Positions 1-56,351 of a DNA stretch of 56,351 bases are shown piece by piece; position 1 is the stretch's first letter; the number at the start of each line of letters is the position of its first letter. The stretch spans positions 1 to 56,351 of the IMG/VR virus record IMGVR_UViG_3300012987_000010, one strand, 5' to 3'. The notes beneath the pieces were generated by a model. That model saw only the letters and a list, made by a program, of their open reading frames with translations. It did no database searches and was not told where the DNA came from. The stretch comes from a virus. Lineage: Duplodnaviria > Caudoviricetes. The position numbers and the translations under genes are program-made.

Positions 1-123
1 ACCTGATCTTCCCCGGTATCGTGCGCGCCGCCGGCGGCGAGGGGCCGACGCCTCCGCAGCAGCCGGTGGTCTCCCTCGCCCAGGTGGTCGCCGCCGCGCA
101 ATCGAACCCGCAGGCGGCCGGTA
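1..123. repeat. 123-bp terminal direct repeat, identical to 56229-56351 (circular assembly overlap)
   Basis: acctgatcttcccc...gcggccggta occurs at both ends; joining the ends restores one continuous endolysin frame. Confidence 0.95.
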
Positions 124-347
124 CACCGGTCACCTACTTCTCGGTGATCTACGTGGAACGCGCACTGGTCGCGGAGGGCTTGCTTCTCGCCGGTCGGGCG
201 GACGGCCACTACGGCACCTCCACGGTCACGGCGTACGCGGCCTGGCAGCGGCGTCTGGGTTACTCGGGGTCGGACGCCGACGGGATCCCCGGCATGGCGT
301 CGCTGTCCCGCCTGGGTTCGCTCCACGGCTTCGGAGTGTCCCGGTGA
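1..347 (+). CDS. Endolysin C-terminal peptidoglycan-binding domain (3' part of the gene starting at 55739)
   Basis: ADGHYGTSTVTAYAAWQRRLG and ADGIPGMASL are PG-binding-1-like motifs. Confidence 0.85.
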   Translation, partial: LIFPGIVRAAGGEGPTPPQQPVVSLAQVVAAAQSNPQAAGTPVTYFSVIYVERALVAEGLLLAGRADGHYGTSTVTAYAAWQRRLGYSGSDADGIPGMASLSRLGSLHGFGVSR

Positions 348-589
348 AGGCGTTCGTCCTGGCCGCCGGGGAACGCGCGGTGGGAGCCTTCTCGGGAGTC
401 CTGTCGAGCGCCCTGATGGCGGACGGAGCGGACGTGTTCCATGTCGGCTGGAAGGCCGCCCTCGGCACGTCGATCGGAGCGGCGCTGCTGTCCGTCCTGG
501 CGTCGTTGACCAAGAGGCCGGTCGGTCCCGAGGGACCGGGCCTCACGGAGACCACGGCCGGAACGGGTCGTCGAAGAAGGCCCGAGTGA
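344..589 (+). CDS. Holin (r1t-like)
   Basis: 81 aa with two hydrophobic segments and an ERA...F / W...LLSVL pattern; overlaps the endolysin stop. Confidence 0.75.
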   Translation: MKAFVLAAGERAVGAFSGVLSSALMADGADVFHVGWKAALGTSIGAALLSVLASLTKRPVGPEGPGLTETTAGTGRRRRPE

Positions 590-825
590 CGTCGGCCCAG
601 GTCCCGGAGGGATCCGTGATCGTCACCCCGGCGGAGGTGTGGCAGGAAGTGCGTGCCACACGCGACGCGGTTCGGGATCTGGCCCACAAGATGGACGACA
701 TCCCGGCACAGCTCCGCGACCAGGAGACCCGGTTGCGCGAGGTGGAGCGCCGCATGTGGTCGGCCATGGGAGTGATCGCATTCCTGATCGTCGCGGCCAC
801 GGTGGCGGTCTCCCTGGTTCCCTGA
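586..825 (+). CDS. Coiled-coil protein with C-terminal TM helix (lysis-cassette accessory)
   Basis: 79 aa; QETRLREVERR coil followed by a hydrophobic tail; translationally coupled to the holin. Confidence 0.6.
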   Translation: MTSAQVPEGSVIVTPAEVWQEVRATRDAVRDLAHKMDDIPAQLRDQETRLREVERRMWSAMGVIAFLIVAATVAVSLVP

Positions 826-830
826 TGACG

Positions 831-866
831 GTCGACCCCGGGTCCGGCACGGGACCCGGGGTCGAC
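831..866. terminator. Bidirectional hairpin terminator between convergent lysis and replication operons
   Basis: gtcgaccccgggtcc / ggacccggggtcgac inverted repeat. Confidence 0.75.
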
Positions 867-1064
867 TCACCAGCCTCGGGGCGGATCGGGGAGGAGCATC
901 TCCTCCGTCATCAGTCCCGCCCTGGTGAGTTCGTCGATGACGTGGTCTCGGACCCCCTCGGACGCGTTCGACCCCAGGCTGTTCCGGTGCCGGCGATACG
1001 CCTTCCACAGGCGATCGGTCATCCGAACCGAGTGTTGCTTCGTGTTGTTGTGGTTGTAGTCCAT
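867..1064 (-). CDS. Ribbon-helix-helix DNA-binding protein (65 aa)
   Basis: TKQHSVRMTDRLWKAY...SNASEGVRDHV fits the RHH strand-helix-helix pattern; GGAGGGG RBS upstream. Confidence 0.6.
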   Translation of the reverse strand: MDYNHNNTKQHSVRMTDRLWKAYRRHRNSLGSNASEGVRDHVIDELTRAGLMTEEMLLPDPPRGW

Positions 1065-1116
1065 CACCCCTCCATGGTCACGACAGACCACCAGGGTAAC
1101 AGGACTGTCTAGACAG

Positions 1117-1344
1117 CTAGTCGTTCTCCGGGTGGCTCTCGAACTCTTCCCACACCAGGGGCGCCCGGTCCACGCGGTAGTGGAGCAGGGTCCGACTCGG
1201 ACTCCTTCGGACGGAGTCCGCCATACGCCTCGCCGCCCCGGTCGCGGCACCCTTGGTCAGCATGGGCCGGTCGGCCTTCTCGAACGTCTCTCCGGACACC
1301 TCCCTGACCTTGATCACACCGCGCCACATGTATCCGTCGGTCAT
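1117..1344 (-). CDS. Hypothetical protein (75 aa)
   Basis: MTDGYMW...; GAGGAGG RBS; coupled to the upstream ORF. Confidence 0.6.
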   Translation of the reverse strand: MTDGYMWRGVIKVREVSGETFEKADRPMLTKGAATGAARRMADSVRRSPSRTLLHYRVDRAPLVWEEFESHPEND

Positions 1345-1511
1345 CGGTCCTCCTCTTCCTTCCGGTCGGCCGCTTCGCGCTGCCGCGTCACCTCGGTGAA
1401 GCACGGTCCGCAGATGTCCTCGTCGAACTCGCATCGACACACGTCCATGCACGGGACGACCCGCGTACGGACGTCGTTCCTCACCTGCTTGCAGGTTTCA
1501 CACTTCCTCAT
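1341..1511 (-). CDS. Small Cys-rich protein (56 aa), probably on a leaderless mRNA
   Basis: MRKCETCKQ...CMDVCRCEF...CGPC; the ATG lies 6 nt after the -10 box of a TTGACA-N18-TAGTGT promoter. Confidence 0.55.
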   Translation of the reverse strand: MRKCETCKQVRNDVRTRVVPCMDVCRCEFDEDICGPCFTEVTRQREAADRKEEEDR

Positions 1512-1565
1512 GTCACGACACTAACCGGGGGACCGGGGGCCTGTCAACACCCCGGTCCCCTGAGG

Positions 1566-4500
1566 TCACTTCTCGTAGCACGCCGCCCAGTTCGACCCGG
1601 CGGCGGAGCGACCACACGAGATCTGTACCGGGCGCGCCGCGCCGGGCGGAGCCCAGGCGAAGGTCATCGCCGCCATGATCCGCTCCGCGTACTCGTCCGC
1701 CCGGTCGGCGGGGATCGAGCACACGATCTCGTCGTGGACGGTGAACAGGATGGTGCTCCGAACCTCCGGGTCCATGGCGAGGATCGCCTCCACCATCAGG
1801 TCCCGGGTGGTCCCCTGGCCCATCAGCGCCGGACCCTGGGTCCACCCGCGCCCGATCTCCGGCCGCATCATCCGGCCGAAGCCGTTGTCCAGAAGAGCCC
1901 CCGTGTCGGCACGCTCGCGCACCTCCGAACGCCACCGGTTGCGGTCCGGGTACGCCTCCGCCACGGCCTCCAAGTACCGGCGCGCGTGGGCGGAGGCGTC
2001 CTCTTCGGTCATGCCCGTGGCGCCCATGATCAGCTTGGCCAGTCCGGCCAGGCCCATGCCGTAGTTCTCGCCGTGTCCGGCCTTCTTGGCCACCTCCCGA
2101 TACGAGGCGTCCCCGAACACGGCGATCGCGTTCGCCGTGTGGAAGTCGGTGTCACCCTCGAACAGATCCATGTACGCCGTGTCCTGGCAGTGCGCCGCGA
2201 CCGCTCGCGCGTCGATCTGGTCGAAGTCGAACGCGATCATCACGTGACCCTCCTCCGGCAGGAAGATCCCCCGCTCGCGCACCTTGCCCCCGTGCTTGCC
2301 GAACACGGTGAGCCCCGGCCGGGTGATGGACAGTCGTCCGGACGCCTGCTCCGGCGACATGACCGGGTGGACCCGGTCGCCCACCAGGTGCTTGGCGACG
2401 GTGGCGTACACGACGCGCGCGCCGTTGGCCGTGCACATCAGGTCCAGGGCTCGGCGCAGATCCTCGGGGCACCGCTCGTGCTCCATGACCCGGGTCAACG
2501 CGTCGACCTTCGTGGACAGTCGACCCTTGGGGGTGCGCGGAGGGTTGGTCACACCGAACAGTTGCCACAGGTTGCCCAACCACTCGACCCCTTCGGCCGT
2601 GGCCAGGGGCGCCGTGAACGTGACCTGTTCGTCGGGCTTCCGCTTGAAGGTGCGGACGCGGGACAGGGGGAGGCCGTACTCCGCGTTCAGGGTGTCCAGC
2701 GCGGTGATCTTCTGCACCTCCTCCTCCTCCGCCCGCAGGGACAGAAGGTCGGTGTCCACCCGCACACCCCGCAGGGTCATCGATCCGCAGGCCGTGAGGA
2801 ACCGGTGTTCCCGGCGGGTGTAGTCGGTCTGTCCGAACATCGGGGCCAGGTCGCGGGAGAGCCTGACGTCCTGCTCCAGGTAGGCGACGTAGCGCGGGTC
2901 GTCCACGGGGATCAGGTGGTATCCGCCGAACTCCGCCTTCAGTGCCTTCAGATCGCCACCCTTGCCGGCGCCCAGGACGCGTTCGCCCAGGGAGTCCAGG
3001 TCGTAGTGGGTCGCGCCGTTGCCGTGTTTGGCCGACGGGGGGTCGGCCTGACGCGCCACGATCAGCGCGTCGTGGGCCTTGGCCGCGAGTCGCTCGTACA
3101 GCTCCACCGGGTCGGCGTCGCCGTGATGGTGGAGCGCCAGGGCGGGGAGGTCGTACCCGAGGATCCGGTGACCGGTGATCGTGTCGGCCGCCTCCAGGAC
3201 CGACAGAAGCTCCGCCGGGTCGGTCGTGGTCACCGGCTCTCCACCGTCCACGGCGTACCCGCACAGACGCGCGAACGGCCCGCGATCGGCCGTCCAGGCG
3301 AACAACTCGTCGGCGTCCGGCGTCTCGATGTCGAACGCCACCAGAGCGGGCGCCGGAACGTCTTGATCCGTCGGGTCGGTCGGGGGGGTCGGCATGGGCT
3401 CCGGATCGTCCGGCGGGACGTCCGGAGTGTCCGGCGAAGTGTCCGGACCGGACGCTCCGGACACCGGACCGAAGGGGTCCTCCGGCTCCGCCGGCGGGGG
3501 ATCCTCATTGCCGAACCGGAGGCCTACGTACGCCATGTACCGGTCCGAGTCGGGCCGACCGTGGCGACCCCTGGGCCGGCTCAGCGTGGAGGCCGACTCC
3601 CCGGCGTAGACCCGGCGCTTGATCAGCCGCGTCCCGATCTCCGGGTGTCCCAGCAACCGGTTGGCCAGGGTCTTGTCCGACCAGGCCCCGTGACCCAGGG
3701 CCTTCAGGTAATCATTGAATTCGGTCAACAGCTCCTGGGACATGACGTGGTGCTCGGGGTCCACGGTCAGGCTCTCCTGGGCGAACCCGAACAGGACGTC
3801 GTTCGCCTCGCGCCAGGCCCGGGTGTCCCGGTTCACGGAGGCGGGCGCCGGGGGCATGATCCGGTCCAGGGCGTACCACCGGCGCGCCCCTTCGACGAGC
3901 CACGCCAGGACGGCCGTGTGGACGGCCGGATCGGTCTTGACCCGTTGCCTCAACGTCGGGTCGCCGTACGCGTCTCCGGGTCCCTCCAACTCCTTGTCCT
4001 CCGCGAGGTACCTCATGGGAAACGTGAGCTGGAGCAGGCGCCGCCAGGTGCCGTGGTCGGTCTCCGTGACCGACGGCCGGTAGTTGGTGTTGACGATCAG
4101 AGTCGACTGGTTGGGGAAGGTGACGAAGTCGCACCGCATGTAGCGGCCGGTGATGAAGCTTGTCCCCACGGTCGTCTTGAGCGCCGTCACGTTCAGGTGC
4201 TTGTCGTCGGGCAGCTCCTCCACCAGGGCGAGCCGCGTCCCCATCAGGGTCATCAGGTCGGTGGGGTGGTCGTCCGGCCGACCCAGCAGGAGCTTCTGGG
4301 GGACGTAGGACACGTAGCTCCCCACGGCCAGCATGACCGCGTCCATGATCGTGGATTTGCCGTTGGAGCCTCCGCCGTGCATCAGCAACATCACGTCGTC
4401 CGGGGTCATGTGGCCGGTGATCGCCTGCCCCAGGCGCAGCTGGAACCAGTCGCGGACGGACGGGTCGGGCAGCGCTTCGAGCGCCGTGTCCCAGTCGGGG

Positions 4501-5795
4501 TGCGTGGCGCCGGCCACGTAGGGGACGGACGTCGACCGGGTCACCCGTACCTTCGGGTCCGGTGGGGAGAGCCGACCGGTGCGCAGATCCACCGCCCCGG
4601 CCGGGGTGTTGAGGATGTCCGGGTCACCGTCGAAGGTCGTGGGGTCGACCAGGATCTCCGGGTACCCGGACGCCGCCTCCCGGGTGGAGTTGACCTTGCT
4701 GTTGTTCTTGACCACCCGGTACACGTTGACCTCGTCCAGACCGGCCTTCGTGGCGAGGCGACCGGACGTGTGGAGGTCGGTCACCCGGTCGTTGCACCAC
4801 TCCTCCAGCCAGGTCCGGATCTCATGGGTCACCTCCGTCTCCGCGTTGCCGTGCCGCTCCCACAGGTGGCCGTCCCAGGCCATCCATCCCATGGCGCCGG
4901 ACCAGACGTACCTATCGGTCAACAGCCGCTCCACGACCTCCGCCGACAACACCTTGTCGGTCACCAGGTCGGCGGCGGCCGACAGGGCGCGGCTCGCCTC
5001 GGTACGGGTGACGGCCGCCGACTCCGGGATGTCGGTCGTGAGCGTGGCCTCCAGGTCGGCCCTGGTGAATCCGGCCGCCAGGTGGTCGTCCACGCCCTTG
5101 CACTCGGTACCGTCCACGTCGCCGGGAAGGACGGCGATCGCCACGTCGGCACCTTTGGTGTCCCGTAGCCACAGGGCGAACCGCTCCTGGGCCTTGGCCA
5201 CCTCCGGCTTCACGGCCGCGTCCGCGTCGAATACGATCCGGACCTTCCTCCCCTTGACCGGGATCGACTCCCAGTCGGGTTGCGCGGCGCCGGCGGTCTT
5301 CCAGTTCCACACCCCGGCCAGGGACACGGCGCACAGGCCCAGGCCGGTGAGCGCGTCACCCTTCTTGATCCCCTCGGTGATCCACACCGGGACGGCCGGA
5401 TCCTTGATCGCCCCCAGGTTGCGGGGATGGACGTCCAGCGGCGGCGTCCGGCCCACGGGCTGGTCGTACTTGATCGACTTGACCTGACCCTTGTGATCGC
5501 CCGCCTCGCGCGGGACGTCCCACCGAACCTGGCCGGAGACGCGCAATCCCTCCGGGTTGAACGCCGGGACGAACAGCCCCGGGGACACGGCCAGGTGTTC
5601 GCGTGCGCCCCTGGTGAATCGCTCCCCCTCCAGGAGGGCGGCGTGCCCGGCGTCGGCCCGACACAGGGACGCGTAGCCACGCTCGATCACCACCAGGGGG
5701 TCGAGACCCCCGGCCGTCAGTGCCGCGTAGTGCTCGGGCGAGAGTGGGGGGAGTTCCGGTTCGTCGCTCCGGGCGACGGCCGTTGAGTCGGTCAC
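1566..5795 (-). CDS. Fused Toprim (DUF3854-like) primase / D5-P4-type SF3 helicase / 3'-5' exonuclease / family A DNA polymerase (1409 aa)
   Basis: Toprim WITEGIKKGDAL, IVFDAD, KGVDD; SF3 Walker A GGGSNGKST, Walker B ALVEE, motif C NTN; exonuclease FDIET, GHRILGYDL, YLEQDV; PolA motif A DFDQIDAR, motif B REVAKKAGHGENYG, motif C TVHDEIV. Confidence 0.9.
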   Translation of the reverse strand: MTDSTAVARSDEPELPPLSPEHYAALTAGGLDPLVVIERGYASLCRADAGHAALLEGERFTRGAREHLAVSPGLFVPAFNPEGLRVSGQVRWDVPREAGDHKGQVKSIKYDQPVGRTPPLDVHPRNLGAIKDPAVPVWITEGIKKGDALTGLGLCAVSLAGVWNWKTAGAAQPDWESIPVKGRKVRIVFDADAAVKPEVAKAQERFALWLRDTKGADVAIAVLPGDVDGTECKGVDDHLAAGFTRADLEATLTTDIPESAAVTRTEASRALSAAADLVTDKVLSAEVVERLLTDRYVWSGAMGWMAWDGHLWERHGNAETEVTHEIRTWLEEWCNDRVTDLHTSGRLATKAGLDEVNVYRVVKNNSKVNSTREAASGYPEILVDPTTFDGDPDILNTPAGAVDLRTGRLSPPDPKVRVTRSTSVPYVAGATHPDWDTALEALPDPSVRDWFQLRLGQAITGHMTPDDVMLLMHGGGSNGKSTIMDAVMLAVGSYVSYVPQKLLLGRPDDHPTDLMTLMGTRLALVEELPDDKHLNVTALKTTVGTSFITGRYMRCDFVTFPNQSTLIVNTNYRPSVTETDHGTWRRLLQLTFPMRYLAEDKELEGPGDAYGDPTLRQRVKTDPAVHTAVLAWLVEGARRWYALDRIMPPAPASVNRDTRAWREANDVLFGFAQESLTVDPEHHVMSQELLTEFNDYLKALGHGAWSDKTLANRLLGHPEIGTRLIKRRVYAGESASTLSRPRGRHGRPDSDRYMAYVGLRFGNEDPPPAEPEDPFGPVSGASGPDTSPDTPDVPPDDPEPMPTPPTDPTDQDVPAPALVAFDIETPDADELFAWTADRGPFARLCGYAVDGGEPVTTTDPAELLSVLEAADTITGHRILGYDLPALALHHHGDADPVELYERLAAKAHDALIVARQADPPSAKHGNGATHYDLDSLGERVLGAGKGGDLKALKAEFGGYHLIPVDDPRYVAYLEQDVRLSRDLAPMFGQTDYTRREHRFLTACGSMTLRGVRVDTDLLSLRAEEEEVQKITALDTLNAEYGLPLSRVRTFKRKPDEQVTFTAPLATAEGVEWLGNLWQLFGVTNPPRTPKGRLSTKVDALTRVMEHERCPEDLRRALDLMCTANGARVVYATVAKHLVGDRVHPVMSPEQASGRLSITRPGLTVFGKHGGKVRERGIFLPEEGHVMIAFDFDQIDARAVAAHCQDTAYMDLFEGDTDFHTANAIAVFGDASYREVAKKAGHGENYGMGLAGLAKLIMGATGMTEEDASAHARRYLEAVAEAYPDRNRWRSEVRERADTGALLDNGFGRMMRPEIGRGWTQGPALMGQGTTRDLMVEAILAMDPEVRSTILFTVHDEIVCSIPADRADEYAERIMAAMTFAWAPPGAARPVQISCGRSAAGSNWAACYEK

Positions 5796-5917
5796 GTTGT
5801 GTTCCCTCTCCTGGGTGTGGTCGGCAGGGATCCGGCACGGGCGAACGAGCCTCGGGCGCGGGACGAGAGGCGATACAAGCTTTGGTACAAAAACCCTGAC
5901 CTGCGGTTTTGCATTCG

Positions 5918-6001
5918 TAGCCAGGGTAGACAGGGTCTCCAGTTGACCAGGGACTCCCGTAAGAGTAGCCGGTCAACTGGAGACCCTGTCTACCCTGGCT
6001 A
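5918..6001. repeat. 31-bp perfect inverted repeat with 22-nt spacer (copy 1; candidate origin)
   Basis: tagccagggtagacagggtctccagttgacc (5918-5948) / ggtcaactggagaccctgtctaccctggcta (5971-6001). Confidence 0.9.
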
Positions 6002-6060
6002 AGTAACGATCACCTGACTCTGAGTCATTGTCGACAGTTACACCAGGTAATCGAATCAGG

Positions 6061-6099
6061 TGTTGACAGACTCGCGTTTCGCCGCCTAGTGTCCAGACA
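6061..6099 (+). promoter_or_regulatory. Housekeeping-sigma-type promoter with overlapping TGTC-NN-GACA palindrome
   Basis: TTGACA...TAGTGT; TGTCCAGACA at 6090-6099. Confidence 0.7.
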
Positions 6100-6121
6100 G
6101 CCGAACTCAAAGGAGCACAGG

Positions 6122-7747
6122 ATGACCGGTATGGAACTCAGGCCCTATCAGACCGAAGTGATCTCCGCCCTAAAGGAGGCCTGGACCGAAGGGGTCCGCC
6201 GCCCGGCGGCCGTCGCGGCCACCGGAGCGGGCAAGACCGTGATGTTCTCCCACCTGATCGAGGGGTGGCACCGGGCCAACCCCGGCCGCCGTGCCGTCGT
6301 CCTGGTCCATCGGGAGGAGTTGGCGGAGCAGACCGTGGACAAGCTCCACCGGACCGCCCCCGATCTGACGACGGGTGTGGTCAAGGCGAAGCGCGACGAG
6401 ACGGACGCCGTGGTGGTGGTCGCCTCCGTCCAGACGCTCATGCGCCCCGGTCGCGTGGAACGGATCCGCGACGTCGGCCTGGTGATCGTGGACGAGTGTC
6501 ACCACTACGCCGCCGACGCGTGGCGCCGGGTCATGGAAAGGCTGGGATGCTTCGAGGATCACGGCCCCCTGGTGGCCGGCTTCACCGCGACCATGGTCCG
6601 GTCCGACGAACGCAAGCTGTCGGCCGTGTGGGACGACGTGGTGGCGGAGGTCGACATCCTGACCCTGATTCGGGCCGGCTACCTGTGCGACGTCCGGGCC
6701 AAGGCGATCGAAGTCGACGGTCTGGACCTGGCGAGCGTGGCCCGGCGCGGCGGCGACTTCGCCGACGGGTCGCTGTCGGACGCGTTGCTCGGCTCGAACG
6801 CCAACGTCGGGATCGTTAAGGCATACGCGGAACACGGCGAGGAACGGCAGACCATCCTGTTCGCCCCCACCGTGGCGTTCGCCAGGGCGTGCGCGGAGGC
6901 CTTCGATTCGGCCGGTGTTCGGGCCGCCGTGGTCAGTGCCGCGACCGACAGTCGGGAGCGGGCGGCGATCTACGCCGCCTACCGGGCGGGGCGTATCCGG
7001 GTCCTGGCCAACTGTGGTGTGCTGACCGAAGGGTTCGACATGCCTCAGGCGTCGTGCCTCATCGGTGCCCGGCCCACCCAGGCGCCCGGTCTGTACATCC
7101 AGATGGTCGGCCGGGTTCTGCGGACCTTCCCCGGCAAGCCGGACGCCCTGGTCCTGGACGTCGTGGGCAACTCCGAGACCATGAACCTGGTCGGCCTCGT
7201 CGACCTGTCTCCGGAGCTGGCCCGACCGGAGGACGGGGAATCCCTCCTGGAGGCCCTGGACCGGGTTCAGAAGGCCGCGCGTCGACGTGGCGGGAACATC
7301 CCCCTGGAGCTGATGACGGCGCGCCAGGTGGACCTGTTCGACCGTTCCTCCGGCGCGTGGAAGCAGACCCACAAGGGAGTGTGGTTCCTGCCGACCGTGG
7401 CGCACACCTACGTCCTGTGGCCGTACGGGGAGACCTTCCGGGTGCTGAGCTACAACAACCAGGGCTCCAAGCAAACTTCGATCCTGCACTCCGATCTGAC
7501 CATGAGTGCCGCCATGGCGGCGGCGGAGGAGGCAGCCATGGACGACGAGGAGTCGTTCATGGAGTCGTTCTCGGTTGCCTCGCGTCACGCCCCTTGGCGT
7601 CGGCGACCGGCGTCGGCGGCCACCCTGGCGTTCGCCCGGCGCCTGGAGATCTGCGTGGACGACTCCATGAAGGGCGGCGAGGTGTCCGACCTGATCGCCG
7701 TGGAGCTTGCCTCCCGATACATCGACCCCAAGGTGAAGGAGTTGTAA
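6122..7747 (+). CDS. SF2 (DEAD/DEAH-like) DNA helicase
   Basis: LRPYQ, ATGAGKT, VIVDECHH, GFTAT, LTEGFDMP, QMVGRVLR; AAGGAG RBS before ATG 6122. Confidence 0.9.
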   Translation: MTGMELRPYQTEVISALKEAWTEGVRRPAAVAATGAGKTVMFSHLIEGWHRANPGRRAVVLVHREELAEQTVDKLHRTAPDLTTGVVKAKRDETDAVVVVASVQTLMRPGRVERIRDVGLVIVDECHHYAADAWRRVMERLGCFEDHGPLVAGFTATMVRSDERKLSAVWDDVVAEVDILTLIRAGYLCDVRAKAIEVDGLDLASVARRGGDFADGSLSDALLGSNANVGIVKAYAEHGEERQTILFAPTVAFARACAEAFDSAGVRAAVVSAATDSRERAAIYAAYRAGRIRVLANCGVLTEGFDMPQASCLIGARPTQAPGLYIQMVGRVLRTFPGKPDALVLDVVGNSETMNLVGLVDLSPELARPEDGESLLEALDRVQKAARRRGGNIPLELMTARQVDLFDRSSGAWKQTHKGVWFLPTVAHTYVLWPYGETFRVLSYNNQGSKQTSILHSDLTMSAAMAAAEEAAMDDEESFMESFSVASRHAPWRRRPASAATLAFARRLEICVDDSMKGGEVSDLIAVELASRYIDPKVKEL

Positions 7748-8223
7748 TGACCCAACGAAGGTGCGGAGTCCGTACGGAGGCGAAGTGGAAGGTGGAGATT
7801 ACCGGGGACGCCGTGAATATGGACCCGGACAACGTGACGATCGTTCCGGAGGACGACCCCTTCGGTCTTGCCGTCAAGGTGTGGAACGTGGCGGTCGTCT
7901 GGCACCTGGATTCCCGGGGCCCGGTGCCGTGGTCCCGGGATCTTCGGTGGTCCTGGAACCCCGAACCACGGGTGACCCTGTGGCGGAACTACGTGGACGC
8001 CGATGGCCACTACACCGACCCCGACCCGAACGGACCCGGTATCGCCTCCGAGACGATCGACTGGTCGTCCCACACGGCGCCGGCCTGGGTGCGTCGGTTG
8101 GTGGAGGAACGGGCGGTCGGGCCGACCGGTGAACGAGCCGTTCTGCCACATCCGCCGGCACCGCCGACCCAGGTGTGCGTCCACTCCGAATGCCCTGCCC
8201 ACGGTGGAGGCGATGATGTCTGA
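7747..8223 (+). CDS. Hypothetical protein (158 aa)
   Basis: TAATG coupling to the helicase; coding-like composition. Confidence 0.6.
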   Translation: MTQRRCGVRTEAKWKVEITGDAVNMDPDNVTIVPEDDPFGLAVKVWNVAVVWHLDSRGPVPWSRDLRWSWNPEPRVTLWRNYVDADGHYTDPDPNGPGIASETIDWSSHTAPAWVRRLVEERAVGPTGERAVLPHPPAPPTQVCVHSECPAHGGGDDV

Positions 8224-8431
8224 CCCGCCGCTGCGGTGCACGGTGGACGTGCATCGACCGGAGGACGACGTTCACCCGGTGAACCTGGTACACGACCCAT
8301 ACGCCCTGCCGGACGACCAGCCGTTCGCTGCCTGCACCGAGTGCCATCGGTTCCTGGTGGCCGAAGCCCAGGACTACGCGCGGACCCTTCACCAATTGTG
8401 GTGGGACTCGTACCCGACCGATCTCTGGTGA
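8213..8431 (+). CDS. Hypothetical protein with CxxC (72 aa)
   Basis: GGAGG RBS; ACTECH. Confidence 0.5.
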   Translation: MMSDPPLRCTVDVHRPEDDVHPVNLVHDPYALPDDQPFAACTECHRFLVAEAQDYARTLHQLWWDSYPTDLW

Positions 8432-8505
8432 CCGAACAGCCCGGACCCTCATGAGGGTCCGGGCTGTTAGGCTGTCATGACACGACACCTGGGACAGGAG
8501 TACCG

Positions 8506-9828
8506 ATGGAAGCCAAGTACGACGGCTGGTGCGACGCCTGCCAAAGCGACATCCACGCGGGCGACGAGATCGTCTCGAACGACGACGGCGGGTGGGTTCA
8601 CCTGGAGTGCGGGCCGGAGGAGGAGGAGGGCCCGGCCGACGACATCATGGGCCGGCTCATGGGGCCGGTCGGCCGTGACGCGGACACGACCGGGACCGAC
8701 CTGGCCACACGCCGTGAGTCGGTCCGTCGGACGACAGGCTACGTGCCGGACCCGGTCGACCCCGAGTCGGCCGCCATGGCGCAGGACGACGGGTCGATCC
8801 CACCGTCCGAGCCCGCCGGACGGCATCCGGCATTGCGTGACGAAGTGCCCATGAATCCGCCGGCGCACCCGCCGCAACCGGAGGTCAAGCGGGACCGGTA
8901 CGGGCGGTACGTCCTCAAGCACCCCACGAAGAACCTCCGAGGCGCCCTCTCCCGGTGCACCACCGTGGTCAAGGCGTCCGCCGACACCTATGCCCTGGGA
9001 GAGTGGCAGAAGGGCAACGTGGCCCGTGGCCTGTCCCGCCGCCCCGATCTCCTGGCCATGGCGGCGAGCATGGGCCCGGGGGACCGGCGATTGAAGAAGC
9101 TGGTGGCGGACGCGGAGGAGGCCGGCGGCGGGTCGGAGGCCGCCAACCTGGGTACCGCACTCCACGGCTTCACGGAGGCGATCGACCGGGGCGGCCGGTT
9201 GGCCGACGTGCCGGAGGACCACCGCGACGACGTGATCGCCTACCGCAAGGAGATGATCCGGCAACAGCTGACCGTCGTTCCGGAGGCGATCGAGCGGGTC
9301 ACCATGACGTCCCGATGGGACGGTGTGGCCGGGACCTTCGACCGGATCTACCGCCTGGACGACGGGACGTACGTGATCGGCGACCTGAAGACCGGCAAGG
9401 TCGGCTACGACCCCAAGGAGATGTTCGCCCAACTCGCCGTGTACGCCCAGGGCGTCAACGAGGTCGGCGTGTACGACGTCGCGGCGGAGCGCTGGGAGCG
9501 CCTGCCCTTCGATGTCCGCACCGACCTGGGGCTGATCGTCCACCTCCCCGCCGGTGAGGCCACGTGCACGGTGTACCTGGCCGACCTGGAGGCCGGGCGT
9601 CATCACGTGGAGTTCTGCGCCTCGGTGCGCCGGCACCGCAAGCTGAAGCACGCTCTTCCGGCCAGGGAGGCACCGGGAGCCACGGAGGACGAGTGGTTCG
9701 ACGCCATCTGCCGCGCTCCGAGTCGCGACGTCCTGGCCGTCCTCGGTTGGATGATCAACGACGACGGCGCCATGACGGACCGGTTGCTCGAAGCCGGTCG
9801 CACCCGGGCCGGTCAACTCCCCGACTGA
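8506..9828 (+). CDS. PD-(D/E)xK exonuclease (RecE/Cas4-like) with an N-terminal Zn-finger
   Basis: GTALH, AGTFDRI, IGDLKTG, QLAVYA; N-terminal CDAC...HLEC. Confidence 0.8.
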   Translation: MEAKYDGWCDACQSDIHAGDEIVSNDDGGWVHLECGPEEEEGPADDIMGRLMGPVGRDADTTGTDLATRRESVRRTTGYVPDPVDPESAAMAQDDGSIPPSEPAGRHPALRDEVPMNPPAHPPQPEVKRDRYGRYVLKHPTKNLRGALSRCTTVVKASADTYALGEWQKGNVARGLSRRPDLLAMAASMGPGDRRLKKLVADAEEAGGGSEAANLGTALHGFTEAIDRGGRLADVPEDHRDDVIAYRKEMIRQQLTVVPEAIERVTMTSRWDGVAGTFDRIYRLDDGTYVIGDLKTGKVGYDPKEMFAQLAVYAQGVNEVGVYDVAAERWERLPFDVRTDLGLIVHLPAGEATCTVYLADLEAGRHHVEFCASVRRHRKLKHALPAREAPGATEDEWFDAICRAPSRDVLAVLGWMINDDGAMTDRLLEAGRTRAGQLPD

Positions 9829-9935
9829 CGGGACTTGACTGTCATGACAGTGACGGTCTAGTCTGGTGGAACACCGGCCGGGGCGGAGGGCAAGGACCCG
9901 GTCCGGCCGGTGGACAAGGAGATCGGCGGTACGGA

Positions 9936-10007
9936 GGGCGTGGCCTGTGGTCGGCCGTAGGACGGGAGTGGAACCTCGTCACCAGGGTGCAACCCCCTGG
10001 GCGCCCA
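9936..10007 (+). ncRNA. tRNA-sized cloverleaf-like element (degenerate, loop AGTGGAA)
   Basis: GGGCGT/GCGCCC-A closing stem, three internal hairpins, T-arm-like CCAGGG-TGCAAC-CCCTGG; non-canonical loops. Confidence 0.35.
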
Positions 10008-10078
10008 CGCCTCCACGGACGGAGGGTGTGATATCCCGCCGGACCGGCAAGTTCGACGGGTCCTACCGAGGAGTACGC

Positions 10079-10276
10079 ATGAAGTACTGGATGGGCGTCG
10101 TCGCCGTGTCTGCGGTGGCAGGGGCTTCCCTGGGTATGTTCGACCTGGTGTCCGACCACCGCACACCATTCTGGATGAACATGATCGTCGGAGGCGTGGC
10201 CGTCTACGTATACGACCGGGTATATCGGCTCCGCGCCGACCGGGCCGACGTCAAGCCGATGCACGAAGACATCTGA
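10079..10276 (+). CDS. Small membrane protein (65 aa)
   Basis: GAGGAG RBS; two hydrophobic segments. Confidence 0.6.
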   Translation: MKYWMGVVAVSAVAGASLGMFDLVSDHRTPFWMNMIVGGVAVYVYDRVYRLRADRADVKPMHEDI

Positions 10277-10363
10277 GTTTCCCGTCGTGACCACTTCCCG
10301 TGGTCGCCATGGGGACGGTCCGGGACGATCGCCCGGAGCCTGGAACGACGGTATGTTGCCGTC

Positions 10364-10449
10364 GGGTGCGTGACGGAAAGGCCGGTCCGATTACCGGCTG
10401 AAGGGTTTCCCCGCGTGGCGGGAAGCCGGGTTCGACCCCCGGCGCACCA
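10364..10449 (+). ncRNA. tRNA-like element with an intact acceptor and T-arm but atypical D and anticodon arms
   Basis: GGTGCG/CGCACC-A stem; T-arm CCGGG-TTCGACC-CCCGG. Confidence 0.5.
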
Positions 10450-10552
10450 CGGGAACACGGCGGTCTGCAAAGCCGACACGTGATCCAAGACCCCTGACAG
10501 GGTCGGTGCCCGACAGCTCTGCGCGTGTCAGGGTGACAGAGTGAGGGCATTC

Positions 10553-10624
10553 GGGTGGATAGCACAATCGGTAGTGCGCCCGGCTGTAAACCGGGTGATC
10601 GAGGTTCGACTCCTCGTCCTCCCA
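10553..10624 (+). tRNA. tRNA-Tyr(GTA), short variable loop, CCA not encoded
   Basis: Acceptor GGGTGGA/TCCTCCC (one mismatch), D-arm GCAC/GTGC, anticodon arm CCCGG-CTGTAAA-CCGGG, T-arm CGAGG-TTCGACT-CCTCG. Confidence 0.8.
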
Positions 10625-10804
10625 CGGGGCCGTGACACGAGAAGCGATCGACCGCATATCCGGATGGCCGTTACCGGTAACAGGTACGGATGGCCGGTGA
10701 ACCGGGGCGATCGTGGAAGCAACAGGTCCCGCATGCACTCAACCAAGCCTCATGGGCGGTGTCAGGAGAGTGCAGGGGATGGCCCACCCGGCTGCAACGG
10801 GCCA

Positions 10805-10875
10805 GGGGAGAGATGGTGTAGTGGCAGCACGTCGGTCGCGACGAAGGGTTCCGGTTCGAATCCGGTGCTCTCCCC
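10805..10875 (+). ncRNA. tRNA-like element with a truncated anticodon arm
   Basis: GGGGAGAG/CTCTCCCC stem; canonical D-arm GTGT-AGTGGCA-GCAC; CCGG-TTCGAAT-CCGG; anticodon arm reduced to GTCG-GTCG-CGAC. Confidence 0.6.
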
Positions 10876-10878
10876 GAA

Positions 10879-10981
10879 TGGACACGCCGCTTCGGTGGCA
10901 TCGGGTACACGTGAAGACGAGGGTTTGGAGTGCTCCTTTCCCCTGGTCCCACGGACCGTGGTTCGAATCCACGGGTGTCCA
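10879..10981 (+). ncRNA. tRNA-like element with acceptor and T-arm and a long atypical interior
   Basis: TGGACAC/GTGTCCA 7-bp stem; CCGTGG-TTCGAAT-CCACGG; GCCGC-TTCG-GTGGC hairpin in place of the D-arm. Confidence 0.55.
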
Positions 10982-11099
10982 CAACCGTCGGCAGGTCCCC
11001 AGTCGGCGCCCTTGGGCGGATGCCGTGGGACGTCAAGGTTGGCCCATCCGTACGCCGTGAGGTTGGGCTCATCGGCAACAGCGACAGCCAGGAGACATC

Positions 11100-11678
11100 G
11101 TGAGCATGGACGACCTGTTCGACCGGATGATGGGTGAGGAGTGGGCCAAGTCGGCCGACTTCTCCGAGATCGGCAACAGCCACGCCGGCATCTGGACGGC
11201 GATCAACGAGAAGCAGGCGCGTGAGTTCATCCCCGGCTCCCCCGGCAAGGGGGCCCTGCTGTTCTGGGGCGACGACCGGAAGCCTACGAAGATCCCCAAC
11301 GACTCGCCCCTGATGGAGATGTGCGTCATCTTCCAGACGGACCAGGACGACGAGGAATGGGAGGACGACGGGGACGACGGCCGCCGGGAGATCAGGATGA
11401 ACAAGAAGGCTCTGACGTCCGCCTTCCGTTCCGCAGTCCTGGCTTCCGGGGCCAAGAAGCCCGAGCTGGGCGCCTGGTGGCGCGTCACCCGGGTGGAGAA
11501 CGGAAAGCCCGCCTACAAGGGCGGCAACCCTCCGTGGGGTTGGCACGTGGTCTACAAGACCCCCGCCCAGTACGCCGAGACCGGCGCCGACCCGGCTTCC
11601 CGGGTCGCCCCGGCCAAGTCGGCCGTCAAGGCCGGGCGCAAGGTCCAGGACGACGACCCGTTCGCCGTCCCCGAGTAA
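11100..11678 (+). CDS. Single-stranded DNA-binding protein (actinophage type)
   Basis: beta-rich core with an acidic DDDPF tail; lies near the exonuclease. Confidence 0.65.
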   Translation: MSMDDLFDRMMGEEWAKSADFSEIGNSHAGIWTAINEKQAREFIPGSPGKGALLFWGDDRKPTKIPNDSPLMEMCVIFQTDQDDEEWEDDGDDGRREIRMNKKALTSAFRSAVLASGAKKPELGAWWRVTRVENGKPAYKGGNPPWGWHVVYKTPAQYAETGADPASRVAPAKSAVKAGRKVQDDDPFAVPE

Positions 11679-11974
11679 CCGTTGGACCACGACCCCCGGC
11701 GCACGGTGCGCCGGGGGTCTTCTCCTGGAAGGGGTACACCGTGTGTGACGCGACCGGGTGTGTGAGCCCCGTAGCGGCGTGGAGGATCGGCCGCGACAAC
11801 CGGGGGCACAAGACCACCCTCGCCCTGTGTGTCGCCCACCGCCAGGCCCTGGACTCCGGAGAGCCGGTGACCACGGCGGCCGGCACCTTCCGGGAATGAG
11901 ACCACGGCCGTCGGGAGGGCGAGTCCGACGCGCCGGCCGCGCGATGCCGGTCCGCCAACCACGGCTACGCGCAC

Positions 11975-12010
11975 CGAAGCCCGCACCCCTTGCCGGGGGT
12001 GCGGGCTTCG
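11975..12010. terminator. Hairpin terminator between convergent genes
   Basis: cgaagcccgcacccc / ggggtgcgggcttcg. Confidence 0.7.
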
Positions 12011-12018
12011 TCGTTCCC

Positions 12019-12414
12019 TCAGACGATGGTCGACTCCTGGGGGAAGGTGAACGGCGGGAGCGTCGCCGCCGGCGGCCCGATGGTCTCCATGTCCACGACG
12101 TCGGAAAAGATCCCCTGGATCTCCGGTGCCGGGACGACGGGGGAGATCTTCCGCTCGCCCAGGTGTTCGCTCCACTCCGCCCATCCACGGTCGACGGCGC
12201 GCACGATGTGACGGTGGATCAGCTGCCTGTCCACGCCCAGGGCGTCGGCCGCCTGGGTCTGCGCGCTGCCGACGTGACCCGCGTCCTGGAAGGCCCTCAC
12301 CAGAGCCACCAGGCTCATCGTGCGCGCCTGGATCCGTGGCTTGTTGTTGGGGTGCCGGGCAAGGTCGGCTGCCGCCTCTCGCGCCCGCGTGACGGCCTGG
12401 TCGATGGTGTCCAT
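12019..12414 (-). CDS. HTH DNA-binding protein (candidate regulator)
   Basis: AQTQAADALGVDRQLIHRHI HTH; divergent from the promoter at 12441. Confidence 0.6.
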   Translation of the reverse strand: MDTIDQAVTRAREAAADLARHPNNKPRIQARTMSLVALVRAFQDAGHVGSAQTQAADALGVDRQLIHRHIVRAVDRGWAEWSEHLGERKISPVVPAPEIQGIFSDVVDMETIGPPAATLPPFTFPQESTIV

Positions 12415-12438
12415 GGGGGTTCTCCCGATGTTCGTAGG

Positions 12439-12476
12439 TGTTGACACCGTACCAGGGTAGCCCTAGTGTCAAGACA
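12439..12476 (+). promoter_or_regulatory. Promoter TTGACA-N17-TAGTGT with TGTCAAGACA palindrome
   Basis: Motifs at 12441, 12464 and 12467-12476. Confidence 0.75.
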
Positions 12477-12507
12477 AGAAAAGCCTCCGACCAGGAAGGA
12501 TGCGGAT

Positions 12508-12741
12508 ATGGATCACATGGACCCCGGAAGACGCGAAGCGGCCTTGGCCATGGCCGACGCCCTGCCCGACAACCCGTCGCGCCGTGGCGTCCTGGCCGGC
12601 TACACGGACGACGGCTACCACCGCGAGGCTGACTACGCCGCCGTGGCGTGGGCCTGCCTCATAGAGGCGGAGGACATCGTCCTTCGTGGCCGCCCGCCGC
12701 GCGGCTTCGACAGTACCTACCGAGACGGAAGGGAGATCTGA
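12508..12741 (+). CDS. Hypothetical protein (77 aa)
   Basis: AGGAAGGA RBS downstream of the promoter. Confidence 0.55.
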   Translation: MDHMDPGRREAALAMADALPDNPSRRGVLAGYTDDGYHREADYAAVAWACLIEAEDIVLRGRPPRGFDSTYRDGREI

Positions 12742-12742
12742 G

Positions 12743-12838
12743 ATGGACTGGACGAGTTTCGCCATGGGGGTCACGGCCATGACCTGGGTCGGATTGATCC
12801 TCGTCGTGATCGTTGCGGTGATGGGGCGGAGGAAGTGA
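12743..12838 (+). CDS. 31-aa single-TM peptide
   Basis: MDWTSFAMGVTAMTWVGLILVVIVAVMGRRK; GGGAG RBS. Confidence 0.5.
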   Translation: MDWTSFAMGVTAMTWVGLILVVIVAVMGRRK

Positions 12839-12948
12839 TGATCATGGTGTACTTCTGGACCTTCGTCCACCTGATCGGTCTGCTGTGCCTGGGCGTCCTG
12901 GGCGTCGCCCTGGTAGCGGCGGCGGCCGGACGACTGGTGGACCGGTGA
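12838..12948 (+). CDS. 36-aa single-TM peptide
   Basis: MIMVYFWTFVHLIGLLCLGVLGVALVAAAAGRLVDR; TGATG coupling. Confidence 0.5.
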   Translation: MIMVYFWTFVHLIGLLCLGVLGVALVAAAAGRLVDR

Positions 12949-13370
12949 TTCGTCCGGGTCGACCGTGGTATCGGGTGGAGATCCCGTCCTTGCCATTGAT
13001 CAACATCAATGACGAGAAGAGGATGCACTACCGGGTGAGGGGTCCTCGGCGAAAGGCGCTGCGCGAGGCCGCCAAAGAGGCGGCCGAAGGGATACCCACC
13101 CTGGCCCGTGCCCGGGTGATCTGCTACGTGACCCGGTCCATAGGAGGCTACCGCTGGGACCCGAGCAACTGGTATCCCTCCGCCAAGGCGTGTGTGGACG
13201 GGTTCACGGACGCGTGCCTGTGGCCGGACGACAGCGTCCTTCACGTGGTCGGACCCGACATTCGAGGCGTGACGACGGAGAGGGCCACCCCGCACGGTCG
13301 ACTGGTGTTCCGGATCATCGACCTGTCGGACGGCGATCAGGAGGAGGGAGAGGATCCCGATGACGGGTAG
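12945..13370 (+). CDS. rusA: RusA-like Holliday junction resolvase
   Basis: DPSNWYPSAKACVDGFTDACLWPDDS matches the RusA DxxN...K..D...DD motif. Confidence 0.8.
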   Translation: MIRPGRPWYRVEIPSLPLININDEKRMHYRVRGPRRKALREAAKEAAEGIPTLARARVICYVTRSIGGYRWDPSNWYPSAKACVDGFTDACLWPDDSVLHVVGPDIRGVTTERATPHGRLVFRIIDLSDGDQEEGEDPDDG

Positions 13371-13860
13371 GAAGGGTGGCACGTCCACGTGCAAGTGGTG
13401 CCCCAGGAAGGCACTGGTCCGACCCGGTTCCGCCCAGGTGTGCGCGGCGTGCCGCGACCGGATCGACCGGGTGATCCGGGACTCGATCTCCCGGCAGCGC
13501 CGCCTGGGTCTGACCAACGTCGACATGGCTCGTGAGTTCGGGTTCTCCCTGGACACCTGGCGTCGCCTGAAGATCCAGGCGGAGCACAATCCTGACGAAC
13601 CGGTGGTCACCGCCCGGGTCGATCCGCTCCACCGGGAGCTGCGGGAGGCCGACCCGGCGGAGACGGCCCGGCGGTGGGAGCACCGGGCGGCGTGCCGGTC
13701 GGACCCGGACCCGGATCGTTTCTTCCCGGATACCGCCGAGGACCGCGCGGCCATCGATCGGGTGCTCACCGTCTGCATGGAATGCCCGGTCGCCAGGGAG
13801 TGCAGAGCGCACCGGGGGCGCGTGGGGGTGTGGGGAGGGAAGCTCTACGTCCAACTGTGA
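13360..13860 (+). CDS. WhiB-family transcription factor with an N-terminal Zn-finger and HTH extension
   Basis: W...AAC...FFP...CMECPVAREC...GVWGG; N-terminal CKWC/CAAC and LTNVDMAREFGFSLDTW. Confidence 0.85.
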   Translation: MTGRKGGTSTCKWCPRKALVRPGSAQVCAACRDRIDRVIRDSISRQRRLGLTNVDMAREFGFSLDTWRRLKIQAEHNPDEPVVTARVDPLHRELREADPAETARRWEHRAACRSDPDPDRFFPDTAEDRAAIDRVLTVCMECPVARECRAHRGRVGVWGGKLYVQL

Positions 13861-14016
13861 TCCCGTGCGCCGGAAGCCTCCGGAAGTCGTGCCGACTTCC
13901 GGAGGCTTCTGTGATGACAGGCTGTTGACAAGAGTGTAGGGTGGCCAATCCGTGAACGAGACGGAGCCGCGCCCCCTACCCGGACGCGGCTCCCTGTGCC
14001 CCCTGGAGGGACGACC

Positions 14017-15066
14017 GTGCGATCCGAGACTACCCGCCGAGCAAGTGTTCGAACCGTTGTCGTGCCGGAGCTTCCGACCAGGACCCCGTCGGCCCGGGAG
14101 CCGGCGCTCAAGATCTACGACAACCTCCTGGGTGTACTCGGCGTGGTCGGCACCGCCGTATCGGGATGGTCGATCGCCACCCTCCTCCACGAGGAGGGTG
14201 GCATGCCGTGGTACCTGGCCGGCCTCGGAGTCGGCGTGTACGACCTCCTGGCCTTCATGGCCGGCCTCATGGTCTACATCCGCCGACACGAGCCCCACCG
14301 GGCCGTGGGCGCCCAGGTGCTCATGCTCGCCGCCGTGGCGGGGAGCGCCTACGTGAACTACATGCACGGTCGACAGATCGGCGGCGACCTGGTGGCGCTC
14401 CTCCTGGGTGCGGCCCCGGTGGTGTTCGAAGTCGCGTTTGCCATGCGGCACAACGTGCTGACCCTGGTGACGGCGACCCTGTTCCCCAGGGCCATGTGGA
14501 GCCGGTACAAGGACGGCGTGTGGGTCAAGCTCCACACCGGCAGCCTTCCGGCAGCTTCCGGCGACCTTCCGGCAGAGCTTCCGGAGCCTTCCGGAGGATC
14601 CCTGGTGTGGCCTTCCGGTGAGGTGACCCTCCTTCCGGAGGCCCCCGGCATGTCGCCGGAGGGCGTGGCTCGGAAGGCCGCCGCCCTGGCCGACGAGCTG
14701 GAGGCCGGGCACCGCGAGACGATCTCGGAAGCCGTCCGGAGGCTCACTCCGGCAACCTTCTCGGAAGCTTCCGGAGGCATGCCGGAGGATCCGGAAGTCG
14801 CCATGGAGTGGGCAAAGGCGCGGTCCGAGACGATCCGGAAGATCGGCGGATCGGCGATCTCGGAGGACTCTCCGGAAGCTGCCGGAAGGCTGCCGGAGTC
14901 TCCGGCGGAGCGTGCGGAGGCCGTGGCGGAAGCCCTCCGGAAGGGTGAGCGGATCACCGGTGAGACCGTGGCCGCCTTGTACGGCGTGTCCGACCGGACC
15001 GGTCGCGACTACATCCGACGGGCCAAGGCGATCAACGCCGCCAGGTCGGAAGGGTCGGAGCGGTGA
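14017..15066 (+). CDS. Spd-like (DUF2637-type) plasmid-spread membrane protein with C-terminal HTH
   Basis: Four N-terminal hydrophobic segments, low-complexity linker, then GERITGETVAALYGVSDRTGRDYI HTH; coupled to the FtsK-type gene; start may be 13996. Confidence 0.65.
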   Translation: MRSETTRRASVRTVVVPELPTRTPSAREPALKIYDNLLGVLGVVGTAVSGWSIATLLHEEGGMPWYLAGLGVGVYDLLAFMAGLMVYIRRHEPHRAVGAQVLMLAAVAGSAYVNYMHGRQIGGDLVALLLGAAPVVFEVAFAMRHNVLTLVTATLFPRAMWSRYKDGVWVKLHTGSLPAASGDLPAELPEPSGGSLVWPSGEVTLLPEAPGMSPEGVARKAAALADELEAGHRETISEAVRRLTPATFSEASGGMPEDPEVAMEWAKARSETIRKIGGSAISEDSPEAAGRLPESPAERAEAVAEALRKGERITGETVAALYGVSDRTGRDYIRRAKAINAARSEGSER

Positions 15067-16583
15067 GCCCGCCGTGTCCCGAGGTGAAAGCCCCCGCGAT
15101 CGCGGGGGCTTTCCTCACCGCAGCTCCCTGGGCCGCCGACGCCCTGGGAGCCGGGTCCGAGTACGGCTTGGCCGGCGTCGCCATGGCGACCGCCGGCCTC
15201 GGCGCGGTGCCCTTCTCCCTGCGGACCGGGGAGGCGCCCACGGCGGTCTCCCTGGCCGGTCTCGGCGGCGTGGCCTGGGGATCCTGGACGGCCTGGGCGT
15301 GCTGGTCCGACGCTCCCACGCCGGGGCGCGTCCTCCTGGGCGTCTTCCTCACGGCCGCCTCGGTGGCCGCCGGAGCGGTGGTCCGGTGGCGGACCCTCGG
15401 CACGCCGCTGGAGCGGGCGAGGCTGGACCTGGAGCGAGCGCGCCTGGCGAAGGCTTCCGGAGGCCTTCCGGACGCCTCCGGAGACTCGCCGGAAGACCTC
15501 CGGAAGACTCCGGAAGACGTGTGGGAGGAGCTTCCGGAGGTCACCTGGGAGCCTCCGCTCCGGACGCCGGACACCTGTGACCCCGTCGACGTCGGAGGCG
15601 GCGTGGTCGTCCCCCTGGTGGGAGGTCACGTGATCATGGGGGGCGCCACGGGCGCGGGAAAGTCGGTGTTCCTGGCCGACTTCATCGCCGACCTGTTGCC
15701 CCGGCGGAACCTGAGGATCACGGTGATCGACCCCAAGGGCGACGCCCTCCTGGGCATGCTGCGCAACAGCCGCGTCCGGATGGTCGATCCGGAGGACGCG
15801 GACGCGGTGATGTCCGAACACCTGGCCACGATGAAGCGCCGGGGCGACCTGGTCCGCGCCGCCGCCGACGCGTACACCAGGAATCCGGTGGGCGACCCGC
15901 CACCGGACCACTGGGAGCCGACGGAGGAGGAGCCCTGGGAGGTGGTCATCGTGGACGAGTTCACGGACTTCGGCGGCACCGACACCATGGAGTTCATCGT
16001 GGAGATGGCTCGCAAGTCCAGGTCGCTCGGGCAGACCCTGATGCTCGCGACACAGACCCTGGACGCGGCGCTGTTCAAGTCGGAGAAGGCTCCGTCCGGA
16101 GGCGGCCCCAGGTCCCAGTTCGGCACCCGGGTGGCCGGCCGCGTGGACAACTCGGCGGAGGCGGAGAAGATCTTCGGGGAGCGCCAGGCCAAGGTCTGGC
16201 AGCCCCACATGATGCCCGGCCGGGGTCACGTCCTGGTCCGGTCGGAGGACCAGCGGGAACCGGTCATGCGCCGAGTGCCGTACATGGACAAGGCGACCCT
16301 GGCGGCGTGGGCCCGACGGTGTTCCGACGGTGTTCCGACGGCGTTCATACCGGCCCAGCGGGACGGCGGCCGGCATCTGTCCCTGGTCCCGGCCGCCGCC
16401 CCGATCACCCAGGCGGACACCGTCCTGGGGTGGCTGGAGGAGCACGGACCGGCCTCCGCCGTGTCCGTGTCGGTCGCCACCGGAGTGCCCCAGGGATCCG
16501 TCAGGACGGTCCTCAAGCGCCTGGCGGACCAGGGGTGCGTGTCCAGAACGGACGGCCTCTGGGAGGCCGTGACAAGGCCGTGA
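15063..16583 (+). CDS. traB: TraB-like FtsK/SpoIIIE DNA translocase
   Basis: N-terminal TM segments; Walker A GGATGAGKS, VIDPKG, Walker B VVIVDEF, ARKSRSLG, LATQ, PGRG; C-terminal winged helix (ATGVPQGSVRTVLKRLADQG). Confidence 0.8.
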   Translation: MSPPCPEVKAPAIAGAFLTAAPWAADALGAGSEYGLAGVAMATAGLGAVPFSLRTGEAPTAVSLAGLGGVAWGSWTAWACWSDAPTPGRVLLGVFLTAASVAAGAVVRWRTLGTPLERARLDLERARLAKASGGLPDASGDSPEDLRKTPEDVWEELPEVTWEPPLRTPDTCDPVDVGGGVVVPLVGGHVIMGGATGAGKSVFLADFIADLLPRRNLRITVIDPKGDALLGMLRNSRVRMVDPEDADAVMSEHLATMKRRGDLVRAAADAYTRNPVGDPPPDHWEPTEEEPWEVVIVDEFTDFGGTDTMEFIVEMARKSRSLGQTLMLATQTLDAALFKSEKAPSGGGPRSQFGTRVAGRVDNSAEAEKIFGERQAKVWQPHMMPGRGHVLVRSEDQREPVMRRVPYMDKATLAAWARRCSDGVPTAFIPAQRDGGRHLSLVPAAAPITQADTVLGWLEEHGPASAVSVSVATGVPQGSVRTVLKRLADQGCVSRTDGLWEAVTRP

Positions 16584-16723
16584 CAGCCATCGTGACAACC
16601 GTTCCTGTCACGCCCCTGTCACGGTGGTTGTCACGGCTCGTGAGCTGGGATGTCACGCTGTCACGCGAGCACGCGACAAGCCCCCGGATCCACCAGGATC
16701 CGGGGGCTTGTCGCGTTGTCACG
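16568..16723. repeat. clt-like array of nine CGTGACA/TGTCACG heptamers plus a hairpin terminator
   Basis: CGTGACA at 16568, 16579, 16591; TGTCACG at 16606, 16617, 16629, 16651, 16659, 16717; hairpin 16671-16716. Confidence 0.75.
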
Positions 16724-17689
16724 CGATCGGTTGACCCAGGTTGTCGTACTCGGCGTTCAGGACCTGGATCGCTCGGCGGACGGAGACCTTGCGACCGTCC
16801 GTCATGTCCAGCTCCCGGATCCACCGGACGTGCCGCCGGGGGACGTCCCACTCGACCTGGATCGCCCTGACCCATCCACCGGTGGGCCAGGTCCGGAACA
16901 TCGTGTCCGCCGTGTGGCCGACTCGCCAACCGTTGCGCCGGGCGTGCCTCACGGCCCGACGCAACTGCCCGTTGGTCGCCATCAGACGTACTTTCGGTCC
17001 ACCGTGAAGCGCAGGTTGGTCCCGCGCTCGGTGAGCAGACGATTCAACTCGTCCAGGTGCTTGCGGGTCTGGGTCGCCCACGCCGTCTCCGTCGGGGTCA
17101 ACCCCGTCGCCACGTTCACGGGCTCGGTACTGCCCTTGCCGATGATCATGGGCTTGCGACTCACAGTTCGTTCGCCTCCAGGTGGTTGACGGTCAGGCTC
17201 GCCGGCTTGGGCATCCGGTCGAGCCCCAGGGCATCCCGGATGGCGTTGGCCAGGTCCATCCGGGTCTTGCAACGTCCCTCCGTCATGGTCCCATCCATCT
17301 TCCGAGTGCCCTCGGGGGTGGTGATCGTCACGTTGAAGTACCACACGCGGTTGGGGTCGTGGGTCATCATGCGCTCCCGATGTGGAAGAAGTCGATCAGT
17401 CGGGTGTTGGGGTTCGCGTAGACATCCCCGTGTTGGCTCACCAGGGCTTCGACGGCCATTACGAAGAGCTGGTAGTCCGTGGTGCCCTTCGGGAGGTTGC
17501 GGAACACGGAATCCAGGGACGCCCGATGGGTGCCACCCTTCACGTGCACGGAGACCGTGAGGATCGTGAAGCGGTTCACGCCTCGCCCCTCAGCCTGCGC
17601 AACGCCGCGTCGGCCGCCGCCGCCAGGGCGTCGTCCTCCCGGGTCTCGCGTTGCCGGCGCAACAGGTCTTCCTTCTGTGCCTTCGTCAT
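16719..17689 (-). other. Operon of five small hypothetical genes (17576-17689, 17367-17579, 17161-17370, 16982-17164, 16719-16982)
   Basis: Overlapping stop/start junctions; driven by a leftward TTGACA promoter near 17749. Confidence 0.6.
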
Positions 17690-17708
17690 GTCGCCTCCAG
17701 GGGTGAGT

Positions 17709-17805
17709 TGTCGTGACACCACCCTGAGTCATGATCACCGAATTGTCAACACGTATCCGGTGTTGACAACCAGGACCCGGCGGCCTAGCGTCTGTCGTGT
17801 CAACA
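17709..17805. promoter_or_regulatory. Divergent promoter pair
   Basis: TGTCAACA at 17744, TGTTGACA at 17761, CTAGCGTCTGTCGTGTCA box, TGTCGTGACA at 17709. Confidence 0.7.
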
Positions 17806-17827
17806 GCCACCCGACGAGGGGACGAAC

Positions 17828-20536
17828 ATGTACAGCTACCACTTCCACTACCGGGACACGGCGACCGGGGGCGCCACCGTGGACTTCTCGACTACCCCCG
17901 GAGGCCTGGACGCTGCGGTGACCCGGGTCAAGGAGGCCGTGGCCGCCGAACGGATCCGGTCGGTGTCGATCCACCGGGTGGACCCGGACACCGGGGTCCG
18001 GCACAACATCACCGGGCAGTTGATCCCCGGTCGCACCTGGCCGCGTCCGCGCTCCTCCTCCGGGAGGGCGTGATGGGGTTCGGAACCAAGCCGTGGTACG
18101 ACCTGACCTATCGGGACGTGGCCACCGGGCGGAACGTGACCTACAAGAACATGGCCAGGGAAGAGACCCGGGACATGGCGGTCGACCTGTGCGCGCGCCT
18201 GAAGGCCGGGAAGGTCGACCTGGTGAAGGTGACCAACCGGTTCGGCGTGGACGTGACCGTCGACTTCTTCGGGGATCGGGCATGAGCATCCTGGAGGTGA
18301 TCGTCCGGGAGGGCGGCGGAACCCGGTCGATCTGCGTCAACCCCGGCAACCGGGAACTCCTCGACACCGTGCTGGTGGCACGGCGCGACCGGTCCGGCGT
18401 GACCATCCCGGTATGGGACCCGCAGTGCCTGGACAAGGTGGCGGAGGGTTACGTCCGGCGGGGGTGGTTCGGCAAGACCTCCCTGGCGTTCCCGGCGGGG
18501 TCGATCGTCACGGCCCGCCTGATCGACTGATCGACCGACACCCGCGCCGGATGGCTCGGCGCGGGTGTTGACATGTCCGACCGAATCCACCAGGATGTTG
18601 TCAAGACAGCTGGAAGGGGAGCACACGATGTACGCGATCTTCACGGAGAACGACAACGAGTACTGGGCCGGTCTGTACGACACGGAGCATCTGGCGGAGC
18701 AGGACCTGTGGGGCCGTCCCGAGGGGTGCTACGTGGCTCCGGCGTGCGAGTGCGTCGACGGCCTCACCAGGCCGGCCGACGAGTGCATCGTGTGCGCCCC
18801 GATCGACAAGGAGGACGAGAACGATGGGACGTGACCACCTGCTCCGGCCGCACCTGGCCGGGACCGACGCCGAGTGCTGGGGGTGTCGGATCCGATGCGA
18901 GTGCGCGGACGACCCGACCTGGACGTGTGTGCGCTGCACATTGATCCGATTGGGAATGGAGCCGTGATCACCGTGACGAACCTCCCCATGCCGGGAGACC
19001 GCTGTGGCAACCTGCTCTGCTCCAACCGGGTCGGTGAGGGCCTGTGGACGATGGTGGAGGTGCCGGGGGACCCGGCCGCTTCCCACCGTTGGCGCGGCCT
19101 GGGGTTGCGCCTGAGCCTGTGCTCCCCGTGCGCCGGCATGGTGACCGACGCCCTGGACCGGAAGGAGGCGGGATCGTGAACACCTTCAACCCGGGCGACC
19201 GGGTCGTCACGCCGAACGGTGGCCTGGGGACCGTGGACCGGATGGAGGCCGGCGTACCGATGCGGGTCGTCGTGGACGGCGTGTCCTGGGTGGCCGCCGA
19301 CGTGCGACCCCTGGTGAGCGAATGGGAGGGCGGATCGTGAGGGAAGGGCTGATGATCTCCACGGTGCCCGGCCGCAAGGGTCGATACCTGGTGATCCTGA
19401 AAGAGGACGGTCTCCACGTGGTGGCCCGTCTGGTGGGCGTCACCGAGGAGAGGCAACAGAGGTCACTGGACGTCTTCCTGGCCTGGGTCGAGACGTTCAC
19501 CGGGGAGGGGTTCCGATGACCAGGTCGATCGGACTGACCGACGTCGCCGAGACCACGGTCTACCGGGCGGTCGGGGAGTACCTGGTCGACGGGGAGAGCC
19601 GGAAGGCGTACGCCGGTCTGTACGACACGGTCGGCCCCGCCCGGCAGCGGGTGACCTGGTGGCGCAATCACCCGACCTCCCGACCGTCCGGGGGAGACCG
19701 GCCGATGCCCGGCGTGTCGTGGGCACTGGTGGACGCCTGGATAGAGCCGGTCACCGTGACCAACCACCCGGGCGTCCGATACACGGACGACTGGTCGGCC
19801 CCCGAAAACCGGATGGCGGCGATCGAGTCGATCGCCGACGCCCTCGGCGACTCGTTGTGCGGGGACGAATGGCATTTGTCCAAAGCGATCCGGGACATCG
19901 CCTCCGGCGAGACGACCCCGACCCAGGCGTACGAGTTCCTGGGGGACGAGTGGACCGGGAAGGAGAGGTCGTGACCGACAAGCCGGCACTGGACGCGCCC
20001 GACGCACCGTTCGGCCACTGGCCGATCATCCCCCATGTCGGGCAACCGATCATGGGCGAAGTGAAACAGCTGATCCGGGTCGCCTCGCTCGCGGCCGACT
20101 TCTGGCATCTGGGGCCGGACGGACCCGTCCGCAACCCCATGACCCCCGCCGAAGCCAACCGGGGATACCTCCGGACCGCCCTGCTCCATCTCCTGGAGTT
20201 GGGCCTGGTCGACATCGACCACGAACGTCTGGCCCAGGGCGACGAGATCGGATACCCGATGCGCCGCGAAGTGGACGGTCCGTCGTGAAGTACACGGTCA
20301 CCCTGACGACGCACGCCGGAACGGCGATCGACTTCGAGACCGACGAGACCGACCCGGAGAAGATCGCGGAAGCTTTCTGGGACTCGAACCCGGACACCCC
20401 TTCCCTGTGCCACCAATGTTCCGGGGGAGAAAAGTACTCACAGAATCTCGAACTGGGTGACGAGTGGGAGATCGACAGGTTCGACGGCCGGCTGTCGATC
20501 GAGACGGCCGTCCAGGTGAAGGGAGAGACGACATGA
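17828..20536 (+). other. Run of small early hypothetical genes (17828-18073, 18073-18285, 18282-18530, 18628-18834, 18964-19179, 19176-19340, 19337-19519, 19516-19974, 19971-20288, 20285-20536)
   Basis: GTGA/ATGA coupling, GGAGG-type RBSs, internal promoter at 18566. Confidence 0.6.
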
Positions 20537-20760
20537 AGTGGATCCAGGCACGACGCAGCGCGCCGCCGAGTGGTGTACCGGGCCACCGGATCGGCGCCCG
20601 GGTGAGGTGGACGGAGGGCGGTGACCTGTTCCACCGGGGGACGGTGATCGAGATCCTCAACGAGCGGGACGTCCGGGTTCGGTGGGACGACCGGCACCGG
20701 GGCGAATGGTCCGGTTGGTACGTCCTGGGGGAGAAGGTGGAGGCCGCCCCGGAGGGGTGA
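20533..20760 (+). CDS. Small SH3/KOW-like beta-barrel protein
   Basis: IGARVRW...RGTVIEI...VRVRWDD. Confidence 0.5.
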   Translation: MKWIQARRSAPPSGVPGHRIGARVRWTEGGDLFHRGTVIEILNERDVRVRWDDRHRGEWSGWYVLGEKVEAAPEG

Positions 20761-20899
20761 CGAGGCAACACGGCTTGGCGGAAGGGCCCGACGCGGCAAC
20801 GTGTCGGGCCCTTCCGTGTGTCCGGGCAAGGGTGTTGACAGATCCTCCTGGTGTTGACATGATTCAGGTGTCAAGACAGACGCACACAAGGAGCACACC

Positions 20900-21268
20900 A
20901 TGAAGGTCGCGAACCTCGTCCGCCGGATGGCCGCCCTGGGCGGGGAGCTGATCCGCCGGTCGCGGCGGCGTCGCCCGGCCGGGGAATGGGCGCGTCGCCC
21001 GCTGGTGGCCCGGCTGACCGTCGCCGCCTGGATGTGGGCGCGCGGCGTGTCCGGTCCGGACATCGCCCGGTGGGGCTCGGCGGTGGGCCGGCTGACGGCC
21101 CGCCTGGCGCGGGAGGCCGGCTACCGTCCGGTCGCGGTGTACACCGTGTCCGGCGGCGGGGCGCACCCGGAGCACGTCTACCCGGACGCGGCCTTCATGG
21201 AGGCGGCCTGGGTCACGCCGGACCGCAAGGGGCTCACCTACCTGGACAAGATCGGAGAGTTGGCGTGA
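20900..21268 (+). CDS. Hypothetical protein (122 aa)
   Basis: Own promoter (20833-20878) and AAGGAGCACACCATG start. Confidence 0.7.
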   Translation: MKVANLVRRMAALGGELIRRSRRRRPAGEWARRPLVARLTVAAWMWARGVSGPDIARWGSAVGRLTARLAREAGYRPVAVYTVSGGGAHPEHVYPDAAFMEAAWVTPDRKGLTYLDKIGELA

Positions 21269-21444
21269 GCGAGTTCGACGAGGGGGCCAGGGTCCGCCTG
21301 TACGGGGCGGACCCCGAGGGGTCGAAGGTCGGCACCGTGGTCCTGGTGAACCGGACGGCCGTGCCGGTACGACACGCCGTCCGGTGGGACGACGGGACCA
21401 CAATTCCCGGCTACAGCGCCGGAGAGCTGGAGGCGGCGAAGTGA
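21265..21444 (+). CDS. Small SH3/KOW-like protein
   Basis: FDEGARVRL...VGTVV...VRWDDG. Confidence 0.5.
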   Translation: MSEFDEGARVRLYGADPEGSKVGTVVLVNRTAVPVRHAVRWDDGTTIPGYSAGELEAAK

Positions 21445-21626
21445 GCGTGTTCACCGCCGGGACCCGGGTGAGGTTCCGACTCCGGCCGGAGCAGGAGGGG
21501 ACGGTGGTCGCGGCGTGCTCGCCGCCGACGTGGGGCGACCCGACGGCCGGCCCCTGGTATCGGGTCCGGTGGGACGGATCCGACGAGGGACACATCGCGG
21601 CGTGCGACCTGGAGGTGATCACGTGA
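21441..21626 (+). CDS. Small SH3/KOW-like protein
   Basis: FTAGTRVRF...EGTVV...YRVRWDG. Confidence 0.5.
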   Translation: MSVFTAGTRVRFRLRPEQEGTVVAACSPPTWGDPTAGPWYRVRWDGSDEGHIAACDLEVIT

Positions 21627-22270
21627 TCAGCCGCAAAGGACACTGCGACTGGTGCGGTACGCCGCCGCACCTGCATCGGAAGGCCGGGGACGTATACGTA
21701 TCCGGACACACGTACGAATGCGACGCCGACGACCGGATCCGCCGGGAGCGCAGGGACAGGTTCGTCGGATCGGTCGGCTGGTGGCCCGGGTACACCCGGC
21801 GGTACGTCCCGGAGACGCGGATGTACGAGGTCACCTGGAACGAGACGCCCATGGACCAGTGCGGGTGGCCCGGGTGCTCCCGGGGAGCCCACGCCGAGGG
21901 CGCCTGGTCGACCGTACAACCGGGCACGCACGACTACCGGCGGCCGACCGACGCCCAGCTCCTGGAGCGCATGCGTGCCCGGCGGGCGGCCCGGCAGCGG
22001 CTCCGGGAGGCGTCCCGGGGCGAGGTGTGGTCGATCCGCCGGGGCGTGTGGCATGCCTGGGTGGAGGACGACACGTACGACGAGTACGAGGCGAACAGGC
22101 TGTACACCGACCTGGTGTCGGCGCTCCGCGCCACCCGGCGCCTGCTGGGCGTGTCCCGGTTCGTCGGCGCCGTCCGGGACGGCGACGTCCGGTGGACGCT
22201 GCACAGCGACGAGTGCGACGTCACGGCGATCATCGAGCGCCGGGCCGTGCACGGCATGGAGCGACCGTGA
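21623..22270 (+). CDS. Hypothetical Cys/His-containing protein (215 aa)
   Basis: HCDWCG, CGWPGC...H; coupled start. Confidence 0.55.
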   Translation: MISRKGHCDWCGTPPHLHRKAGDVYVSGHTYECDADDRIRRERRDRFVGSVGWWPGYTRRYVPETRMYEVTWNETPMDQCGWPGCSRGAHAEGAWSTVQPGTHDYRRPTDAQLLERMRARRAARQRLREASRGEVWSIRRGVWHAWVEDDTYDEYEANRLYTDLVSALRATRRLLGVSRFVGAVRDGDVRWTLHSDECDVTAIIERRAVHGMERP

Positions 22271-22497
22271 GGCCGCTCCCGAGGCCCCGACCGACCGATG
22301 TCGAGCGCCGGCTCCTGGAGTGTCTGGTGGACGGGATGTCGGACAAGCAGATCGCCAGGGCGACCGGGAGCCCCCTGTCCACCGTGGCGAGTCGCGTCCA
22401 GCGGCTCCTGGTCAAGGCCGGGGCGGCCAACCGGACCCACCTGTTGGCCCTGGCGATCCGCCGGGGCTGGATCGAGATCGAGAAGGAGGAGTGGTGA
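22267..22497 (+). CDS. Stand-alone LuxR/GerE-type HTH regulator
   Basis: ERRLLECLVDGMSDKQIARATGSPLSTVASRVQRLLVKAGAANRTHLLALA. Confidence 0.8.
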   Translation: MRPLPRPRPTDVERRLLECLVDGMSDKQIARATGSPLSTVASRVQRLLVKAGAANRTHLLALAIRRGWIEIEKEEW

Positions 22498-23192
22498 ACA
22501 ACGACGAGTACGAGTTGACCAGGGCAACGGAGGCGGCACGTCTCCAGGGGGCAGCGTTGGCGGAGAGCCTGGCCCGACTGTCGACCGTATGCGGAGCGAT
22601 CGTGGAGGGATGGAGGTCCGTCCTGCCCGGCGACGAAGGTCGGCTTCCGATGCCGGCCGCCTGGTGGGCTGCTCACGCGGAGGCGCCGTTCCGCGAGACC
22701 CCGGCCTCCCGGATCCCGGACGTCGACCCGCAGGGTCGGCCGGGGTACTACCTGGCCGAACCGACCACCAGCGACATGGGTTCCGTGCAATGGCCGGTGA
22801 TCCGGGTCCAGGACCCGGGGGAATCCGAGTGCATCGGATACGTGATCCGCCGTCGGGACGACTTCTCGGCGCATTCCCTACACGGTTGCCTGGGGGTCGC
22901 CCGGGACCGGCACAACGCGCTGATCATGGTGGCTCACCGGGACGACCGGGAGCCGGTCCGGAAGATCTCGGAATCCCTCGTCATGGGCGCGATGGAGGTC
23001 GACGACGAGGGCGACACGGTGTGGCCGGTGTGGCGGGGGCACACTCGCGTCGGGACGATCCGGGAAGTGCGGAAGGCGGGCGCGAACCCGAGCCGGTGCT
23101 ACACGGCGTACGTGAGGGGGCGGGGGCGTTCGGGTCCGTTCGCGACCCTGGACGAGGCGGAGTTCGCGGTGAACGAGGGGGAGCGGACATGA
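22494..23192 (+). CDS. Hypothetical protein (232 aa)
   Basis: AAGGAGGAG RBS; coupled start. Confidence 0.6.
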   Translation: MNNDEYELTRATEAARLQGAALAESLARLSTVCGAIVEGWRSVLPGDEGRLPMPAAWWAAHAEAPFRETPASRIPDVDPQGRPGYYLAEPTTSDMGSVQWPVIRVQDPGESECIGYVIRRRDDFSAHSLHGCLGVARDRHNALIMVAHRDDREPVRKISESLVMGAMEVDDEGDTVWPVWRGHTRVGTIREVRKAGANPSRCYTAYVRGRGRSGPFATLDEAEFAVNEGERT

Positions 23193-23668
23193 GTGCCGAG
23201 GAAGGCCCCATGTGGGCGGAGTGCACGTTCCGGGTCGCCCTGGGCGACATCACCGAGTGGACGGACATCGGCGTGGACAGCCGTGACCCGGTCGCCGTAC
23301 GGGATTGGGTGTCCCGGTCCCTGGAGGACGAGTTGCCCCACGGGATCACGGTCACCGTGTCCGCCGTCCCTCACGACCGGGTCCGGCAGAGGTTTGACCA
23401 CGGTGGATGGGAGGCGGAGGGTCATCTCATGATCAACTCCCCGGTCACCGCCGTGGCCAAGCACGTATACCGCCTGAACCCGGCCAACCCGTACCGCACG
23501 GTGGGGCAAATCCTGGGAGCCGTGATCGAGTCGACCGACGGCCGATGGGACGCCTGCGTCGTGGACGGGGAGGACCGCTACCCGGGTCGCCGCCTGGACA
23601 CGTTCGACGACTCGCACGACGCCTTCACGGCCATCCGGCGATACCTGGGGGTGCCTCGTGACGAGTGA
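23189..23668 (+). CDS. Hypothetical protein (159 aa)
   Basis: ATGA coupling; GGGGAG RBS. Confidence 0.6.
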   Translation: MSAEEGPMWAECTFRVALGDITEWTDIGVDSRDPVAVRDWVSRSLEDELPHGITVTVSAVPHDRVRQRFDHGGWEAEGHLMINSPVTAVAKHVYRLNPANPYRTVGQILGAVIESTDGRWDACVVDGEDRYPGRRLDTFDDSHDAFTAIRRYLGVPRDE

Positions 23669-23818
23669 CGACCCGACGGCGTTCGATCGGGCCCGGTTCG
23701 GTCGATCGGATCCGGAGGCCGTGGCCTATCGCCTGACGGATCGAGACGGGTCCGTGATCGCCGAGTGTCCGGTACACGGCCGCGTGTACCTGGACGACGC
23801 GTACGAGCCGGCCCACCG

Positions 23819-24079
23819 ATGACCCGCATCCCCCACCCGGTGACGGTCGATCCGGCCGACGGGTCGACGACGCACCGGTGCCCGATCGGCGGGTGCCCCT
23901 GGGAGCACCTGCAACCCGGGTCGGTCCTGCCGGACAGGCACAAGTCGGCACACCTGGCCCTGGAGACCCACATCGGCCGGCACTCCGCCCTGGAGTGGGC
24001 CCAGGCGATCGCCGTGGTCCGGTACGACCTGGAGCGAGCGCGGGACGCATTGTGCCGACTCGGGATCGCCATGGATTGA
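23819..24079 (+). CDS. Small Zn-finger-like protein
   Basis: HRCPIGGCPW...HIGRH. Confidence 0.5.
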   Translation: MTRIPHPVTVDPADGSTTHRCPIGGCPWEHLQPGSVLPDRHKSAHLALETHIGRHSALEWAQAIAVVRYDLERARDALCRLGIAMD

Positions 24080-24191
24080 CCTCCCGAACAGGGCCCGGCG
24101 GACACGTTCCGCCGGGCCTTTCGCATGGCCGCCGACCAGGGTGGATCATGGCGGTGTCACGTCATGGGCCGATGCGGGGAGTGGAGCGGAC

Positions 24192-24785
24192 ATGGGTAGC
24201 AGGGTCCTGGCCGACGAACGTCGGTGCACGGCGACCAGCAGGCAGACCGGGGAGCGGTGCGGGCAGCCCCGGAAGGGCATGGCCACGGTGTGCCATTACC
24301 ACGGCGGGAGCACGCCGACGGTCGCCCGGAAGGCCCGGGAACGGGAGGTGGAGGCGGCGGCCAGGCGGACCCTGGCGGAGATCGGGGAGCCGGCCGATCC
24401 CCTGGGCAACCCCCTGGTCGAGCTGGAGAGGATGGCCTCCCGAATGATCAGGTTCACGGAGGTCATGGGAGACCTGGTGAGCCGGTTGGAACACGTCCGC
24501 TACTCGACCGGCACGACGGGGGAGCAGCTGCGGGCGGAGGTGGCGGTGTACACCAGGGCTCTGGTGGACACGTCGAACGCGCTGGAGAAGATCGCCCGCC
24601 TGGGGATCGACGAGCGTCTGGTGGCCATCCGGTCGGCCCAGGCGGAGATCGTGGTCCGGGCGGTGGTCGCCGCCTTGGACGCGGCGCAGGCAACCGGCGA
24701 GCCGAGGTCCCGGGGCCGGTTGGCGGCGGCCGAAGTTCTACGCAGCGTAACCATAGACGACAGTGTGGTTGGTAACCTTCCGTAG
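24192..24785 (+). CDS. terS: Terminase small subunit (HGGxST-type)
   Basis: RCTATSRQTGERC...VCHYHGGST motif; helical body; upstream of terL. Confidence 0.7.
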   Translation: MGSRVLADERRCTATSRQTGERCGQPRKGMATVCHYHGGSTPTVARKAREREVEAAARRTLAEIGEPADPLGNPLVELERMASRMIRFTEVMGDLVSRLEHVRYSTGTTGEQLRAEVAVYTRALVDTSNALEKIARLGIDERLVAIRSAQAEIVVRAVVAALDAAQATGEPRSRGRLAAAEVLRSVTIDDSVVGNLP

Positions 24786-24798
24786 ACCACTGTTAACT

Positions 24799-24883
24799 TA
24801 GCCAGGGTAGACAGGGTCTCCGGTTAACCAGCTAGCCTCGCGGGGGTTACTGGGTTAACTGGAGACCCTGTCTACCCTGGCTA
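24799..24883. repeat. 31-bp inverted repeat (one mismatch) with 23-nt spacer; copy 2 of the 5918-6001 element
   Basis: tagccagggtagacagggtctccggttaacc / ggttaactggagaccctgtctaccctggcta. Confidence 0.9.
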
Positions 24884-25134
24884 GCGGGTGATTTGCCCCA
24901 GGCAATCCTGGCGAACCAGGGCGTAATAGGACCACGTAGAGGGCTTTCGGAAACCAGGGGAACTATTGGGACAAAGAGACGCACCTGGAGGGGTGTCACA
25001 GACGGTCGCCGCCGATCCGCCGCCCCCTGCCGGCCCGGTGACCGACCGGCCGTGCCACCCTGTCGCGTGGGCACCCTGCCTGTGACGGACCGTGTCCGAT
25101 AGGCTGTCGATACACCCCGGAACCAGGAGGGCAC

Positions 25135-25392
25135 GTGAGCGAGTACCCGGCGGACATGCGGCGGATCCTGATCACCCTGGACATCGGAGGCCGTGAGCGG
25201 ACCCGTACCGTGGACACCCCGGCGGACTGGCCCGGCCTGTCCGACGAAGGCCGCCGGGGGTGGGCGACCTCCCGGTGCGAGGAGTTCGTGTTCGAGCACG
25301 TGGACGTGACCTGGTCCGACCCGGACGAGAAACTGGACCCGTACGACTGGCCGACCTCCTGGGACGGCCGGACCGGGGACCGGGTCGAGTGA
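25135..25392 (+). CDS. Hypothetical protein (85 aa)
   Basis: AGGAGG RBS; coupled to terL. Confidence 0.6.
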   Translation: MSEYPADMRRILITLDIGGRERTRTVDTPADWPGLSDEGRRGWATSRCEEFVFEHVDVTWSDPDEKLDPYDWPTSWDGRTGDRVE

Positions 25393-26849
25393 CCGATCGT
25401 CTGGCCCGGTCGTTCCTCCAGGACGCGGCGGAGGTCCTGGACGCCCCTGAGATCGACTATCTGAGGGACCCGGTCCTCTGGGCCCGGGACAAGCTGGATA
25501 CGGTCCTGTGGGAGCGTCAGAGGGCCATCGTGACGTCCGTGCGGGACAACCCCAGGACCGCCGTCCCGTCCTGCCACTCCACCGGCAAGAGCCACGTGGC
25601 TGCCACCGTGGTCTGCTGGTGGCTGGACGTGCACCGCCCGGGGGACGCCTTCGTGCTCACCACCGCTCCCACCGGAGCCCAGGTGAAGGGCATCCTCTGG
25701 CGGTACATCAATCGCATGCACAAGCGGGGGAAGCTGCGCGGACGGGTCAACCTGACGGAGTGGTACATCGACGGTGAGCTGGTCGCCCTGGGTCGCAAGC
25801 CCGCCGATCACGATCCGACCAACCTGTCCGGCTACCACGCGCCCCGGTTCCTGATCGTCGTGGACGAGGCGTCGGGCGTGAGCCTGGAGATCTGGGACGC
25901 CCTGTCCACCCTGGTTGCCGGTGGCGCCCACGTCCGCGTCCTGGCCATCGGCAACCCGGACCAACCCACCGGTGAGTTCGCCGACATCTGCAAGGCCGGC
26001 TCCGGCTGGAACGTGATCCGCATCGGATACATGGACACCCCGGCCTGGACCGGGGAGGACGTACCGCCGGACGTCCTGTCCTCGCTCATCCAACCGGATT
26101 GGGTGGAGGATCGCCGTCGCCGTTGGGGCGAGAGATCTGCGCTGTTCCAGGCCAAGTGCCTGGGCCGGTTCCCCACCCAGGGCTCCCAGTTCGCCGTCGT
26201 GCCGCACGACCTGGCCACGGCGTGCCGCTACCTGGACCTGCCGGACGGCCATCCCCATCAGGCCGGCGTCGACGTCGCCGCCGGTGGGGACCGCACCATC
26301 GTGCGCGAGCGTCGCGGGGCCAAGGCCGGCCGGGTGGTGGAGTTCGTGGACCCCGACCCGATGCGGACGGTTGCGGCCGTTCTGGAGGCCTTGAAGTCCT
26401 GGGGGGTCCGGAAGGTCAAGGTCGACTCGATCGGCGTCGGGTGGGGCGTGTACGGCTCCCTGAAGGGCGCCCTGGCGGCCGACGGTGTGGAGGTCGTCCC
26501 GGTCAACTTCGGGGCCGGTCCCGGGGAGGGCTTTGAGGATCGCTACCTGAACCTGCGTGCCAGGGTGTGGTGGGAGGTCGGCCGGGAGAACAGCCGGTTG
26601 CAGCACTGGGACCTGGGCGCGTGCGACGACGACGTGATCAACGAGTTGACCGCCCCGGAGTACGTGATCCTGGACAACAAGGGGAAGATCAAGATCGAGC
26701 CCAAGGCGGACGTCATCCGACGCCTGGGCGTCAGCCCCGACCACGCGGACGCGCTTCTCCTGGCCTTCTGGGATCCGCACACCGCCATGTCGCTGCCCTC
26801 CACGCTGTCCCAGCTGCTCTCCACGGACCTGCTCCGGGGCATCAGGTAG
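25389..26849 (+). CDS. terL: Terminase large subunit
   Basis: SCHSTGKS Walker A, LIVVDEA Walker B, IGNP, GVDVAAGGD, SPDHADA. Confidence 0.9.
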   Translation: MTDRLARSFLQDAAEVLDAPEIDYLRDPVLWARDKLDTVLWERQRAIVTSVRDNPRTAVPSCHSTGKSHVAATVVCWWLDVHRPGDAFVLTTAPTGAQVKGILWRYINRMHKRGKLRGRVNLTEWYIDGELVALGRKPADHDPTNLSGYHAPRFLIVVDEASGVSLEIWDALSTLVAGGAHVRVLAIGNPDQPTGEFADICKAGSGWNVIRIGYMDTPAWTGEDVPPDVLSSLIQPDWVEDRRRRWGERSALFQAKCLGRFPTQGSQFAVVPHDLATACRYLDLPDGHPHQAGVDVAAGGDRTIVRERRGAKAGRVVEFVDPDPMRTVAAVLEALKSWGVRKVKVDSIGVGWGVYGSLKGALAADGVEVVPVNFGAGPGEGFEDRYLNLRARVWWEVGRENSRLQHWDLGACDDDVINELTAPEYVILDNKGKIKIEPKADVIRRLGVSPDHADALLLAFWDPHTAMSLPSTLSQLLSTDLLRGIR

Positions 26850-26857
26850 CGGACACG

Positions 26858-26894
26858 CGAGAACCCCGGCACACAGCCTGCGCCGGGGTTCTCG
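26858..26894. terminator. Hairpin terminator after terL
   Basis: cgagaaccccggc / gccggggttctcg. Confidence 0.65.
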
Positions 26895-26895
26895 A

Positions 26896-27102
26896 TCAGT
26901 CGTCGTACACGGTGTCGCAGTCGCACGTGTCGGGGGTGAAGGGCAGCCACCGGGCCAATCGGGGATGCCTGGTGAACCTGATCCCGCACCGACAGCACGC
27001 GTACACGCGCCACTCCGACGGCCGGCCGCCGGCCACGGCGATCGCGTGACACTCGGGACAGCGGTGGGGCTTGTCGGTGTTCCACCTCACGACCGGTGTC
27101 AT
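26896..27102 (-). CDS. Cys-rich hypothetical protein
   Basis: CPEC, CCRC, CDC. Confidence 0.55.
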   Translation of the reverse strand: MTPVVRWNTDKPHRCPECHAIAVAGGRPSEWRVYACCRCGIRFTRHPRLARWLPFTPDTCDCDTVYDD

Positions 27103-27365
27103 GCCGGCACCGTGGCCAGGTCGTACCGGTAGCCACCGGTGATCACGTCGCCGGTCCCGACGATGCGGAAGCCGCGCTCCGCCAACCAGGCCCGGCCGTC
27201 GGCCGACGCGGTGGCGATCGGATACCAGGGCGACCGGTCGGCCGGGAGATACGTGCCGGCGCCCAGATATGCCTCACTGTGGATGGTCATTCGCCACCTG
27301 GGCGTTATCCGGTCACCGTTGTGGACCAGGGTGGCGTGGACGCCGGGGATGTTCGTGTCGGTCAT
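27099..27365 (-). CDS. Hypothetical protein, paralog of 27383-27643
   Basis: AAGGAGCACACCATG start; YLPADRSPW...GGYRYDL. Confidence 0.7.
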   Translation of the reverse strand: MTDTNIPGVHATLVHNGDRITPRWRMTIHSEAYLGAGTYLPADRSPWYPIATASADGRAWLAERGFRIVGTGDVITGGYRYDLATVPA

Positions 27366-27382
27366 GGTGTGCTCCTTGTGGG

Positions 27383-27643
27383 TCATGCCGACTCGACCCG
27401 TTCCAGGTCGTACCGGAATCCACCGTCGATTGCGGTGCACCGACCGACGACGCGGTACCCGTGCGCGAGCAACCAGGGGTTCATGTTCTTCCGGGACGCC
27501 TCCCGGTCCTCCCAGGCGGACCGGTCGGCGGGAAGGTACAGATCGGCTCCCGGGTACACGGCCACGTAGAGGGTGGTCCGGTATCGGGTCTCGTCCAGCC
27601 CGGAGTGGATCCGGGTGGCGAACGTGTTCGGTTCGACGGCCAT
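27383..27643 (-). CDS. Hypothetical protein, paralog of 27099-27365
   Basis: AAGGAGCACACCATG start; YLPADRSAW...GGFRYDL. Confidence 0.7.
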   Translation of the reverse strand: MAVEPNTFATRIHSGLDETRYRTTLYVAVYPGADLYLPADRSAWEDREASRKNMNPWLLAHGYRVVGRCTAIDGGFRYDLERVESA

Positions 27644-27729
27644 GGTGTGCTCCTTGGGGTCGGTTGCTGTATGGACAGGATACGGCCCACCCCAGGTTAT
27701 TGTCAACACCTAGGACGGGCCGCTCGAAC

Positions 27730-28185
27730 CTACTCGCCCGCCTTCTCCCGCCACGCCGTGGCCGCCGCCTTCTTGGCCGCCGCCAGGGTGTGGATCGGGT
27801 GCAGGTGGTCCGCGTCCTCCGGGATCGGTTCGCCGACGCGGCGCCCCGTCGGGTATAGATCGACATACCAGATGCTGCGTCCGACCGGACTGATCCGGAC
27901 CAGGACCGTCAGGAGACTTTTCCCGGTCTTCCACTCCGGCGTGTAGACGGTGTAGAAGTACTCGCCGGTCGCCTCCTCCCGGCGCCACCATCCGGCCGAC
28001 CAGTCCGGCCGGGGGGCCTGCCCCCGCTCGATCGCCTTGTCCGCTTCGCGGACGTGTCGGAACAGCCGCTTGTACAACCGGTCGGTGTCCTCGTGGGAGT
28101 CCAGGTCACTGACCTGTCGACGTTCCATGTCGGCCACGATGTGGCGGACCTGGTCGGTGGTCAGGTATACGGCGATGTCGGTCAT
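27730..28185 (-). CDS. Hypothetical protein (151 aa)
   Basis: TGATG coupling to the upstream gene. Confidence 0.6.
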   Translation of the reverse strand: MTDIAVYLTTDQVRHIVADMERRQVSDLDSHEDTDRLYKRLFRHVREADKAIERGQAPRPDWSAGWWRREEATGEYFYTVYTPEWKTGKSLLTVLVRISPVGRSIWYVDLYPTGRRVGEPIPEDADHLHPIHTLAAAKKAAATAWREKAGE

Positions 28186-28436
28186 CAGAAGAACCGTGGC
28201 TCGGGGTACTCGATCGCGGTGCCGAACAGTCCCGATCCGATGGCCTTGATCGATTCGTCCAGATCGGCGATCAGGAAGGCGGCCTCCGCCGGCGTCATCT
28301 CCAGGTAGCAGACCCGACCGTCCGCCGTCCGCAGGCTCTGCCGGATCATCGGCGTGCCGTCGGCGGTCGGCGCGGCGTACGCCTGTCGGGGACCCCGGCT
28401 GGGCTCCAGCCACCACGGCTTCTTGTTCGGGGGCAT
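28185..28436 (-). CDS. Hypothetical protein (83 aa)
   Basis: AAGGAGCACACG-ATG start behind a promoter. Confidence 0.65.
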   Translation of the reverse strand: MPPNKKPWWLEPSRGPRQAYAAPTADGTPMIRQSLRTADGRVCYLEMTPAEAAFLIADLDESIKAIGSGLFGTAIEYPEPRFF

Positions 28437-28453
28437 CGTGTGCTCCTTCGTCC

Positions 28454-28578
28454 TCGTCGTTGCTGACACGACAGACGCTAGCCGATACACCTCATACTGT
28501 CAACACCAAATCCCGGGGATCCTGGTGTTGACAACGTGGGCCGGCTTCGCCTAGCGTCTGTCGTGTCAGCAACGACGA
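28454..28578. promoter_or_regulatory. Mirror-image divergent promoters with 28-bp perfect inverted arms
   Basis: tcgtcgttgctgacacgacagacgctag (28454-28481) / ctagcgtctgtcgtgtcagcaacgacga (28551-28578), with TGTCAACA and TGTTGACA between them. Confidence 0.8.
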
Positions 28579-28594
28579 CGGACCGGGAGCACTC

Positions 28595-29656
28595 ATGAGG
28601 CGGGCATACACCAGGGAACTTCGGGCGGCACAGGCGGCGGGCGCGACGATCGTCTGTTCCCTGGCCCCCTACGAGGGATACGAGGTCGTCCACCGCCCCC
28701 GGTTCACCGCCGACCCCAAGCCCTGGGTCCCGGTCGGCCTCGCCCCCGGATGCGAGTGGTACCGGCTGAACGGCCGGGAGTGCCACGCGGTACACCCGCA
28801 GGCGACGACCGATGCGGGGTGACCACTGTCGGTCCGCCGTCGGCAGGAGCGACCGGAGCGTCCATCTGACCGCCCCCGGGCAGGACCCTCCGACGCCGCT
28901 GTGCGTACCGCACCTGACGAGCGCCGGGGGTTACAAATTCGAGAAGTGTCGTGGGCCGGCCACCTGTAGGGCGTGCCGGTCCCTGGAGAGGAGACAACGA
29001 TGAAGTCGGACATCCGATGCAAGCTGACCAGGAGCGCCGGCGGACACACTCCGCATGTCCACCTGGTCGCCAGGAAGAACGGCCCCGTGCGTCCCCTGTG
29101 TGGCGGTCGCGGTGTGAACGCCGCGTCCACCTACGTGGTGACCGACGAGGACGTCACGTGCCCGACGTGCCTGAGGAAGGGTTGACGATGGAGAACTTCT
29201 CCGTGACCCGGGTGGGCGGCGAGGGTCAACCGTGGTACTGGCTGTGCCACCTGTTCAAGGACGACGGCCGTCCCTGCCGACGCAACGGCCGGGCGGTGGA
29301 CGCCGACACGGCGAAGGCCGCCGCAGCGGCGCACAGGGAGAAGGACCACTAGGTCCGCCGGACCCCGGATTGGGTGTTGACAACACACCGGTCCGGGGTC
29401 CACTCTTGTCGTGACAAGACCCCACGACAAGGAGCACACCGTGACGAGTGTCGAGATGACCCCGGAGACCCTGGCCCTGGCCGTGGACGACCTCAAGCGG
29501 GTGAAGGACCAGGGGTACATGGGACCGGCCTTGTATGTGGCATGGCAGGCCATGGACAAGGCCCTGTGGAACTGCGGGCGGCCGGAGCTGCGTGACCCGA
29601 AGGTGGTCGAGCGACTGCGCCGGGAGCGCTCCGCGTCGGCACTGCGCCGCGACTGA
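28595..29656 (+). other. Small hypothetical genes (28595-28822, 28812-29003, 29000-29185, 29188-29352, 29441-29656), mostly Cys/His Zn-finger-like
   Basis: Coupled starts; H..C..CxxC patterns. Confidence 0.6.
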
Positions 29657-29669
29657 ACCGGACCTGTGA

Positions 29670-29842
29670 GCCCCCGCCCACCCGGCGGGGGCTTTGCCGT
29701 GTCGGGGTGTTGACAGATAGCCGATGATCATGATAAACTGTCAACACACCAACCCTGCGCCGGCTCTACCGAGTGGTTGGAAAGTCGTCGGAGATTGGGT
29801 GTTGACAGTCCTGGCAAGACCGGGTAGTGTTTGTCATGTCAG
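29670..29842 (+). repeat. 173-bp direct repeat copy 1 (terminator + palindrome + promoter module)
   Basis: Matches 30886-31058 with two mismatches. Confidence 0.9.
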
Positions 29843-29870
29843 CAGGGAACACCACACGAAGGAGCACACC

Positions 29871-30281
29871 ATGAAGGCCCTCCAGTTCTCCGTATCCCGC
29901 ACCGGCTTCAAGATCGTGCACACCAACTCCGAGGGCAACCGTCACGCCTCCTGCGGGATCGTCGTCTCGAAGGTGCTGGACGCGGAGGAGTCGGCCCAGC
30001 GCATCATGGGCGGCGGGGCCCGGCTGTGCAAGAACTGCCTGCGGGTCAAGCCAGCCCGCGACCTGTCCGCCCCGGTCGTCCGGGACGAGCCGACCGACGT
30101 ATGGTCCGTGATCGACCGGGCCGGCAACGAGGTTACCCGGGTCTACGGAAAGACCCTGGCCGACGCCCGGAACGAGGCGGAGCGGGTGGACTACGTGCGT
30201 GAGGTCCGGTACGCGGAGGGTGGCTACGTTCTCCGGTGCCTGACCCGGTCCCAGCTGGAGTCGACCGCGTCCGCGAACTGA
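29871..30281 (+). CDS. Hypothetical Zn-finger protein (136 aa)
   Basis: AAGGAGCACACCATG start; VH...SCG...CKNC. Confidence 0.7.
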   Translation: MKALQFSVSRTGFKIVHTNSEGNRHASCGIVVSKVLDAEESAQRIMGGGARLCKNCLRVKPARDLSAPVVRDEPTDVWSVIDRAGNEVTRVYGKTLADARNEAERVDYVREVRYAEGGYVLRCLTRSQLESTASAN

Positions 30282-30353
30282 ACGTCTGACCCACCCGCAG
30301 ACCCGCCGCCGGGTCGTCCCCGGCGGCGGCCCGCCCACCCGAAGGAGCACACC

Positions 30354-30863
30354 ATGACCGCCAAGACTCCCCCGGCCAAGACCCCCACGGTCGCCGTGAC
30401 CCGCGCCCTCCGGCGCATGGGTCTGACCAACCGGGGCCCGCGCAAGGACTTCGGGATCATCGGCCACTACAACCGGGCCGGAGAGCGGCTGTACACCCTG
30501 GTCGTGATCTACTCGGCGCACGCGGCGCGCGTGGTGGCCGACTGCGCCGACCGGATCGAGGAGCTGACCTCCGAGGCGGGCTTCTCCTTCCGCGTGTCCG
30601 TGAGGCGGATCGAAGGGCTCTCCTTCCCGGACGTGACCATCGGCAACGGCGGGTCGGTCGCCTCGCTCCGTGAGTGGGACTCCACCGCCGATCGGGTCGT
30701 CGAACTGACGGAGTCGTCCTGGTCGACCGTCACCCTGGACGCGATCCTCCGCCGGCGGACCGGGTCGTCGTCCTGGAGCGAGACCGGACGCCAAGGTGTC
30801 TGTGAGGCCCTGGTGAAGGACGGCGTGACCCTGGGCATGGTCTACGACCTGAGCTTCGGGTAG
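30354..30863 (+). CDS. Hypothetical protein (169 aa)
   Basis: AAGGAGCACACCATG start. Confidence 0.7.
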   Translation: MTAKTPPAKTPTVAVTRALRRMGLTNRGPRKDFGIIGHYNRAGERLYTLVVIYSAHAARVVADCADRIEELTSEAGFSFRVSVRRIEGLSFPDVTIGNGGSVASLREWDSTADRVVELTESSWSTVTLDAILRRRTGSSSWSETGRQGVCEALVKDGVTLGMVYDLSFG

Positions 30864-30885
30864 CACCTCCCACGCGGCCCGTGAG

Positions 30886-31058
30886 GCCCCCGCCCACCCG
30901 GCGGGGGCTTTGCCGTGTCGGGGTGTTGACAGATAGCCGATGATCATGATAAACTGTCAACACATCAACCCTGCGCCGGCTCTACCGAGTGGTTGGAAAG
31001 TCGTCGGAGATTGGGTGTTGACAGTCCTGGCGAGACCGGGTAGTGTTTGTCATGTCAG
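30886..31058 (+). repeat. 173-bp direct repeat copy 2
   Basis: Offset 1216 bp from copy 1. Confidence 0.9.
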
Positions 31059-31089
31059 AGGGACACGGAAGACCACAAAGGAGCACACC

Positions 31090-31413
31090 ATGTCGAAGAA
31101 CCTCAGCGCCGCCGCCGTCAAGACCCTCACCACCATCTCCGCCGGCCCGGTCGACTGCTACGCACGCACCGCCGGGATCGACTGCCGGACGCTGAAGGCC
31201 CTGGTCCGCAAGGGCCTCCTGGTCAGGGTCGCGGGAGGCGACTACCGCCACGCGATCACCGAGGCCGGCCGCGCCGCGATCGCCCCGGCCGCTCCGGTCG
31301 CCGCCCCCAAGCCGGCCGCCTCCGGAATCATCTACCTGCCTGCCGACTACAAGCCGACGTTCATCGACAACGCGGGCCGCGTCCAGGAGCCCTGGTTCGG
31401 CATGGGCATGTGA
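31090..31413 (+). CDS. Winged-helix-like DNA-binding protein (107 aa)
   Basis: TLKALVRKGLLVR...HAITEAGRAAI. Confidence 0.55.
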   Translation: MSKNLSAAAVKTLTTISAGPVDCYARTAGIDCRTLKALVRKGLLVRVAGGDYRHAITEAGRAAIAPAAPVAAPKPAASGIIYLPADYKPTFIDNAGRVQEPWFGMGM

Positions 31414-31473
31414 TCCGCCCCCGACCCGAGAGCCCCGCACCCACCAGGGTGCGGGGCTCTCTCCCGGCGTTGA

Positions 31474-31549
31474 CCAACCATTCGGTAGAGCCGGCGCAGG
31501 GTTGGTGTGTTGACAGTCTATCATGATCACCGGTCATCTGTCAACACCC
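31474..31549 (-). repeat. Inverted partial third copy of the 173-bp repeat core
   Basis: Reverse complement reads gggtgttgacagat...tgatcatgata.actgtcaacacaccaaccctgcgccggctctaccga.tggttgg. Confidence 0.85.
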
Positions 31550-31676
31550 AGTTGCTGTGTCGACAGCGGGTACGATCGTGCCAGGTCGCGGGAGAGGAGG
31601 AGCCATGGCCGGAGTATGGGCGAAGCACGAAGGCCACCGGTGGAGGGTGACCTCCGCCGGTGGCCTTCGTCGTCCG

Positions 31677-31898
31677 TCAGGACTTGCGGATGTTGATCCG
31701 GTGCAAGTCGATGCCGTACTCGACCAGGGCGACGCACAGGCTCTCCCGGTCAATCCCGGCGTCGATCATGTCCTGGGCGTCCACGCGCTCCTCTGCGGCC
31801 AGCATCACGGCCAGGGTGGCGTTCGAGTAGGAGGAGTCGTGCATCTCGGTGACCGCTGCCTGGATCTCTTCGAAGGTCATTCCGGTGATGCCGCTCAT
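31677..31898 (-). CDS. Hypothetical protein (73 aa)
   Basis: AAGGGAGCACATC-ATG start; own promoter (TGTCAACA near 31964). Confidence 0.65.
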   Translation of the reverse strand: MSGITGMTFEEIQAAVTEMHDSSYSNATLAVMLAAEERVDAQDMIDAGIDRESLCVALVEYGIDLHRINIRKS

Positions 31899-31990
31899 GA
31901 TGTGCTCCCTTGTCCCCGCCGTTCCGTTCTGACATGACAGAGCCTATCGGGTATCGGCAGTACTGTCAACACCTAGGAGAGCGGGAATCC

Positions 31991-32668
31991 ATGATCCCTG
32001 TGCACGCCGTGATTGCCACCCACAACAGGCCCGACGACCTGCGGGATTGCGTCGCCGCGATTGCTCCCCAGGTGCACCACGTGATCGTGATCGACAACGC
32101 GAGTGATCCGCCGGTACGGTCGTCCGACGGGATCGACTGCCTGATTACGGACCACGATCAGCCACCCAACCTGTCGTTGCTGTGGAACCTGGGAATCGAC
32201 CGATCCGAAGGACTCGCGGGATTCAACGGTGCGACCCGCTGGGACACCCTGATCCTGAACGACGACTTCGTAGCCGGCCACGGCTTCGTGAACCGCCTCC
32301 AGAACGCGCTGCGCGCCGACCACGCCGCGATCGCCTCGCCGTACGCGTTCGGCCCCGGAGGTTCGGAGCGGGTGGACGTGTACGAGGCGCAGGGAACCCT
32401 GCGTGACCTGTCTACCCGGATGGCCGGCTTCGCCTTCATGATCCGAGGCGAATCGGGCCTGCGTCTGGACGAGCGGTTCCGCTGGTGGTACGGCGATGAC
32501 GATCTGGCCCAACAGGCGTGCGCCGCCGGCGGTCGGGTGGTGGTGCACGGCACCACCTGGGATCACCGTCACCCGGACCGGCAGAGCTACGAGCGGCCGG
32601 AACTGATGGAGCAGGCCGGCCGCGATCGATACGCGTTCGTGGCCAAGTGGGGATTCCAACCGTGGTGA
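31991..32668 (+). CDS. Glycosyltransferase family 2
   Basis: VIATHNR, VIVIDNAS, LNDD, GFAFMI, WYGDDD. Confidence 0.85.
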   Translation: MIPVHAVIATHNRPDDLRDCVAAIAPQVHHVIVIDNASDPPVRSSDGIDCLITDHDQPPNLSLLWNLGIDRSEGLAGFNGATRWDTLILNDDFVAGHGFVNRLQNALRADHAAIASPYAFGPGGSERVDVYEAQGTLRDLSTRMAGFAFMIRGESGLRLDERFRWWYGDDDLAQQACAAGGRVVVHGTTWDHRHPDRQSYERPELMEQAGRDRYAFVAKWGFQPW

Positions 32669-32730
32669 TCGCTTCACACTTGCTCCAAGTCTGGAGGCAA
32701 GCGGAAGCAACCTGGAGGCAGGGGAGAACA

Positions 32731-33255
32731 ATGCATCTTGAGGCATACCAGGCCGTGGGCTCCATGGTGGAGGCGTCCGGTTTGCGCTTGGACGGCGGGA
32801 CGCTGTTGGGACTCGACATCGGCGGTCGTGACGTCAACGGCACCGCGCGAGCGTGGTTCGGACCCGACACGACATGGCACGGTCTCGACATCCGCCCGGG
32901 CCCCGGTGTGGACATCGTGGCGGACGCCACGACCTGGACGGCGCCCACCGCATTGTGGGACGTGGTCCTGTCGACCGAATGCCTGGAGCACGTACAGGAG
33001 TGGCCGGGGATCATCTACGCCGCGTCGACCGCCTTGGACCCGGCGGGCCCGCAACTCGTGTTCATCACTGCCGCGTCCACCGGGCGTGGCGCGCACGGGG
33101 CGTCCGGGGAACACGTGCCGCCGGAGGGGGAGTGGTACGGCAACGTCACCCAGGAGGAGCTGGGGGCGGAGCTGGACCGGTGGTTCGAGTTCACCGCAGT
33201 CCGGTACAACCCGAACCCGGGCGACGTGTACGCGTGGGCGCAGGGGGTCCGGTGA
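32731..33255 (+). CDS. Class I SAM-dependent methyltransferase
   Basis: LDIGGRDVNG, GLDI, VDIVAD, STECLEH. Confidence 0.8.
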   Translation: MHLEAYQAVGSMVEASGLRLDGGTLLGLDIGGRDVNGTARAWFGPDTTWHGLDIRPGPGVDIVADATTWTAPTALWDVVLSTECLEHVQEWPGIIYAASTALDPAGPQLVFITAASTGRGAHGASGEHVPPEGEWYGNVTQEELGAELDRWFEFTAVRYNPNPGDVYAWAQGVR

Positions 33256-33533
33256 TCCTCTACGTCCTGGCGGTGGTCTGCGGCGCCACGTTCTGTGTCA
33301 CCAGAGTCATCACTCATAGCCGGTTGGTCGACGCCCCGCGCAAGTGGATCATCGATCACTCTCCGGAGATCATCGGATACTTCGTCCGGTGCACCTGGTG
33401 CGTGTCCGTCTGGGTGTCGGTCGGGGTCGTCCTGGTCGTCGATCGTTTTGCGACGGTACCTTTGCCCTGGGCGGTTGCCCTCACCGCGTCGGCCGTGACG
33501 GGGGTGGTGGAGTCGCACATCCCGGAGGAGTGA
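33252..33533 (+). CDS. DUF1360-like membrane protein
   Basis: Hydrophobic; CTWCVSVW motif; precedes the portal. Confidence 0.65.
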   Translation: MILYVLAVVCGATFCVTRVITHSRLVDAPRKWIIDHSPEIIGYFVRCTWCVSVWVSVGVVLVVDRFATVPLPWAVALTASAVTGVVESHIPEE

Positions 33534-33534
33534 C

Positions 33535-34998
33535 ATGGCGTGGTGGTCCCGACGGCGCAAGACCGCGCCCGACACTCCGGCCCTGACGGCCGCTTCCATG
33601 CCGGTGGACACGAAGCGTGGGACCACCGATCTGATCCGTCGGGCGGCCTGGCAGCACGACGCCTGGGGCTTCTACGAGACCGACGGCGAGTACACCTACG
33701 CGATCGACTGGGCAGCCCAGGCCATCTCGCGTATGCGACTGAAGGCCGCCAAGGTGGTGCCGGGATCGGACGAGCCGGAGATCCTGGACTCCGGCCCCGC
33801 CGTCGACTTGGTGGACGCCCTGGCCGGAGGAGTGGGTGGTCAGTCCGAACTGCTCCGCACCGCCACGGTCCTGCTCCAGGTCCCCGGGGACTCGTACGCC
33901 GTCGGTCGCCAGAAGGGCGCCGTCCAGGCATGGGACGTCTACGCCCCGGATGTCGTGCGCATGGCGCCCGGTGGGGGCTTCGAGATCCAGACGGCGGAGT
34001 CGGTCTACGAGCGATACGGGTCGGAGACCCTGCTCCTGAGGATCTACAACAAGGATCCGCGTCGACCCTGGTTGGCCCGGTCCCCCTCGCGCGCCTGCAT
34101 CGGTGTCCTGGGCGAGATCGACTTGATCAACCGCCAGATCGTCACCACCCTCACCAGTCGGTTGGCATCCAACGGCCTGCTGATCCTTCCACAGGAGATG
34201 AGTTTCGCCGGCACCGCCCAGAACGCCGACGGCCCCAGCGCGCTCATCCCCCAGTTGATCGAGGTAGCGTCCCAGGCGATCAAGAATCCCGGGTCCGCGT
34301 CGGCGGCGATCCCCATCCCGCTGTCCGTCCCGGGCCAGTACGCGGACGCGATCCGTCACCTGACCTTCGCCGGCCTCCTGGACGAGCGGATCGTCGACCT
34401 CCGGGACAAGTCACTCACCCGCCTGGCCCGATCCCTCAACGTCCCTGCCGAGATCCTGACCGGGGTCGGCGGCGTGAACCACTGGGGCGCCTGGCAGATC
34501 GAAGACTCCGCGATCAAGATTCACCTGTGCCCGATCGTGGAGACCTTCTGCGCCGGCTTCACCCAGGGATATCTGGTCCCGGGCCTGGAGGCCATGGGGA
34601 TCAAGAGCCAGGAGGAGGACGGCACCTCCTACGTCATGTGGTACGACAAGTCGGAGCTGGAGCAGAAGCCCGACCGGGGTGAACGTGCCACCCAACTCCA
34701 CGACCGCGTGGTCATCTCGGACGCGGCGCTTCGTGAGGCATCCGGGTTCGACGACCAGAGCGCGCCCACGCCGGAGGAGGCCAAGCAACAGATCCTCACT
34801 CGCCTGGCGTACAACGGGCAGATGATCACGGACGCCCTCAACGAGCTGACCGGCACCCCCTCAACCCCCGTGCCGGGTACCGACGGGTCTCCCACACCCG
34901 ATGCCGGTCCCATCTCTCCTGGGTCGGACGACCCCGGCACGGGCTTGATCATTCCGGACACGATCGCGGACATGCCTCCCCTCGCCCAGGACGCGTGA
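33535..34998 (+). CDS. Portal protein
   Basis: 487 aa, first gene of the head module; WQ..AW..Y, SRLASNGLL, NHWGAWQI motifs typical of actinophage portals. Confidence 0.8.
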   Translation: MAWWSRRRKTAPDTPALTAASMPVDTKRGTTDLIRRAAWQHDAWGFYETDGEYTYAIDWAAQAISRMRLKAAKVVPGSDEPEILDSGPAVDLVDALAGGVGGQSELLRTATVLLQVPGDSYAVGRQKGAVQAWDVYAPDVVRMAPGGGFEIQTAESVYERYGSETLLLRIYNKDPRRPWLARSPSRACIGVLGEIDLINRQIVTTLTSRLASNGLLILPQEMSFAGTAQNADGPSALIPQLIEVASQAIKNPGSASAAIPIPLSVPGQYADAIRHLTFAGLLDERIVDLRDKSLTRLARSLNVPAEILTGVGGVNHWGAWQIEDSAIKIHLCPIVETFCAGFTQGYLVPGLEAMGIKSQEEDGTSYVMWYDKSELEQKPDRGERATQLHDRVVISDAALREASGFDDQSAPTPEEAKQQILTRLAYNGQMITDALNELTGTPSTPVPGTDGSPTPDAGPISPGSDDPGTGLIIPDTIADMPPLAQDA

Positions 34999-35001
34999 TC
35001 C

Positions 35002-38000
35002 ATGACGCTGTTGTCGATCGTTGCGATTCCCCGTGACGAGCTGGACGCGATCGCCGAACGGTTCGCCACCGACGTCGTGGCCGCCCTGGTCGACACCCTG
35101 GCGGAGGGTTTCGGGGGCACCCCCGACGCGATGACGGCCGCCGGGTGGCTGGAAGCCTTCCGGCGCAATCCGAGACCGCCGGCCCCCGCCGACCTGGCGT
35201 CCCTGCGCACCCTGTGGGGGCGCAGGGTCACGGCCTTGGCCGACCGGATCCGATCGGTCTACGGTCGGTCCGTCCTGGCCGTCCGAGACCAGGCGATCCC
35301 GGCCGTGGCCGAACCTCCCGATTGGCGGTCGCGCATCGGCGAGGGCCCGAGCGCCGCGCCCGACTGGCGGACTCTGGTGTCCGAGGGAATGCCGGTGGTG
35401 CCGCCGGCTGCCGCCGATCCGGTCATGGAGGTGGTCTGGCGCAATCTCACGACCCTGGGGGACGAGCTGTTCGACGAGGTCGCGGCGCAGATCCAGGAGG
35501 GCGCGCGCCTGGGTGAGGACGTCGACGCGATCTCCCTACGGGTACAGCGCGTCGTGGGCAACGCCATGTGGCGCGCCAAGCGCATCGCCCGCACCGAGAT
35601 GACCCGGGCGGCGAACAACGCGTCCCTTGCCGAGATGCTGTTCTCCGGCTTGGACGGCTCGAAGCGTTGGGTGTCCAACGAGGACAACCGGGTGCGTCCG
35701 ACCCACCGGGAGGCCGACGGCCAGGAGGTTCCGATCCGGGAGACCTTCGACGTCGGGGGATTCCCACTGCTCTACCCGGGGGATCCGACCGGCCCGCCCG
35801 GCGAGACGATCAACTGTCGATGCGACTTGGCGCACGTGGTGCCCACGGAGCAGACTCCCGATTGGGCGTCGAACCTGGGGGCCGGACCGATGTCGCCCCG
35901 CGCCGGGGAGTGGCCGCCCGACACCCTGGAGGAATGGATGACCGATCCGGTGCCGGACAACCCCGCGTTCCCACCGTTCGAGGAACTGACGGCGGACGGG
36001 GCGTTCCAGTCCACGATGCCGCCCAAGCTGAAGGCGTATTGGCTGGCCGGAGAGGGAGCGGCCAAGATCCGATGGGGTACCCCGGGATCGTTCGACCGAT
36101 GCGTCCGCGCGCTGGGTCCCAAGTTCCCCGGCAACCCCCAGGGCCTCTGCGCCAACCTGTACCACGAGGCCACGGGCCGTTGGCCCGGCGCCGGTCGCGG
36201 CGAGGGGTCGTTGGCCGCAGCATCCGAGATCCACACCGGGGCCATGGTCGCCCTGGTCCCGTCGGCCGCCGACGCGGCGCGTCTGGTGGCCGACGGGGGC
36301 GAACCGATCGATCAGCTTCACATGACCCTGATGTACCTGGGCGACGCCGATCTGTACTCGGAGAATGCGCGCGAGTCCATCCGGGAGCGGATGATGTCGC
36401 ACCCGTTCACCGGGCCGATCACGGCGGACGCGTTCGCCGTGAACGTGTTCAACCCCGGTGACGCGACCGACCGGGACCCGTGCGTCGTCATGGGCCTTTC
36501 GGGCGGGGAACTGTCGCATGTGCACGGGTTCGCCCGCCAGGCATTGGACTACGAACTCGAACACATGGCGCCGCCCCAGCACGAGCCCTGGATCCCGCAC
36601 GTCACCCTGGCGTACACGGACGACATGACTCGCGTGTCGGAGTTCGCCGACCGGGTGGGACCGGTCACCTTCGACAACATCCTGGTGGCCTTCGGCGACG
36701 ACCACTACTACATCCCCCTGGGTGCGCCGGTCCCGGACGTGGCCATGGAACCCCTGCCGGACATGCCCGAGCCCGAGCCCGAGCCGATGCCGTGGCCCGA
36801 GGGATCGTTCCAGGCGATCATCACCGTGGAGGGGATCGAGACCGGAGACTCCCGGGCCTTCCTGCCGAACGCACTCACCGTGGCACCGGGCACATGGCTG
36901 GAGTTCAACTGGCAGCCCCGGATCAAGGAGGGCCATGAAGATGCCGTCCTGGTCGGCCGCCTACACGATGTGTGGCGTGAAGACGATGGGTCGATCATGG
37001 CTCGGGGTTGCTTCGACGTGAACGGCGAACACGGGCGCGAGGCCATGCGCCTGGTTCGAGAGAACTTCCTGAAGGGCGTCAGTGTCGACCTGGACACCGT
37101 CGTGGTGGAGGAGTTCTACGACGATCCGGAGTCGGACCGCGCGTCGTTCGAGCTGTATCACCAGGGTCGTATCCGGGGAGCCACGCTGGTGACCTACCCG
37201 GCGTATGTGGAAGCCCAGATTTGGATGACGGAGGGAACGCCGATGGAAGCCGGCCAACCTGGGGACATGGGCCTGGTCGCGTCCGGCGACCCGGTGGCCC
37301 TGGTCGCGGCGGCCGTGAAGAGCCACGACACCCCCACCACGGACACGGCCTGGGACGGCGCGGCGGCCGTCAAGCGGCTGCCCTCCCCGATGTCCCTGGA
37401 GACCGCCAGGAACGCCTTCGCCTGGATCGACGAATCCGCCGTCACGGACGGGGAAGTGCCCAAGTCGGCGTGCAAGTTCCCCCATCACGAGGTGTCGACG
37501 GACGGCACCCCGGGCGCGGCCAACCTGGCGGCGTGTTCCGCCGGCATCGCCGTCCTGAACGGCGGGCGCGGTGGGACGAACATCCCGGCCGCCGACGTCA
37601 AGGGCGTCTACGATCATCTGGCTCGACACATCCGTGACGCCGACAAGGAACCGCCCGCACTGGCGGCGTCGGCTCTGGTCGCCTGTGGTTGCGACGACAC
37701 CTGGGAACCGCCGACGGACGAGATGTTCACGGATCCCGGGTTCACCCGGTTCACCCCGCCGACCCTGACGGCGGACGGCCGATACTTCGGCCATGCGGCC
37801 GAATGGGAGACGTGCCACACCGGGGTTCAGGGCACGTGTCGCAAGCCTCCCCGCGAGGGTGGCGAGCACGCGTATTTCCGCCTGGGTGAGGTGATCACGG
37901 CGTCCGGCTCCTCACTCGCAGTCGGTCACATCACCATGGGCATCGGTCACGCCCCGCTCACACCCGGCTTCAGCGCGGCGGCGGCGATCGAGCACTACGA

Positions 38001-38376
38001 CAACGTGAACGCCGTAGTCGCCGATGTCGTGTCGGGTGAAGACGCCTTCGGCATCTGGTTCTCCGGCCGGGTCCGGCCGCATGTGACCGAAGCGCAACGG
38101 GCCTACTTGAGGTCGGCCACACTGTCGGGTGACTGGCGGTCGTTCGGCGGAAAGCTCCGCCTGGTCGCGATGTTGGCCGTGAACGTCCCGGGCTTCCCGG
38201 TCCCGCGCCTGGCGACCGGGACGTCCGCCGGGAGGCAGTTCGCCCTGGTGGCCGCCGGCATCCCCACCCAGCGGAACACCTTGTCCGTTGTCATGTCATC
38301 CTTGCAACGACGACTCGGGCGCGACAGCGTCACTCGTCGCAATGCCCTGATCGACAGGGTCCACGGGAAGGAGTGA
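35002..38376 (+). CDS. Polyprotein: MuF-like minor head domain, 2H phosphoesterase and capsid maturation protease-type domains
   Basis: MuF IARTE, KRW..NED.RVRPTH, ETINCRC; 2H LHMTL and PHVTL; protease-like GVSVDLD/GATLVTYPAY; C-terminal LSGDWR...VNVPGFPVPR. Confidence 0.8.
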   Translation: MTLLSIVAIPRDELDAIAERFATDVVAALVDTLAEGFGGTPDAMTAAGWLEAFRRNPRPPAPADLASLRTLWGRRVTALADRIRSVYGRSVLAVRDQAIPAVAEPPDWRSRIGEGPSAAPDWRTLVSEGMPVVPPAAADPVMEVVWRNLTTLGDELFDEVAAQIQEGARLGEDVDAISLRVQRVVGNAMWRAKRIARTEMTRAANNASLAEMLFSGLDGSKRWVSNEDNRVRPTHREADGQEVPIRETFDVGGFPLLYPGDPTGPPGETINCRCDLAHVVPTEQTPDWASNLGAGPMSPRAGEWPPDTLEEWMTDPVPDNPAFPPFEELTADGAFQSTMPPKLKAYWLAGEGAAKIRWGTPGSFDRCVRALGPKFPGNPQGLCANLYHEATGRWPGAGRGEGSLAAASEIHTGAMVALVPSAADAARLVADGGEPIDQLHMTLMYLGDADLYSENARESIRERMMSHPFTGPITADAFAVNVFNPGDATDRDPCVVMGLSGGELSHVHGFARQALDYELEHMAPPQHEPWIPHVTLAYTDDMTRVSEFADRVGPVTFDNILVAFGDDHYYIPLGAPVPDVAMEPLPDMPEPEPEPMPWPEGSFQAIITVEGIETGDSRAFLPNALTVAPGTWLEFNWQPRIKEGHEDAVLVGRLHDVWREDDGSIMARGCFDVNGEHGREAMRLVRENFLKGVSVDLDTVVVEEFYDDPESDRASFELYHQGRIRGATLVTYPAYVEAQIWMTEGTPMEAGQPGDMGLVASGDPVALVAAAVKSHDTPTTDTAWDGAAAVKRLPSPMSLETARNAFAWIDESAVTDGEVPKSACKFPHHEVSTDGTPGAANLAACSAGIAVLNGGRGGTNIPAADVKGVYDHLARHIRDADKEPPALAASALVACGCDDTWEPPTDEMFTDPGFTRFTPPTLTADGRYFGHAAEWETCHTGVQGTCRKPPREGGEHAYFRLGEVITASGSSLAVGHITMGIGHAPLTPGFSAAAAIEHYDNVNAVVADVVSGEDAFGIWFSGRVRPHVTEAQRAYLRSATLSGDWRSFGGKLRLVAMLAVNVPGFPVPRLATGTSAGRQFALVAAGIPTQRNTLSVVMSSLQRRLGRDSVTRRNALIDRVHGKE

Positions 38377-38378
38377 CC

Positions 38379-38600
38379 ATGGCTTGCGGATGCAACAAGC
38401 GCCAGAAGACCCAGGTGACGTCGATCGAAGTGGTCGCCATGCAGGAGGCGGAGCGCGCGGCACAGGCGGCGGCCGACGCCCTGGCGATCGAGGCGGCCAG
38501 GTCGGCGACCGACGACTACCTTCGCAACGCCGCGTATGAGGACTCCGCGCGAGCGACGGAGGAACACTTCCGGAAGACGCTGGAGGAGCAGGCGTCCTAG
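38379..38600 (+). CDS. Small head-associated protein (MACGC motif)
   Basis: AAGGAG RBS; MACGCNK N-terminus. Confidence 0.55.
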   Translation: MACGCNKRQKTQVTSIEVVAMQEAERAAQAAADALAIEAARSATDDYLRNAAYEDSARATEEHFRKTLEEQAS

Positions 38601-38747
38601 AATGTGGTCGAGCCCACGGGGGTTCGGAAAGAAGCCGTGACGGTCCTGGCCGTCACGGCTTCTTTCTGCACTGATCGTTCCGGTGTACCTTGCCATCAGT
38701 GAATGTCACACTTGCCGATGGAAGATCACCAACTGTCAGGGGTCACC

Positions 38748-40517
38748 GTGAGTGAAACCACCATCCCCGCCGACCTCACCGGACTGACCCTCGATCAGTT
38801 GCGTGAGTTGGAGGCGCAGGTCACGGAGGAGTTCGACAGGCTGACGGCGGACGAGTCGCCCAGCGTCGAAGCTCTGGCACGGGCAACCGTCCTGGCCGAC
38901 ACCGTGGAAGCGATCCGTGCGGACGTCGTCCGCCGGGAAGACGAGTCCCGGAAGGCCACCGAACAGCGCGACGCGCTGAAGGCGCGCATGACCGCCCCGG
39001 TGGAAACCTCTCCGGAGGCCGTGGTGGATACCCAGCCGGAGACGACCCCGGAGGTTCCGGAAGTCGTGGTCGACACTCCGGAAGGGGAGGTCACCGTGCC
39101 CAACAGCCCGGAGCAGTTGGCGGAACTGGTGGCCGCCGCGTCCACGGCCGCCGTCAAGGCCGCAATGGAGCACTACACTCCGGCGACCACGAAGCCGGCG
39201 ACGGAGACCGCGCGCAAGCTCAACCCGACCATGGCGGAGATCTCCGCCAGGGCGCCGAAGATCGAGGCTCCCCGCCAGGAGTCGGTCATCGTGGCGTCGG
39301 CGGACATCCCCGGTTTCACCTCCGGTGGCCGACTCACGGATTACCGGGGAATCCGTCAGGCGATGCACAACCGGGCCCGTGTCATGGAGGACGGCCGGGG
39401 CAGCGGTAGCCGAGTCCCGATCGCCTCTCTGAAGCGTGATCACGGTGTGACCCTCCAGCCGGAGTACGAGCCGGACAAGTTGGCCCAGGTGCTGGATCGG
39501 GTCGCCGACCCGGCAGCCCTGATCGCGGCCGGTGGCTGGTGCGCCCCGTCCGAGATCGACTACGACTTCTTCAACATCGTGTGCATCGACGGTCTCCTGG
39601 ACCTGCCGACCGTCGGTGTCAACCGGGGCGGCATCCGGTGGCCGATCTCTCCCAGCTACGCGGACATCGTGGGCAACTCCGGCCTGTGGCACTGGACGGA
39701 GACCCAGGACGCCGCCGCCGTCACCGGTACCGCACAGTCGGGTACCAAGACTTGTACCCGGGTTCCGTGCCCGACCTTCCTGGAAGCGCGTTTGGCGTGT
39801 GACGGGCTGTGCCTCACGGCCGGCAACCTGACCAACGACGCTTACCCGGAGCTGACGGACAACTTCCTCAACCTCCTCCAGGCGGGTCACGCGCACAAGG
39901 TGAACACCTTGCGCATCGCCCAGCTCGTCGCCGCGTCGATCGCCGTGTCCGGAACCACCGGCCTCGGGTCGGGTACCTCCGGTGTCGTGGCCCCGGTGCT
40001 CAACGCGATCGAGATGCAGGCGATCGACTACCGCGAGCTGTACCGCATGTGCACCGATGCCGTCCTGGAGGTCGTCCTCCCCCGGTGGTTGCGTGGCGAG
40101 ATGCGCGCGGACCTTCGCCGTCGGACCGGCATCGACGTGGAAGCGTTCGCGGACGCCTACCTGATGAGTCTGTTCGACGCGATCAACGTCAGGATCCAGT
40201 GGGTCTCCGACTGGCAGGTGGGCGGCGTCGGCCCGAGCACCTTCCAGTTCGGAGGTCTCACCCCCATCACCGCGTGGCCGAACAAGGTGCAGTTCCTCTT
40301 GTTCGCGCCGGGGACCTTCGTCCTGGGTCGCGGCCTCACACTCGACCTGGGCATCATCCGGGACTCCACCCTCAACGCGACCAACGATTACACGGCGGCG
40401 TGGATGGAGGAGTGCTGGCTGATCGCGCAGCGGGGCCACACCAGCCGACTCGTCACCGTCAACATCTGCCCGAACGGCACGACCGGCGCGGCGAACTACA
40501 CCGCGTGCGACCTCTGA
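38748..40517 (+). CDS. Major capsid (hexamer-type) protein with N-terminal scaffold-like region
   Basis: Helical N-terminus, then ALIAAGGWCAPSE, LDLPTV..RGGI, TLDLGIIRDSTLNATNDY; start may be 38703. Confidence 0.8.
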   Translation: MSETTIPADLTGLTLDQLRELEAQVTEEFDRLTADESPSVEALARATVLADTVEAIRADVVRREDESRKATEQRDALKARMTAPVETSPEAVVDTQPETTPEVPEVVVDTPEGEVTVPNSPEQLAELVAAASTAAVKAAMEHYTPATTKPATETARKLNPTMAEISARAPKIEAPRQESVIVASADIPGFTSGGRLTDYRGIRQAMHNRARVMEDGRGSGSRVPIASLKRDHGVTLQPEYEPDKLAQVLDRVADPAALIAAGGWCAPSEIDYDFFNIVCIDGLLDLPTVGVNRGGIRWPISPSYADIVGNSGLWHWTETQDAAAVTGTAQSGTKTCTRVPCPTFLEARLACDGLCLTAGNLTNDAYPELTDNFLNLLQAGHAHKVNTLRIAQLVAASIAVSGTTGLGSGTSGVVAPVLNAIEMQAIDYRELYRMCTDAVLEVVLPRWLRGEMRADLRRRTGIDVEAFADAYLMSLFDAINVRIQWVSDWQVGGVGPSTFQFGGLTPITAWPNKVQFLLFAPGTFVLGRGLTLDLGIIRDSTLNATNDYTAAWMEECWLIAQRGHTSRLVTVNICPNGTTGAANYTACDL

Positions 40518-40582
40518 TCAACCCCATCGTGGACCCCGGGTGGCACACCCGCCCGGGGTCTCTACAGGAAGGGGTGTGACAG

Positions 40583-41464
40583 ATGGCCGGACCCAGGATG
40601 CTCGTTCAGCCGGCGGGCTTCACACCGATCCCCTACGGACTCCTGTCCGTGGTCGAGTCGCGTCCGGCCTCGTCGCCGCACTGGCAGGCCGGAGTCATCT
40701 GGGAGGACCTGTGCGGTCCGCCCGCGACCACGTACGACCTGTGCCTGACGGATTCACCCCTGGTGACGGGGGCCCCGCCCAAGCGCGCGGGCGCGGCTCA
40801 CGAGGACTTCGCCGCTACGCCGTTCACGGTCTACTCCCGGGTCGACTGCTCCGCCGTCGGGTTCTACGAGGACTCCGAGGGCGAGGCGGCCACCGTGCTC
40901 ACCCGGTGGGAACAGTGGCAGATCGAGTACGCCTTCTGGACCGGAGTCGCCGGCGGCCTGCCCAACGTGGTCTACCCGCACCTTGCGGCCAACGCCGACG
41001 TGGTCAGCACGGTGGACGGCGCCACGCTCCAGATCGCTGCGACCGTCCCCACCGCCACGCCTACCGACCCGGCCACGGCGCTCGGCATCGTGGAGAACGC
41101 GTTGGCCGACTGCTACGCCGGGATCGGAGTGATCCACATCCCGGTGGAGCTGATCCCCAGGTTCATGGATCGCTATGTGATCTACCGGGACGGAGCGAGG
41201 CTCCGCACCTACAACGGCAACTGGGTGGTGGCCGGAGCCGGCTACCCGAACACGTCACCGGTGGGCGCGGCCTCCCCGATCGACGGGTCCGGATGGATCT
41301 ATGCCACACCGCCCGTGTTCATGTACCGCTCCGCGCTCCGGACCCTCACCGCCCGGGAAACCCTGGACCGGAGCGTCGACACCGTGAAGGCACTGTCCGA
41401 ACGGACCGTTCTTCTCGGCTATTCGTGTTGCCTCGCCGCCGCGCCCGTGGCGCCCACCACGTAA
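40583..41464 (+). CDS. Second capsid (pentamer-type) protein
   Basis: 293 aa directly after the major capsid gene; YGLLS, PFTVY, G..VVAGAGY; synteny like cluster-B-type actinophages. Confidence 0.6.
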   Translation: MAGPRMLVQPAGFTPIPYGLLSVVESRPASSPHWQAGVIWEDLCGPPATTYDLCLTDSPLVTGAPPKRAGAAHEDFAATPFTVYSRVDCSAVGFYEDSEGEAATVLTRWEQWQIEYAFWTGVAGGLPNVVYPHLAANADVVSTVDGATLQIAATVPTATPTDPATALGIVENALADCYAGIGVIHIPVELIPRFMDRYVIYRDGARLRTYNGNWVVAGAGYPNTSPVGAASPIDGSGWIYATPPVFMYRSALRTLTARETLDRSVDTVKALSERTVLLGYSCCLAAAPVAPTT

Positions 41465-41476
41465 GGAGAATCACCC

Positions 41477-42145
41477 ATGGTTGCTACGTGCGTGGCGCCC
41501 ATCAAGGCGCGAGTCGCGCGCCTGATCAAGCTGGACACGTGTGGCGCCCCGGTCACCGGAGCCGGCTCGGCAGTCGCCGTGTTCGGCGGGTTCGTCTCGA
41601 TCGCCGCTTCCCCTCAGTACATCGAGGGAACCGAGTACATCCAGAAGACCGCCAACGGTGACCTTTGCGTCAACGACAAGGACGGCAACGAACTCAAGCG
41701 GGTCAACCTCACCATCACGTTCTGCACCATCGACCCGGACGTGATCGCCATGATCACCGGGGAACGGCTGCTCACGGCCGGTACCCCGGCAACCGGCACC
41801 GGTGTGGCCTATGGCGAGGGTGTGCTTACCGGTCGGTACAGCCTGGAAGTCTGGCAACCGGTGTCCGGCGCGGGCTCCTGTGCGTCCGGTGGCGAACAGT
41901 TCATGTACTGGTTGTTCGGCAATGTCGGCAACAGCATGGTCGGGGACTTCACCTTCGAGCAAGGCGTGTTCACCCTCACGATCACGTCCGAGACGAAGTC
42001 CTGGAACACGAACTGGCCCAACCTCATCGGCGGCCGGACCACGGGCCTGGGGGCCACCAACACTCTCCAGGCCGGAGAACACTTCCTGCACAACGTCACC
42101 CAGGTTCCGGCACCCACGGCGTCCTGCGGAGCCGTCCCGCTGTAG
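41477..42145 (+). CDS. Major tail protein
   Basis: RLIKLDTCG, KTANGDLC, YSLEVW; position in the operon. Confidence 0.7.
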   Translation: MVATCVAPIKARVARLIKLDTCGAPVTGAGSAVAVFGGFVSIAASPQYIEGTEYIQKTANGDLCVNDKDGNELKRVNLTITFCTIDPDVIAMITGERLLTAGTPATGTGVAYGEGVLTGRYSLEVWQPVSGAGSCASGGEQFMYWLFGNVGNSMVGDFTFEQGVFTLTITSETKSWNTNWPNLIGGRTTGLGATNTLQAGEHFLHNVTQVPAPTASCGAVPL

Positions 42146-42198
42146 TCGTCACGCCCCCGGGTCCGCCGGCCCGGGGGCGCCCATCGGAGGAGAGCGCC

Positions 42199-42645
42199 GT
42201 GGCGAACTGGATCGCCAACATCAGCAAAGGCAGGTTCGCCGCGCGTGCGGAGTTGCCCCAGGCCAACGACGCCCTGATCATCGTGGTCCTGGAGGCGGCC
42301 GGCCTGGAGGCCGATGCCACCCTGAAGGACTACACGAACCTGGCCGCCCTCCTGGCCGGGACCACCAACGAACAGACCACCATGGGCCGCAAGACGGCCG
42401 CGTCGGTCACGGTCACCGTGAACAACACCACCGATCTGGTGGACGTCGACATGGCGGACATCGTGTGGACGGGGGCCACGGGCAACGCGGTGGGTGCCCT
42501 CCTGGTCTGCTACGACCCGGACACCACGGGCGGTACGGACGCGGACATCATCCCCCTGTCCAAGCACGATTTCACGGTGACCCCGGACGGCACCGACGTG
42601 ACGGCCACCATCGGCGCGAACGGGTTCGCACGGGCCACGGAGTAG
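42199..42645 (+). CDS. Virion structural protein (148 aa)
   Basis: GGAGGAG RBS; beta-rich; VTPDGTDVT. Confidence 0.6.
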   Translation: MANWIANISKGRFAARAELPQANDALIIVVLEAAGLEADATLKDYTNLAALLAGTTNEQTTMGRKTAASVTVTVNNTTDLVDVDMADIVWTGATGNAVGALLVCYDPDTTGGTDADIIPLSKHDFTVTPDGTDVTATIGANGFARATE

Positions 42646-42649
42646 GCCG

Positions 42650-44185
42650 ATGGTCGAATCGATCTTCACGGTCCAGGTCCCCGCCAACCCGGATGAGAAC
42701 GACGGCGGCGTCCTCACCCTGGGCACCCGGTTCGTCCCGGCCGTCAACGGCACCGTGACGGCCATCCGGTGGCGCTTCCCGAACACGCCCATCGTGGGCA
42801 CCGTGAACGGCCGCTTGTACGCCTGGGTGTCGGACACGGTCGGGACGCTCTTGGGCAGCGCCGACTTCGTGGCCCCGGTGGCCGGCACCTGGAACACCAC
42901 GGCGATCAATGTGCCGGTGGTCGCCGGTCAGCCGTACGTCACGGCCGTGGTCACCCCCAACCGGTACGTGTCCACGGTCGGGCTGTTCTCGTCGGCGATA
43001 ACCAACGGAAACCTGACCGCCACGGCCGACGGTCCCACCCGCAACGGCAAGTTCATCCAGGCTGCCGCATACCCGGACAACTCGTTCAACGCCACAGGCT
43101 ATTTCGTGGACATCGAGTTCACGGCCACAGCAGCCACGGGAGTGTCCGTTGTCCAGGCCCACGAAACCGACGTCGCCTTCCCGATCGGGAAGGCCAAGGC
43201 GGCCGTCATCGGGCAGGCCCACGAAACCGACGTCGCCCAGGCCGTCGCGGCCGGGAAATCCGCGCCCGTAGGGCAGGCCCACGAAACCGACGTCGCCTTC
43301 CCGATCACGGCGTCCAAGAGCCATACCCTGGGGCAGGCACACGAGACCGATACGGCGTTCGACGTGGGTGGAGGAGAGATGGTCGATCACCCCTTCGTCG
43401 ACGGTCCGTGCGAACCGTGGCCGGCGCTGTGGACCGGATGCTCACTGCCGACCGGAGCGGCAGCCGTCACGGGCAACGCCCTGGAGGCGGCGTCGGAGGT
43501 CCTGTGGGCGATGTCCGGCCGCCGATTCTCCCGGTGCCCCACCACCCTGAGGCCGTGCCGTGAGAGCTGCAACGACGGTCGGTTCTACGACACAACCGAC
43601 TGGTGGAACTGGGGCGGAGGGTGGCCGCGCCCACGCTTCTTCCAGGGCGTGTGGACCAACGTCATGTGTGGCCAGTGCCTCGACGATTGTTCGTGCTCGT
43701 TCGTGTCCAAGGTTCGCCTGCCCATGCCGGTGGCGTCCGTCACGAACGTGACGATCGACGGTGTGGTCCTGCCCCCGACGGCATACCAGCTGTACGACTA
43801 CCACACCCTGATCCGCCAGGACGGCGGAGAGTGGCCGTGGTGCAACGACCTGTCCAAGCCCCTCGGACAGGTCGGTACGTGGTCGATCACGGTGGAGGTG
43901 GGGGAGCCGGTCCCCGTCCTGGGTCAGTGGGCCGTGGCCGAACTCGCCACGGAGTTCGTCAAGGCGATGCTGTGCGACGCCTCGTGTCAGCTCCCGGCGC
44001 CGGTTCAGCAGCTCTCCCGCCAGGGCGTCAGCATGACCTTCCTGGATCCGAACGAGGTATTCGCCAACGGGCGCCTGGGCCTGCGCTTCCCCGACATGTT
44101 CCTGTCCACGTTCAACCCCGACGGCCTCCGCGCTCCCGCCCGCGTGTACTCCGTCGACACTCCGATGGGCAGGATCCCGACATGA
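42650..44185 (+). CDS. DUF4082-like domain + 20-aa repeats fused to a Cys-rich head-to-tail adaptor
   Basis: LGTRF..AVNGTVTAIRW...YFVDIEF; four QAHETD repeats; adaptor part SGRRF..C..TLRPC, LSRQGVS. Confidence 0.65.
   Translation: MVESIFTVQVPANPDENDGGVLTLGTRFVPAVNGTVTAIRWRFPNTPIVGTVNGRLYAWVSDTVGTLLGSADFVAPVAGTWNTTAINVPVVAGQPYVTAVVTPNRYVSTVGLFSSAITNGNLTATADGPTRNGKFIQAAAYPDNSFNATGYFVDIEFTATAATGVSVVQAHETDVAFPIGKAKAAVIGQAHETDVAQAVAAGKSAPVGQAHETDVAFPITASKSHTLGQAHETDTAFDVGGGEMVDHPFVDGPCEPWPALWTGCSLPTGAAAVTGNALEAASEVLWAMSGRRFSRCPTTLRPCRESCNDGRFYDTTDWWNWGGGWPRPRFFQGVWTNVMCGQCLDDCSCSFVSKVRLPMPVASVTNVTIDGVVLPPTAYQLYDYHTLIRQDGGEWPWCNDLSKPLGQVGTWSITVEVGEPVPVLGQWAVAELATEFVKAMLCDASCQLPAPVQQLSRQGVSMTFLDPNEVFANGRLGLRFPDMFLSTFNPDGLRAPARVYSVDTPMGRIPT
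43154..43362 (+). repeat. Four 60-bp coding repeats (QAHETDVA)
   Basis: caggcccacgaaaccgacgtcgcc at 43154, 43214 and 43274; variant at 43334. Confidence 0.85.
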
Positions 44186-44712
44186 CCATCGCATTCGACA
44201 CCGCCAACCTCTGGGCCCGGTTGAACGAGATCCTGGCCTGCGCCCACGACGCGGTGTCCGCCACGGCCGCCGGTCCTCCGCAGCGGTCGTGCGTCGTCCC
44301 CGGCATGGTCATCTGGGACGAGTGTTCCTGCGGGACACTCGCCGTCAACTGGCGCCTGGTGGCACGCTCCAGCGTGTTCCCGGCGCCGTCTCCCGACTCC
44401 CCGGAGAGCAACTGCCAGAGTCGATACGTGGCGGTTCAGGTCGGCGTCACCATGCTGCGGTGTGCGGCCGGCCCGGACGAGAACGGCAACATGCCCACCT
44501 GTGAGGCACTGTCCGCCGACGCCTTCGCCATGACCGCCGACATGGTTGCCATTCGCTCGGGCCTGGCATGTTGCCTCCGGTCGATGTACGAGGCGGGGAA
44601 CCTGGCCGACTACGCCCTGGGCAACACGTTGGCCCTGGGTCCCGAGGGCGGATGCGACGGGTCGCAGACCGACCTGATCCTGGGCTTCCTGGGGGGTGGC
44701 TGTTGTGCCTAG
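44182..44712 (+). CDS. Probable tail terminator / neck protein
   Basis: Cys-rich, GPEGGC motif; position after the adaptor. Confidence 0.55.
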   Translation: MTIAFDTANLWARLNEILACAHDAVSATAAGPPQRSCVVPGMVIWDECSCGTLAVNWRLVARSSVFPAPSPDSPESNCQSRYVAVQVGVTMLRCAAGPDENGNMPTCEALSADAFAMTADMVAIRSGLACCLRSMYEAGNLADYALGNTLALGPEGGCDGSQTDLILGFLGGGCCA

Positions 44713-45436
44713 CCGGATGACCTTCTCCTGGGACGAACAGGTGATCAACACCCTGGTCCGGGGGCAGAACGGGATCGCCGGTCGGGAGGTCCGAGAGCGC
44801 GGGGAGCGGATCAAGCTCCGTGCCCAGGAGCTGGTCGGCGTCGACACCGGCCGGTTGCGCGCGTCGATCTACGTGCGGAACTTCACCATCCTGGGGAACC
44901 CGGCCGTGGTCATCGGGTTCGGTACCACGTACGGCAAGTACCACCACAACGGGACCGGACTGTGGGGCCCGAACCGACGAGTCATCCGACCCCGGACCGC
45001 GTCCGCCCTGCGGTTCACCACCAAGGCCGGCACGGAGGTCTTCGCCAAGTACGTCCGAGGATCCAAGCCGAATCCGTTCCTGAAGGACGCGATTCCGGCC
45101 GGGGCGGACCCGGCTCGGCGGCCGGCCGTGGAGGCGGCGCTGAACGCGCGCGCCCCGGCCTGGATCGCGGGGGTGTCCGCCGGGCGAAACGCCGCCCAGG
45201 TGGGTGATCATAACTGGAGGAGAAACGTCTCCGGAGGACCTTCCGCCAACCGGCGGAACCCCGGAGGTTGGGGACGCAGTGTCTCCGGAGGACCTTCCGC
45301 CAACCGGCGATCCTCCGGAGGATCCGCCGGAAGCGGGTGGAGTCACGGCGTGTCGGGCGGTCCTCGCCCGGCTCGTCGCAATGCGGGTTGGAGTCGCCGC
45401 GTGGGACCGGGCGCACGCGCCCGGCGCGGCAGATAG
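44696..45436 (+). CDS. HK97 gp10-like neck protein with an Arg/Gly-rich repeat extension
   Basis: VDTGRLRASI, YHHNGT, PNPFLKDA; start uncertain (44696, 44705 or 44717). Confidence 0.7.
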   Translation: MAVVPSRMTFSWDEQVINTLVRGQNGIAGREVRERGERIKLRAQELVGVDTGRLRASIYVRNFTILGNPAVVIGFGTTYGKYHHNGTGLWGPNRRVIRPRTASALRFTTKAGTEVFAKYVRGSKPNPFLKDAIPAGADPARRPAVEAALNARAPAWIAGVSAGRNAAQVGDHNWRRNVSGGPSANRRNPGGWGRSVSGGPSANRRSSGGSAGSGWSHGVSGGPRPARRNAGWSRRVGPGARARRGR

Positions 45437-45445
45437 GAGAGACAC

Positions 45446-45850
45446 ATGTCGGACGAAGTGGTCGTCAAGGACTTCAGCAAGGTCAGGCCCAAGCTGTTCC
45501 TCGCCCTGGACGGAGTCCAGTACGAGGCTCGGACGGCCATCGGCCTGAAGACTCTGCAACAGATCCAGGCAGTCCAGCGGGGAGGTTCCGGCGGCGGCCT
45601 GGACCAGAAGCTGGAGCTGTTCCGCGAGCTGTTCCGGGCACTCCTCAAGTCGACCGCCATCGATGCCTTCCTGGCTCGGCTGGACGACGAGGACGACCCG
45701 GTGGACTTCAAGCAGCTCGAAGGGATGATCGGGTACCTGACGGAGTTCCACGGACTGCGCCCTACCGAGGAGCCCTCGGCATCGCCGAGTGGCTCTTCCA
45801 GCGAAGCGTCTGGCACCGATTCCACGGGTGGTGCGTCAGTCGCCGGGTAG
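45446..45850 (+). CDS. Tail assembly chaperone
   Basis: AGGAG RBS; GLRPT motif; upstream of the tape measure gene. Confidence 0.7.
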   Translation: MSDEVVVKDFSKVRPKLFLALDGVQYEARTAIGLKTLQQIQAVQRGGSGGGLDQKLELFRELFRALLKSTAIDAFLARLDDEDDPVDFKQLEGMIGYLTEFHGLRPTEEPSASPSGSSSEASGTDSTGGASVAG

Positions 45851-46095
45851 ACCCGCTCGATCTCACCCTGGCCGATGCGTTCGATCTCGCCGTCCACTGG
45901 TTGGTCACCACCCACGAGTTGGACAACGATCTTCGCCGGACGATCGAGACCGAATGGAACGGGCCACTGATCACGGCCGAAAGGAACCTTCCACCGGAGG
46001 ACTCCTGGGCGCCGGCCTGGTGGACCGGGGACGAGGACGCGGCCAGGTCGAACGCCATGGCCGCCGTGGTACTCGACAGAAAGCGGAGGAGTTGA
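45765..46095 (+). CDS. Tail assembly chaperone second frame (probable -1 frameshift product)
   Basis: Open -1 frame overlapping the end of the chaperone and running up to the tape measure gene, with no good start of its own. Confidence 0.5.
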
Positions 46096-46099
46096 CCCG

Positions 46100-49000
46100 A
46101 TGTCCATCACCCTGGGCGACGGCGATTTCATCATCACGGCCGACTCCTCCGACTTCGAGCGGGCGCGGGCGGACATCTTCGGCGTGATGCGTCGCGTCGA
46201 TCAGCGGGCCGACCAGACGGCAAACCTGATCGACCGACGCTTCACGGAGTCCGCCCAGGAGATCTCCCGACAGTTCGATGTCCTCGGTGTGAGCATGGAG
46301 CGCTCCATCACCCGGGCCACGGAGAACATCTCCGACGAAGTCAGACAGATGGGCAACGACATCGAACGGTCGGTGTCGAACGCCGCTGCCGGCCTGGCGG
46401 AGGAGTTCGGCCGGGAGCTTGCCGAACTGCGCCTGGACTCCCAGCGCACCGAACAGGCGGTGAGCAACGACGCGGACAACATGGGCGACGCGATCGCGCG
46501 CGAGATCGCGCGCGGCGTGGCCCTGGCGAACGCCGCCCTTCTGCTCCTGTCCGACGGATCCAACCGGGCCCTGGGTTCCATCACCCGGTTGGTCGGTGGA
46601 TTCTCCAAGATGACCGTGGCCGTCGGCGCCCTGTCCACGGCGTTCGCCGGATTGGTGAACATCGTGGCAGCGGCGGCGACGTCGATCGAACAGTTGGCCG
46701 GGGTGATGCTGGTGGCACCCACGGCCATCGTCGCCCTGGTCGGCATCATCGGCACCCTGAAGGTGGCGTTGAACGGGGTCGGGGACGCCATCGGGGCCGG
46801 CATCTCCGGCGACACGGAGAAGTTCGAGGAGGCGTTGAAGAAGCTGTCCCCGGCGGCCCAGGAGGCGATCAGGGGACTGGACGGCGTTTTCGACCGGATG
46901 CGCAACCTGAAGACCGTCGTCCAGGACTCGTTCTTCAACGAGATCGACAACAGCCTGGGGGCCTTCGGCAGAACGGCCGTGGGCATCGCCGAGCGGGTCA
47001 TGCCACGCCTGGCCACCTCCCTGGGTGTCGTGGCCGACGAGTTCCTTCGGACGGCCCGATCGTCGACCTTCCTCAGTGGAATCGAAGAGATCCTCAACCG
47101 GACGGCGCGCGGGGTCCAGACTCTGGGCACTCCGGTGTCCAACCTGACGGCCGCCTTCGGCGACCTGTTCGTGGTGGGTGCCGAATACGTCGATCGGTTC
47201 TACGCCTCCCTGGGTCGAACGATCGACCGGTTCTCCGAATGGATCCGCGTCTCCGCCGACAACGGCAACCTGAAGGAGTGGATAGACGAGGCCCTGGCCG
47301 GGTTCTCCCAGATCGGCCGGATCCTCCGCAACCTGGGGCAGATTTTCGGGACCCTGAACTCCCAGGCGACCACGGCGGGGACCGGGATCCTCGGGATCCT
47401 GGAGAAGGTCACGGGAACCCTGCGGGATGCCCTGCGCAGCGACGTGGGTCAATCCTTCCTGATCTCGTCGTTCAACCTCCTGGGCGAGGTGATGCGCACC
47501 TTCGGCATCCTCCTGGGTCCGGTGATCAGTCTCCTGGCTCGCCTTGCCACCATCATCAACAACGAGCTGTCCCGAGCGGTCACCGCCCTGGCCCCATACG
47601 TGGAGCGGTTCGCCGGTTGGTTGGAGAAGGTGGGCAAGGCGGCGACCCAGGCCAACCCGGAGATCTCGTCCCTGGCAACCGGCGCCGTCGGCTTCCTGGC
47701 CGATCGGTTCAAGGTGCTCCAGGAGGCGATCGCCCCCATCGGAGAGGCCGTTGCCGGCACCGGAGATCGGCTCAAGTCGGCGTTCTCCGGTGTGGGAACC
47801 GACACCCTGGACGCGATCATCCGTGCCGTCGGCTCCCTCGGCGTGGCCCTGGCCGGCGTGGGATCGGACGTCCTGGTCTCCCTGGCTCGCGTGTTCTCGG
47901 AACTGATCAAGTTGTCGCCCCGGGTCATCGGGCTCTTCGAACGGTTCTCCACGGTCCTGGGCAAGGTGGTGTCCGGGTCGCTGGACGCCCTGGTTCCGCT
48001 TCTCGACCCACTGCTGAAGATCTTCGAGAAGCTGGCTCCGGTCCTGGACCTGGCCGGTACCGCCGTGGTCACCCTGGTGCGCGGAGCCTCGGACCTGGCC
48101 ATCGCCCTGGCTCCTCTGGCGGAGGCCGTGGCCGACGTGGCCGGCAACCTGGCCGACGACCTGAATCCGGCACTCCAGGAGATGAGCGACGGCTTCTCGC
48201 GCAACGTGACCCCGGCGATCGAGAAGGCGTCCCAGTCCCTGGGCGACAAGCTCACCGCAGGCTTCGAACGGTTGCAACCGGCATTGCACGGGCTCGGTGA
48301 GGGGTTCCGCTCTCTGGCCGAACCCGCCGGTAGGTTGATCGAATCGGCGGGGCGCCTGTTCGCCGCCCTGGGTCCGTTGACTTCGGTCTTGGCCGAACTG
48401 GGTGCGGTGATCTACGAGAGGCTGATCCCGCCGGTCTTCGCCCTCTTCCGGGCGATCCTCACGGTCTTCTCCGTGATGGCCGACAAGTTGGCCCCGATCG
48501 TCCGTGCCGTGGCCGAAGTCCTGGGTGAGGCGTTGGCGGAGGCAGCCGAAAAGCTTGCCCCGATATTCGCCGATATGAGCGAAAAGATCCAGACGGCGAT
48601 CCAGCAGATCGAGGAAAAGGGCGGCCCGGTCCTCCGCCTCCTGGAGAATCTGCTCTCCGTCGTCCTGCCGATCGCCCTGGAAGTCCTGCGAGTTGCCGTG
48701 GGCGCGGCTTTCGACACGATCATCTTCGTCATCCAGACGGCCTGGGAAGTCATCTCCGGCGTCCTGGAGACCCTGGCCCTGTTCCTGTCCGGCGATTTCT
48801 CCGGAGCCTGGAACAGGCTGAAGGAGACCATCTCCGGAGTCTGGGACTCGATTGTCGACTACGTCACTTCGACCGTGAACCGGCTGGCCGACTTCCTGAT
48901 CAACACCGGGATGGTGAAGGTGGCGGAGGCCGTCGGTCAGGGATTCCGCAACGCATACAACGAAGTGGTTTCCTGGCTGGACGCGGCCTACGACAAGGTG

Positions 49001-49594
49001 GCCTCCTGGGTGGCGAGCGTCCTTCGCTGGTTCTCGGCGTTGCCGGGGCTCATCGGGCGGGCCTTCACCGGAGCCATCGACTGGCTTTACAACTTCGGCC
49101 GGGACATCGTCACCGGCCTCCTCAACGGCATTGCCGACAAGGCTTCCAGCATCGGCAACTTCGTCCAGGACAAGATCGTCGACCCGATCAAGAAGGCCCT
49201 GGGTGGGGCCGCCGGCTTCCTGTTCGGCTCGCCGTCCAAGGTGACCACCCAGTACGGCAAGTGGATCGCCGACGGTCTGGCCATCGGTATCGAGTCGGCG
49301 GAAGGCGCGGTGGTCGCGGCGGCCGAATCACTGACGGCCTCCGCCGCGTTGCCGGGCATGTCGCCCGGATCCTCCGCCATGGGTGTCACCGGCGGCCGAT
49401 CCCCGTTCGTCCCGAACGTGGTCCCCGTGACCGGCGGTTCCGGGGCGACGTTCGGACCGGGCGCCGTTCAGGTCGTGTTCCAGGGCGTCGTTCCCACGGA
49501 GGCGGAGGCTTTCGCCACCGGCCGTGCCGTGGGATCGGGCATCGCCGACGTCATCGCGCGCCGCGACGCGCGGGTATCCGTGGGAGTTCTGTAA
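46100..49594 (+). CDS. Tape measure protein (1164 aa)
   Basis: Long Ala/Leu-rich helical protein; C-terminal GSPSKV motif. Confidence 0.9.
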   Translation: MSITLGDGDFIITADSSDFERARADIFGVMRRVDQRADQTANLIDRRFTESAQEISRQFDVLGVSMERSITRATENISDEVRQMGNDIERSVSNAAAGLAEEFGRELAELRLDSQRTEQAVSNDADNMGDAIAREIARGVALANAALLLLSDGSNRALGSITRLVGGFSKMTVAVGALSTAFAGLVNIVAAAATSIEQLAGVMLVAPTAIVALVGIIGTLKVALNGVGDAIGAGISGDTEKFEEALKKLSPAAQEAIRGLDGVFDRMRNLKTVVQDSFFNEIDNSLGAFGRTAVGIAERVMPRLATSLGVVADEFLRTARSSTFLSGIEEILNRTARGVQTLGTPVSNLTAAFGDLFVVGAEYVDRFYASLGRTIDRFSEWIRVSADNGNLKEWIDEALAGFSQIGRILRNLGQIFGTLNSQATTAGTGILGILEKVTGTLRDALRSDVGQSFLISSFNLLGEVMRTFGILLGPVISLLARLATIINNELSRAVTALAPYVERFAGWLEKVGKAATQANPEISSLATGAVGFLADRFKVLQEAIAPIGEAVAGTGDRLKSAFSGVGTDTLDAIIRAVGSLGVALAGVGSDVLVSLARVFSELIKLSPRVIGLFERFSTVLGKVVSGSLDALVPLLDPLLKIFEKLAPVLDLAGTAVVTLVRGASDLAIALAPLAEAVADVAGNLADDLNPALQEMSDGFSRNVTPAIEKASQSLGDKLTAGFERLQPALHGLGEGFRSLAEPAGRLIESAGRLFAALGPLTSVLAELGAVIYERLIPPVFALFRAILTVFSVMADKLAPIVRAVAEVLGEALAEAAEKLAPIFADMSEKIQTAIQQIEEKGGPVLRLLENLLSVVLPIALEVLRVAVGAAFDTIIFVIQTAWEVISGVLETLALFLSGDFSGAWNRLKETISGVWDSIVDYVTSTVNRLADFLINTGMVKVAEAVGQGFRNAYNEVVSWLDAAYDKVASWVASVLRWFSALPGLIGRAFTGAIDWLYNFGRDIVTGLLNGIADKASSIGNFVQDKIVDPIKKALGGAAGFLFGSPSKVTTQYGKWIADGLAIGIESAEGAVVAAAESLTASAALPGMSPGSSAMGVTGGRSPFVPNVVPVTGGSGATFGPGAVQVVFQGVVPTEAEAFATGRAVGSGIADVIARRDARVSVGVL

Positions 49595-52095
49595 TGGCCG
49601 AATACAACCCGAACAATCCGGCTATCGCCGGTAACGAGTGGGCTCCGGTCGTTCCGTCCCCGTATGCCATGGACATCGGGGTGGAACGCGGGTACTCGTT
49701 CACCGCAGGTGCCCTCACACCGTTCGAGGGTCAATACTTCCTCCAGGCCGAACCACCCGGTTCACTGATCACCCAATGTCCGCTCCTGGCCATCTACCCC
49801 AAGGGCCAGGAGGCGACGGTCGGAGAGATCAAGACGGTCGTGGTCCCGGTCGACGGCGCCGTCCTGGTGGGGAACGGGACGGTCATCGGGCCGACCGGGA
49901 CCACGTCCACCACGGCTCTCCAGAAGTCCAGCGATTCGGCGTGCATTCGCTTCGACAGTGGGACCGGGTCGCTTACGTGCTCCTTCGACACGGTGTCCTT
50001 CCCCGAGATCACCAACGTCAACAAGCGCATCCTGAACGTTTCCGTCCAGTACACGGCCGGGGGTGACTGGAGCGCTGTCACTCCGGCCCAGTTCAACTCC
50101 GCCATCCAGTTCTCCGGTGACTTGATCCTGTACGGATCCGGAATCCTGGACAGCGACCAGACATCGTTCAGCGAAGCGATCACCACCATCTCCAGGATTT
50201 CCCTGGGGGAGATCAACCTGAACGCGCTTACGGCCGCGCGCAACACCAACCAGGTGTACCCATGGCGACCCAACGAGTTGATCAACTGGGATGCGTCGGC
50301 CTCCACCCCCATGAGGTTCGTTTTCAACTGGGCCGGAATCACCTCGCCGGCAACGGCGCCACTGAGGCTCAACTACCTGGCGCTGGAGATCACCTACTGC
50401 GAAGAGAACCGGGTCCGATACGGATCCACCAAGGTGGGGCCGTCGTACACCGCCACCGGACCTACCGGTGGTGAGGCCACCTACGCGGTGCCCGGGGTCA
50501 ACACGGTGATCCTGCGCACCGCCGGTGGCCTGGTCACCGGGTCGGCACTCGCTCCCGGGGACTACACGATCACGTCGTGCATGGCGGACATGGGCGACCT
50601 GTTCCTGTCGTTCTTCGGCGTGGCCACCGCGTTCGCCTCCAACTCCGCACCGCCCACGGCCCAGGCGCTCCGACAGCTCTACCACATGCCTCGGGCCGTC
50701 CTGGACGGCGTGCTGATCGACCGGGCCTTCACTGTCAACGAGCGGTTCGACGCGAGCCAGTCCGACGTCCTCCCGTACATCGCCTTCAACCAGTCGGCCG
50801 GAGCCCTGTCCTCTTCCGTGACGCACGCGTACGGGCAACAGCATCCGGCGTCGGTGTACACCGGCCACAACATCGAACAGAACTTCAGCTTCTCCACAGT
50901 GAGCGCCACGCCGTATCCCTACCTGCGGTACTACGCCCGAAGGTTCGGCACGTGCACGGCGAACCTGGTGGCCACCCTGGCGTCCAACGGCGCCGAGTTC
51001 GCCACGCTCACCTGTGCGGCGTTCGACGCGTTGCCGGAGATCGCCGACGGGTGGAAGGAGGTCACCCTCACCATGGCGTCGCCGGCCACCCTCGCCACCG
51101 GTTCCGACACTCTGATCTGGTCCTCCACCACATCGGCCAACTCGCCGTGGCAGATCCTCGCGGAACAGGGTCAGTCCCTCAACATCAATGCGTCCTTCCA
51201 GGGCTTGGGAGCCTTCCTGGAGGACCCGGCCGGTACCAACCTGTTCAGTGCCGACGCCACCTTCTACTTCATGCAAGACCCGCCGACGGTCACCAACCTG
51301 TCCACACTTCCCAGCGTGCAACCGCTCACCGGCGTCGGCCTGGACTGTCGATCCCCCGCCGATTGCATCCCCACCGGGATGCCGTTCGGCATCGTGCTCT
51401 GGACGCCCATCACCACGTCCGCCCCGGCCGCGTCGGGCACGTTCGGCATGTACGAGATGGAACGGCAGGACGATCACGACTCGACTTGGCAAACAGTTTA
51501 TCGTTCAACAAATATCGCCAGTGCGGCGTTCTTCGACGTCGAAGCCAGGTTTGCCATGAACTCCCGGTACCGGATCCGGGTACGCAACGTCTACGACCAG
51601 CCGGGTCCCTGGTCGACCACGGCATCACTCACGATGCCCGCACTCGATCCCAGCGTCTGGGCCTTCAGTTCGAACTCGTTGACGACGAACACCTTCCTGG
51701 CACCGCACATCGGCGACACCGGAGGTCAACCCCCCAACTTCGAGCCGGTGTTTCCGGAGGCGGATCAGGTCACGCTTCAGGACATGTACAACCGGGACTA
51801 CGTCACCGCTTTCCACGGCACCGAGCGCGGAGGCATGCGGTTCTCCCTGCTCCTCCTGGCCAACCAGGGGGCCGTTTCGTTGCCGGTCATGGATCGCGCC
51901 TTCACGTCGCTCCGCGACCTGGCCTGGGCCGACCTGCCGTACGTGTGCGTGCGGAACGGTGAGGGTGATCGGTGGTTCGCCAACGTCCAGGTCCCCAACG
52001 GGAGCTTCCGTAGCAGACGCACCGCGCTCAAGACACAGTTGGTGTCGGTACGGGTCACCGAAGTTCTGTACGCCCCTGCCCCTCTGGAGGTGTAA
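49594..52095 (+). CDS. Minor tail protein (833 aa)
   Basis: TAATG coupling to the tape measure; beta-rich with an FN3-like segment (YRIRVRNVY..GPWS). Confidence 0.75.
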   Translation: MAEYNPNNPAIAGNEWAPVVPSPYAMDIGVERGYSFTAGALTPFEGQYFLQAEPPGSLITQCPLLAIYPKGQEATVGEIKTVVVPVDGAVLVGNGTVIGPTGTTSTTALQKSSDSACIRFDSGTGSLTCSFDTVSFPEITNVNKRILNVSVQYTAGGDWSAVTPAQFNSAIQFSGDLILYGSGILDSDQTSFSEAITTISRISLGEINLNALTAARNTNQVYPWRPNELINWDASASTPMRFVFNWAGITSPATAPLRLNYLALEITYCEENRVRYGSTKVGPSYTATGPTGGEATYAVPGVNTVILRTAGGLVTGSALAPGDYTITSCMADMGDLFLSFFGVATAFASNSAPPTAQALRQLYHMPRAVLDGVLIDRAFTVNERFDASQSDVLPYIAFNQSAGALSSSVTHAYGQQHPASVYTGHNIEQNFSFSTVSATPYPYLRYYARRFGTCTANLVATLASNGAEFATLTCAAFDALPEIADGWKEVTLTMASPATLATGSDTLIWSSTTSANSPWQILAEQGQSLNINASFQGLGAFLEDPAGTNLFSADATFYFMQDPPTVTNLSTLPSVQPLTGVGLDCRSPADCIPTGMPFGIVLWTPITTSAPAASGTFGMYEMERQDDHDSTWQTVYRSTNIASAAFFDVEARFAMNSRYRIRVRNVYDQPGPWSTTASLTMPALDPSVWAFSSNSLTTNTFLAPHIGDTGGQPPNFEPVFPEADQVTLQDMYNRDYVTAFHGTERGGMRFSLLLLANQGAVSLPVMDRAFTSLRDLAWADLPYVCVRNGEGDRWFANVQVPNGSFRSRRTALKTQLVSVRVTEVLYAPAPLEV

Positions 52096-52097
52096 CG

Positions 52098-53294
52098 GTG
52101 CCTACGTCCCTGTACACGGGCGGTCCGCTGGTGGAGTCCGTCCCACCCAGGTCGTTCGACTTCTCCACCATCGGCCAACGCCGGTCGTCCTTCGCTTTCA
52201 CGCTCATCGACCTGGACGGTTATCGGGAGCCGACGCCGCTCACACCGCTGAAGGGGTCCACCCCGACGCTCTCCCACGACACGACTCGCACCGTGAAGAG
52301 AACCCTGAACCTGGCCTTGGGTGTGGCGGACACGGAGCTGTTCGACCCGATCCGCCATCGGGTCCTGGTGTCGATGACGACCGGTCGCACAACATACCCG
52401 TTGGGTCGGTACATGGCGGTCGACCGGACCCGGGCAGGGTCGACCGGAGGCACACAGGCGTCGATCGCGTTCACGGACGAGTTGACCCAGGTGGCCGTCC
52501 CGCTGGAGCGGGGCTTCTCGTCACCCCAGGCCGGCAACAACGGGGCGAGCACCGTGGGCGAGAACATCGCCACCCTGGTCCGCCTCCTCCTGGGACGATT
52601 CCGCCTGTTCGACCCCCACGACGCCTGGGGCGCCGTCGGCGCGCAGACCCTGGAGACCGGTGGATTCATCCCGGTGGAGATCGACGTGGAGCCGACGGCT
52701 TATCTGTCGGCGGCGGCATGGCGGGCGGGGACATCCGGTGGCCAGGTAATGGAGGACCTGGCCGTCGCCGGGGACTACTGGTCGCCGTGGATCGACAACC
52801 GGGGCACCTTCCGTATGATCCGCACCTTCGACCCGGCGTCCCCGGCGGTCGTCCCCCTGGCCGACTGGGACGCCACGCGGGCCGTGATCGGGGAGTCGGT
52901 CTCATACACGGACGATCTCCTCAGCTCCCCCAACCGATTCGTGGTGATCTCCAACAAGGGGTCCGGCCTGAACGCCACCCAGGCCATCACCGGCACCTAC
53001 GACGTACCGGCTGCCGCGCCGTGGTCGATCGCCAACCGGGGGTTCGTGATCCCCGAGATCCACGATCTCCAGGTGGACAGTCCGGCCCAGGCGCGAACGG
53101 TCGCCCGGGCCATCGGCCGCCGACAGCAGGTGTTCGAGCGGGCCCAGGTGTCCACGCCGCCGGACCCCCGACACGATTCGTACGATGTGATCATCTGGAA
53201 CGGGGTCAAGTGGTTGGAGCTGGCCTGGACACTCCAGCTGATCGAGGGTGCGCCCATGGTCCACACGTTGAGAAGGGCTTACGCGGATGCCTGA
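52098..53294 (+). CDS. Minor tail / baseplate hub protein
   Basis: GGAGG RBS; PLGRY, PNRFVV, PDPRHD..DVI. Confidence 0.7.
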   Translation: MPTSLYTGGPLVESVPPRSFDFSTIGQRRSSFAFTLIDLDGYREPTPLTPLKGSTPTLSHDTTRTVKRTLNLALGVADTELFDPIRHRVLVSMTTGRTTYPLGRYMAVDRTRAGSTGGTQASIAFTDELTQVAVPLERGFSSPQAGNNGASTVGENIATLVRLLLGRFRLFDPHDAWGAVGAQTLETGGFIPVEIDVEPTAYLSAAAWRAGTSGGQVMEDLAVAGDYWSPWIDNRGTFRMIRTFDPASPAVVPLADWDATRAVIGESVSYTDDLLSSPNRFVVISNKGSGLNATQAITGTYDVPAAAPWSIANRGFVIPEIHDLQVDSPAQARTVARAIGRRQQVFERAQVSTPPDPRHDSYDVIIWNGVKWLELAWTLQLIEGAPMVHTLRRAYADA

Positions 53295-53988
53295 CGGAAC
53301 CACGCAGGGGGCACCCGACCTGGCCATGATCACGGAGCTGGTCCGTGTGGCCGACCGGTTGGGACTAACCTGGGGACTCCGACCCGGGACGGTCGTCTCC
53401 GTGTCGCCGCCTTTCGACCGACGTGAGGCTTCCGTCCGGATGGACGACGACGAGGGTGGGATTACCGTGGTCTCCCTGGTGGGGGACGTGGCCGTGGGCG
53501 ACCGGGTCATGGTGGTGTACGTGCCACCCTCCGGGCAGTACGCGATCGGTTGGCTGAACCAGCCGTCCTCCCAGGCTTTTGCCGCCGCCTCCACGGCCAA
53601 CTCCGGAACGATCATCGCGGAGGCCGTGGTCCTGACCATCCCCTCCGTCACGTTGAAACTGGGTACCGCATACCGCGTGGAGGCCGGCCCCGCCCTCGTT
53701 GCCCTGGCCACGATCACCACGTTGTTCCGGGTCCGCAAGACGAACCTGGCCGGCGCCCAATGGGCGATCTCCCCCAACTTCCTGGGATTGGGCGGCGGCC
53801 TCAACAGCTCGTGTCACTGGACATCGTTCATCACCCCGACCGTGGACATGACCACCCCGGTGGTGCTCACCATGGCGGCCACCCTGACCGGGTCGGTGCA
53901 CGCCGGATCGGCCGCCGCCCCGCGCTTCGTGTCGATCACCCCCGCCGGTCGAGTGGCCGACTATCCCCAGGCCGTCTCCGTGTCGTGA
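53287..53988 (+). CDS. Minor tail (spike-like) protein
   Basis: RPGTVV...VGDRVMV OB-fold-like N-terminus. Confidence 0.6.
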   Translation: MPDGTTQGAPDLAMITELVRVADRLGLTWGLRPGTVVSVSPPFDRREASVRMDDDEGGITVVSLVGDVAVGDRVMVVYVPPSGQYAIGWLNQPSSQAFAAASTANSGTIIAEAVVLTIPSVTLKLGTAYRVEAGPALVALATITTLFRVRKTNLAGAQWAISPNFLGLGGGLNSSCHWTSFITPTVDMTTPVVLTMAATLTGSVHAGSAAAPRFVSITPAGRVADYPQAVSVS

Positions 53989-54028
53989 CCGGGTTACCCT
54001 GTCGATACCCGACGACAGGAGAGAAAAC

Positions 54029-54622
54029 GTGGCCGCCCTACTACACCGCCTCCGGCCCGGCATCACCGTGTGCGTTCCGTCCATCCCCGTCCGGGGTCAC
54101 TACCTGGGCAGGGCCTTGACGTCCATCGCCGGCCAGCTCCGTCCGGCCGACGCGATCAGCGTGGTCGTGGATCGGGTACGCGCCGGCGCGGCGTTCACCC
54201 GGACCCAGGCCCTGGCCGCCGCCCGTACCGACGTCGTCACCTTCCTGGACGACGACGACACCATGAACACGGATCACCTGCTTCGCCTGGAGTCCTTCAT
54301 GCGGGACACCGGGGCCGACTTCGTCTTCTCCTGGTTCGACGTCATCGGCGGCCGGGATCCCTTCCCGCAGCACTTCGGCAAGGAGTGGGACCCGGACAAC
54401 CCGACACACACGACCGTGGTCACCATGGTCCGCACCGAGCTTGCCCGGTCGGTCGGCTTCGTCGCACCCGAGGGTGGCGACGGGGCAGGCGGATCCGGCG
54501 AGGACTGGAACTTCACCCTGGGCTGCCTCGCCGCCGGGGCGACGATCAGGCACCTACCCGAGCGGACTTGGAAGTGGTACCACAACACGGGCAACACCTC
54601 CGGAAGGAACGACCGTTGGTGA
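54029..54622 (+). CDS. Glycosyltransferase family 2
   Basis: ITVCVPS, GAAFTR, FLDDDD, GEDW. Confidence 0.85.
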   Translation: MAALLHRLRPGITVCVPSIPVRGHYLGRALTSIAGQLRPADAISVVVDRVRAGAAFTRTQALAAARTDVVTFLDDDDTMNTDHLLRLESFMRDTGADFVFSWFDVIGGRDPFPQHFGKEWDPDNPTHTTVVTMVRTELARSVGFVAPEGGDGAGGSGEDWNFTLGCLAAGATIRHLPERTWKWYHNTGNTSGRNDRW

Positions 54623-55707
54623 AGGTGTCGGTGTACCCGGCCGACCGGTTCGGTTGCGGACACTTCCGCATGATCCACCCGGCTCGGGTCCTGATCGACC
54701 AGGGTCACGACGTGACCATCCACATGCCGGACCGACCGGGCATGAGCGGCAGGACGGACGGGAGCGGGAAGCTCTCCCGGGTGGACGGGATCCCTCCGGG
54801 GACGGACGTGATCGTCCTCCAGCGTGTCACCCACGGCAAGCTGGCGGAGTCGATCCCCCAGATCCGCCGCCAGGGCGTCGCCGTGGTCGTCGACATGGAC
54901 GACGACCTGGGTTCCATTCACCCGTCCAACCCGGCGCACCAGGGACTCCACCCGACCAGAGGTCGCGGGTGGTCCTGGCAATCGGCGGCGAACGCGTGCC
55001 GGGACGCGACCCTGGTCACCACGTCCACGGTGGCCCTGGCTTCTCGCTATCCGTCGCTCAGCGGGGGCGCGGTCGTCCTGGACAACTACGTGCCGGCGGG
55101 TTACCTGGCCGTCCCCCACATCGACACGCATCAAGAGATCGGCTACGCGGGGTCGTTGCACTCCCATCCGGACGACCTCCCCCAGGTGGGGTTCGCGATC
55201 GAGCGTCTGGTGTCCGACGATCGTGTGTCGTTCCGCGTGGTCGGTGGCGAGGCGGACGGGTTCCGCCGGGCACTGGGCCTGGACGTCGACCCGCCGACCA
55301 CCGGACCGCTCGACCTGGAGGACTGGCCCGTCGGCGTAGCCGGCCTGGGGGTGGGCATCGCGCCTCTGGCGGACACCCGGTTCAACGAGGCCAAGTCCCG
55401 ATTGAAGGTCCTGGAGATGTCGGCCCTCGGTGTCCCCTGGGTGGCGTCTCCGCGTGCCGAGTACGAACGCTTCCACCGGGAGACCGGAGTGGGCTGCCTG
55501 GCCCGGCGCCCCCGGGACTGGTATCGCCGTCTTCGTGACCTGGCCACCAACCCCGGCATGCGCGAGGACGAGAGCGCCGCAGGACGTGCCGCCTGTGGGG
55601 ATCTGACGTACGAGACGAACGCGTGGCGCTGGATGGAGGTGTGGGAACGGGCCGCCGGGATGCGGAACAAGGGTTCGAAACGAGCCACGTACCCGGGCGT
55701 ACGATGA
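54619..55707 (+). CDS. GT-B-fold glycosyltransferase
   Basis: GCGHFRM.HP, VVVDMDDDL, IGYAGS..H..DL, GIAPL...FNEAKSRLKVLE...GVP.VAS. Confidence 0.8.
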   Translation: MKVSVYPADRFGCGHFRMIHPARVLIDQGHDVTIHMPDRPGMSGRTDGSGKLSRVDGIPPGTDVIVLQRVTHGKLAESIPQIRRQGVAVVVDMDDDLGSIHPSNPAHQGLHPTRGRGWSWQSAANACRDATLVTTSTVALASRYPSLSGGAVVLDNYVPAGYLAVPHIDTHQEIGYAGSLHSHPDDLPQVGFAIERLVSDDRVSFRVVGGEADGFRRALGLDVDPPTTGPLDLEDWPVGVAGLGVGIAPLADTRFNEAKSRLKVLEMSALGVPWVASPRAEYERFHRETGVGCLARRPRDWYRRLRDLATNPGMREDESAAGRAACGDLTYETNAWRWMEVWERAAGMRNKGSKRATYPGVR

Positions 55708-55738
55708 TCGGGTTCGAACACTGAGGAGGAGAGACCTC

Positions 55739-56351
55739 ATGACCTGGTATTCCGGGGCCACGAAGCGTGAGCTTCAGCCCGAGTCGGACGACCAACCGGC
55801 CATAGATCCGACCCAACTGATCCTCCACTCGATCGCCGCGCCGTGGTCGGGTGAGCGGATGTACGAGTACTGGCGGGACTCGACCAACCTGGAGTCCCAC
55901 TTCGGGTGCGCCTACGACGGTGGCCTGTTCCAGTTCATCGGTACCGAGACCCGGGCGGACGCCAACGCCAAGGCCAACCGCCGGAGCGACGGCACCGGGG
56001 CGATCAGCTGCGAGACGGCCAGCAACCTCCAGCACACCGACCCCTGGACCAACGAACAGGTGGCGAGCCTGATCCGCCTGGGCGCGTGGCTGCATCAGCG
56101 CCACGGCCTCCCGCTCCGGATCTGCCGGACCTGGGACGACCCGGGGTACGGCTACCACCGGATGTTTCCCGAATGGTCCCTGGGCGGGACGGCGTGTCCG
56201 GGTGACGCCCGGGTGGACCAGTTCAACGACCTGATCTTCCCCGGTATCGTGCGCGCCGCCGGCGGCGAGGGGCCGACGCCTCCGCAGCAGCCGGTGGTCT
56301 CCCTCGCCCAGGTGGTCGCCGCCGCGCAATCGAACCCGCAGGCGGCCGGTA
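55739..56351 (+). CDS. Endolysin, N-terminal N-acetylmuramoyl-L-alanine amidase domain (continues across the origin to 347; about 278 aa in total)
   Basis: RBS gaggaggag then ATG at 55739; reads MTWYSGATKRELQPE...LILHSIA...ESHFG...ISCETAS...GYHR...TACPG, an Amidase_2-type His/His/Cys pattern; in frame with ORF 21..347. Confidence 0.85.
   Translation, partial: MTWYSGATKRELQPESDDQPAIDPTQLILHSIAAPWSGERMYEYWRDSTNLESHFGCAYDGGLFQFIGTETRADANAKANRRSDGTGAISCETASNLQHTDPWTNEQVASLIRLGAWLHQRHGLPLRICRTWDDPGYGYHRMFPEWSLGGTACPGDARVDQFNDLIFPGIVRAAGGEGPTPPQQPVVSLAQVVAAAQSNPQAAG

Follow-up and report, generated by a model that had tools for sequence, protein, structure and literature searches.

A predicted fusion of DnaG-type primase, D5-like SF3 helicase, and proofreading family A polymerase in a tailed actinobacterial phage

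The replicase gene and its neighborhood

In this study, we analyzed a stretch of viral DNA of 56,351 nucleotides (the window), which comes from a tailed soil phage with an actinobacterial host. Its genome of about 56.2 kb carries 123-nt direct terminal repeats and contains phage genes for terminase, portal, MuF-like protein, major capsid protein, and tape measure protein. Endolysin, holin, and WhiB genes are also present in the window. The replicase gene (P0001), its predicted parts, and its surroundings are as follows.

1566..5795, minus strand: whole replicase gene P0001, 1409 codons and stop
1569..2810, minus strand: family A polymerase, aa 996-1409 (Pfam DNA_pol_A, PDB, Foldseek)
2811..3353, minus strand: 3'-5' proofreading exonuclease, aa 815-995 (invariant residues, Klenow/Bst fold)
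3354..3509, minus strand: acidic Pro-rich linker of 52 residues, probably disordered, aa 763-814 (composition, low pLDDT)
3510..3806, minus strand: C-terminal winged helix, candidate origin-binding domain, aa 664-762 (VIA folds)
3816..4463, minus strand: SF3 AAA+ helicase core, aa 445-660 (DUF5906, TIGR01613, folds)
4476..4937, minus strand: D5_N collar domain, aa 287-440 (Pfam D5_N, E 1.2e-15; fold)
5031..5768, minus strand: DnaG-type primase RNA-polymerase domain, N-terminal subdomain and Toprim, aa 10-255 (Pfam and folds)
5804..5812, minus strand: Shine-Dalgarno-like box AGGAGAGGG, 8 nt before the GTG (sequence inspection)
5918..6001, no strand: near-perfect palindrome with 39-nt arms, 92% complementary, 6 nt apart
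6089..7747, plus strand: SF2 (DEAD/ResIII) helicase, divergent neighbor (phrog_16, E 5.8e-91; Pfam ResIII, DEAD, Helicase_C)
8506..9828, plus strand: PD-(D/E)XK exonuclease neighbor (phrog_466, E 1.8e-70; Pfam PDDEXK_1)

An earlier note on this DNA had claimed one ORF of 1409 aa, and we found exactly this: an uninterrupted minus-strand frame at 1566-5795 that begins with GTG and has no stop codon inside it. The strand of the ORF had not been named in that note. The DNA of the window has a GC content of 68-70%, and GC3 of the replicase gene is 0.92 overall and 0.82-0.96 in 28 of 28 bins of 50 codons, including those of the linker; every bin is of the coding type. The Shine-Dalgarno-like box provides a good ribosome-binding site. 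A plus-strand ORF at 1734..5168 (1144 aa), rich in R, G, V, and H, was rejected as a shadow frame of high-GC DNA.

The divergent arrangement with the SF2 helicase is repeated at three related loci (L003, L004, and L006; 43% identity), at which the PD-(D/E)XK exonuclease is also conserved. Since these two genes are conserved neighbors, the designation "single-polypeptide replisome" in the earlier note was overstated. Gene scans of the phage found no second primase, polymerase, or hexameric helicase, and a Pfam scan found no SSB gene. The phage has no recognizable SSB or clamp that would account for processivity, which is a point against our reading of the protein. The palindrome lies upstream of the replicase gene, in the intergenic DNA between the divergent genes, and a second copy is present at 24799-24883. 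At three Streptomyces loci, the corresponding intergenic DNA yielded no such inverted repeat. The palindrome is a candidate operator, terminator, or origin with a possible link to the replicase gene.

Predicted domains of the replicase

Sequence matches and structural models place the parts in the order primase, D5_N, SF3 helicase, winged helix, linker, exonuclease, and polymerase. The AlphaFold models of aa 1-770 (pLDDT 88.2) and aa 793-1409 (pLDDT 92.6) are both confident. We judged conservation in 51 full-length homologs with 30-75% identity. All catalytic motifs are invariant across this set, in agreement with the earlier claim that the Toprim, SF3, exonuclease, and PolA motifs are intact.

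The N-terminal domain matched Pfam DUF3854/Toprim at aa 130-241 (E 2e-16, above the curated cut-off). In VIA-align comparisons, the primase-domain model (aa 1-255 or similar) aligned with the Aquifex primase (2au3; Z 16.3, rmsd 3.1, 222 aligned), B. subtilis DnaG (5guj; Z 15.7), M. tuberculosis DnaG (5w33; Z 14.2), T4 gp61 (8dvf; Z 14.0), and T7 primase (1nui; Z 13.2). Together, the five primase chains aligned 180-238 residues with Z 13-16, compared with Z 7-9 for Toprim-only topoisomerases; Twinkle chains aligned to the primase part only (Z 13). The Toprim residues E141-G142-x-K144, D190-x-D192, and D236-D237 are invariant in the 51 homologs, and the K109-Y110 pair is invariant or nearly so. 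Both sequence and model point to a DnaG-type RNA-polymerase domain composed of an N-terminal subdomain and a Toprim with conserved acidic residues.

In DnaG, T7, and T4 primases, a zinc-binding domain recognizes the template. The phage protein lacks an N-terminal zinc-binding domain, having a single Cys and no Cys/His cluster in aa 1-130, and this absence counts against reading the protein as a primase-helicase-polymerase. It would fit a Toprim that acts as a structural, regulatory, or nuclease-type domain rather than as a working primase, with replication starting from host primers, transcripts, or recombination intermediates. The Pfam label of the domain, which is DUF3854 only, and the neighboring SF2 helicase and exonuclease, which would suit recombination-dependent replication, also favor such a role. 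We nevertheless consider it quite improbable, because the match extends over the entire DnaG RNA-polymerase domain with scores above those of Toprim-only proteins, and the metal-binding acidic residues and the K109-Y110 pair are conserved. Furthermore, an AEP PrimPol domain occupies the primase position in two relatives (P0083 and P0087), as expected if a primase is needed there.

The D5_N collar scored 58.5 bits in Pfam against a cut-off of 22.4, and its region is included in the match to vaccinia D5 (8hwa, Z 28.6; 8apl, Z 28.4). The helicase core contains Walker A (G474-K480), Walker B (E526/E527), a sensor (N571), and R586; G474, K480, N571, and R586 are invariant in the 51 homologs, and E526 and E527 are conserved in at least 90% of them. 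DUF5906 (aa 472-586, 33.9 bits vs a cut-off of 27.6) and TIGR01613, the P4-family primase C-terminal region (142.3 bits vs 108.7), were both matched. The core also matched ASFV C962R in the PDB sequence search (E 2.4e-16), the ASFV PrimPol hexamer (E 1.4e-25) and mpox E5 in Foldseek, and P4 alpha in hhalign (94% probability). By VIA, aa 279-666 resemble the D5, SaPI5, and ASFV helicases with Z 24-29 (SaPI5 primase-helicase 7ola, Z 25.0), and the helicase model gave Z 20.3 with NrS-1. The hallmark of the P4-alpha/D5 family, D5_N followed by an SF3 AAA+ core that carries Walker A and B, a sensor Asn, and an Arg finger, is accordingly predicted by both sequence and model. The following block is modeled as a winged helix with pLDDT 85-95. 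VIA aligned aa 664-766 with the RFX DNA-binding domain (1dp7, Z 9.8), RFX5 (8zjr, Z 9.4), and the P4 origin-binding domain (1ka8, Z 7.3, 80 aligned, 22% identity), although Z 7-10 is a range that, according to the tool, can reflect a common arrangement. The winged-helix fold appears to be present, and origin binding is its putative function.

The earlier note had located a Pro/Asp-rich linker at about 3370-3510. We found it at 3372-3512 (aa 762-808), with 17 Pro and 12 Asp/Glu among 47 residues and a conserved DPF motif (E772-D-P-F). The modeled ends have low pLDDT (aa 765-770 and aa 793-813), and the linker is probably disordered. Across the 51 homologs, the segment corresponding to G758-D822 is 51-195 aa long, is poor in K/R, and in most cases contains one or two DPF motifs.

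The C-terminal half resembles the Klenow/Bst large fragment with a TM of about 0.7. Exo I (D822/E824), Exo II (H876/D882), and Exo III (Y972/D976) are invariant in the 51 homologs, as are polymerase motif A (D1190..R1197), motif B (K1237..Y1245-G1246), and motif C (H1354-D1355-E1356). DNA_pol_A was matched at aa 1084-1381 (96 bits vs a cut-off of 34.3), Taq and Klenow in the PDB sequence search (E 1e-13 to 4e-12), and Bst Pol I in Foldseek (E 7e-21). These motifs and folds indicate a Klenow-like proofreading family A enzyme; no 5'-nuclease domain was found in Pfam and NCBIfam domain scans of the protein. Motif B has His at position 1241, which corresponds to Phe762 in Klenow and to Tyr in T7. 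The polymerase is 25% identical to Mycobacterium phage D29 gp44 (E 2e-23), which has Phe at this position instead of His. The D29-like PolA subfamily is cluster 9 of Czernecki et al. 2023 (PMC10201439).

Occurrence and integrity of the fusion

The window is a metagenome assembly, and in the nearest cultured phages the two genes are adjacent and have the same order; a lost stop, a frameshift error, or assembly of a chimera could in principle have joined them. The earlier note had called for a check of coverage over the linker. A contig from run X2 spans 3119-3686, and hence the linker, with zero differences, and a contig of 5534 nt from run X4, which spans 1566-5335, has 241 substitutions and no gaps. 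None of the four runs showed an insertion or deletion, and contigs from independent runs cross the linker free of indels. Of 47 related IMG/VR loci with both parts, 43 encode them in one ORF, as do three genomes of Streptomyces and one of Synechococcus, and GC3 remains in frame across the linker. Given the indel-free contigs and the recurrence of the single frame, an artefact is ruled out for practical purposes.

The fusion is widespread in uncultured phages. D5_N and DNA_pol_A occur together in 72 of 118 listed clusters, 54 of which also have DUF3854. Among the 150 nearest PolA representatives, 93 are at least 1200 aa long, and the middle module is D5-type in 62 and Pas55-type in 29. The architecture is therefore common in metagenomes, which the earlier note had named as part of a refuting outcome, and neither rarity nor novelty is supported. 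The statement that these functions are usually separate genes was correct for the cultured phages listed: in the best 40 of 2429 phage records, each match consisted of two pieces under at least two annotated genes, which are neighbors, and no record among the 2429 covered 80% of the query in one place. The nearest cultured relative is Streptomyces phage Mischief19, in which gp58 (DNA primase) and gp57 (DNA polymerase I) have the same order as the parts of our protein but are two genes 121 nt apart. The Mischief19 PolA has 36% identity across the full length (E 3e-104) and shares the GHG-NYG motif B and the C-terminal CY-K ending. At the other four IMG/VR loci, the halves are likewise encoded separately, by adjacent or overlapping ORFs. 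Because of these loci and Mischief19, covalent linkage is dispensable for function.

As the split forms show that the halves can function as separate proteins, the working enzymes might be a separate primase-helicase and polymerase released by linker cleavage or produced by internal initiation. Apicoplast PREX has been proposed to undergo such processing. The length, probable disorder, and variable size of the linker would suit such a polyprotein, and an in-frame ATG at M801 has GGAG 3 nt upstream. This site is weak and poorly spaced, and the Met is not conserved across the 51 homologs; there is no strong internal ribosome-binding site, and neither a protease gene nor a cleavage motif was recognized. 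Moreover, the fused frame is retained across clades down to 30-40% identity, which argues that the linkage itself is selected. We regard processing into separate enzymes as unlikely.

Known systems and proposed mechanism

A fusion of primase, SF3 helicase, and PolA is already in print and is not new to this phage. Kazlauskas, Krupovic, and Venclovas (NAR 2016) described Pas55 of phage phiAsp2 as a fusion of DnaG primase, SF3 helicase, and PolA (PMC4889955), and a 2024 paper mentions D5-like helicases that are joined to Toprim primases and to a proofreading PolA (PMC10853773). No bench study of such a fusion was found in our literature searches. Pas55 (Actinoplanes phage phiAsp2, NC_005885, 1415 aa) has the same order and size as our protein, and both come from phages of actinobacteria. 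The N-terminal DUF3854/Toprim primase is 31% identical over 232 aa, and the exonuclease and PolA are 35% identical over 645 aa (E 2e-83). The middle helicase module was left unaligned by BLASTP, and neither D5_N nor DUF5906 was found in Pas55 by Pfam, indicating a helicase module of another subfamily. The Pas55-type order, with DnaG-type primase, SF3 helicase, and PolA in one phage ORF, is nonetheless recognizable here from domain matches and models.

P4 alpha (primase, SF3 helicase, and origin-binding winged helix) shares its three-part plan with aa 1-762, but its primase part gave no hhalign alignment to ours. P4 alpha is not known to contain a polymerase and relies on that of the host. Poxvirus D5/E5 and ASFV C962R share the D5_N collar, SF3 AAA+ core, and winged helix (Z 24-29), whereas their primase is AEP-type instead of DnaG-type and, unlike in our protein, no polymerase is fused.

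The helicase of PREX is of the T7 gp4/Twinkle type (SF4, RecA-fold), in contrast to the D5-type SF3 AAA+ helicase of the phage protein, and the two types travel on opposite strands. The folds support the earlier assignment of the phage helicase to SF3 rather than to SF4 as in T7 gp4 and PREX, and a PREX-type fusion was rejected because the middle helicase is D5-type (Pfam, Foldseek, and VIA). The PolA of PREX is also distant from ours (E 9e-7, vs 9e-14 for Taq). The apicoplast PREX of Plasmodium contains Toprim primase, helicase, exonuclease, and PolA in one gene (PMC10201439), and the order is the same as in the phage protein.

Sequence and fold show that the polypeptide consists of a P4-alpha-like module, a flexible acidic Pro-rich linker, and a Klenow-like proofreading family A polymerase. 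We propose that it is probably a P4-alpha-like initiator, primase, and helicase with the polymerase tethered where the leading-strand template exits the ring. Our models are the homologous D5/E5, P4 alpha, and ASFV C962R, and we adopt the oligomeric state, polarity, and orientation of these distant homologs (16-20% identity). Poxvirus D5/E5 and ASFV C962R have been solved as hexamers and travel on the leading strand toward the primase side; mpox E5 advances in the direction of its N-terminal primase, and its winged helix is situated beneath the AAA+ tier (PMC12137749). By analogy, a hexameric ring would load at the origin, possibly via the winged helix, and then, N-terminal face toward the fork, travel 3'->5' along the leading-strand template. 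The primase domains would therefore be positioned at the fork beside the displaced lagging strand, and the C-terminal polymerases would be suspended from the exit face of the leading-strand template. Because SF3 helicases are hexamers, each ring would carry several polymerases: one may copy the leading strand, and the remaining ones, on tethers of 50-190 residues, may be available for lagging-strand primer extension. The earlier note had likewise suggested several tethered polymerases per hexamer and, from these, a possible self-priming amplification enzyme. The neighboring SF2 helicase and PD-(D/E)XK exonuclease probably serve recombination-dependent steps, and SSB, ligase, and primer removal are presumably provided by the host.

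A bolder version, which we put forward tentatively and hold to be rather doubtful, is that the hexamer is a self-contained replisome, in which the winged helix would find the origin, priming would proceed without a zinc finger, an SF3 ring moving N-terminal face first would pass the leading-strand template directly to a covalently tethered proofreading polymerase, and the spare polymerases and the DPF motif or motifs of the linker would organize lagging-strand synthesis. If this is true, the protein would represent a bacterial-virus analog of the CMG-Pol epsilon arrangement, opposite to the T7/PREX geometry, and one protein alone would give primer-free, helicase-driven DNA amplification in vitro.

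Domain organization and active sites of the replicase

The replicase gene is the sole long minus-strand gene at its end of the window. The single 1409-aa ORF described in the earlier note was correct and the gene is real, with coding GC3 in every bin (0.82-0.96 in 28 of 28 bins of 50 codons, linker included). It starts with GTG, 8 nt after AGGAGAGGG. A 1144-aa ORF on the opposite strand was rejected as a gene, being a typical high-GC shadow frame. An internal start for a separate polymerase was also rejected, since aa 700-860 contain no in-frame start bearing a good Shine-Dalgarno box. The profile matches along the protein are listed below.

Profile matches in the replicase (1566..5795, minus strand)
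aa 130-241: DUF3854 (Toprim clan), Pfam, above the curated cut-off
aa 287-440: D5_N, Pfam, above the curated cut-off
aa 472-586: DUF5906, Pfam, above the curated cut-off
aa 1084-1381: DNA_pol_A, Pfam, above the curated cut-off
aa 394-707: TIGR01613 'phage/plasmid primase, P4 family', NCBIfam, 142 bits against a cut-off of 108.7
aa 90-732: DNA primase families, PHROGs
aa 789-1408: phrog_17 DNA polymerase, PHROGs

The two halves were folded separately with family alignments, giving mean pLDDT values of 88.2 (aa 1-770) and 92.6 (aa 793-1409). A structural search of the model, all against representatives, divided the N-terminal half into three folds. The first (aa 1-255) resembles the RNA-polymerase domains of DnaG-type primases from Aquifex (2au3, Z 16.3, rmsd 3.1, 222 aligned), B. 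subtilis (5guj, Z 15.7) and M. tuberculosis (5w33, Z 14.2), followed by the phage primases T4 gp61 (Z 14.0) and T7 primase (Z 13.2). Toprim-only topoisomerases score clearly below the DnaG-type primases (Z 7-9), which argues for a whole primase catalytic domain and not Toprim alone. The rival reading, in which the Toprim domain has a non-primase role, is to be weighed with these scores and with the absence of a zinc-binding domain from the primase part, which holds one Cys in its first 130 residues. The label 'Toprim' used earlier is therefore right as to the presence of that domain and too narrow for what is a whole DnaG-type primase catalytic domain, though without the zinc-binding domain. 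The second fold (aa 279-666) matches vaccinia D5 (Z 28.6 and 28.4), the SaPI5 primase-helicase (25.0), ASFV C962R (24.3) and NrS-1 (20.3), and Foldseek placed the helicase part with ASFV PrimPol hexamers (E 1e-25) and also with mpox E5. The third fold (aa 664-766), which the earlier note had left out of its domain list, is a winged helix similar to RFX (Z 9.8) and to the origin-binding domain of phage P4 (1ka8, Z 7.3, 22% identity). The parts of the replicase are thus richer than first seen, including a full DnaG-type primase domain and a P4-like winged helix. The plan of the N-terminal 762 residues, primase plus helicase plus origin binder, is that of the P4 alpha protein; an hhalign comparison with P4 alpha aligned only the helicase region, at 94% probability. 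The C-terminal half adopts the fold of the Klenow/Bst large fragment (TM ~0.7, E 7e-21).

The domain identities of the window protein are matched by intact active sites. In an alignment of 51 full-length homologues, 30-75% identical to the window protein, every catalytic residue looked for in the primase-helicase part (Toprim, Walker A, sensor Asn and Arg) is invariant, as are the residues of Exo I-III and of polymerase motifs A, B and C. The Walker B pair E526/E527 is kept in at least 90% of these homologues. Polymerase motif B reads GHG-NYG, with H1241 encoded at window ~2071-2073. The equivalent His is conserved in at least 90% of the family and occurs also in gp57 of the cultured phage Mischief19; D29 gp44 has Phe. 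In Klenow and T7, ddNTP discrimination is set at this position.

The helicase and polymerase halves are joined by a linker at aa 763-814 (window 3354-3509). The Pro/Asp-rich character noted earlier holds, as the stretch in question (aa 762-808, window 3372-3512) is 47 residues long and includes 17 Pro and 12 Asp/Glu. Among the 51 homologues, the segment from G758 to D822 ranges from 51 to 195 residues and is always acidic, rich in Pro/Ser/Thr/Gly and poor in Lys/Arg. The modelled linker ends have pLDDT < 50, and post-translational splitting of the chain is a rival to a single working polypeptide. A complex prediction of the helicase side (aa 430-762) with the polymerase side (aa 812-1409) gave a score of 0.00, which speaks neither way. 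One or two 'DPF' motifs occur in the linkers of most of the 51 fused homologues (EDPF, aa 772-775, in the window protein), and this DPF may be a short docking motif. Its origin as a leftover of a C-terminal tail was rejected, because 11 unfused relatives lack a terminal DPF and several have Cys-rich tails. Such tails (CxxC...CxxC) follow the winged helix in the unfused homologues P0070, P0073, P0074, P0075 and P0077, and may form a C-terminal zinc ribbon where fused forms have the linker and polymerase.

Continuity and spread of the fusion

Coverage over the linker was confirmed, as contigs from two of the four metagenome runs matched to the window (X2 and X4) cross it without indels. The X2 soil-metagenome contig covers 3119-3686 with zero differences to the window, and the 5534-nt contig of X4, a run belonging to a different study, spans 1566-5335, differing by 241 substitutions and 0 gaps; one of the best-matching runs is possibly the window's own source. 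No insertions or deletions were listed in X1-X4; X1 and X3 leave parts of the stretch uncovered, which counts neither for nor against continuity. A word-indexed protein search found D5_N together with DNA_pol_A in 72 of 118 listed clusters (query included; 1343-1808 aa), 54 of them also with DUF3854. From 161 relatives in IMG/VR, 75 loci were kept, and both halves are present at 47 of them, as one open frame in 43 and as two adjacent or overlapping ORFs in four; the remaining 28 loci have one half only within the fetched stretch. At two IMG/VR loci (L113 and L122), the primase-helicase ORF and the PolA ORF lie in different frames and share 21 and 120 nt; genuine splits, sequencing errors and programmed frameshifts are all possible explanations.

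In species genomes, a search with alignment A1 retrieved 78 loci and a single-protein query none. Four species-representative genomes carry one ORF that spans both halves and measures 1477-1541 codons from stop to stop: three are from Streptomyces (Streptomyces sp. NRRL S-455, S. africanus and Streptomyces sp. NPDC126497) and the fourth is from Synechococcus sp. MIT S9507. The Synechococcus chromosome (L029, 7575-12002) carries a 1476-aa ORF with a weak DUF3854 followed by D5_N, DUF5906 and DNA_pol_A. This same domain order in a marine cyanobacterium indicates that the fusion reaches beyond actinobacteria and their phages. The fusion is real: independent assemblies, protein clusters, IMG/VR loci and species genomes agree, and the reading of it as an artefact is excluded for practical purposes.

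Cultured phages show a different arrangement. None of the 2429 phage records with a tblastn match reached 80% query coverage in one place. Each of the best 40 of these is joined from two pieces lying under at least two annotated genes, in most cases named primase or primase/helicase and DNA polymerase I. The nearest cultured phage, Streptomyces phage Mischief19, encodes gp58 primase and gp57 PolI 121 nt apart, and the full-length PolA of this phage shares 36% identity with that of the window protein. Mycobacterium phage D29 gp44 is 25% identical to the window polymerase. The Actinoplanes phage phiAsp2 protein Pas55 has a primase domain 31% identical over 232 aa and an exonuclease plus PolA 35% identical over 645 aa, and its middle is not alignable with the window protein by BLASTP. 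That its ends alone align accounts for its absence from the listed phage records.

Kazlauskas et al. 2016 (PMC4889955) name Pas55, a fusion of SF3 helicase, DnaG primase and PolA, and Lactococcus phage 1706 gp55 (AEP + PolB) as the two three-way fusions then known. A 2024 paper (PMC10853773) mentions Toprim primases and proofreading PolA joined to D5-like helicases. The 2023 PolA reclassification (PMC10201439) treats fusions for four groups, namely Pol theta, PREX, AEP-PolA and a helicase of thermophilic phages, and its entry for the actinophage D29-like PolA cluster reads 'no known partners'. A claim to novelty fails: the architecture is frequent in uncultured actinobacterial phages, extends to cyanobacteria and has twice been noted in publications, first in 2016. 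The literature searches (supplementary files aside) yielded no biochemical study of DnaG-SF3-PolA fusions, nor any test of such chains priming, unwinding and copying alone or of the coupling between a leading-strand SF3 helicase and a tethered family A polymerase.

The family is modular. The PolA half was searched against 1.84 billion representatives at 50% identity, giving 276 matches at E <= 1e-30, and the best 150 were classed by local HMMs built from alignment A1.

Composition of the best 150 PolA representatives
>= 1200 aa: 93 representatives
of these, D5-type helicase: 62 (primase domain in 53)
of these, phiAsp2 Pas55-like middle: 29 (primase domain in 27)
of these, neither middle type: 2
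700-1199 aa: 15 representatives, mixed content
< 700 aa: 42 representatives, PolA only; fragments possible for some

The replicase family thus has two interchangeable helicase cassettes. Two homologues (P0083 and P0087) have an AEP PrimPol in place of the DnaG-type domain. A LAGLIDADG_3 (PF14528) match in P0016 and P0026 (~1805 aa) suggests an intein or homing-endonuclease insert within the replicase; P0052 (1808 aa) has none on record. Many relatives (~800 aa) consist of the primase-helicase module alone and belong to genomes of Actinomycetota and Acidobacteriota, with no PolA within 8 kb. The quick helicase tree requires five fused/unfused changes, at least four of them forced by well-supported branches, with the 'unfused' rows including proteins without a nearby polymerase. 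In a FastTree of PolA domains the helicase types are intermixed, with 20 D5/Pas55 changes, and the 'stand-alone' PolA rows are possible gene fragments. Because both trees come from fast methods with long branches and contain doubtful rows, we conclude only that fusion, fission or cassette exchange occurred more than once and give no count.

The phage record and its host

The window is a complete or almost complete virus record of 56,351 bases with 123-nt direct terminal repeats and a GC content of 64-71%. The plus strand codes for the large terminase, portal, major capsid protein, head-tail adaptor, tape measure protein, a MuF-like polyvalent protein, endolysin and holin, as well as an SF2 helicase, a PD-(D/E)XK exonuclease, an FtsK-like ATPase and a WhiB regulator. 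Neither a Pfam SSB nor a tyrosine integrase was found in the phage. The WhiB regulator suggests that the host is an actinobacterium, a reading backed by the related genes in Streptomyces genomes. Runs with at least half of the sampled words from window 2900-4100 carry soil or rhizosphere metagenome labels. The window has no close cultured relative: the sole megablast match of window 1-12000 to cultured phages is 37 nt in Nocardia phage KYD2. A divergent SF2 helicase and exonuclease again adjoin the fused gene at three Streptomyces loci, and this conserved neighbourhood points to a conserved replication module.

Other features of the record
35002-38376, plus strand: 1124-aa MuF-like head protein
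55739-56351 joined to 1-347, plus strand: endolysin gene, apparently spanning the record ends
29670-29842 and 30886-31058: 173-nt direct repeat, 99% identical, 1216 nt apart
29724-30281 and 30940-31413, plus strand: small ORFs
5918-6001: near-perfect 84-nt palindrome, 39-nt arms, 92% complementary, 6 nt apart
24799-24883: second palindrome copy, 94-97% identity, 18.9 kb off

Different stretches of the MuF-like protein match many unrelated PHROG families, among them head morphogenesis, RNA-ligase-annotated and protease-annotated ones; it looks like a polyvalent, multi-domain protein, possibly carried inside the virion. A 204-aa open frame extends to the right-hand end of the record and the C-terminal endolysin match lies at 21-347. 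Both would fit an assembly that is circularly permuted, its 123-nt 'terminal repeat' being an overlap. Copies of the 173-nt repeat overlap the starts of the two small ORFs and suggest a recent local duplication. The palindrome at 5918-6001 lies between the divergently transcribed genes for the replicase and the SF2 helicase, and its second copy immediately precedes the packaging genes. Candidate roles for it are operator, terminator and origin. No inverted repeat was found in the matching intergenic regions of the three Streptomyces loci, so that a conserved role, including that of a conserved origin, could not be shown.

Proposed arrangement at the fork and its significance

By homology to the solved D5/E5, C962R and SaPI5 structures, the window protein would be expected to form a hexamer. 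Mpox E5 is described as moving along the leading strand with its N-terminal primase domains in front; its winged helix lies beneath the AAA+ tier (PMC12137749). If this geometry carries over, the N-terminal primases would face the fork and the displaced lagging strand, and the C-terminal polymerases would hang at the exit of the leading-strand template from the ring, on tethers of ~50 residues in the window protein and up to ~190 in relatives. Six polymerases per ring would be present only if the ring is a hexamer. The rest of the system presumably comes from host factors and from the SF2 helicase and exonuclease encoded next to the replicase gene. T7 gp4 and PREX have the mirror-image geometry, in which the helicase rides the lagging-strand template, whereas that of the window protein would run on the leading strand. 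The proposed arrangement resembles the eukaryotic helicase-polymerase order.

With the architecture in print since 2016, the remaining ground is biochemical, not genomic, and the biochemistry of the fused replicase remains moderately interesting. A ~155 kDa single chain combining priming, unwinding, copying and proofreading could offer a simple isothermal, primer-free amplification reagent, and the large, diverse family, with two helicase cassettes and an AEP primase in some members, offers many natural variants to screen. The replicase would be a natural test case for primase-helicase-polymerase coupling when the helicase runs on the leading-strand template, a eukaryote-like geometry in a bacterial virus with the coupling fixed by a covalent tether and not by weak contacts.

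Follow-up and report, generated by a model that had tools for sequence, protein, structure and literature searches.

A clustered array of CTTCCGG sites in the linker-coding segments of a membrane protein and an FtsK-fold translocase of a tailed actinophage: a putative clt-like or centromere-like locus

Why should a tailed phage carry 22 copies of one 7-bp word within and beside the genes of a membrane protein and of an FtsK-like translocase, and which protein would read them? We addressed this question in a viral DNA of 56,351 nucleotides (IMG/VR record IMGVR_UViG_3300012987_000010), hereafter the window, for which an earlier note made from the bare sequence had reported about 22 CTTCCGG/CCGGAAG sites between positions 13870 and 15537. 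Our recount gave exactly 22 (3 + 13 + 6), and every coordinate that the note had listed was matched (Table 1). Pfam and PHROG scans of the ORFs established that the window is a complete tailed actinophage, with portal, capsid, terminase and tape-measure genes, which contradicts the idea that the element is a plasmid or an AICE. In four soil/rhizosphere sequencing runs, the contigs are short, near-identical pieces of the same phage that differ at two positions, in one contig each (14502 C>T and 14797 G>T, the latter within a site), so that no population signal can be drawn from them.

Table 1. Coordinates of the features of the locus (positions in the window).
Feature	Position	Strand	Description
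WhiB-like gene (P0003)	13360..13860	+	166 aa; Pfam Whib 43 bits, residues 106-160; PHROG WhiB families
Upstream group	13870(-), 13880(-), 13896(+)		3 exact sites
Inverted repeat	13871..13911	.	19-bp stem, motif-built (CCGGAAG, CCTCCGGAAG / CTTCCGGAGG); between whiB stop and ORF A
ORF A (P0001)	14017..15066	+	Four long hydrophobic helices, ~130-residue disordered linker, C-terminal three-helix HTH
Array 1	14545..14943		13 exact sites and one-mismatch sites; linker-coding part of ORF A, residues 184-316
Array 1, + sites (8)	14545, 14555, 14566, 14578, 14588, 14612, 14632, 14768	+	
Array 1, - sites (5)	14791, 14835, 14872, 14882, 14937	-	
ORF A C-terminal HTH coding region	14902..15060	+	P0001 residues 303-355; candidate array reader
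ORF B (P0002)	15063..16583	+	FtsK/SpoIIIE-fold: N-terminal helical membrane anchor, disordered linker, motor, C-terminal winged helix
Array 2	15454..15537		6 exact sites: 15454(+), 15465(+), 15489(-), 15500(-), 15510(-), 15531(+); ORF B linker-coding, residues 131-159
ORF B winged helix coding region	16410..16568	+	P0002 residues 450-502; candidate array reader

We assessed whether the sites are enriched over background. The 22 sites of 13870-15537 compare with 23 across the remaining 54.7 kb, a difference of about 30-fold, and the 45 sites of the whole window compare with 11.5 ± 3.5 (maximum 20) in dinucleotide shuffles, 0 of 100 of which reach 45. The k-mer comparison that the earlier note had proposed gave the same answer, CTTCCGG ranking first by unbiased count in 13860-15545, about 30-fold over elsewhere. 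Longer forms are also concentrated in this interval: CTTCCGGA occurs 15 times inside and 7 times outside (65-fold), and CTTCCGGAGG, a 10-bp imperfect palindrome that is the commonest extended site in this phage, 9 times inside and once outside. The strand of the sites changes along the window: of all sites, those left of 14780 number 14 '+' and 4 '-', those right of it 7 '+' and 20 '-' (Fisher p 0.0009). The second cluster, at 15454-15537, switches as well, as had been noted, in the order + + - - - +. The orientation switch is real at this locus, but it is absent from the plasmid arrays described below, and in relatives the palindromic pairs implied by the peptides blur it; it may be non-functional.

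The spacing of the sites had been taken to break codon phase and to place the constraint on the DNA rather than on the protein, and both points held. Adjacent sites are mostly 10-12 bp apart, they fall in frames 0, 1 and 2 in both ORFs, and they use both strands. When synonymous codons were resampled with the proteins held fixed and phage codon usage (5000 draws per ORF), 1.50 ± 1.11 sites were expected in ORF A, where there are 13, and 1.03 ± 0.94 in ORF B, where there are 6; 0 of 5000 draws gave as many in either ORF. Permuting the own synonymous codons of each ORF raised the expectation to 2.47 in ORF A and gave 0.97 in ORF B, and again 0 of 5000 reached the observed number. The sites are spelled with codons that are rare in the genome (CTT for Leu, GAA for Glu, GGA for Gly). 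Two of them, 14937 ('ALRKG') and 15531 ('ELP'), may be held by the protein too, since the residues they overlap are conserved across the protein families. In AF2 models, 12 of the 13 sites of ORF A and 5 of the 6 of ORF B fall in low-confidence (predicted disordered) segments or at their edge; in ORF A, the pLDDT of the segment is below 60 for 12 of the 13. The best explanation of this placement is that the array occupies the sole nearby DNA that tolerates sites, namely the disordered-linker coding segments of the two ORFs and the intergenic hairpin.

The hairpin upstream of ORF A contains 3 exact and 2 one-mismatch sites, and its RNA fold is highly stable (-42.6 kcal/mol, z -6.9), 0 of 200 shuffles being equally stable. 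It could be an operator, a terminator devoid of a U-tract, or both. A consensus scan of the locus detected no promoter or terminator, and no Rfam family was found in 13300-16700. A perfect TTGACA at 13926-13931 has no good -10 partner.

The two proteins had been named spd and traB. The longest frame of ORF A opens at 13996, and translation probably begins with the GTG at 14017, which follows a GGAGG and matches the starts of relatives. Its score against Pfam DUF2637 (PF10935) is 22.3 bits, 0.5 under the cut-off of 22.8; plasmid DUF2637 proteins score 22.0-24.8 bits against the same model, and residues 55-185 of ORF A share 45% identity with the DUF2637 protein of plasmid pRL2 (E 3e-18). This homology to annotated plasmid members indicates that ORF A belongs with DUF2637. 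The C-terminal domain matches HTH_23 at 18 bits and is modelled by AF2 with pLDDT above 90 as helices 303-315, 322-329 and 333-355; a Foldseek search with the ORF A model, which is of low confidence outside this domain, gave no match at E <= 0.001. A membrane protein with a predicted HTH is present as described, but it is DUF2637-like and the name spd is an analogy only. In the literature searched, no function for DUF2637 was found, and an array in the linker is not a known trait of the family. The GTG start of ORF B overlaps the stop of ORF A (GTGA). ORF B scores 31.2 bits against Pfam FtsK_SpoIIIE (cut-off 24), and the closest structure to its AF2 model is the E. coli FtsK motor 2ius (E 1.3e-13), followed by TcpA and EccC. 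Long helices at residues 6-132 are predicted, from their hydrophobicity, to insert into the membrane, and the linker segment 132-149 has pLDDT below 50. The winged helix has an H-H-H-E-E topology (AF2, pLDDT ~90) and sub-threshold Pfam matches to MarR_2 (25.9, cut-off 27) and TrmB. Although the FtsK fold is there, the name traB was overstated: ORF B reaches 20.2 bits against NCBIfam plasmid_TraB (NF041214), whose cut-off is 800, and so stands outside the plasmid TraB family, and tblastn against plasmids returned matches in the P-loop region alone, at 25-28% identity. Against GenBank phages, blastn and tblastn found nothing for the locus or P0001, and weak P-loop matches to Bacillus phages for P0002.

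If the word rather than the peptide is under constraint, relatives should show it. Among 19 members of the ORF A family, mean pairwise identity is 0.83 in the membrane domain and 0.70 in the HTH against 0.39 in the linker. Yet CTTCCGG is the top 7-mer compatible with the linker peptide (of ~3000-4700) in 15 of the 19, the window's protein included, and ranks second after the overlapping CGGAAGC in 3 more, giving 18/19. The most distant member, P0048, is best fitted by GTTCCGG. The relatives' linker peptides span 5-6 frame/orientation classes (LPE, SG, FRK, PEA, GS, RK), and CTTCCGG appears, as judged from peptides, to be kept in hypervariable linkers. In the ORF B family, 2 of 24 members have a motif-compatible linker corresponding to array 2. 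A protein-only test of 38 more distant representatives gave 14 with a top 7-mer that 0 of 100 composition-preserving shuffles reached; the top 7-mers differ between proteins, and one word so inferred, TGTCCGC, is common to DUF2637 proteins with two unrelated types of C-terminal domain. Searches of viral, metagenome and genome contigs (queries P0002 and alignment A1) gave no confirmed relative locus. The pattern CTTCCGG-N3-6-CTTCCGG-N3-6-CTTCCGG matched at least 116 stretches in viral contigs, and a homologue of P0001, P0002 or P0003 accompanied none of those listed. A 20-mer of two palindromes had no viral locus and 23 metagenome loci, among which there was no real homologue and one 57-residue low-complexity match. 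Several of these metagenome loci resemble non-coding tandem arrays in low-G+C, microsatellite-rich DNA.

The sole plasmid homologues found are the DUF2637 genes of three Streptomyces plasmids, which lie in transfer-like regions; in one of these plasmids an annotated TraB is encoded just downstream. In 2 of the 3 genes, the same linker is written with an array of another word. In pRL2, GGCGGAC occurs 11 times against 3.0 expected by codon permutation (0/2000); in the NBC_01353 plasmid, 21 of the 22 GCGCTCA sites of the locus are within the DUF2637 gene against 4.1 expected (0/2000), in three frames and on both strands. The third plasmid has CGAGACC 16 times against 10.5 (4/2000), mostly in one frame, and this array could be a repeat at the protein level.

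Arrays read by translocases are known. For loading and orienting, the pumps FtsK and SpoIIIE read 8-bp words (KOPS and SRS, respectively) with their C-terminal winged helix (gamma domain); these words are non-palindromic, chromosome-wide and strand-skewed. In contrast, the phage sites crowd into 1.7 kb, and the sites beyond the array show no significant strand skew (+:- of 5:2 left versus 4:12 right; Fisher p 0.066). A further likeness is to the clt regions of conjugative Streptomyces plasmids and AICEs, described as direct 8-bp repeats recognised by the C-terminal wHTH of TraB (PMC4447253, PMC3583192, PMC5365140): 8-bp repeats in pSVH1, nine 9-bp repeats plus inverted repeats in pJV1, and, in pWTY27, four 7-bp repeats that overlap traA at its end (PMC4447253, PMC3583192). 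TraB-clt (pSVH1, pJV1, pWTY27) shares with our locus a membrane-anchored FtsK-family motor with a C-terminal winged helix, and 7-9-bp words repeated in or beside the translocase gene, here 22 within 1.7 kb. It differs in that the carrier here is a tailed phage and ORF B is far from the TraB equivalog model, that instead of direct repeats there are quasi-palindromic sites in mixed orientation, and that the 22 copies, of which binding is putative, are mostly inside the neighbouring membrane-protein gene, coding and in three frames. In pIJ101, sps palindromes within spdA2 are described as affecting segregational stability but not transfer; a small spdA gene contains 2-3 copies of sps, a perfect palindrome of 12 bp (CGTCACGTGACG-type), and SpdA is depicted as small and soluble, its DNA-binding region being N-terminal and conserved, with no membrane domain (PMC4170104). 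The likeness, again as far as that account goes, is that the sites lie in the DNA-binding protein's own coding sequence and are conserved across divergent elements (PMC4170104); by description, word, copy number and protein architecture are all unlike our locus. In Streptomyces, SmeA is reported to target the SffA translocase to septa (PMC5859096), and SpdB2, a membrane protein of four helices, to bind both dsDNA and TraB and to have actinophage homologues (PMC4447253). By description, SmeA-SffA and SpdB2-TraB share with our locus a membrane-protein gene followed by an FtsK/SpoIIIE-like translocase gene in one operon, but the parts consulted describe no sequence-specific site array (PMC5859096, PMC4447253). 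In the literature searched on FtsK-like genes of actinobacteriophages and on such membrane proteins, no description of site arrays of this type was found.

On balance, we favour, at somewhat better than even confidence, the reading that the 22 CTTCCGG sites are a cis-acting, clt-like or centromere-like array to which a protein of a two-gene membrane DNA-translocation module would bind. A sequence-specific domain of the module would bind many sites spaced about one helical turn apart; this would anchor the stretch of phage genome at the membrane and load the DNA on a hexameric pump, which would drive double-stranded phage DNA through the septum or between compartments, much as TraB uses 8-bp clt repeats in Streptomyces plasmids and SmeA positions SffA. 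The copy in the upstream hairpin suggests that the same binder probably also regulates the operon. What the phage would gain is conjectural, because no plasmid or lysogenic sign was seen among the scanned ORFs.

Which domain would read the array? The earlier note had offered the HTH or, alternatively, the winged helix of the translocase; protein-binding sites are indeed the best reading and both domains are predicted, but the two readers were not separated. We give close to an even chance to the C-terminal HTH of the membrane-anchored ORF A, acting alone or with the other domain; the C-terminal winged helix of the ORF B translocase, likewise alone or with the HTH, is a serious candidate that we also place short of even. 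The two domains are about equally conserved (mean identity 0.63 for the winged helix, 0.70 for the HTH), and conservation therefore does not separate them. Likewise, six translocase-membrane protein pairs have one common word, leaving no covariation with which to name the reader. The sharing of TGTCCGC across two types of C-terminal domain argues mildly against the ORF A HTH, while the HTH gains mild support from the P0048 variant and from the universal linkage of the array to ORF A itself. The WhiB-like gene immediately upstream (P0003) is otherwise context, its product being a third, less likely candidate DNA binder.

The main reading of the earlier note, that the sites serve the ORF A HTH alone as a self-encoded tether, centromere or autoregulatory locus that the translocase does not read, is in our view unlikely. 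It would fit the presence of the array in the ORF A gene in 18/19 family members (as inferred from peptides) and in 2/3 plasmid DUF2637 genes, the quasi-palindromic sites, for which relatives' peptides (LPEASGS, FRKLPE) imply full palindromes, and the motif-built hairpin upstream of the operon. P0048, with its variant word, also departs at nearly invariant HTH positions (R341K, N347I), but it is the most diverged member overall, so that this single case of covariation is confounded. Against a role for the HTH alone stand the six further sites in the translocase gene's own linker and the common TGTCCGC of proteins with unrelated C-terminal domains. The SpdA2/sps precedent on pIJ101, as given in the part consulted (PMC4170104), speaks for it, but the motif differs from sps and ORF A is by description unlike SpdA. 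Nor did the scanned ORFs give any sign of plasmid persistence that would need partition: no lysogeny or plasmid-maintenance gene was found among them, and neither a ParA nor a ParB domain was detected in ORF A, ORF B, P0003 or 27 other ORFs (Pfam, PHROGs), which leaves the suggestion that the array stands in for ParABS unsupported.

The remaining explanations are weaker still. Phage lambda has its ori within gene O, the gene of its binding protein, and the phi29 membrane protein p16.7 serves in membrane attachment of replicating phage DNA; a replication element, whether iteron-like sites in the binder's gene or a membrane attachment site, would accord with an array in the linker-coding segment of a gene for a predicted DNA-binding protein that joins a membrane anchor to a small helical domain, in the same early, replication-side part of the genome as the polymerase-primase, helicase and exonuclease genes (1.5-9.8 kb). 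We nevertheless hold it very unlikely: there is no A+T-rich unwinding region, bin 14001-16000 being the G+C peak of the genome (0.711), the cumulative GC skew does not turn at 14-15 kb, the sites are of 7-10 bp and not 17-22 bp, the conserved partner gene encodes a translocase and not a replication protein, and the plasmid transfer-like regions with the same architecture have separate replication genes. That the array has no function at the DNA level, as a by-product of a Pro/Glu/Ala/Ser/Gly/Leu-rich low-complexity linker or of slippage, is hardly credible, even if linkers are compositionally biased and indel-variable among relatives and the plasmid CGAGACC case is mostly single-frame; the resampling (1.5 and 1.0 expected against 13 and 6) largely refutes it, all three frames and both strands are used, three further sites are non-coding in a perfect hairpin, and relatives, going by their peptides, keep the word and not the peptide. 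Just as improbable is a pac or terminase-recognition region, or a restriction-modification cluster. Phage pac sites can be short repeated boxes within a gene, and two palindromes, CCGG and TCCGGA, lie in the core of the word; the array region has 17 of the 66 TCCGGA copies in the window. However, the conserved word extends asymmetrically (CTT) past this core, the large terminase gene (25260-26849) is 10 kb from the array, neither flanking gene is small-terminase-like, no methyltransferase or nuclease was seen adjoining, and equivalent arrays occur in plasmid homologues, which do not package DNA.

FtsK-like genes are a frequent annotation in actinophages but are assigned no function; two Streptomyces-phage papers just list them or guess at replication, and the notion of phages borrowing spreading proteins from plasmids is one speculative sentence (PMC4447253). 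The favoured reading, a clt-like or centromere-like array, makes this idea testable, since the locus provides a concrete cis element beside an FtsK-like pump. It is also a first functional lead for DUF2637, and a clear case of coding sequence that carries, overprinted, a regulatory or structural DNA code; a disordered linker is what makes this tolerable at the peptide level. A broader and rather doubtful proposal is that a family of tailed actinophages carries a complete, self-specified, conjugation-like module (membrane tether, FtsK-fold pump and in-linker array) that moves virion-free DNA, the DUF2637 proteins of plasmids and phages in actinobacteria being self-addressed DNA tethers. If so, naked phage DNA would cross septa or cell junctions without virions; the disordered linker would be the translated recognition array of the element, the array would evolve together with the length of the tether, and every element would have a word of its own. 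Should element-specific words prove general, the clt-type loci and the specificity groups of actinobacterial mobile elements could become predictable directly from sequence.

A count of CTTCCGG and its complement gave 45 sites in the window, 22 of them within 13870–15537, where every site coordinate listed in the earlier note proved exact; dinucleotide shuffles of the window yielded 11.5 ± 3.5 sites, with a maximum of 20. We then counted all 6- to 10-mers without bias in the interval 13860–15545 and in the remaining 54.7 kb. CTTCCGG was the top word of the interval (22 inside versus 23 elsewhere), so that the local enrichment proposed in that note holds, at about 30-fold; CTTCCGGA occurs 15 times inside versus 7 elsewhere, and CTTCCGGAGG 9 times versus once. 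In an alignment of the 22 sites, the invariant CTTCCGG is followed by A (15/22), G (16/22) and G (13/22), and this 3′ preference makes CTTCCGGAGG, the extended site, an imperfect palindrome of 10 bp centred on CCGG. Adjacent sites are mostly 10–12 bp or 20–24 bp apart. The switch of orientation described previously is real at about 14780 (14 '+' to 4 '−' on the left versus 7 to 20 on the right over the whole window, p 0.0009), but outside the array it is not significant (5:2 versus 4:12, p 0.066), and it is absent from the arrays of the Streptomyces plasmids examined. A secondary cluster of five sites at 38567–39084 (38567+, 38570−, 38948−, 39057− and 39078−) lies where a 75-aa ORF ends and the major head protein gene begins; its 38567+/38570− pair forms the sole full CTTCCGGAAG palindrome of the window. 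Dense non-coding tandem arrays of CTTCCGGAAG were also seen in metagenome contigs (L125, 7–295; L128, 305–885; also L137, L139 and L118/L123), with 28 half-sites in 1.5 kb and 41 in 1.9 kb; these contigs (48–58% G+C) carry CA/TG microsatellites and lack clear genes. They have no relation to the phage genes and probably represent satellite DNA of eukaryotic origin.

Thirteen of the sites lie in ORF A, a membrane protein gene, and six in ORF B, an FtsK-fold translocase gene. ORF A scores 22.3 bits against the DUF2637 model, 0.5 under the cut-off, and shares 45% identity over its membrane domain (E 3e-18) with the DUF2637 protein encoded on pRL2, a linear Streptomyces plasmid. AlphaFold2 (AF2) models the membrane part poorly, residues ∼167–297 as disordered, and residues 303–355 as a C-terminal three-helix domain with pLDDT above 90, which matches HTH_23 weakly. 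ORF B passes Pfam FtsK_SpoIIIE but falls very far short of the plasmid TraB equivalog in NCBIfam, at 20 bits versus a cut-off of 800. Its AF2 layout comprises helices (6–132), a disordered stretch (132–149), a motor (175–421) and a winged helix (450–502); the motor structure best matches that of E. coli FtsK (2ius, E 1.3e-13), then TcpA and EccC.

Coordinates of the two genes and of the upstream hairpin in the window
Feature	Position	Description	Folding energy
ORF A	likely start 14017, end 15066	long hydrophobic helices, DUF2637-like	
ORF B	15063–16583	start overlaps ORF A stop	
Motif hairpin, 19-bp stem	13871–13911	non-coding, three CTTCCGG sites	−42.6 kcal/mol, z −6.9

In both genes the sites fill frames 0, 1 and 2 and both strands. 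When the protein sequence was fixed and codons were redrawn from the phage's own usage, ORF A was expected to hold 1.50 ± 1.11 sites versus 13 observed and ORF B 1.03 ± 0.94 versus 6; permutation of each gene's own codons gave 2.47 and 0.97, and none of the 5000 draws of either kind reached the observed numbers. This excludes the explanation that the sites are a mere by-product of low-complexity linkers. Low-confidence or disordered segments, or their edges, hold all ORF A and ORF B sites but one in each gene (12 of 13 and 5 of 6); these two exceptions, at 14937 ('ALRKG') and 15531 ('ELP'), coincide with residues that are conserved. Codons that this genome seldom uses, GAA, GGA and CTT among them, are also needed to spell the sites; CTT accounts for 23 of the 659 Leu codons counted over eleven long genes. 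Thus, the sequence constraint acts on the DNA and not on the protein, as the earlier note had suggested.

Relatives of the two proteins are solely metagenomic (23 for ORF B and 21 for ORF A, 38–84% identity), and conservation of the array was inferred from their peptides by counting, per linker, the positions where codon choice could spell each 7-mer. Although the linker is the least conserved part of the ORF A family (mean identity 39% versus 83% for the membrane domain and 70% for the HTH), CTTCCGG is the top compatible word of about 3000–4700 in 15 of 19 ORF A proteins (14/18 without the window's own) and comes second in three more, behind the overlapping CGGAAGC. In the remaining one, P0048, the most distant member, it ranks 82nd and the best word is the one-base variant GTTCCGG. 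The compatible peptides span five or six frame and orientation classes, and LPEASGS and FRKLPE strings would imply back-to-back full CTTCCGGAAG palindromes in relatives. A motif-compatible linker is found in only 2 of 24 translocase family proteins, the window's and its closest relative; hence the ORF A array is conserved and the ORF B array a recent extension.

On plasmids, homologues of the membrane domain of ORF A were confined to the DUF2637 genes of three Streptomyces plasmids. In pRL2 (NC_007927.1, L140 9528–9876), where a P-loop protein with weak FtsK/HerA matches lies 3′ of the DUF2637 gene, 11 of the 26 GGCGGAC sites on the plasmid fall within the linker, versus 3.0 by codon permutation (0/2000). 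In the NBC_01353 plasmid (NZ_CP108353.1, L141 4411–5057), 21 of the locus's 22 GCGCTCA sites fall within the DUF2637 gene, in three frames and on both strands, versus 4.1 (0/2000). The S. pseudovenezuelae plasmid, with an annotated TraB directly downstream, is a weak case because its CGAGACC sites (16 versus 10.5, 4/2000) are mostly in one frame. A profile search of 1.84 billion representatives returned 41 relatives; among the 38 with a tail of at least 50 residues, the best 7-mer was reached by 0/100 composition-preserving shuffles in 14. Their best words differ, TGTCCGC (3/14), TGAGCGC and TTCCGGA among them, and in two of the 14 one frame dominates, so these may be peptide repeats. Given the plasmid arrays and these distant proteins, a linker motif array looks like a recurrent feature of this protein family, with element-specific words.

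The window is the whole of a virus record of 56,351 bp and 68% G+C. Among its products are a portal, a MuF-like protein and a major head protein (35% identity to Gordonia phage counterparts), a large terminase, tape-measure and tail proteins, a fused polymerase-primase, a helicase and an exonuclease. The carrier is therefore a tailed actinophage rather than a plasmid or AICE. None of the scanned ORFs, which were part of the full set, looked like an integrase, repressor or partition gene. In soil and rhizosphere metagenome runs from four separate studies, short contigs identical or nearly so to parts of 13300–16700 recur, and this phage, or a near-clone of it, thus seems to be widespread; a single run carries G>T at 14797, within a motif site. 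Elsewhere, a 1409-aa ORF (1566–5795, minus strand) encodes a family A DNA polymerase fused to primase-helicase-type domains (DUF3854, D5_N and DUF5906), and a 1124-aa ORF (35002–38376) carries both a Mu F-like head-morphogenesis domain and a 2′-5′ RNA ligase superfamily domain. In the WhiB-like protein (13360–13860), the WhiB domain is preceded by an N-terminal extension of 100 residues that contains a Cys-rich stretch (CKWC...CAAC) and an HTH-like segment; 10 bp separate the end of its gene from the motif hairpin.

The closest documented system to the array and its two genes is TraB-clt, in which a membrane-anchored FtsK-like pump is described as translocating double-stranded plasmid DNA and recognising repeated 8-bp clt words through its C-terminal wHTH (PMC4447253, PMC3583192, PMC5365140). 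SpdA2 is reported to have its sps binding sites inside its own gene, with a role in stability (PMC4170104), SmeA to place the translocase SffA at septa as a membrane protein (PMC5859096), and a remark in PMC4447253 holds that SpdB2 homologues on actinophages might aid the spread of phage DNA. On these precedents, the array is most likely the cis-acting handle of a putative membrane DNA-translocation module. An origin or replication anchor is unlikely, since the region is the most G+C-rich bin, shows no skew turn and has a pump as its conserved partner; a pac or restriction-related site does not fit, the gene neighbourhood and the plasmid parallels both being discordant with it. If the array is such a handle, it could be read at one-turn spacing by the tethered HTH of ORF A, the winged helix of the pump, or both, and the upstream hairpin may have a second role as operator.

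Both binders named in the earlier note are present as predicted folded domains, about equally conserved in their families, and are near-equal candidates for the reader of the array. We place the HTH first, at not quite an even chance: the array always lies within ORF A's own gene, the sites tend toward palindromes, and P0048, the sole protein with a variant word, also deviates at nearly invariant HTH positions, a covariation confounded by its overall divergence. The winged helix, a strong second candidate, is favoured by the TraB precedent, by the six sites in ORF B's own linker and by the inferred word TGTCCGC, shared among DUF2637 proteins whose C-terminal domains are of two unrelated types. 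That neither domain reads the array seems improbable.

FtsK-family pumps, short repeated recognition words and sites within a binder's own gene are known kinds. In the literature searched, DUF2637 is barely named and the phrase 'TraB recognition sequence' was not found, and two Streptomyces-phage papers name FtsK-like genes in passing only. What is new here is the tailed phage as carrier, the overprinting of the array on disordered-linker coding sequence in three frames, and the link, in phages as well as in plasmids, to DUF2637, an uncharacterised family.
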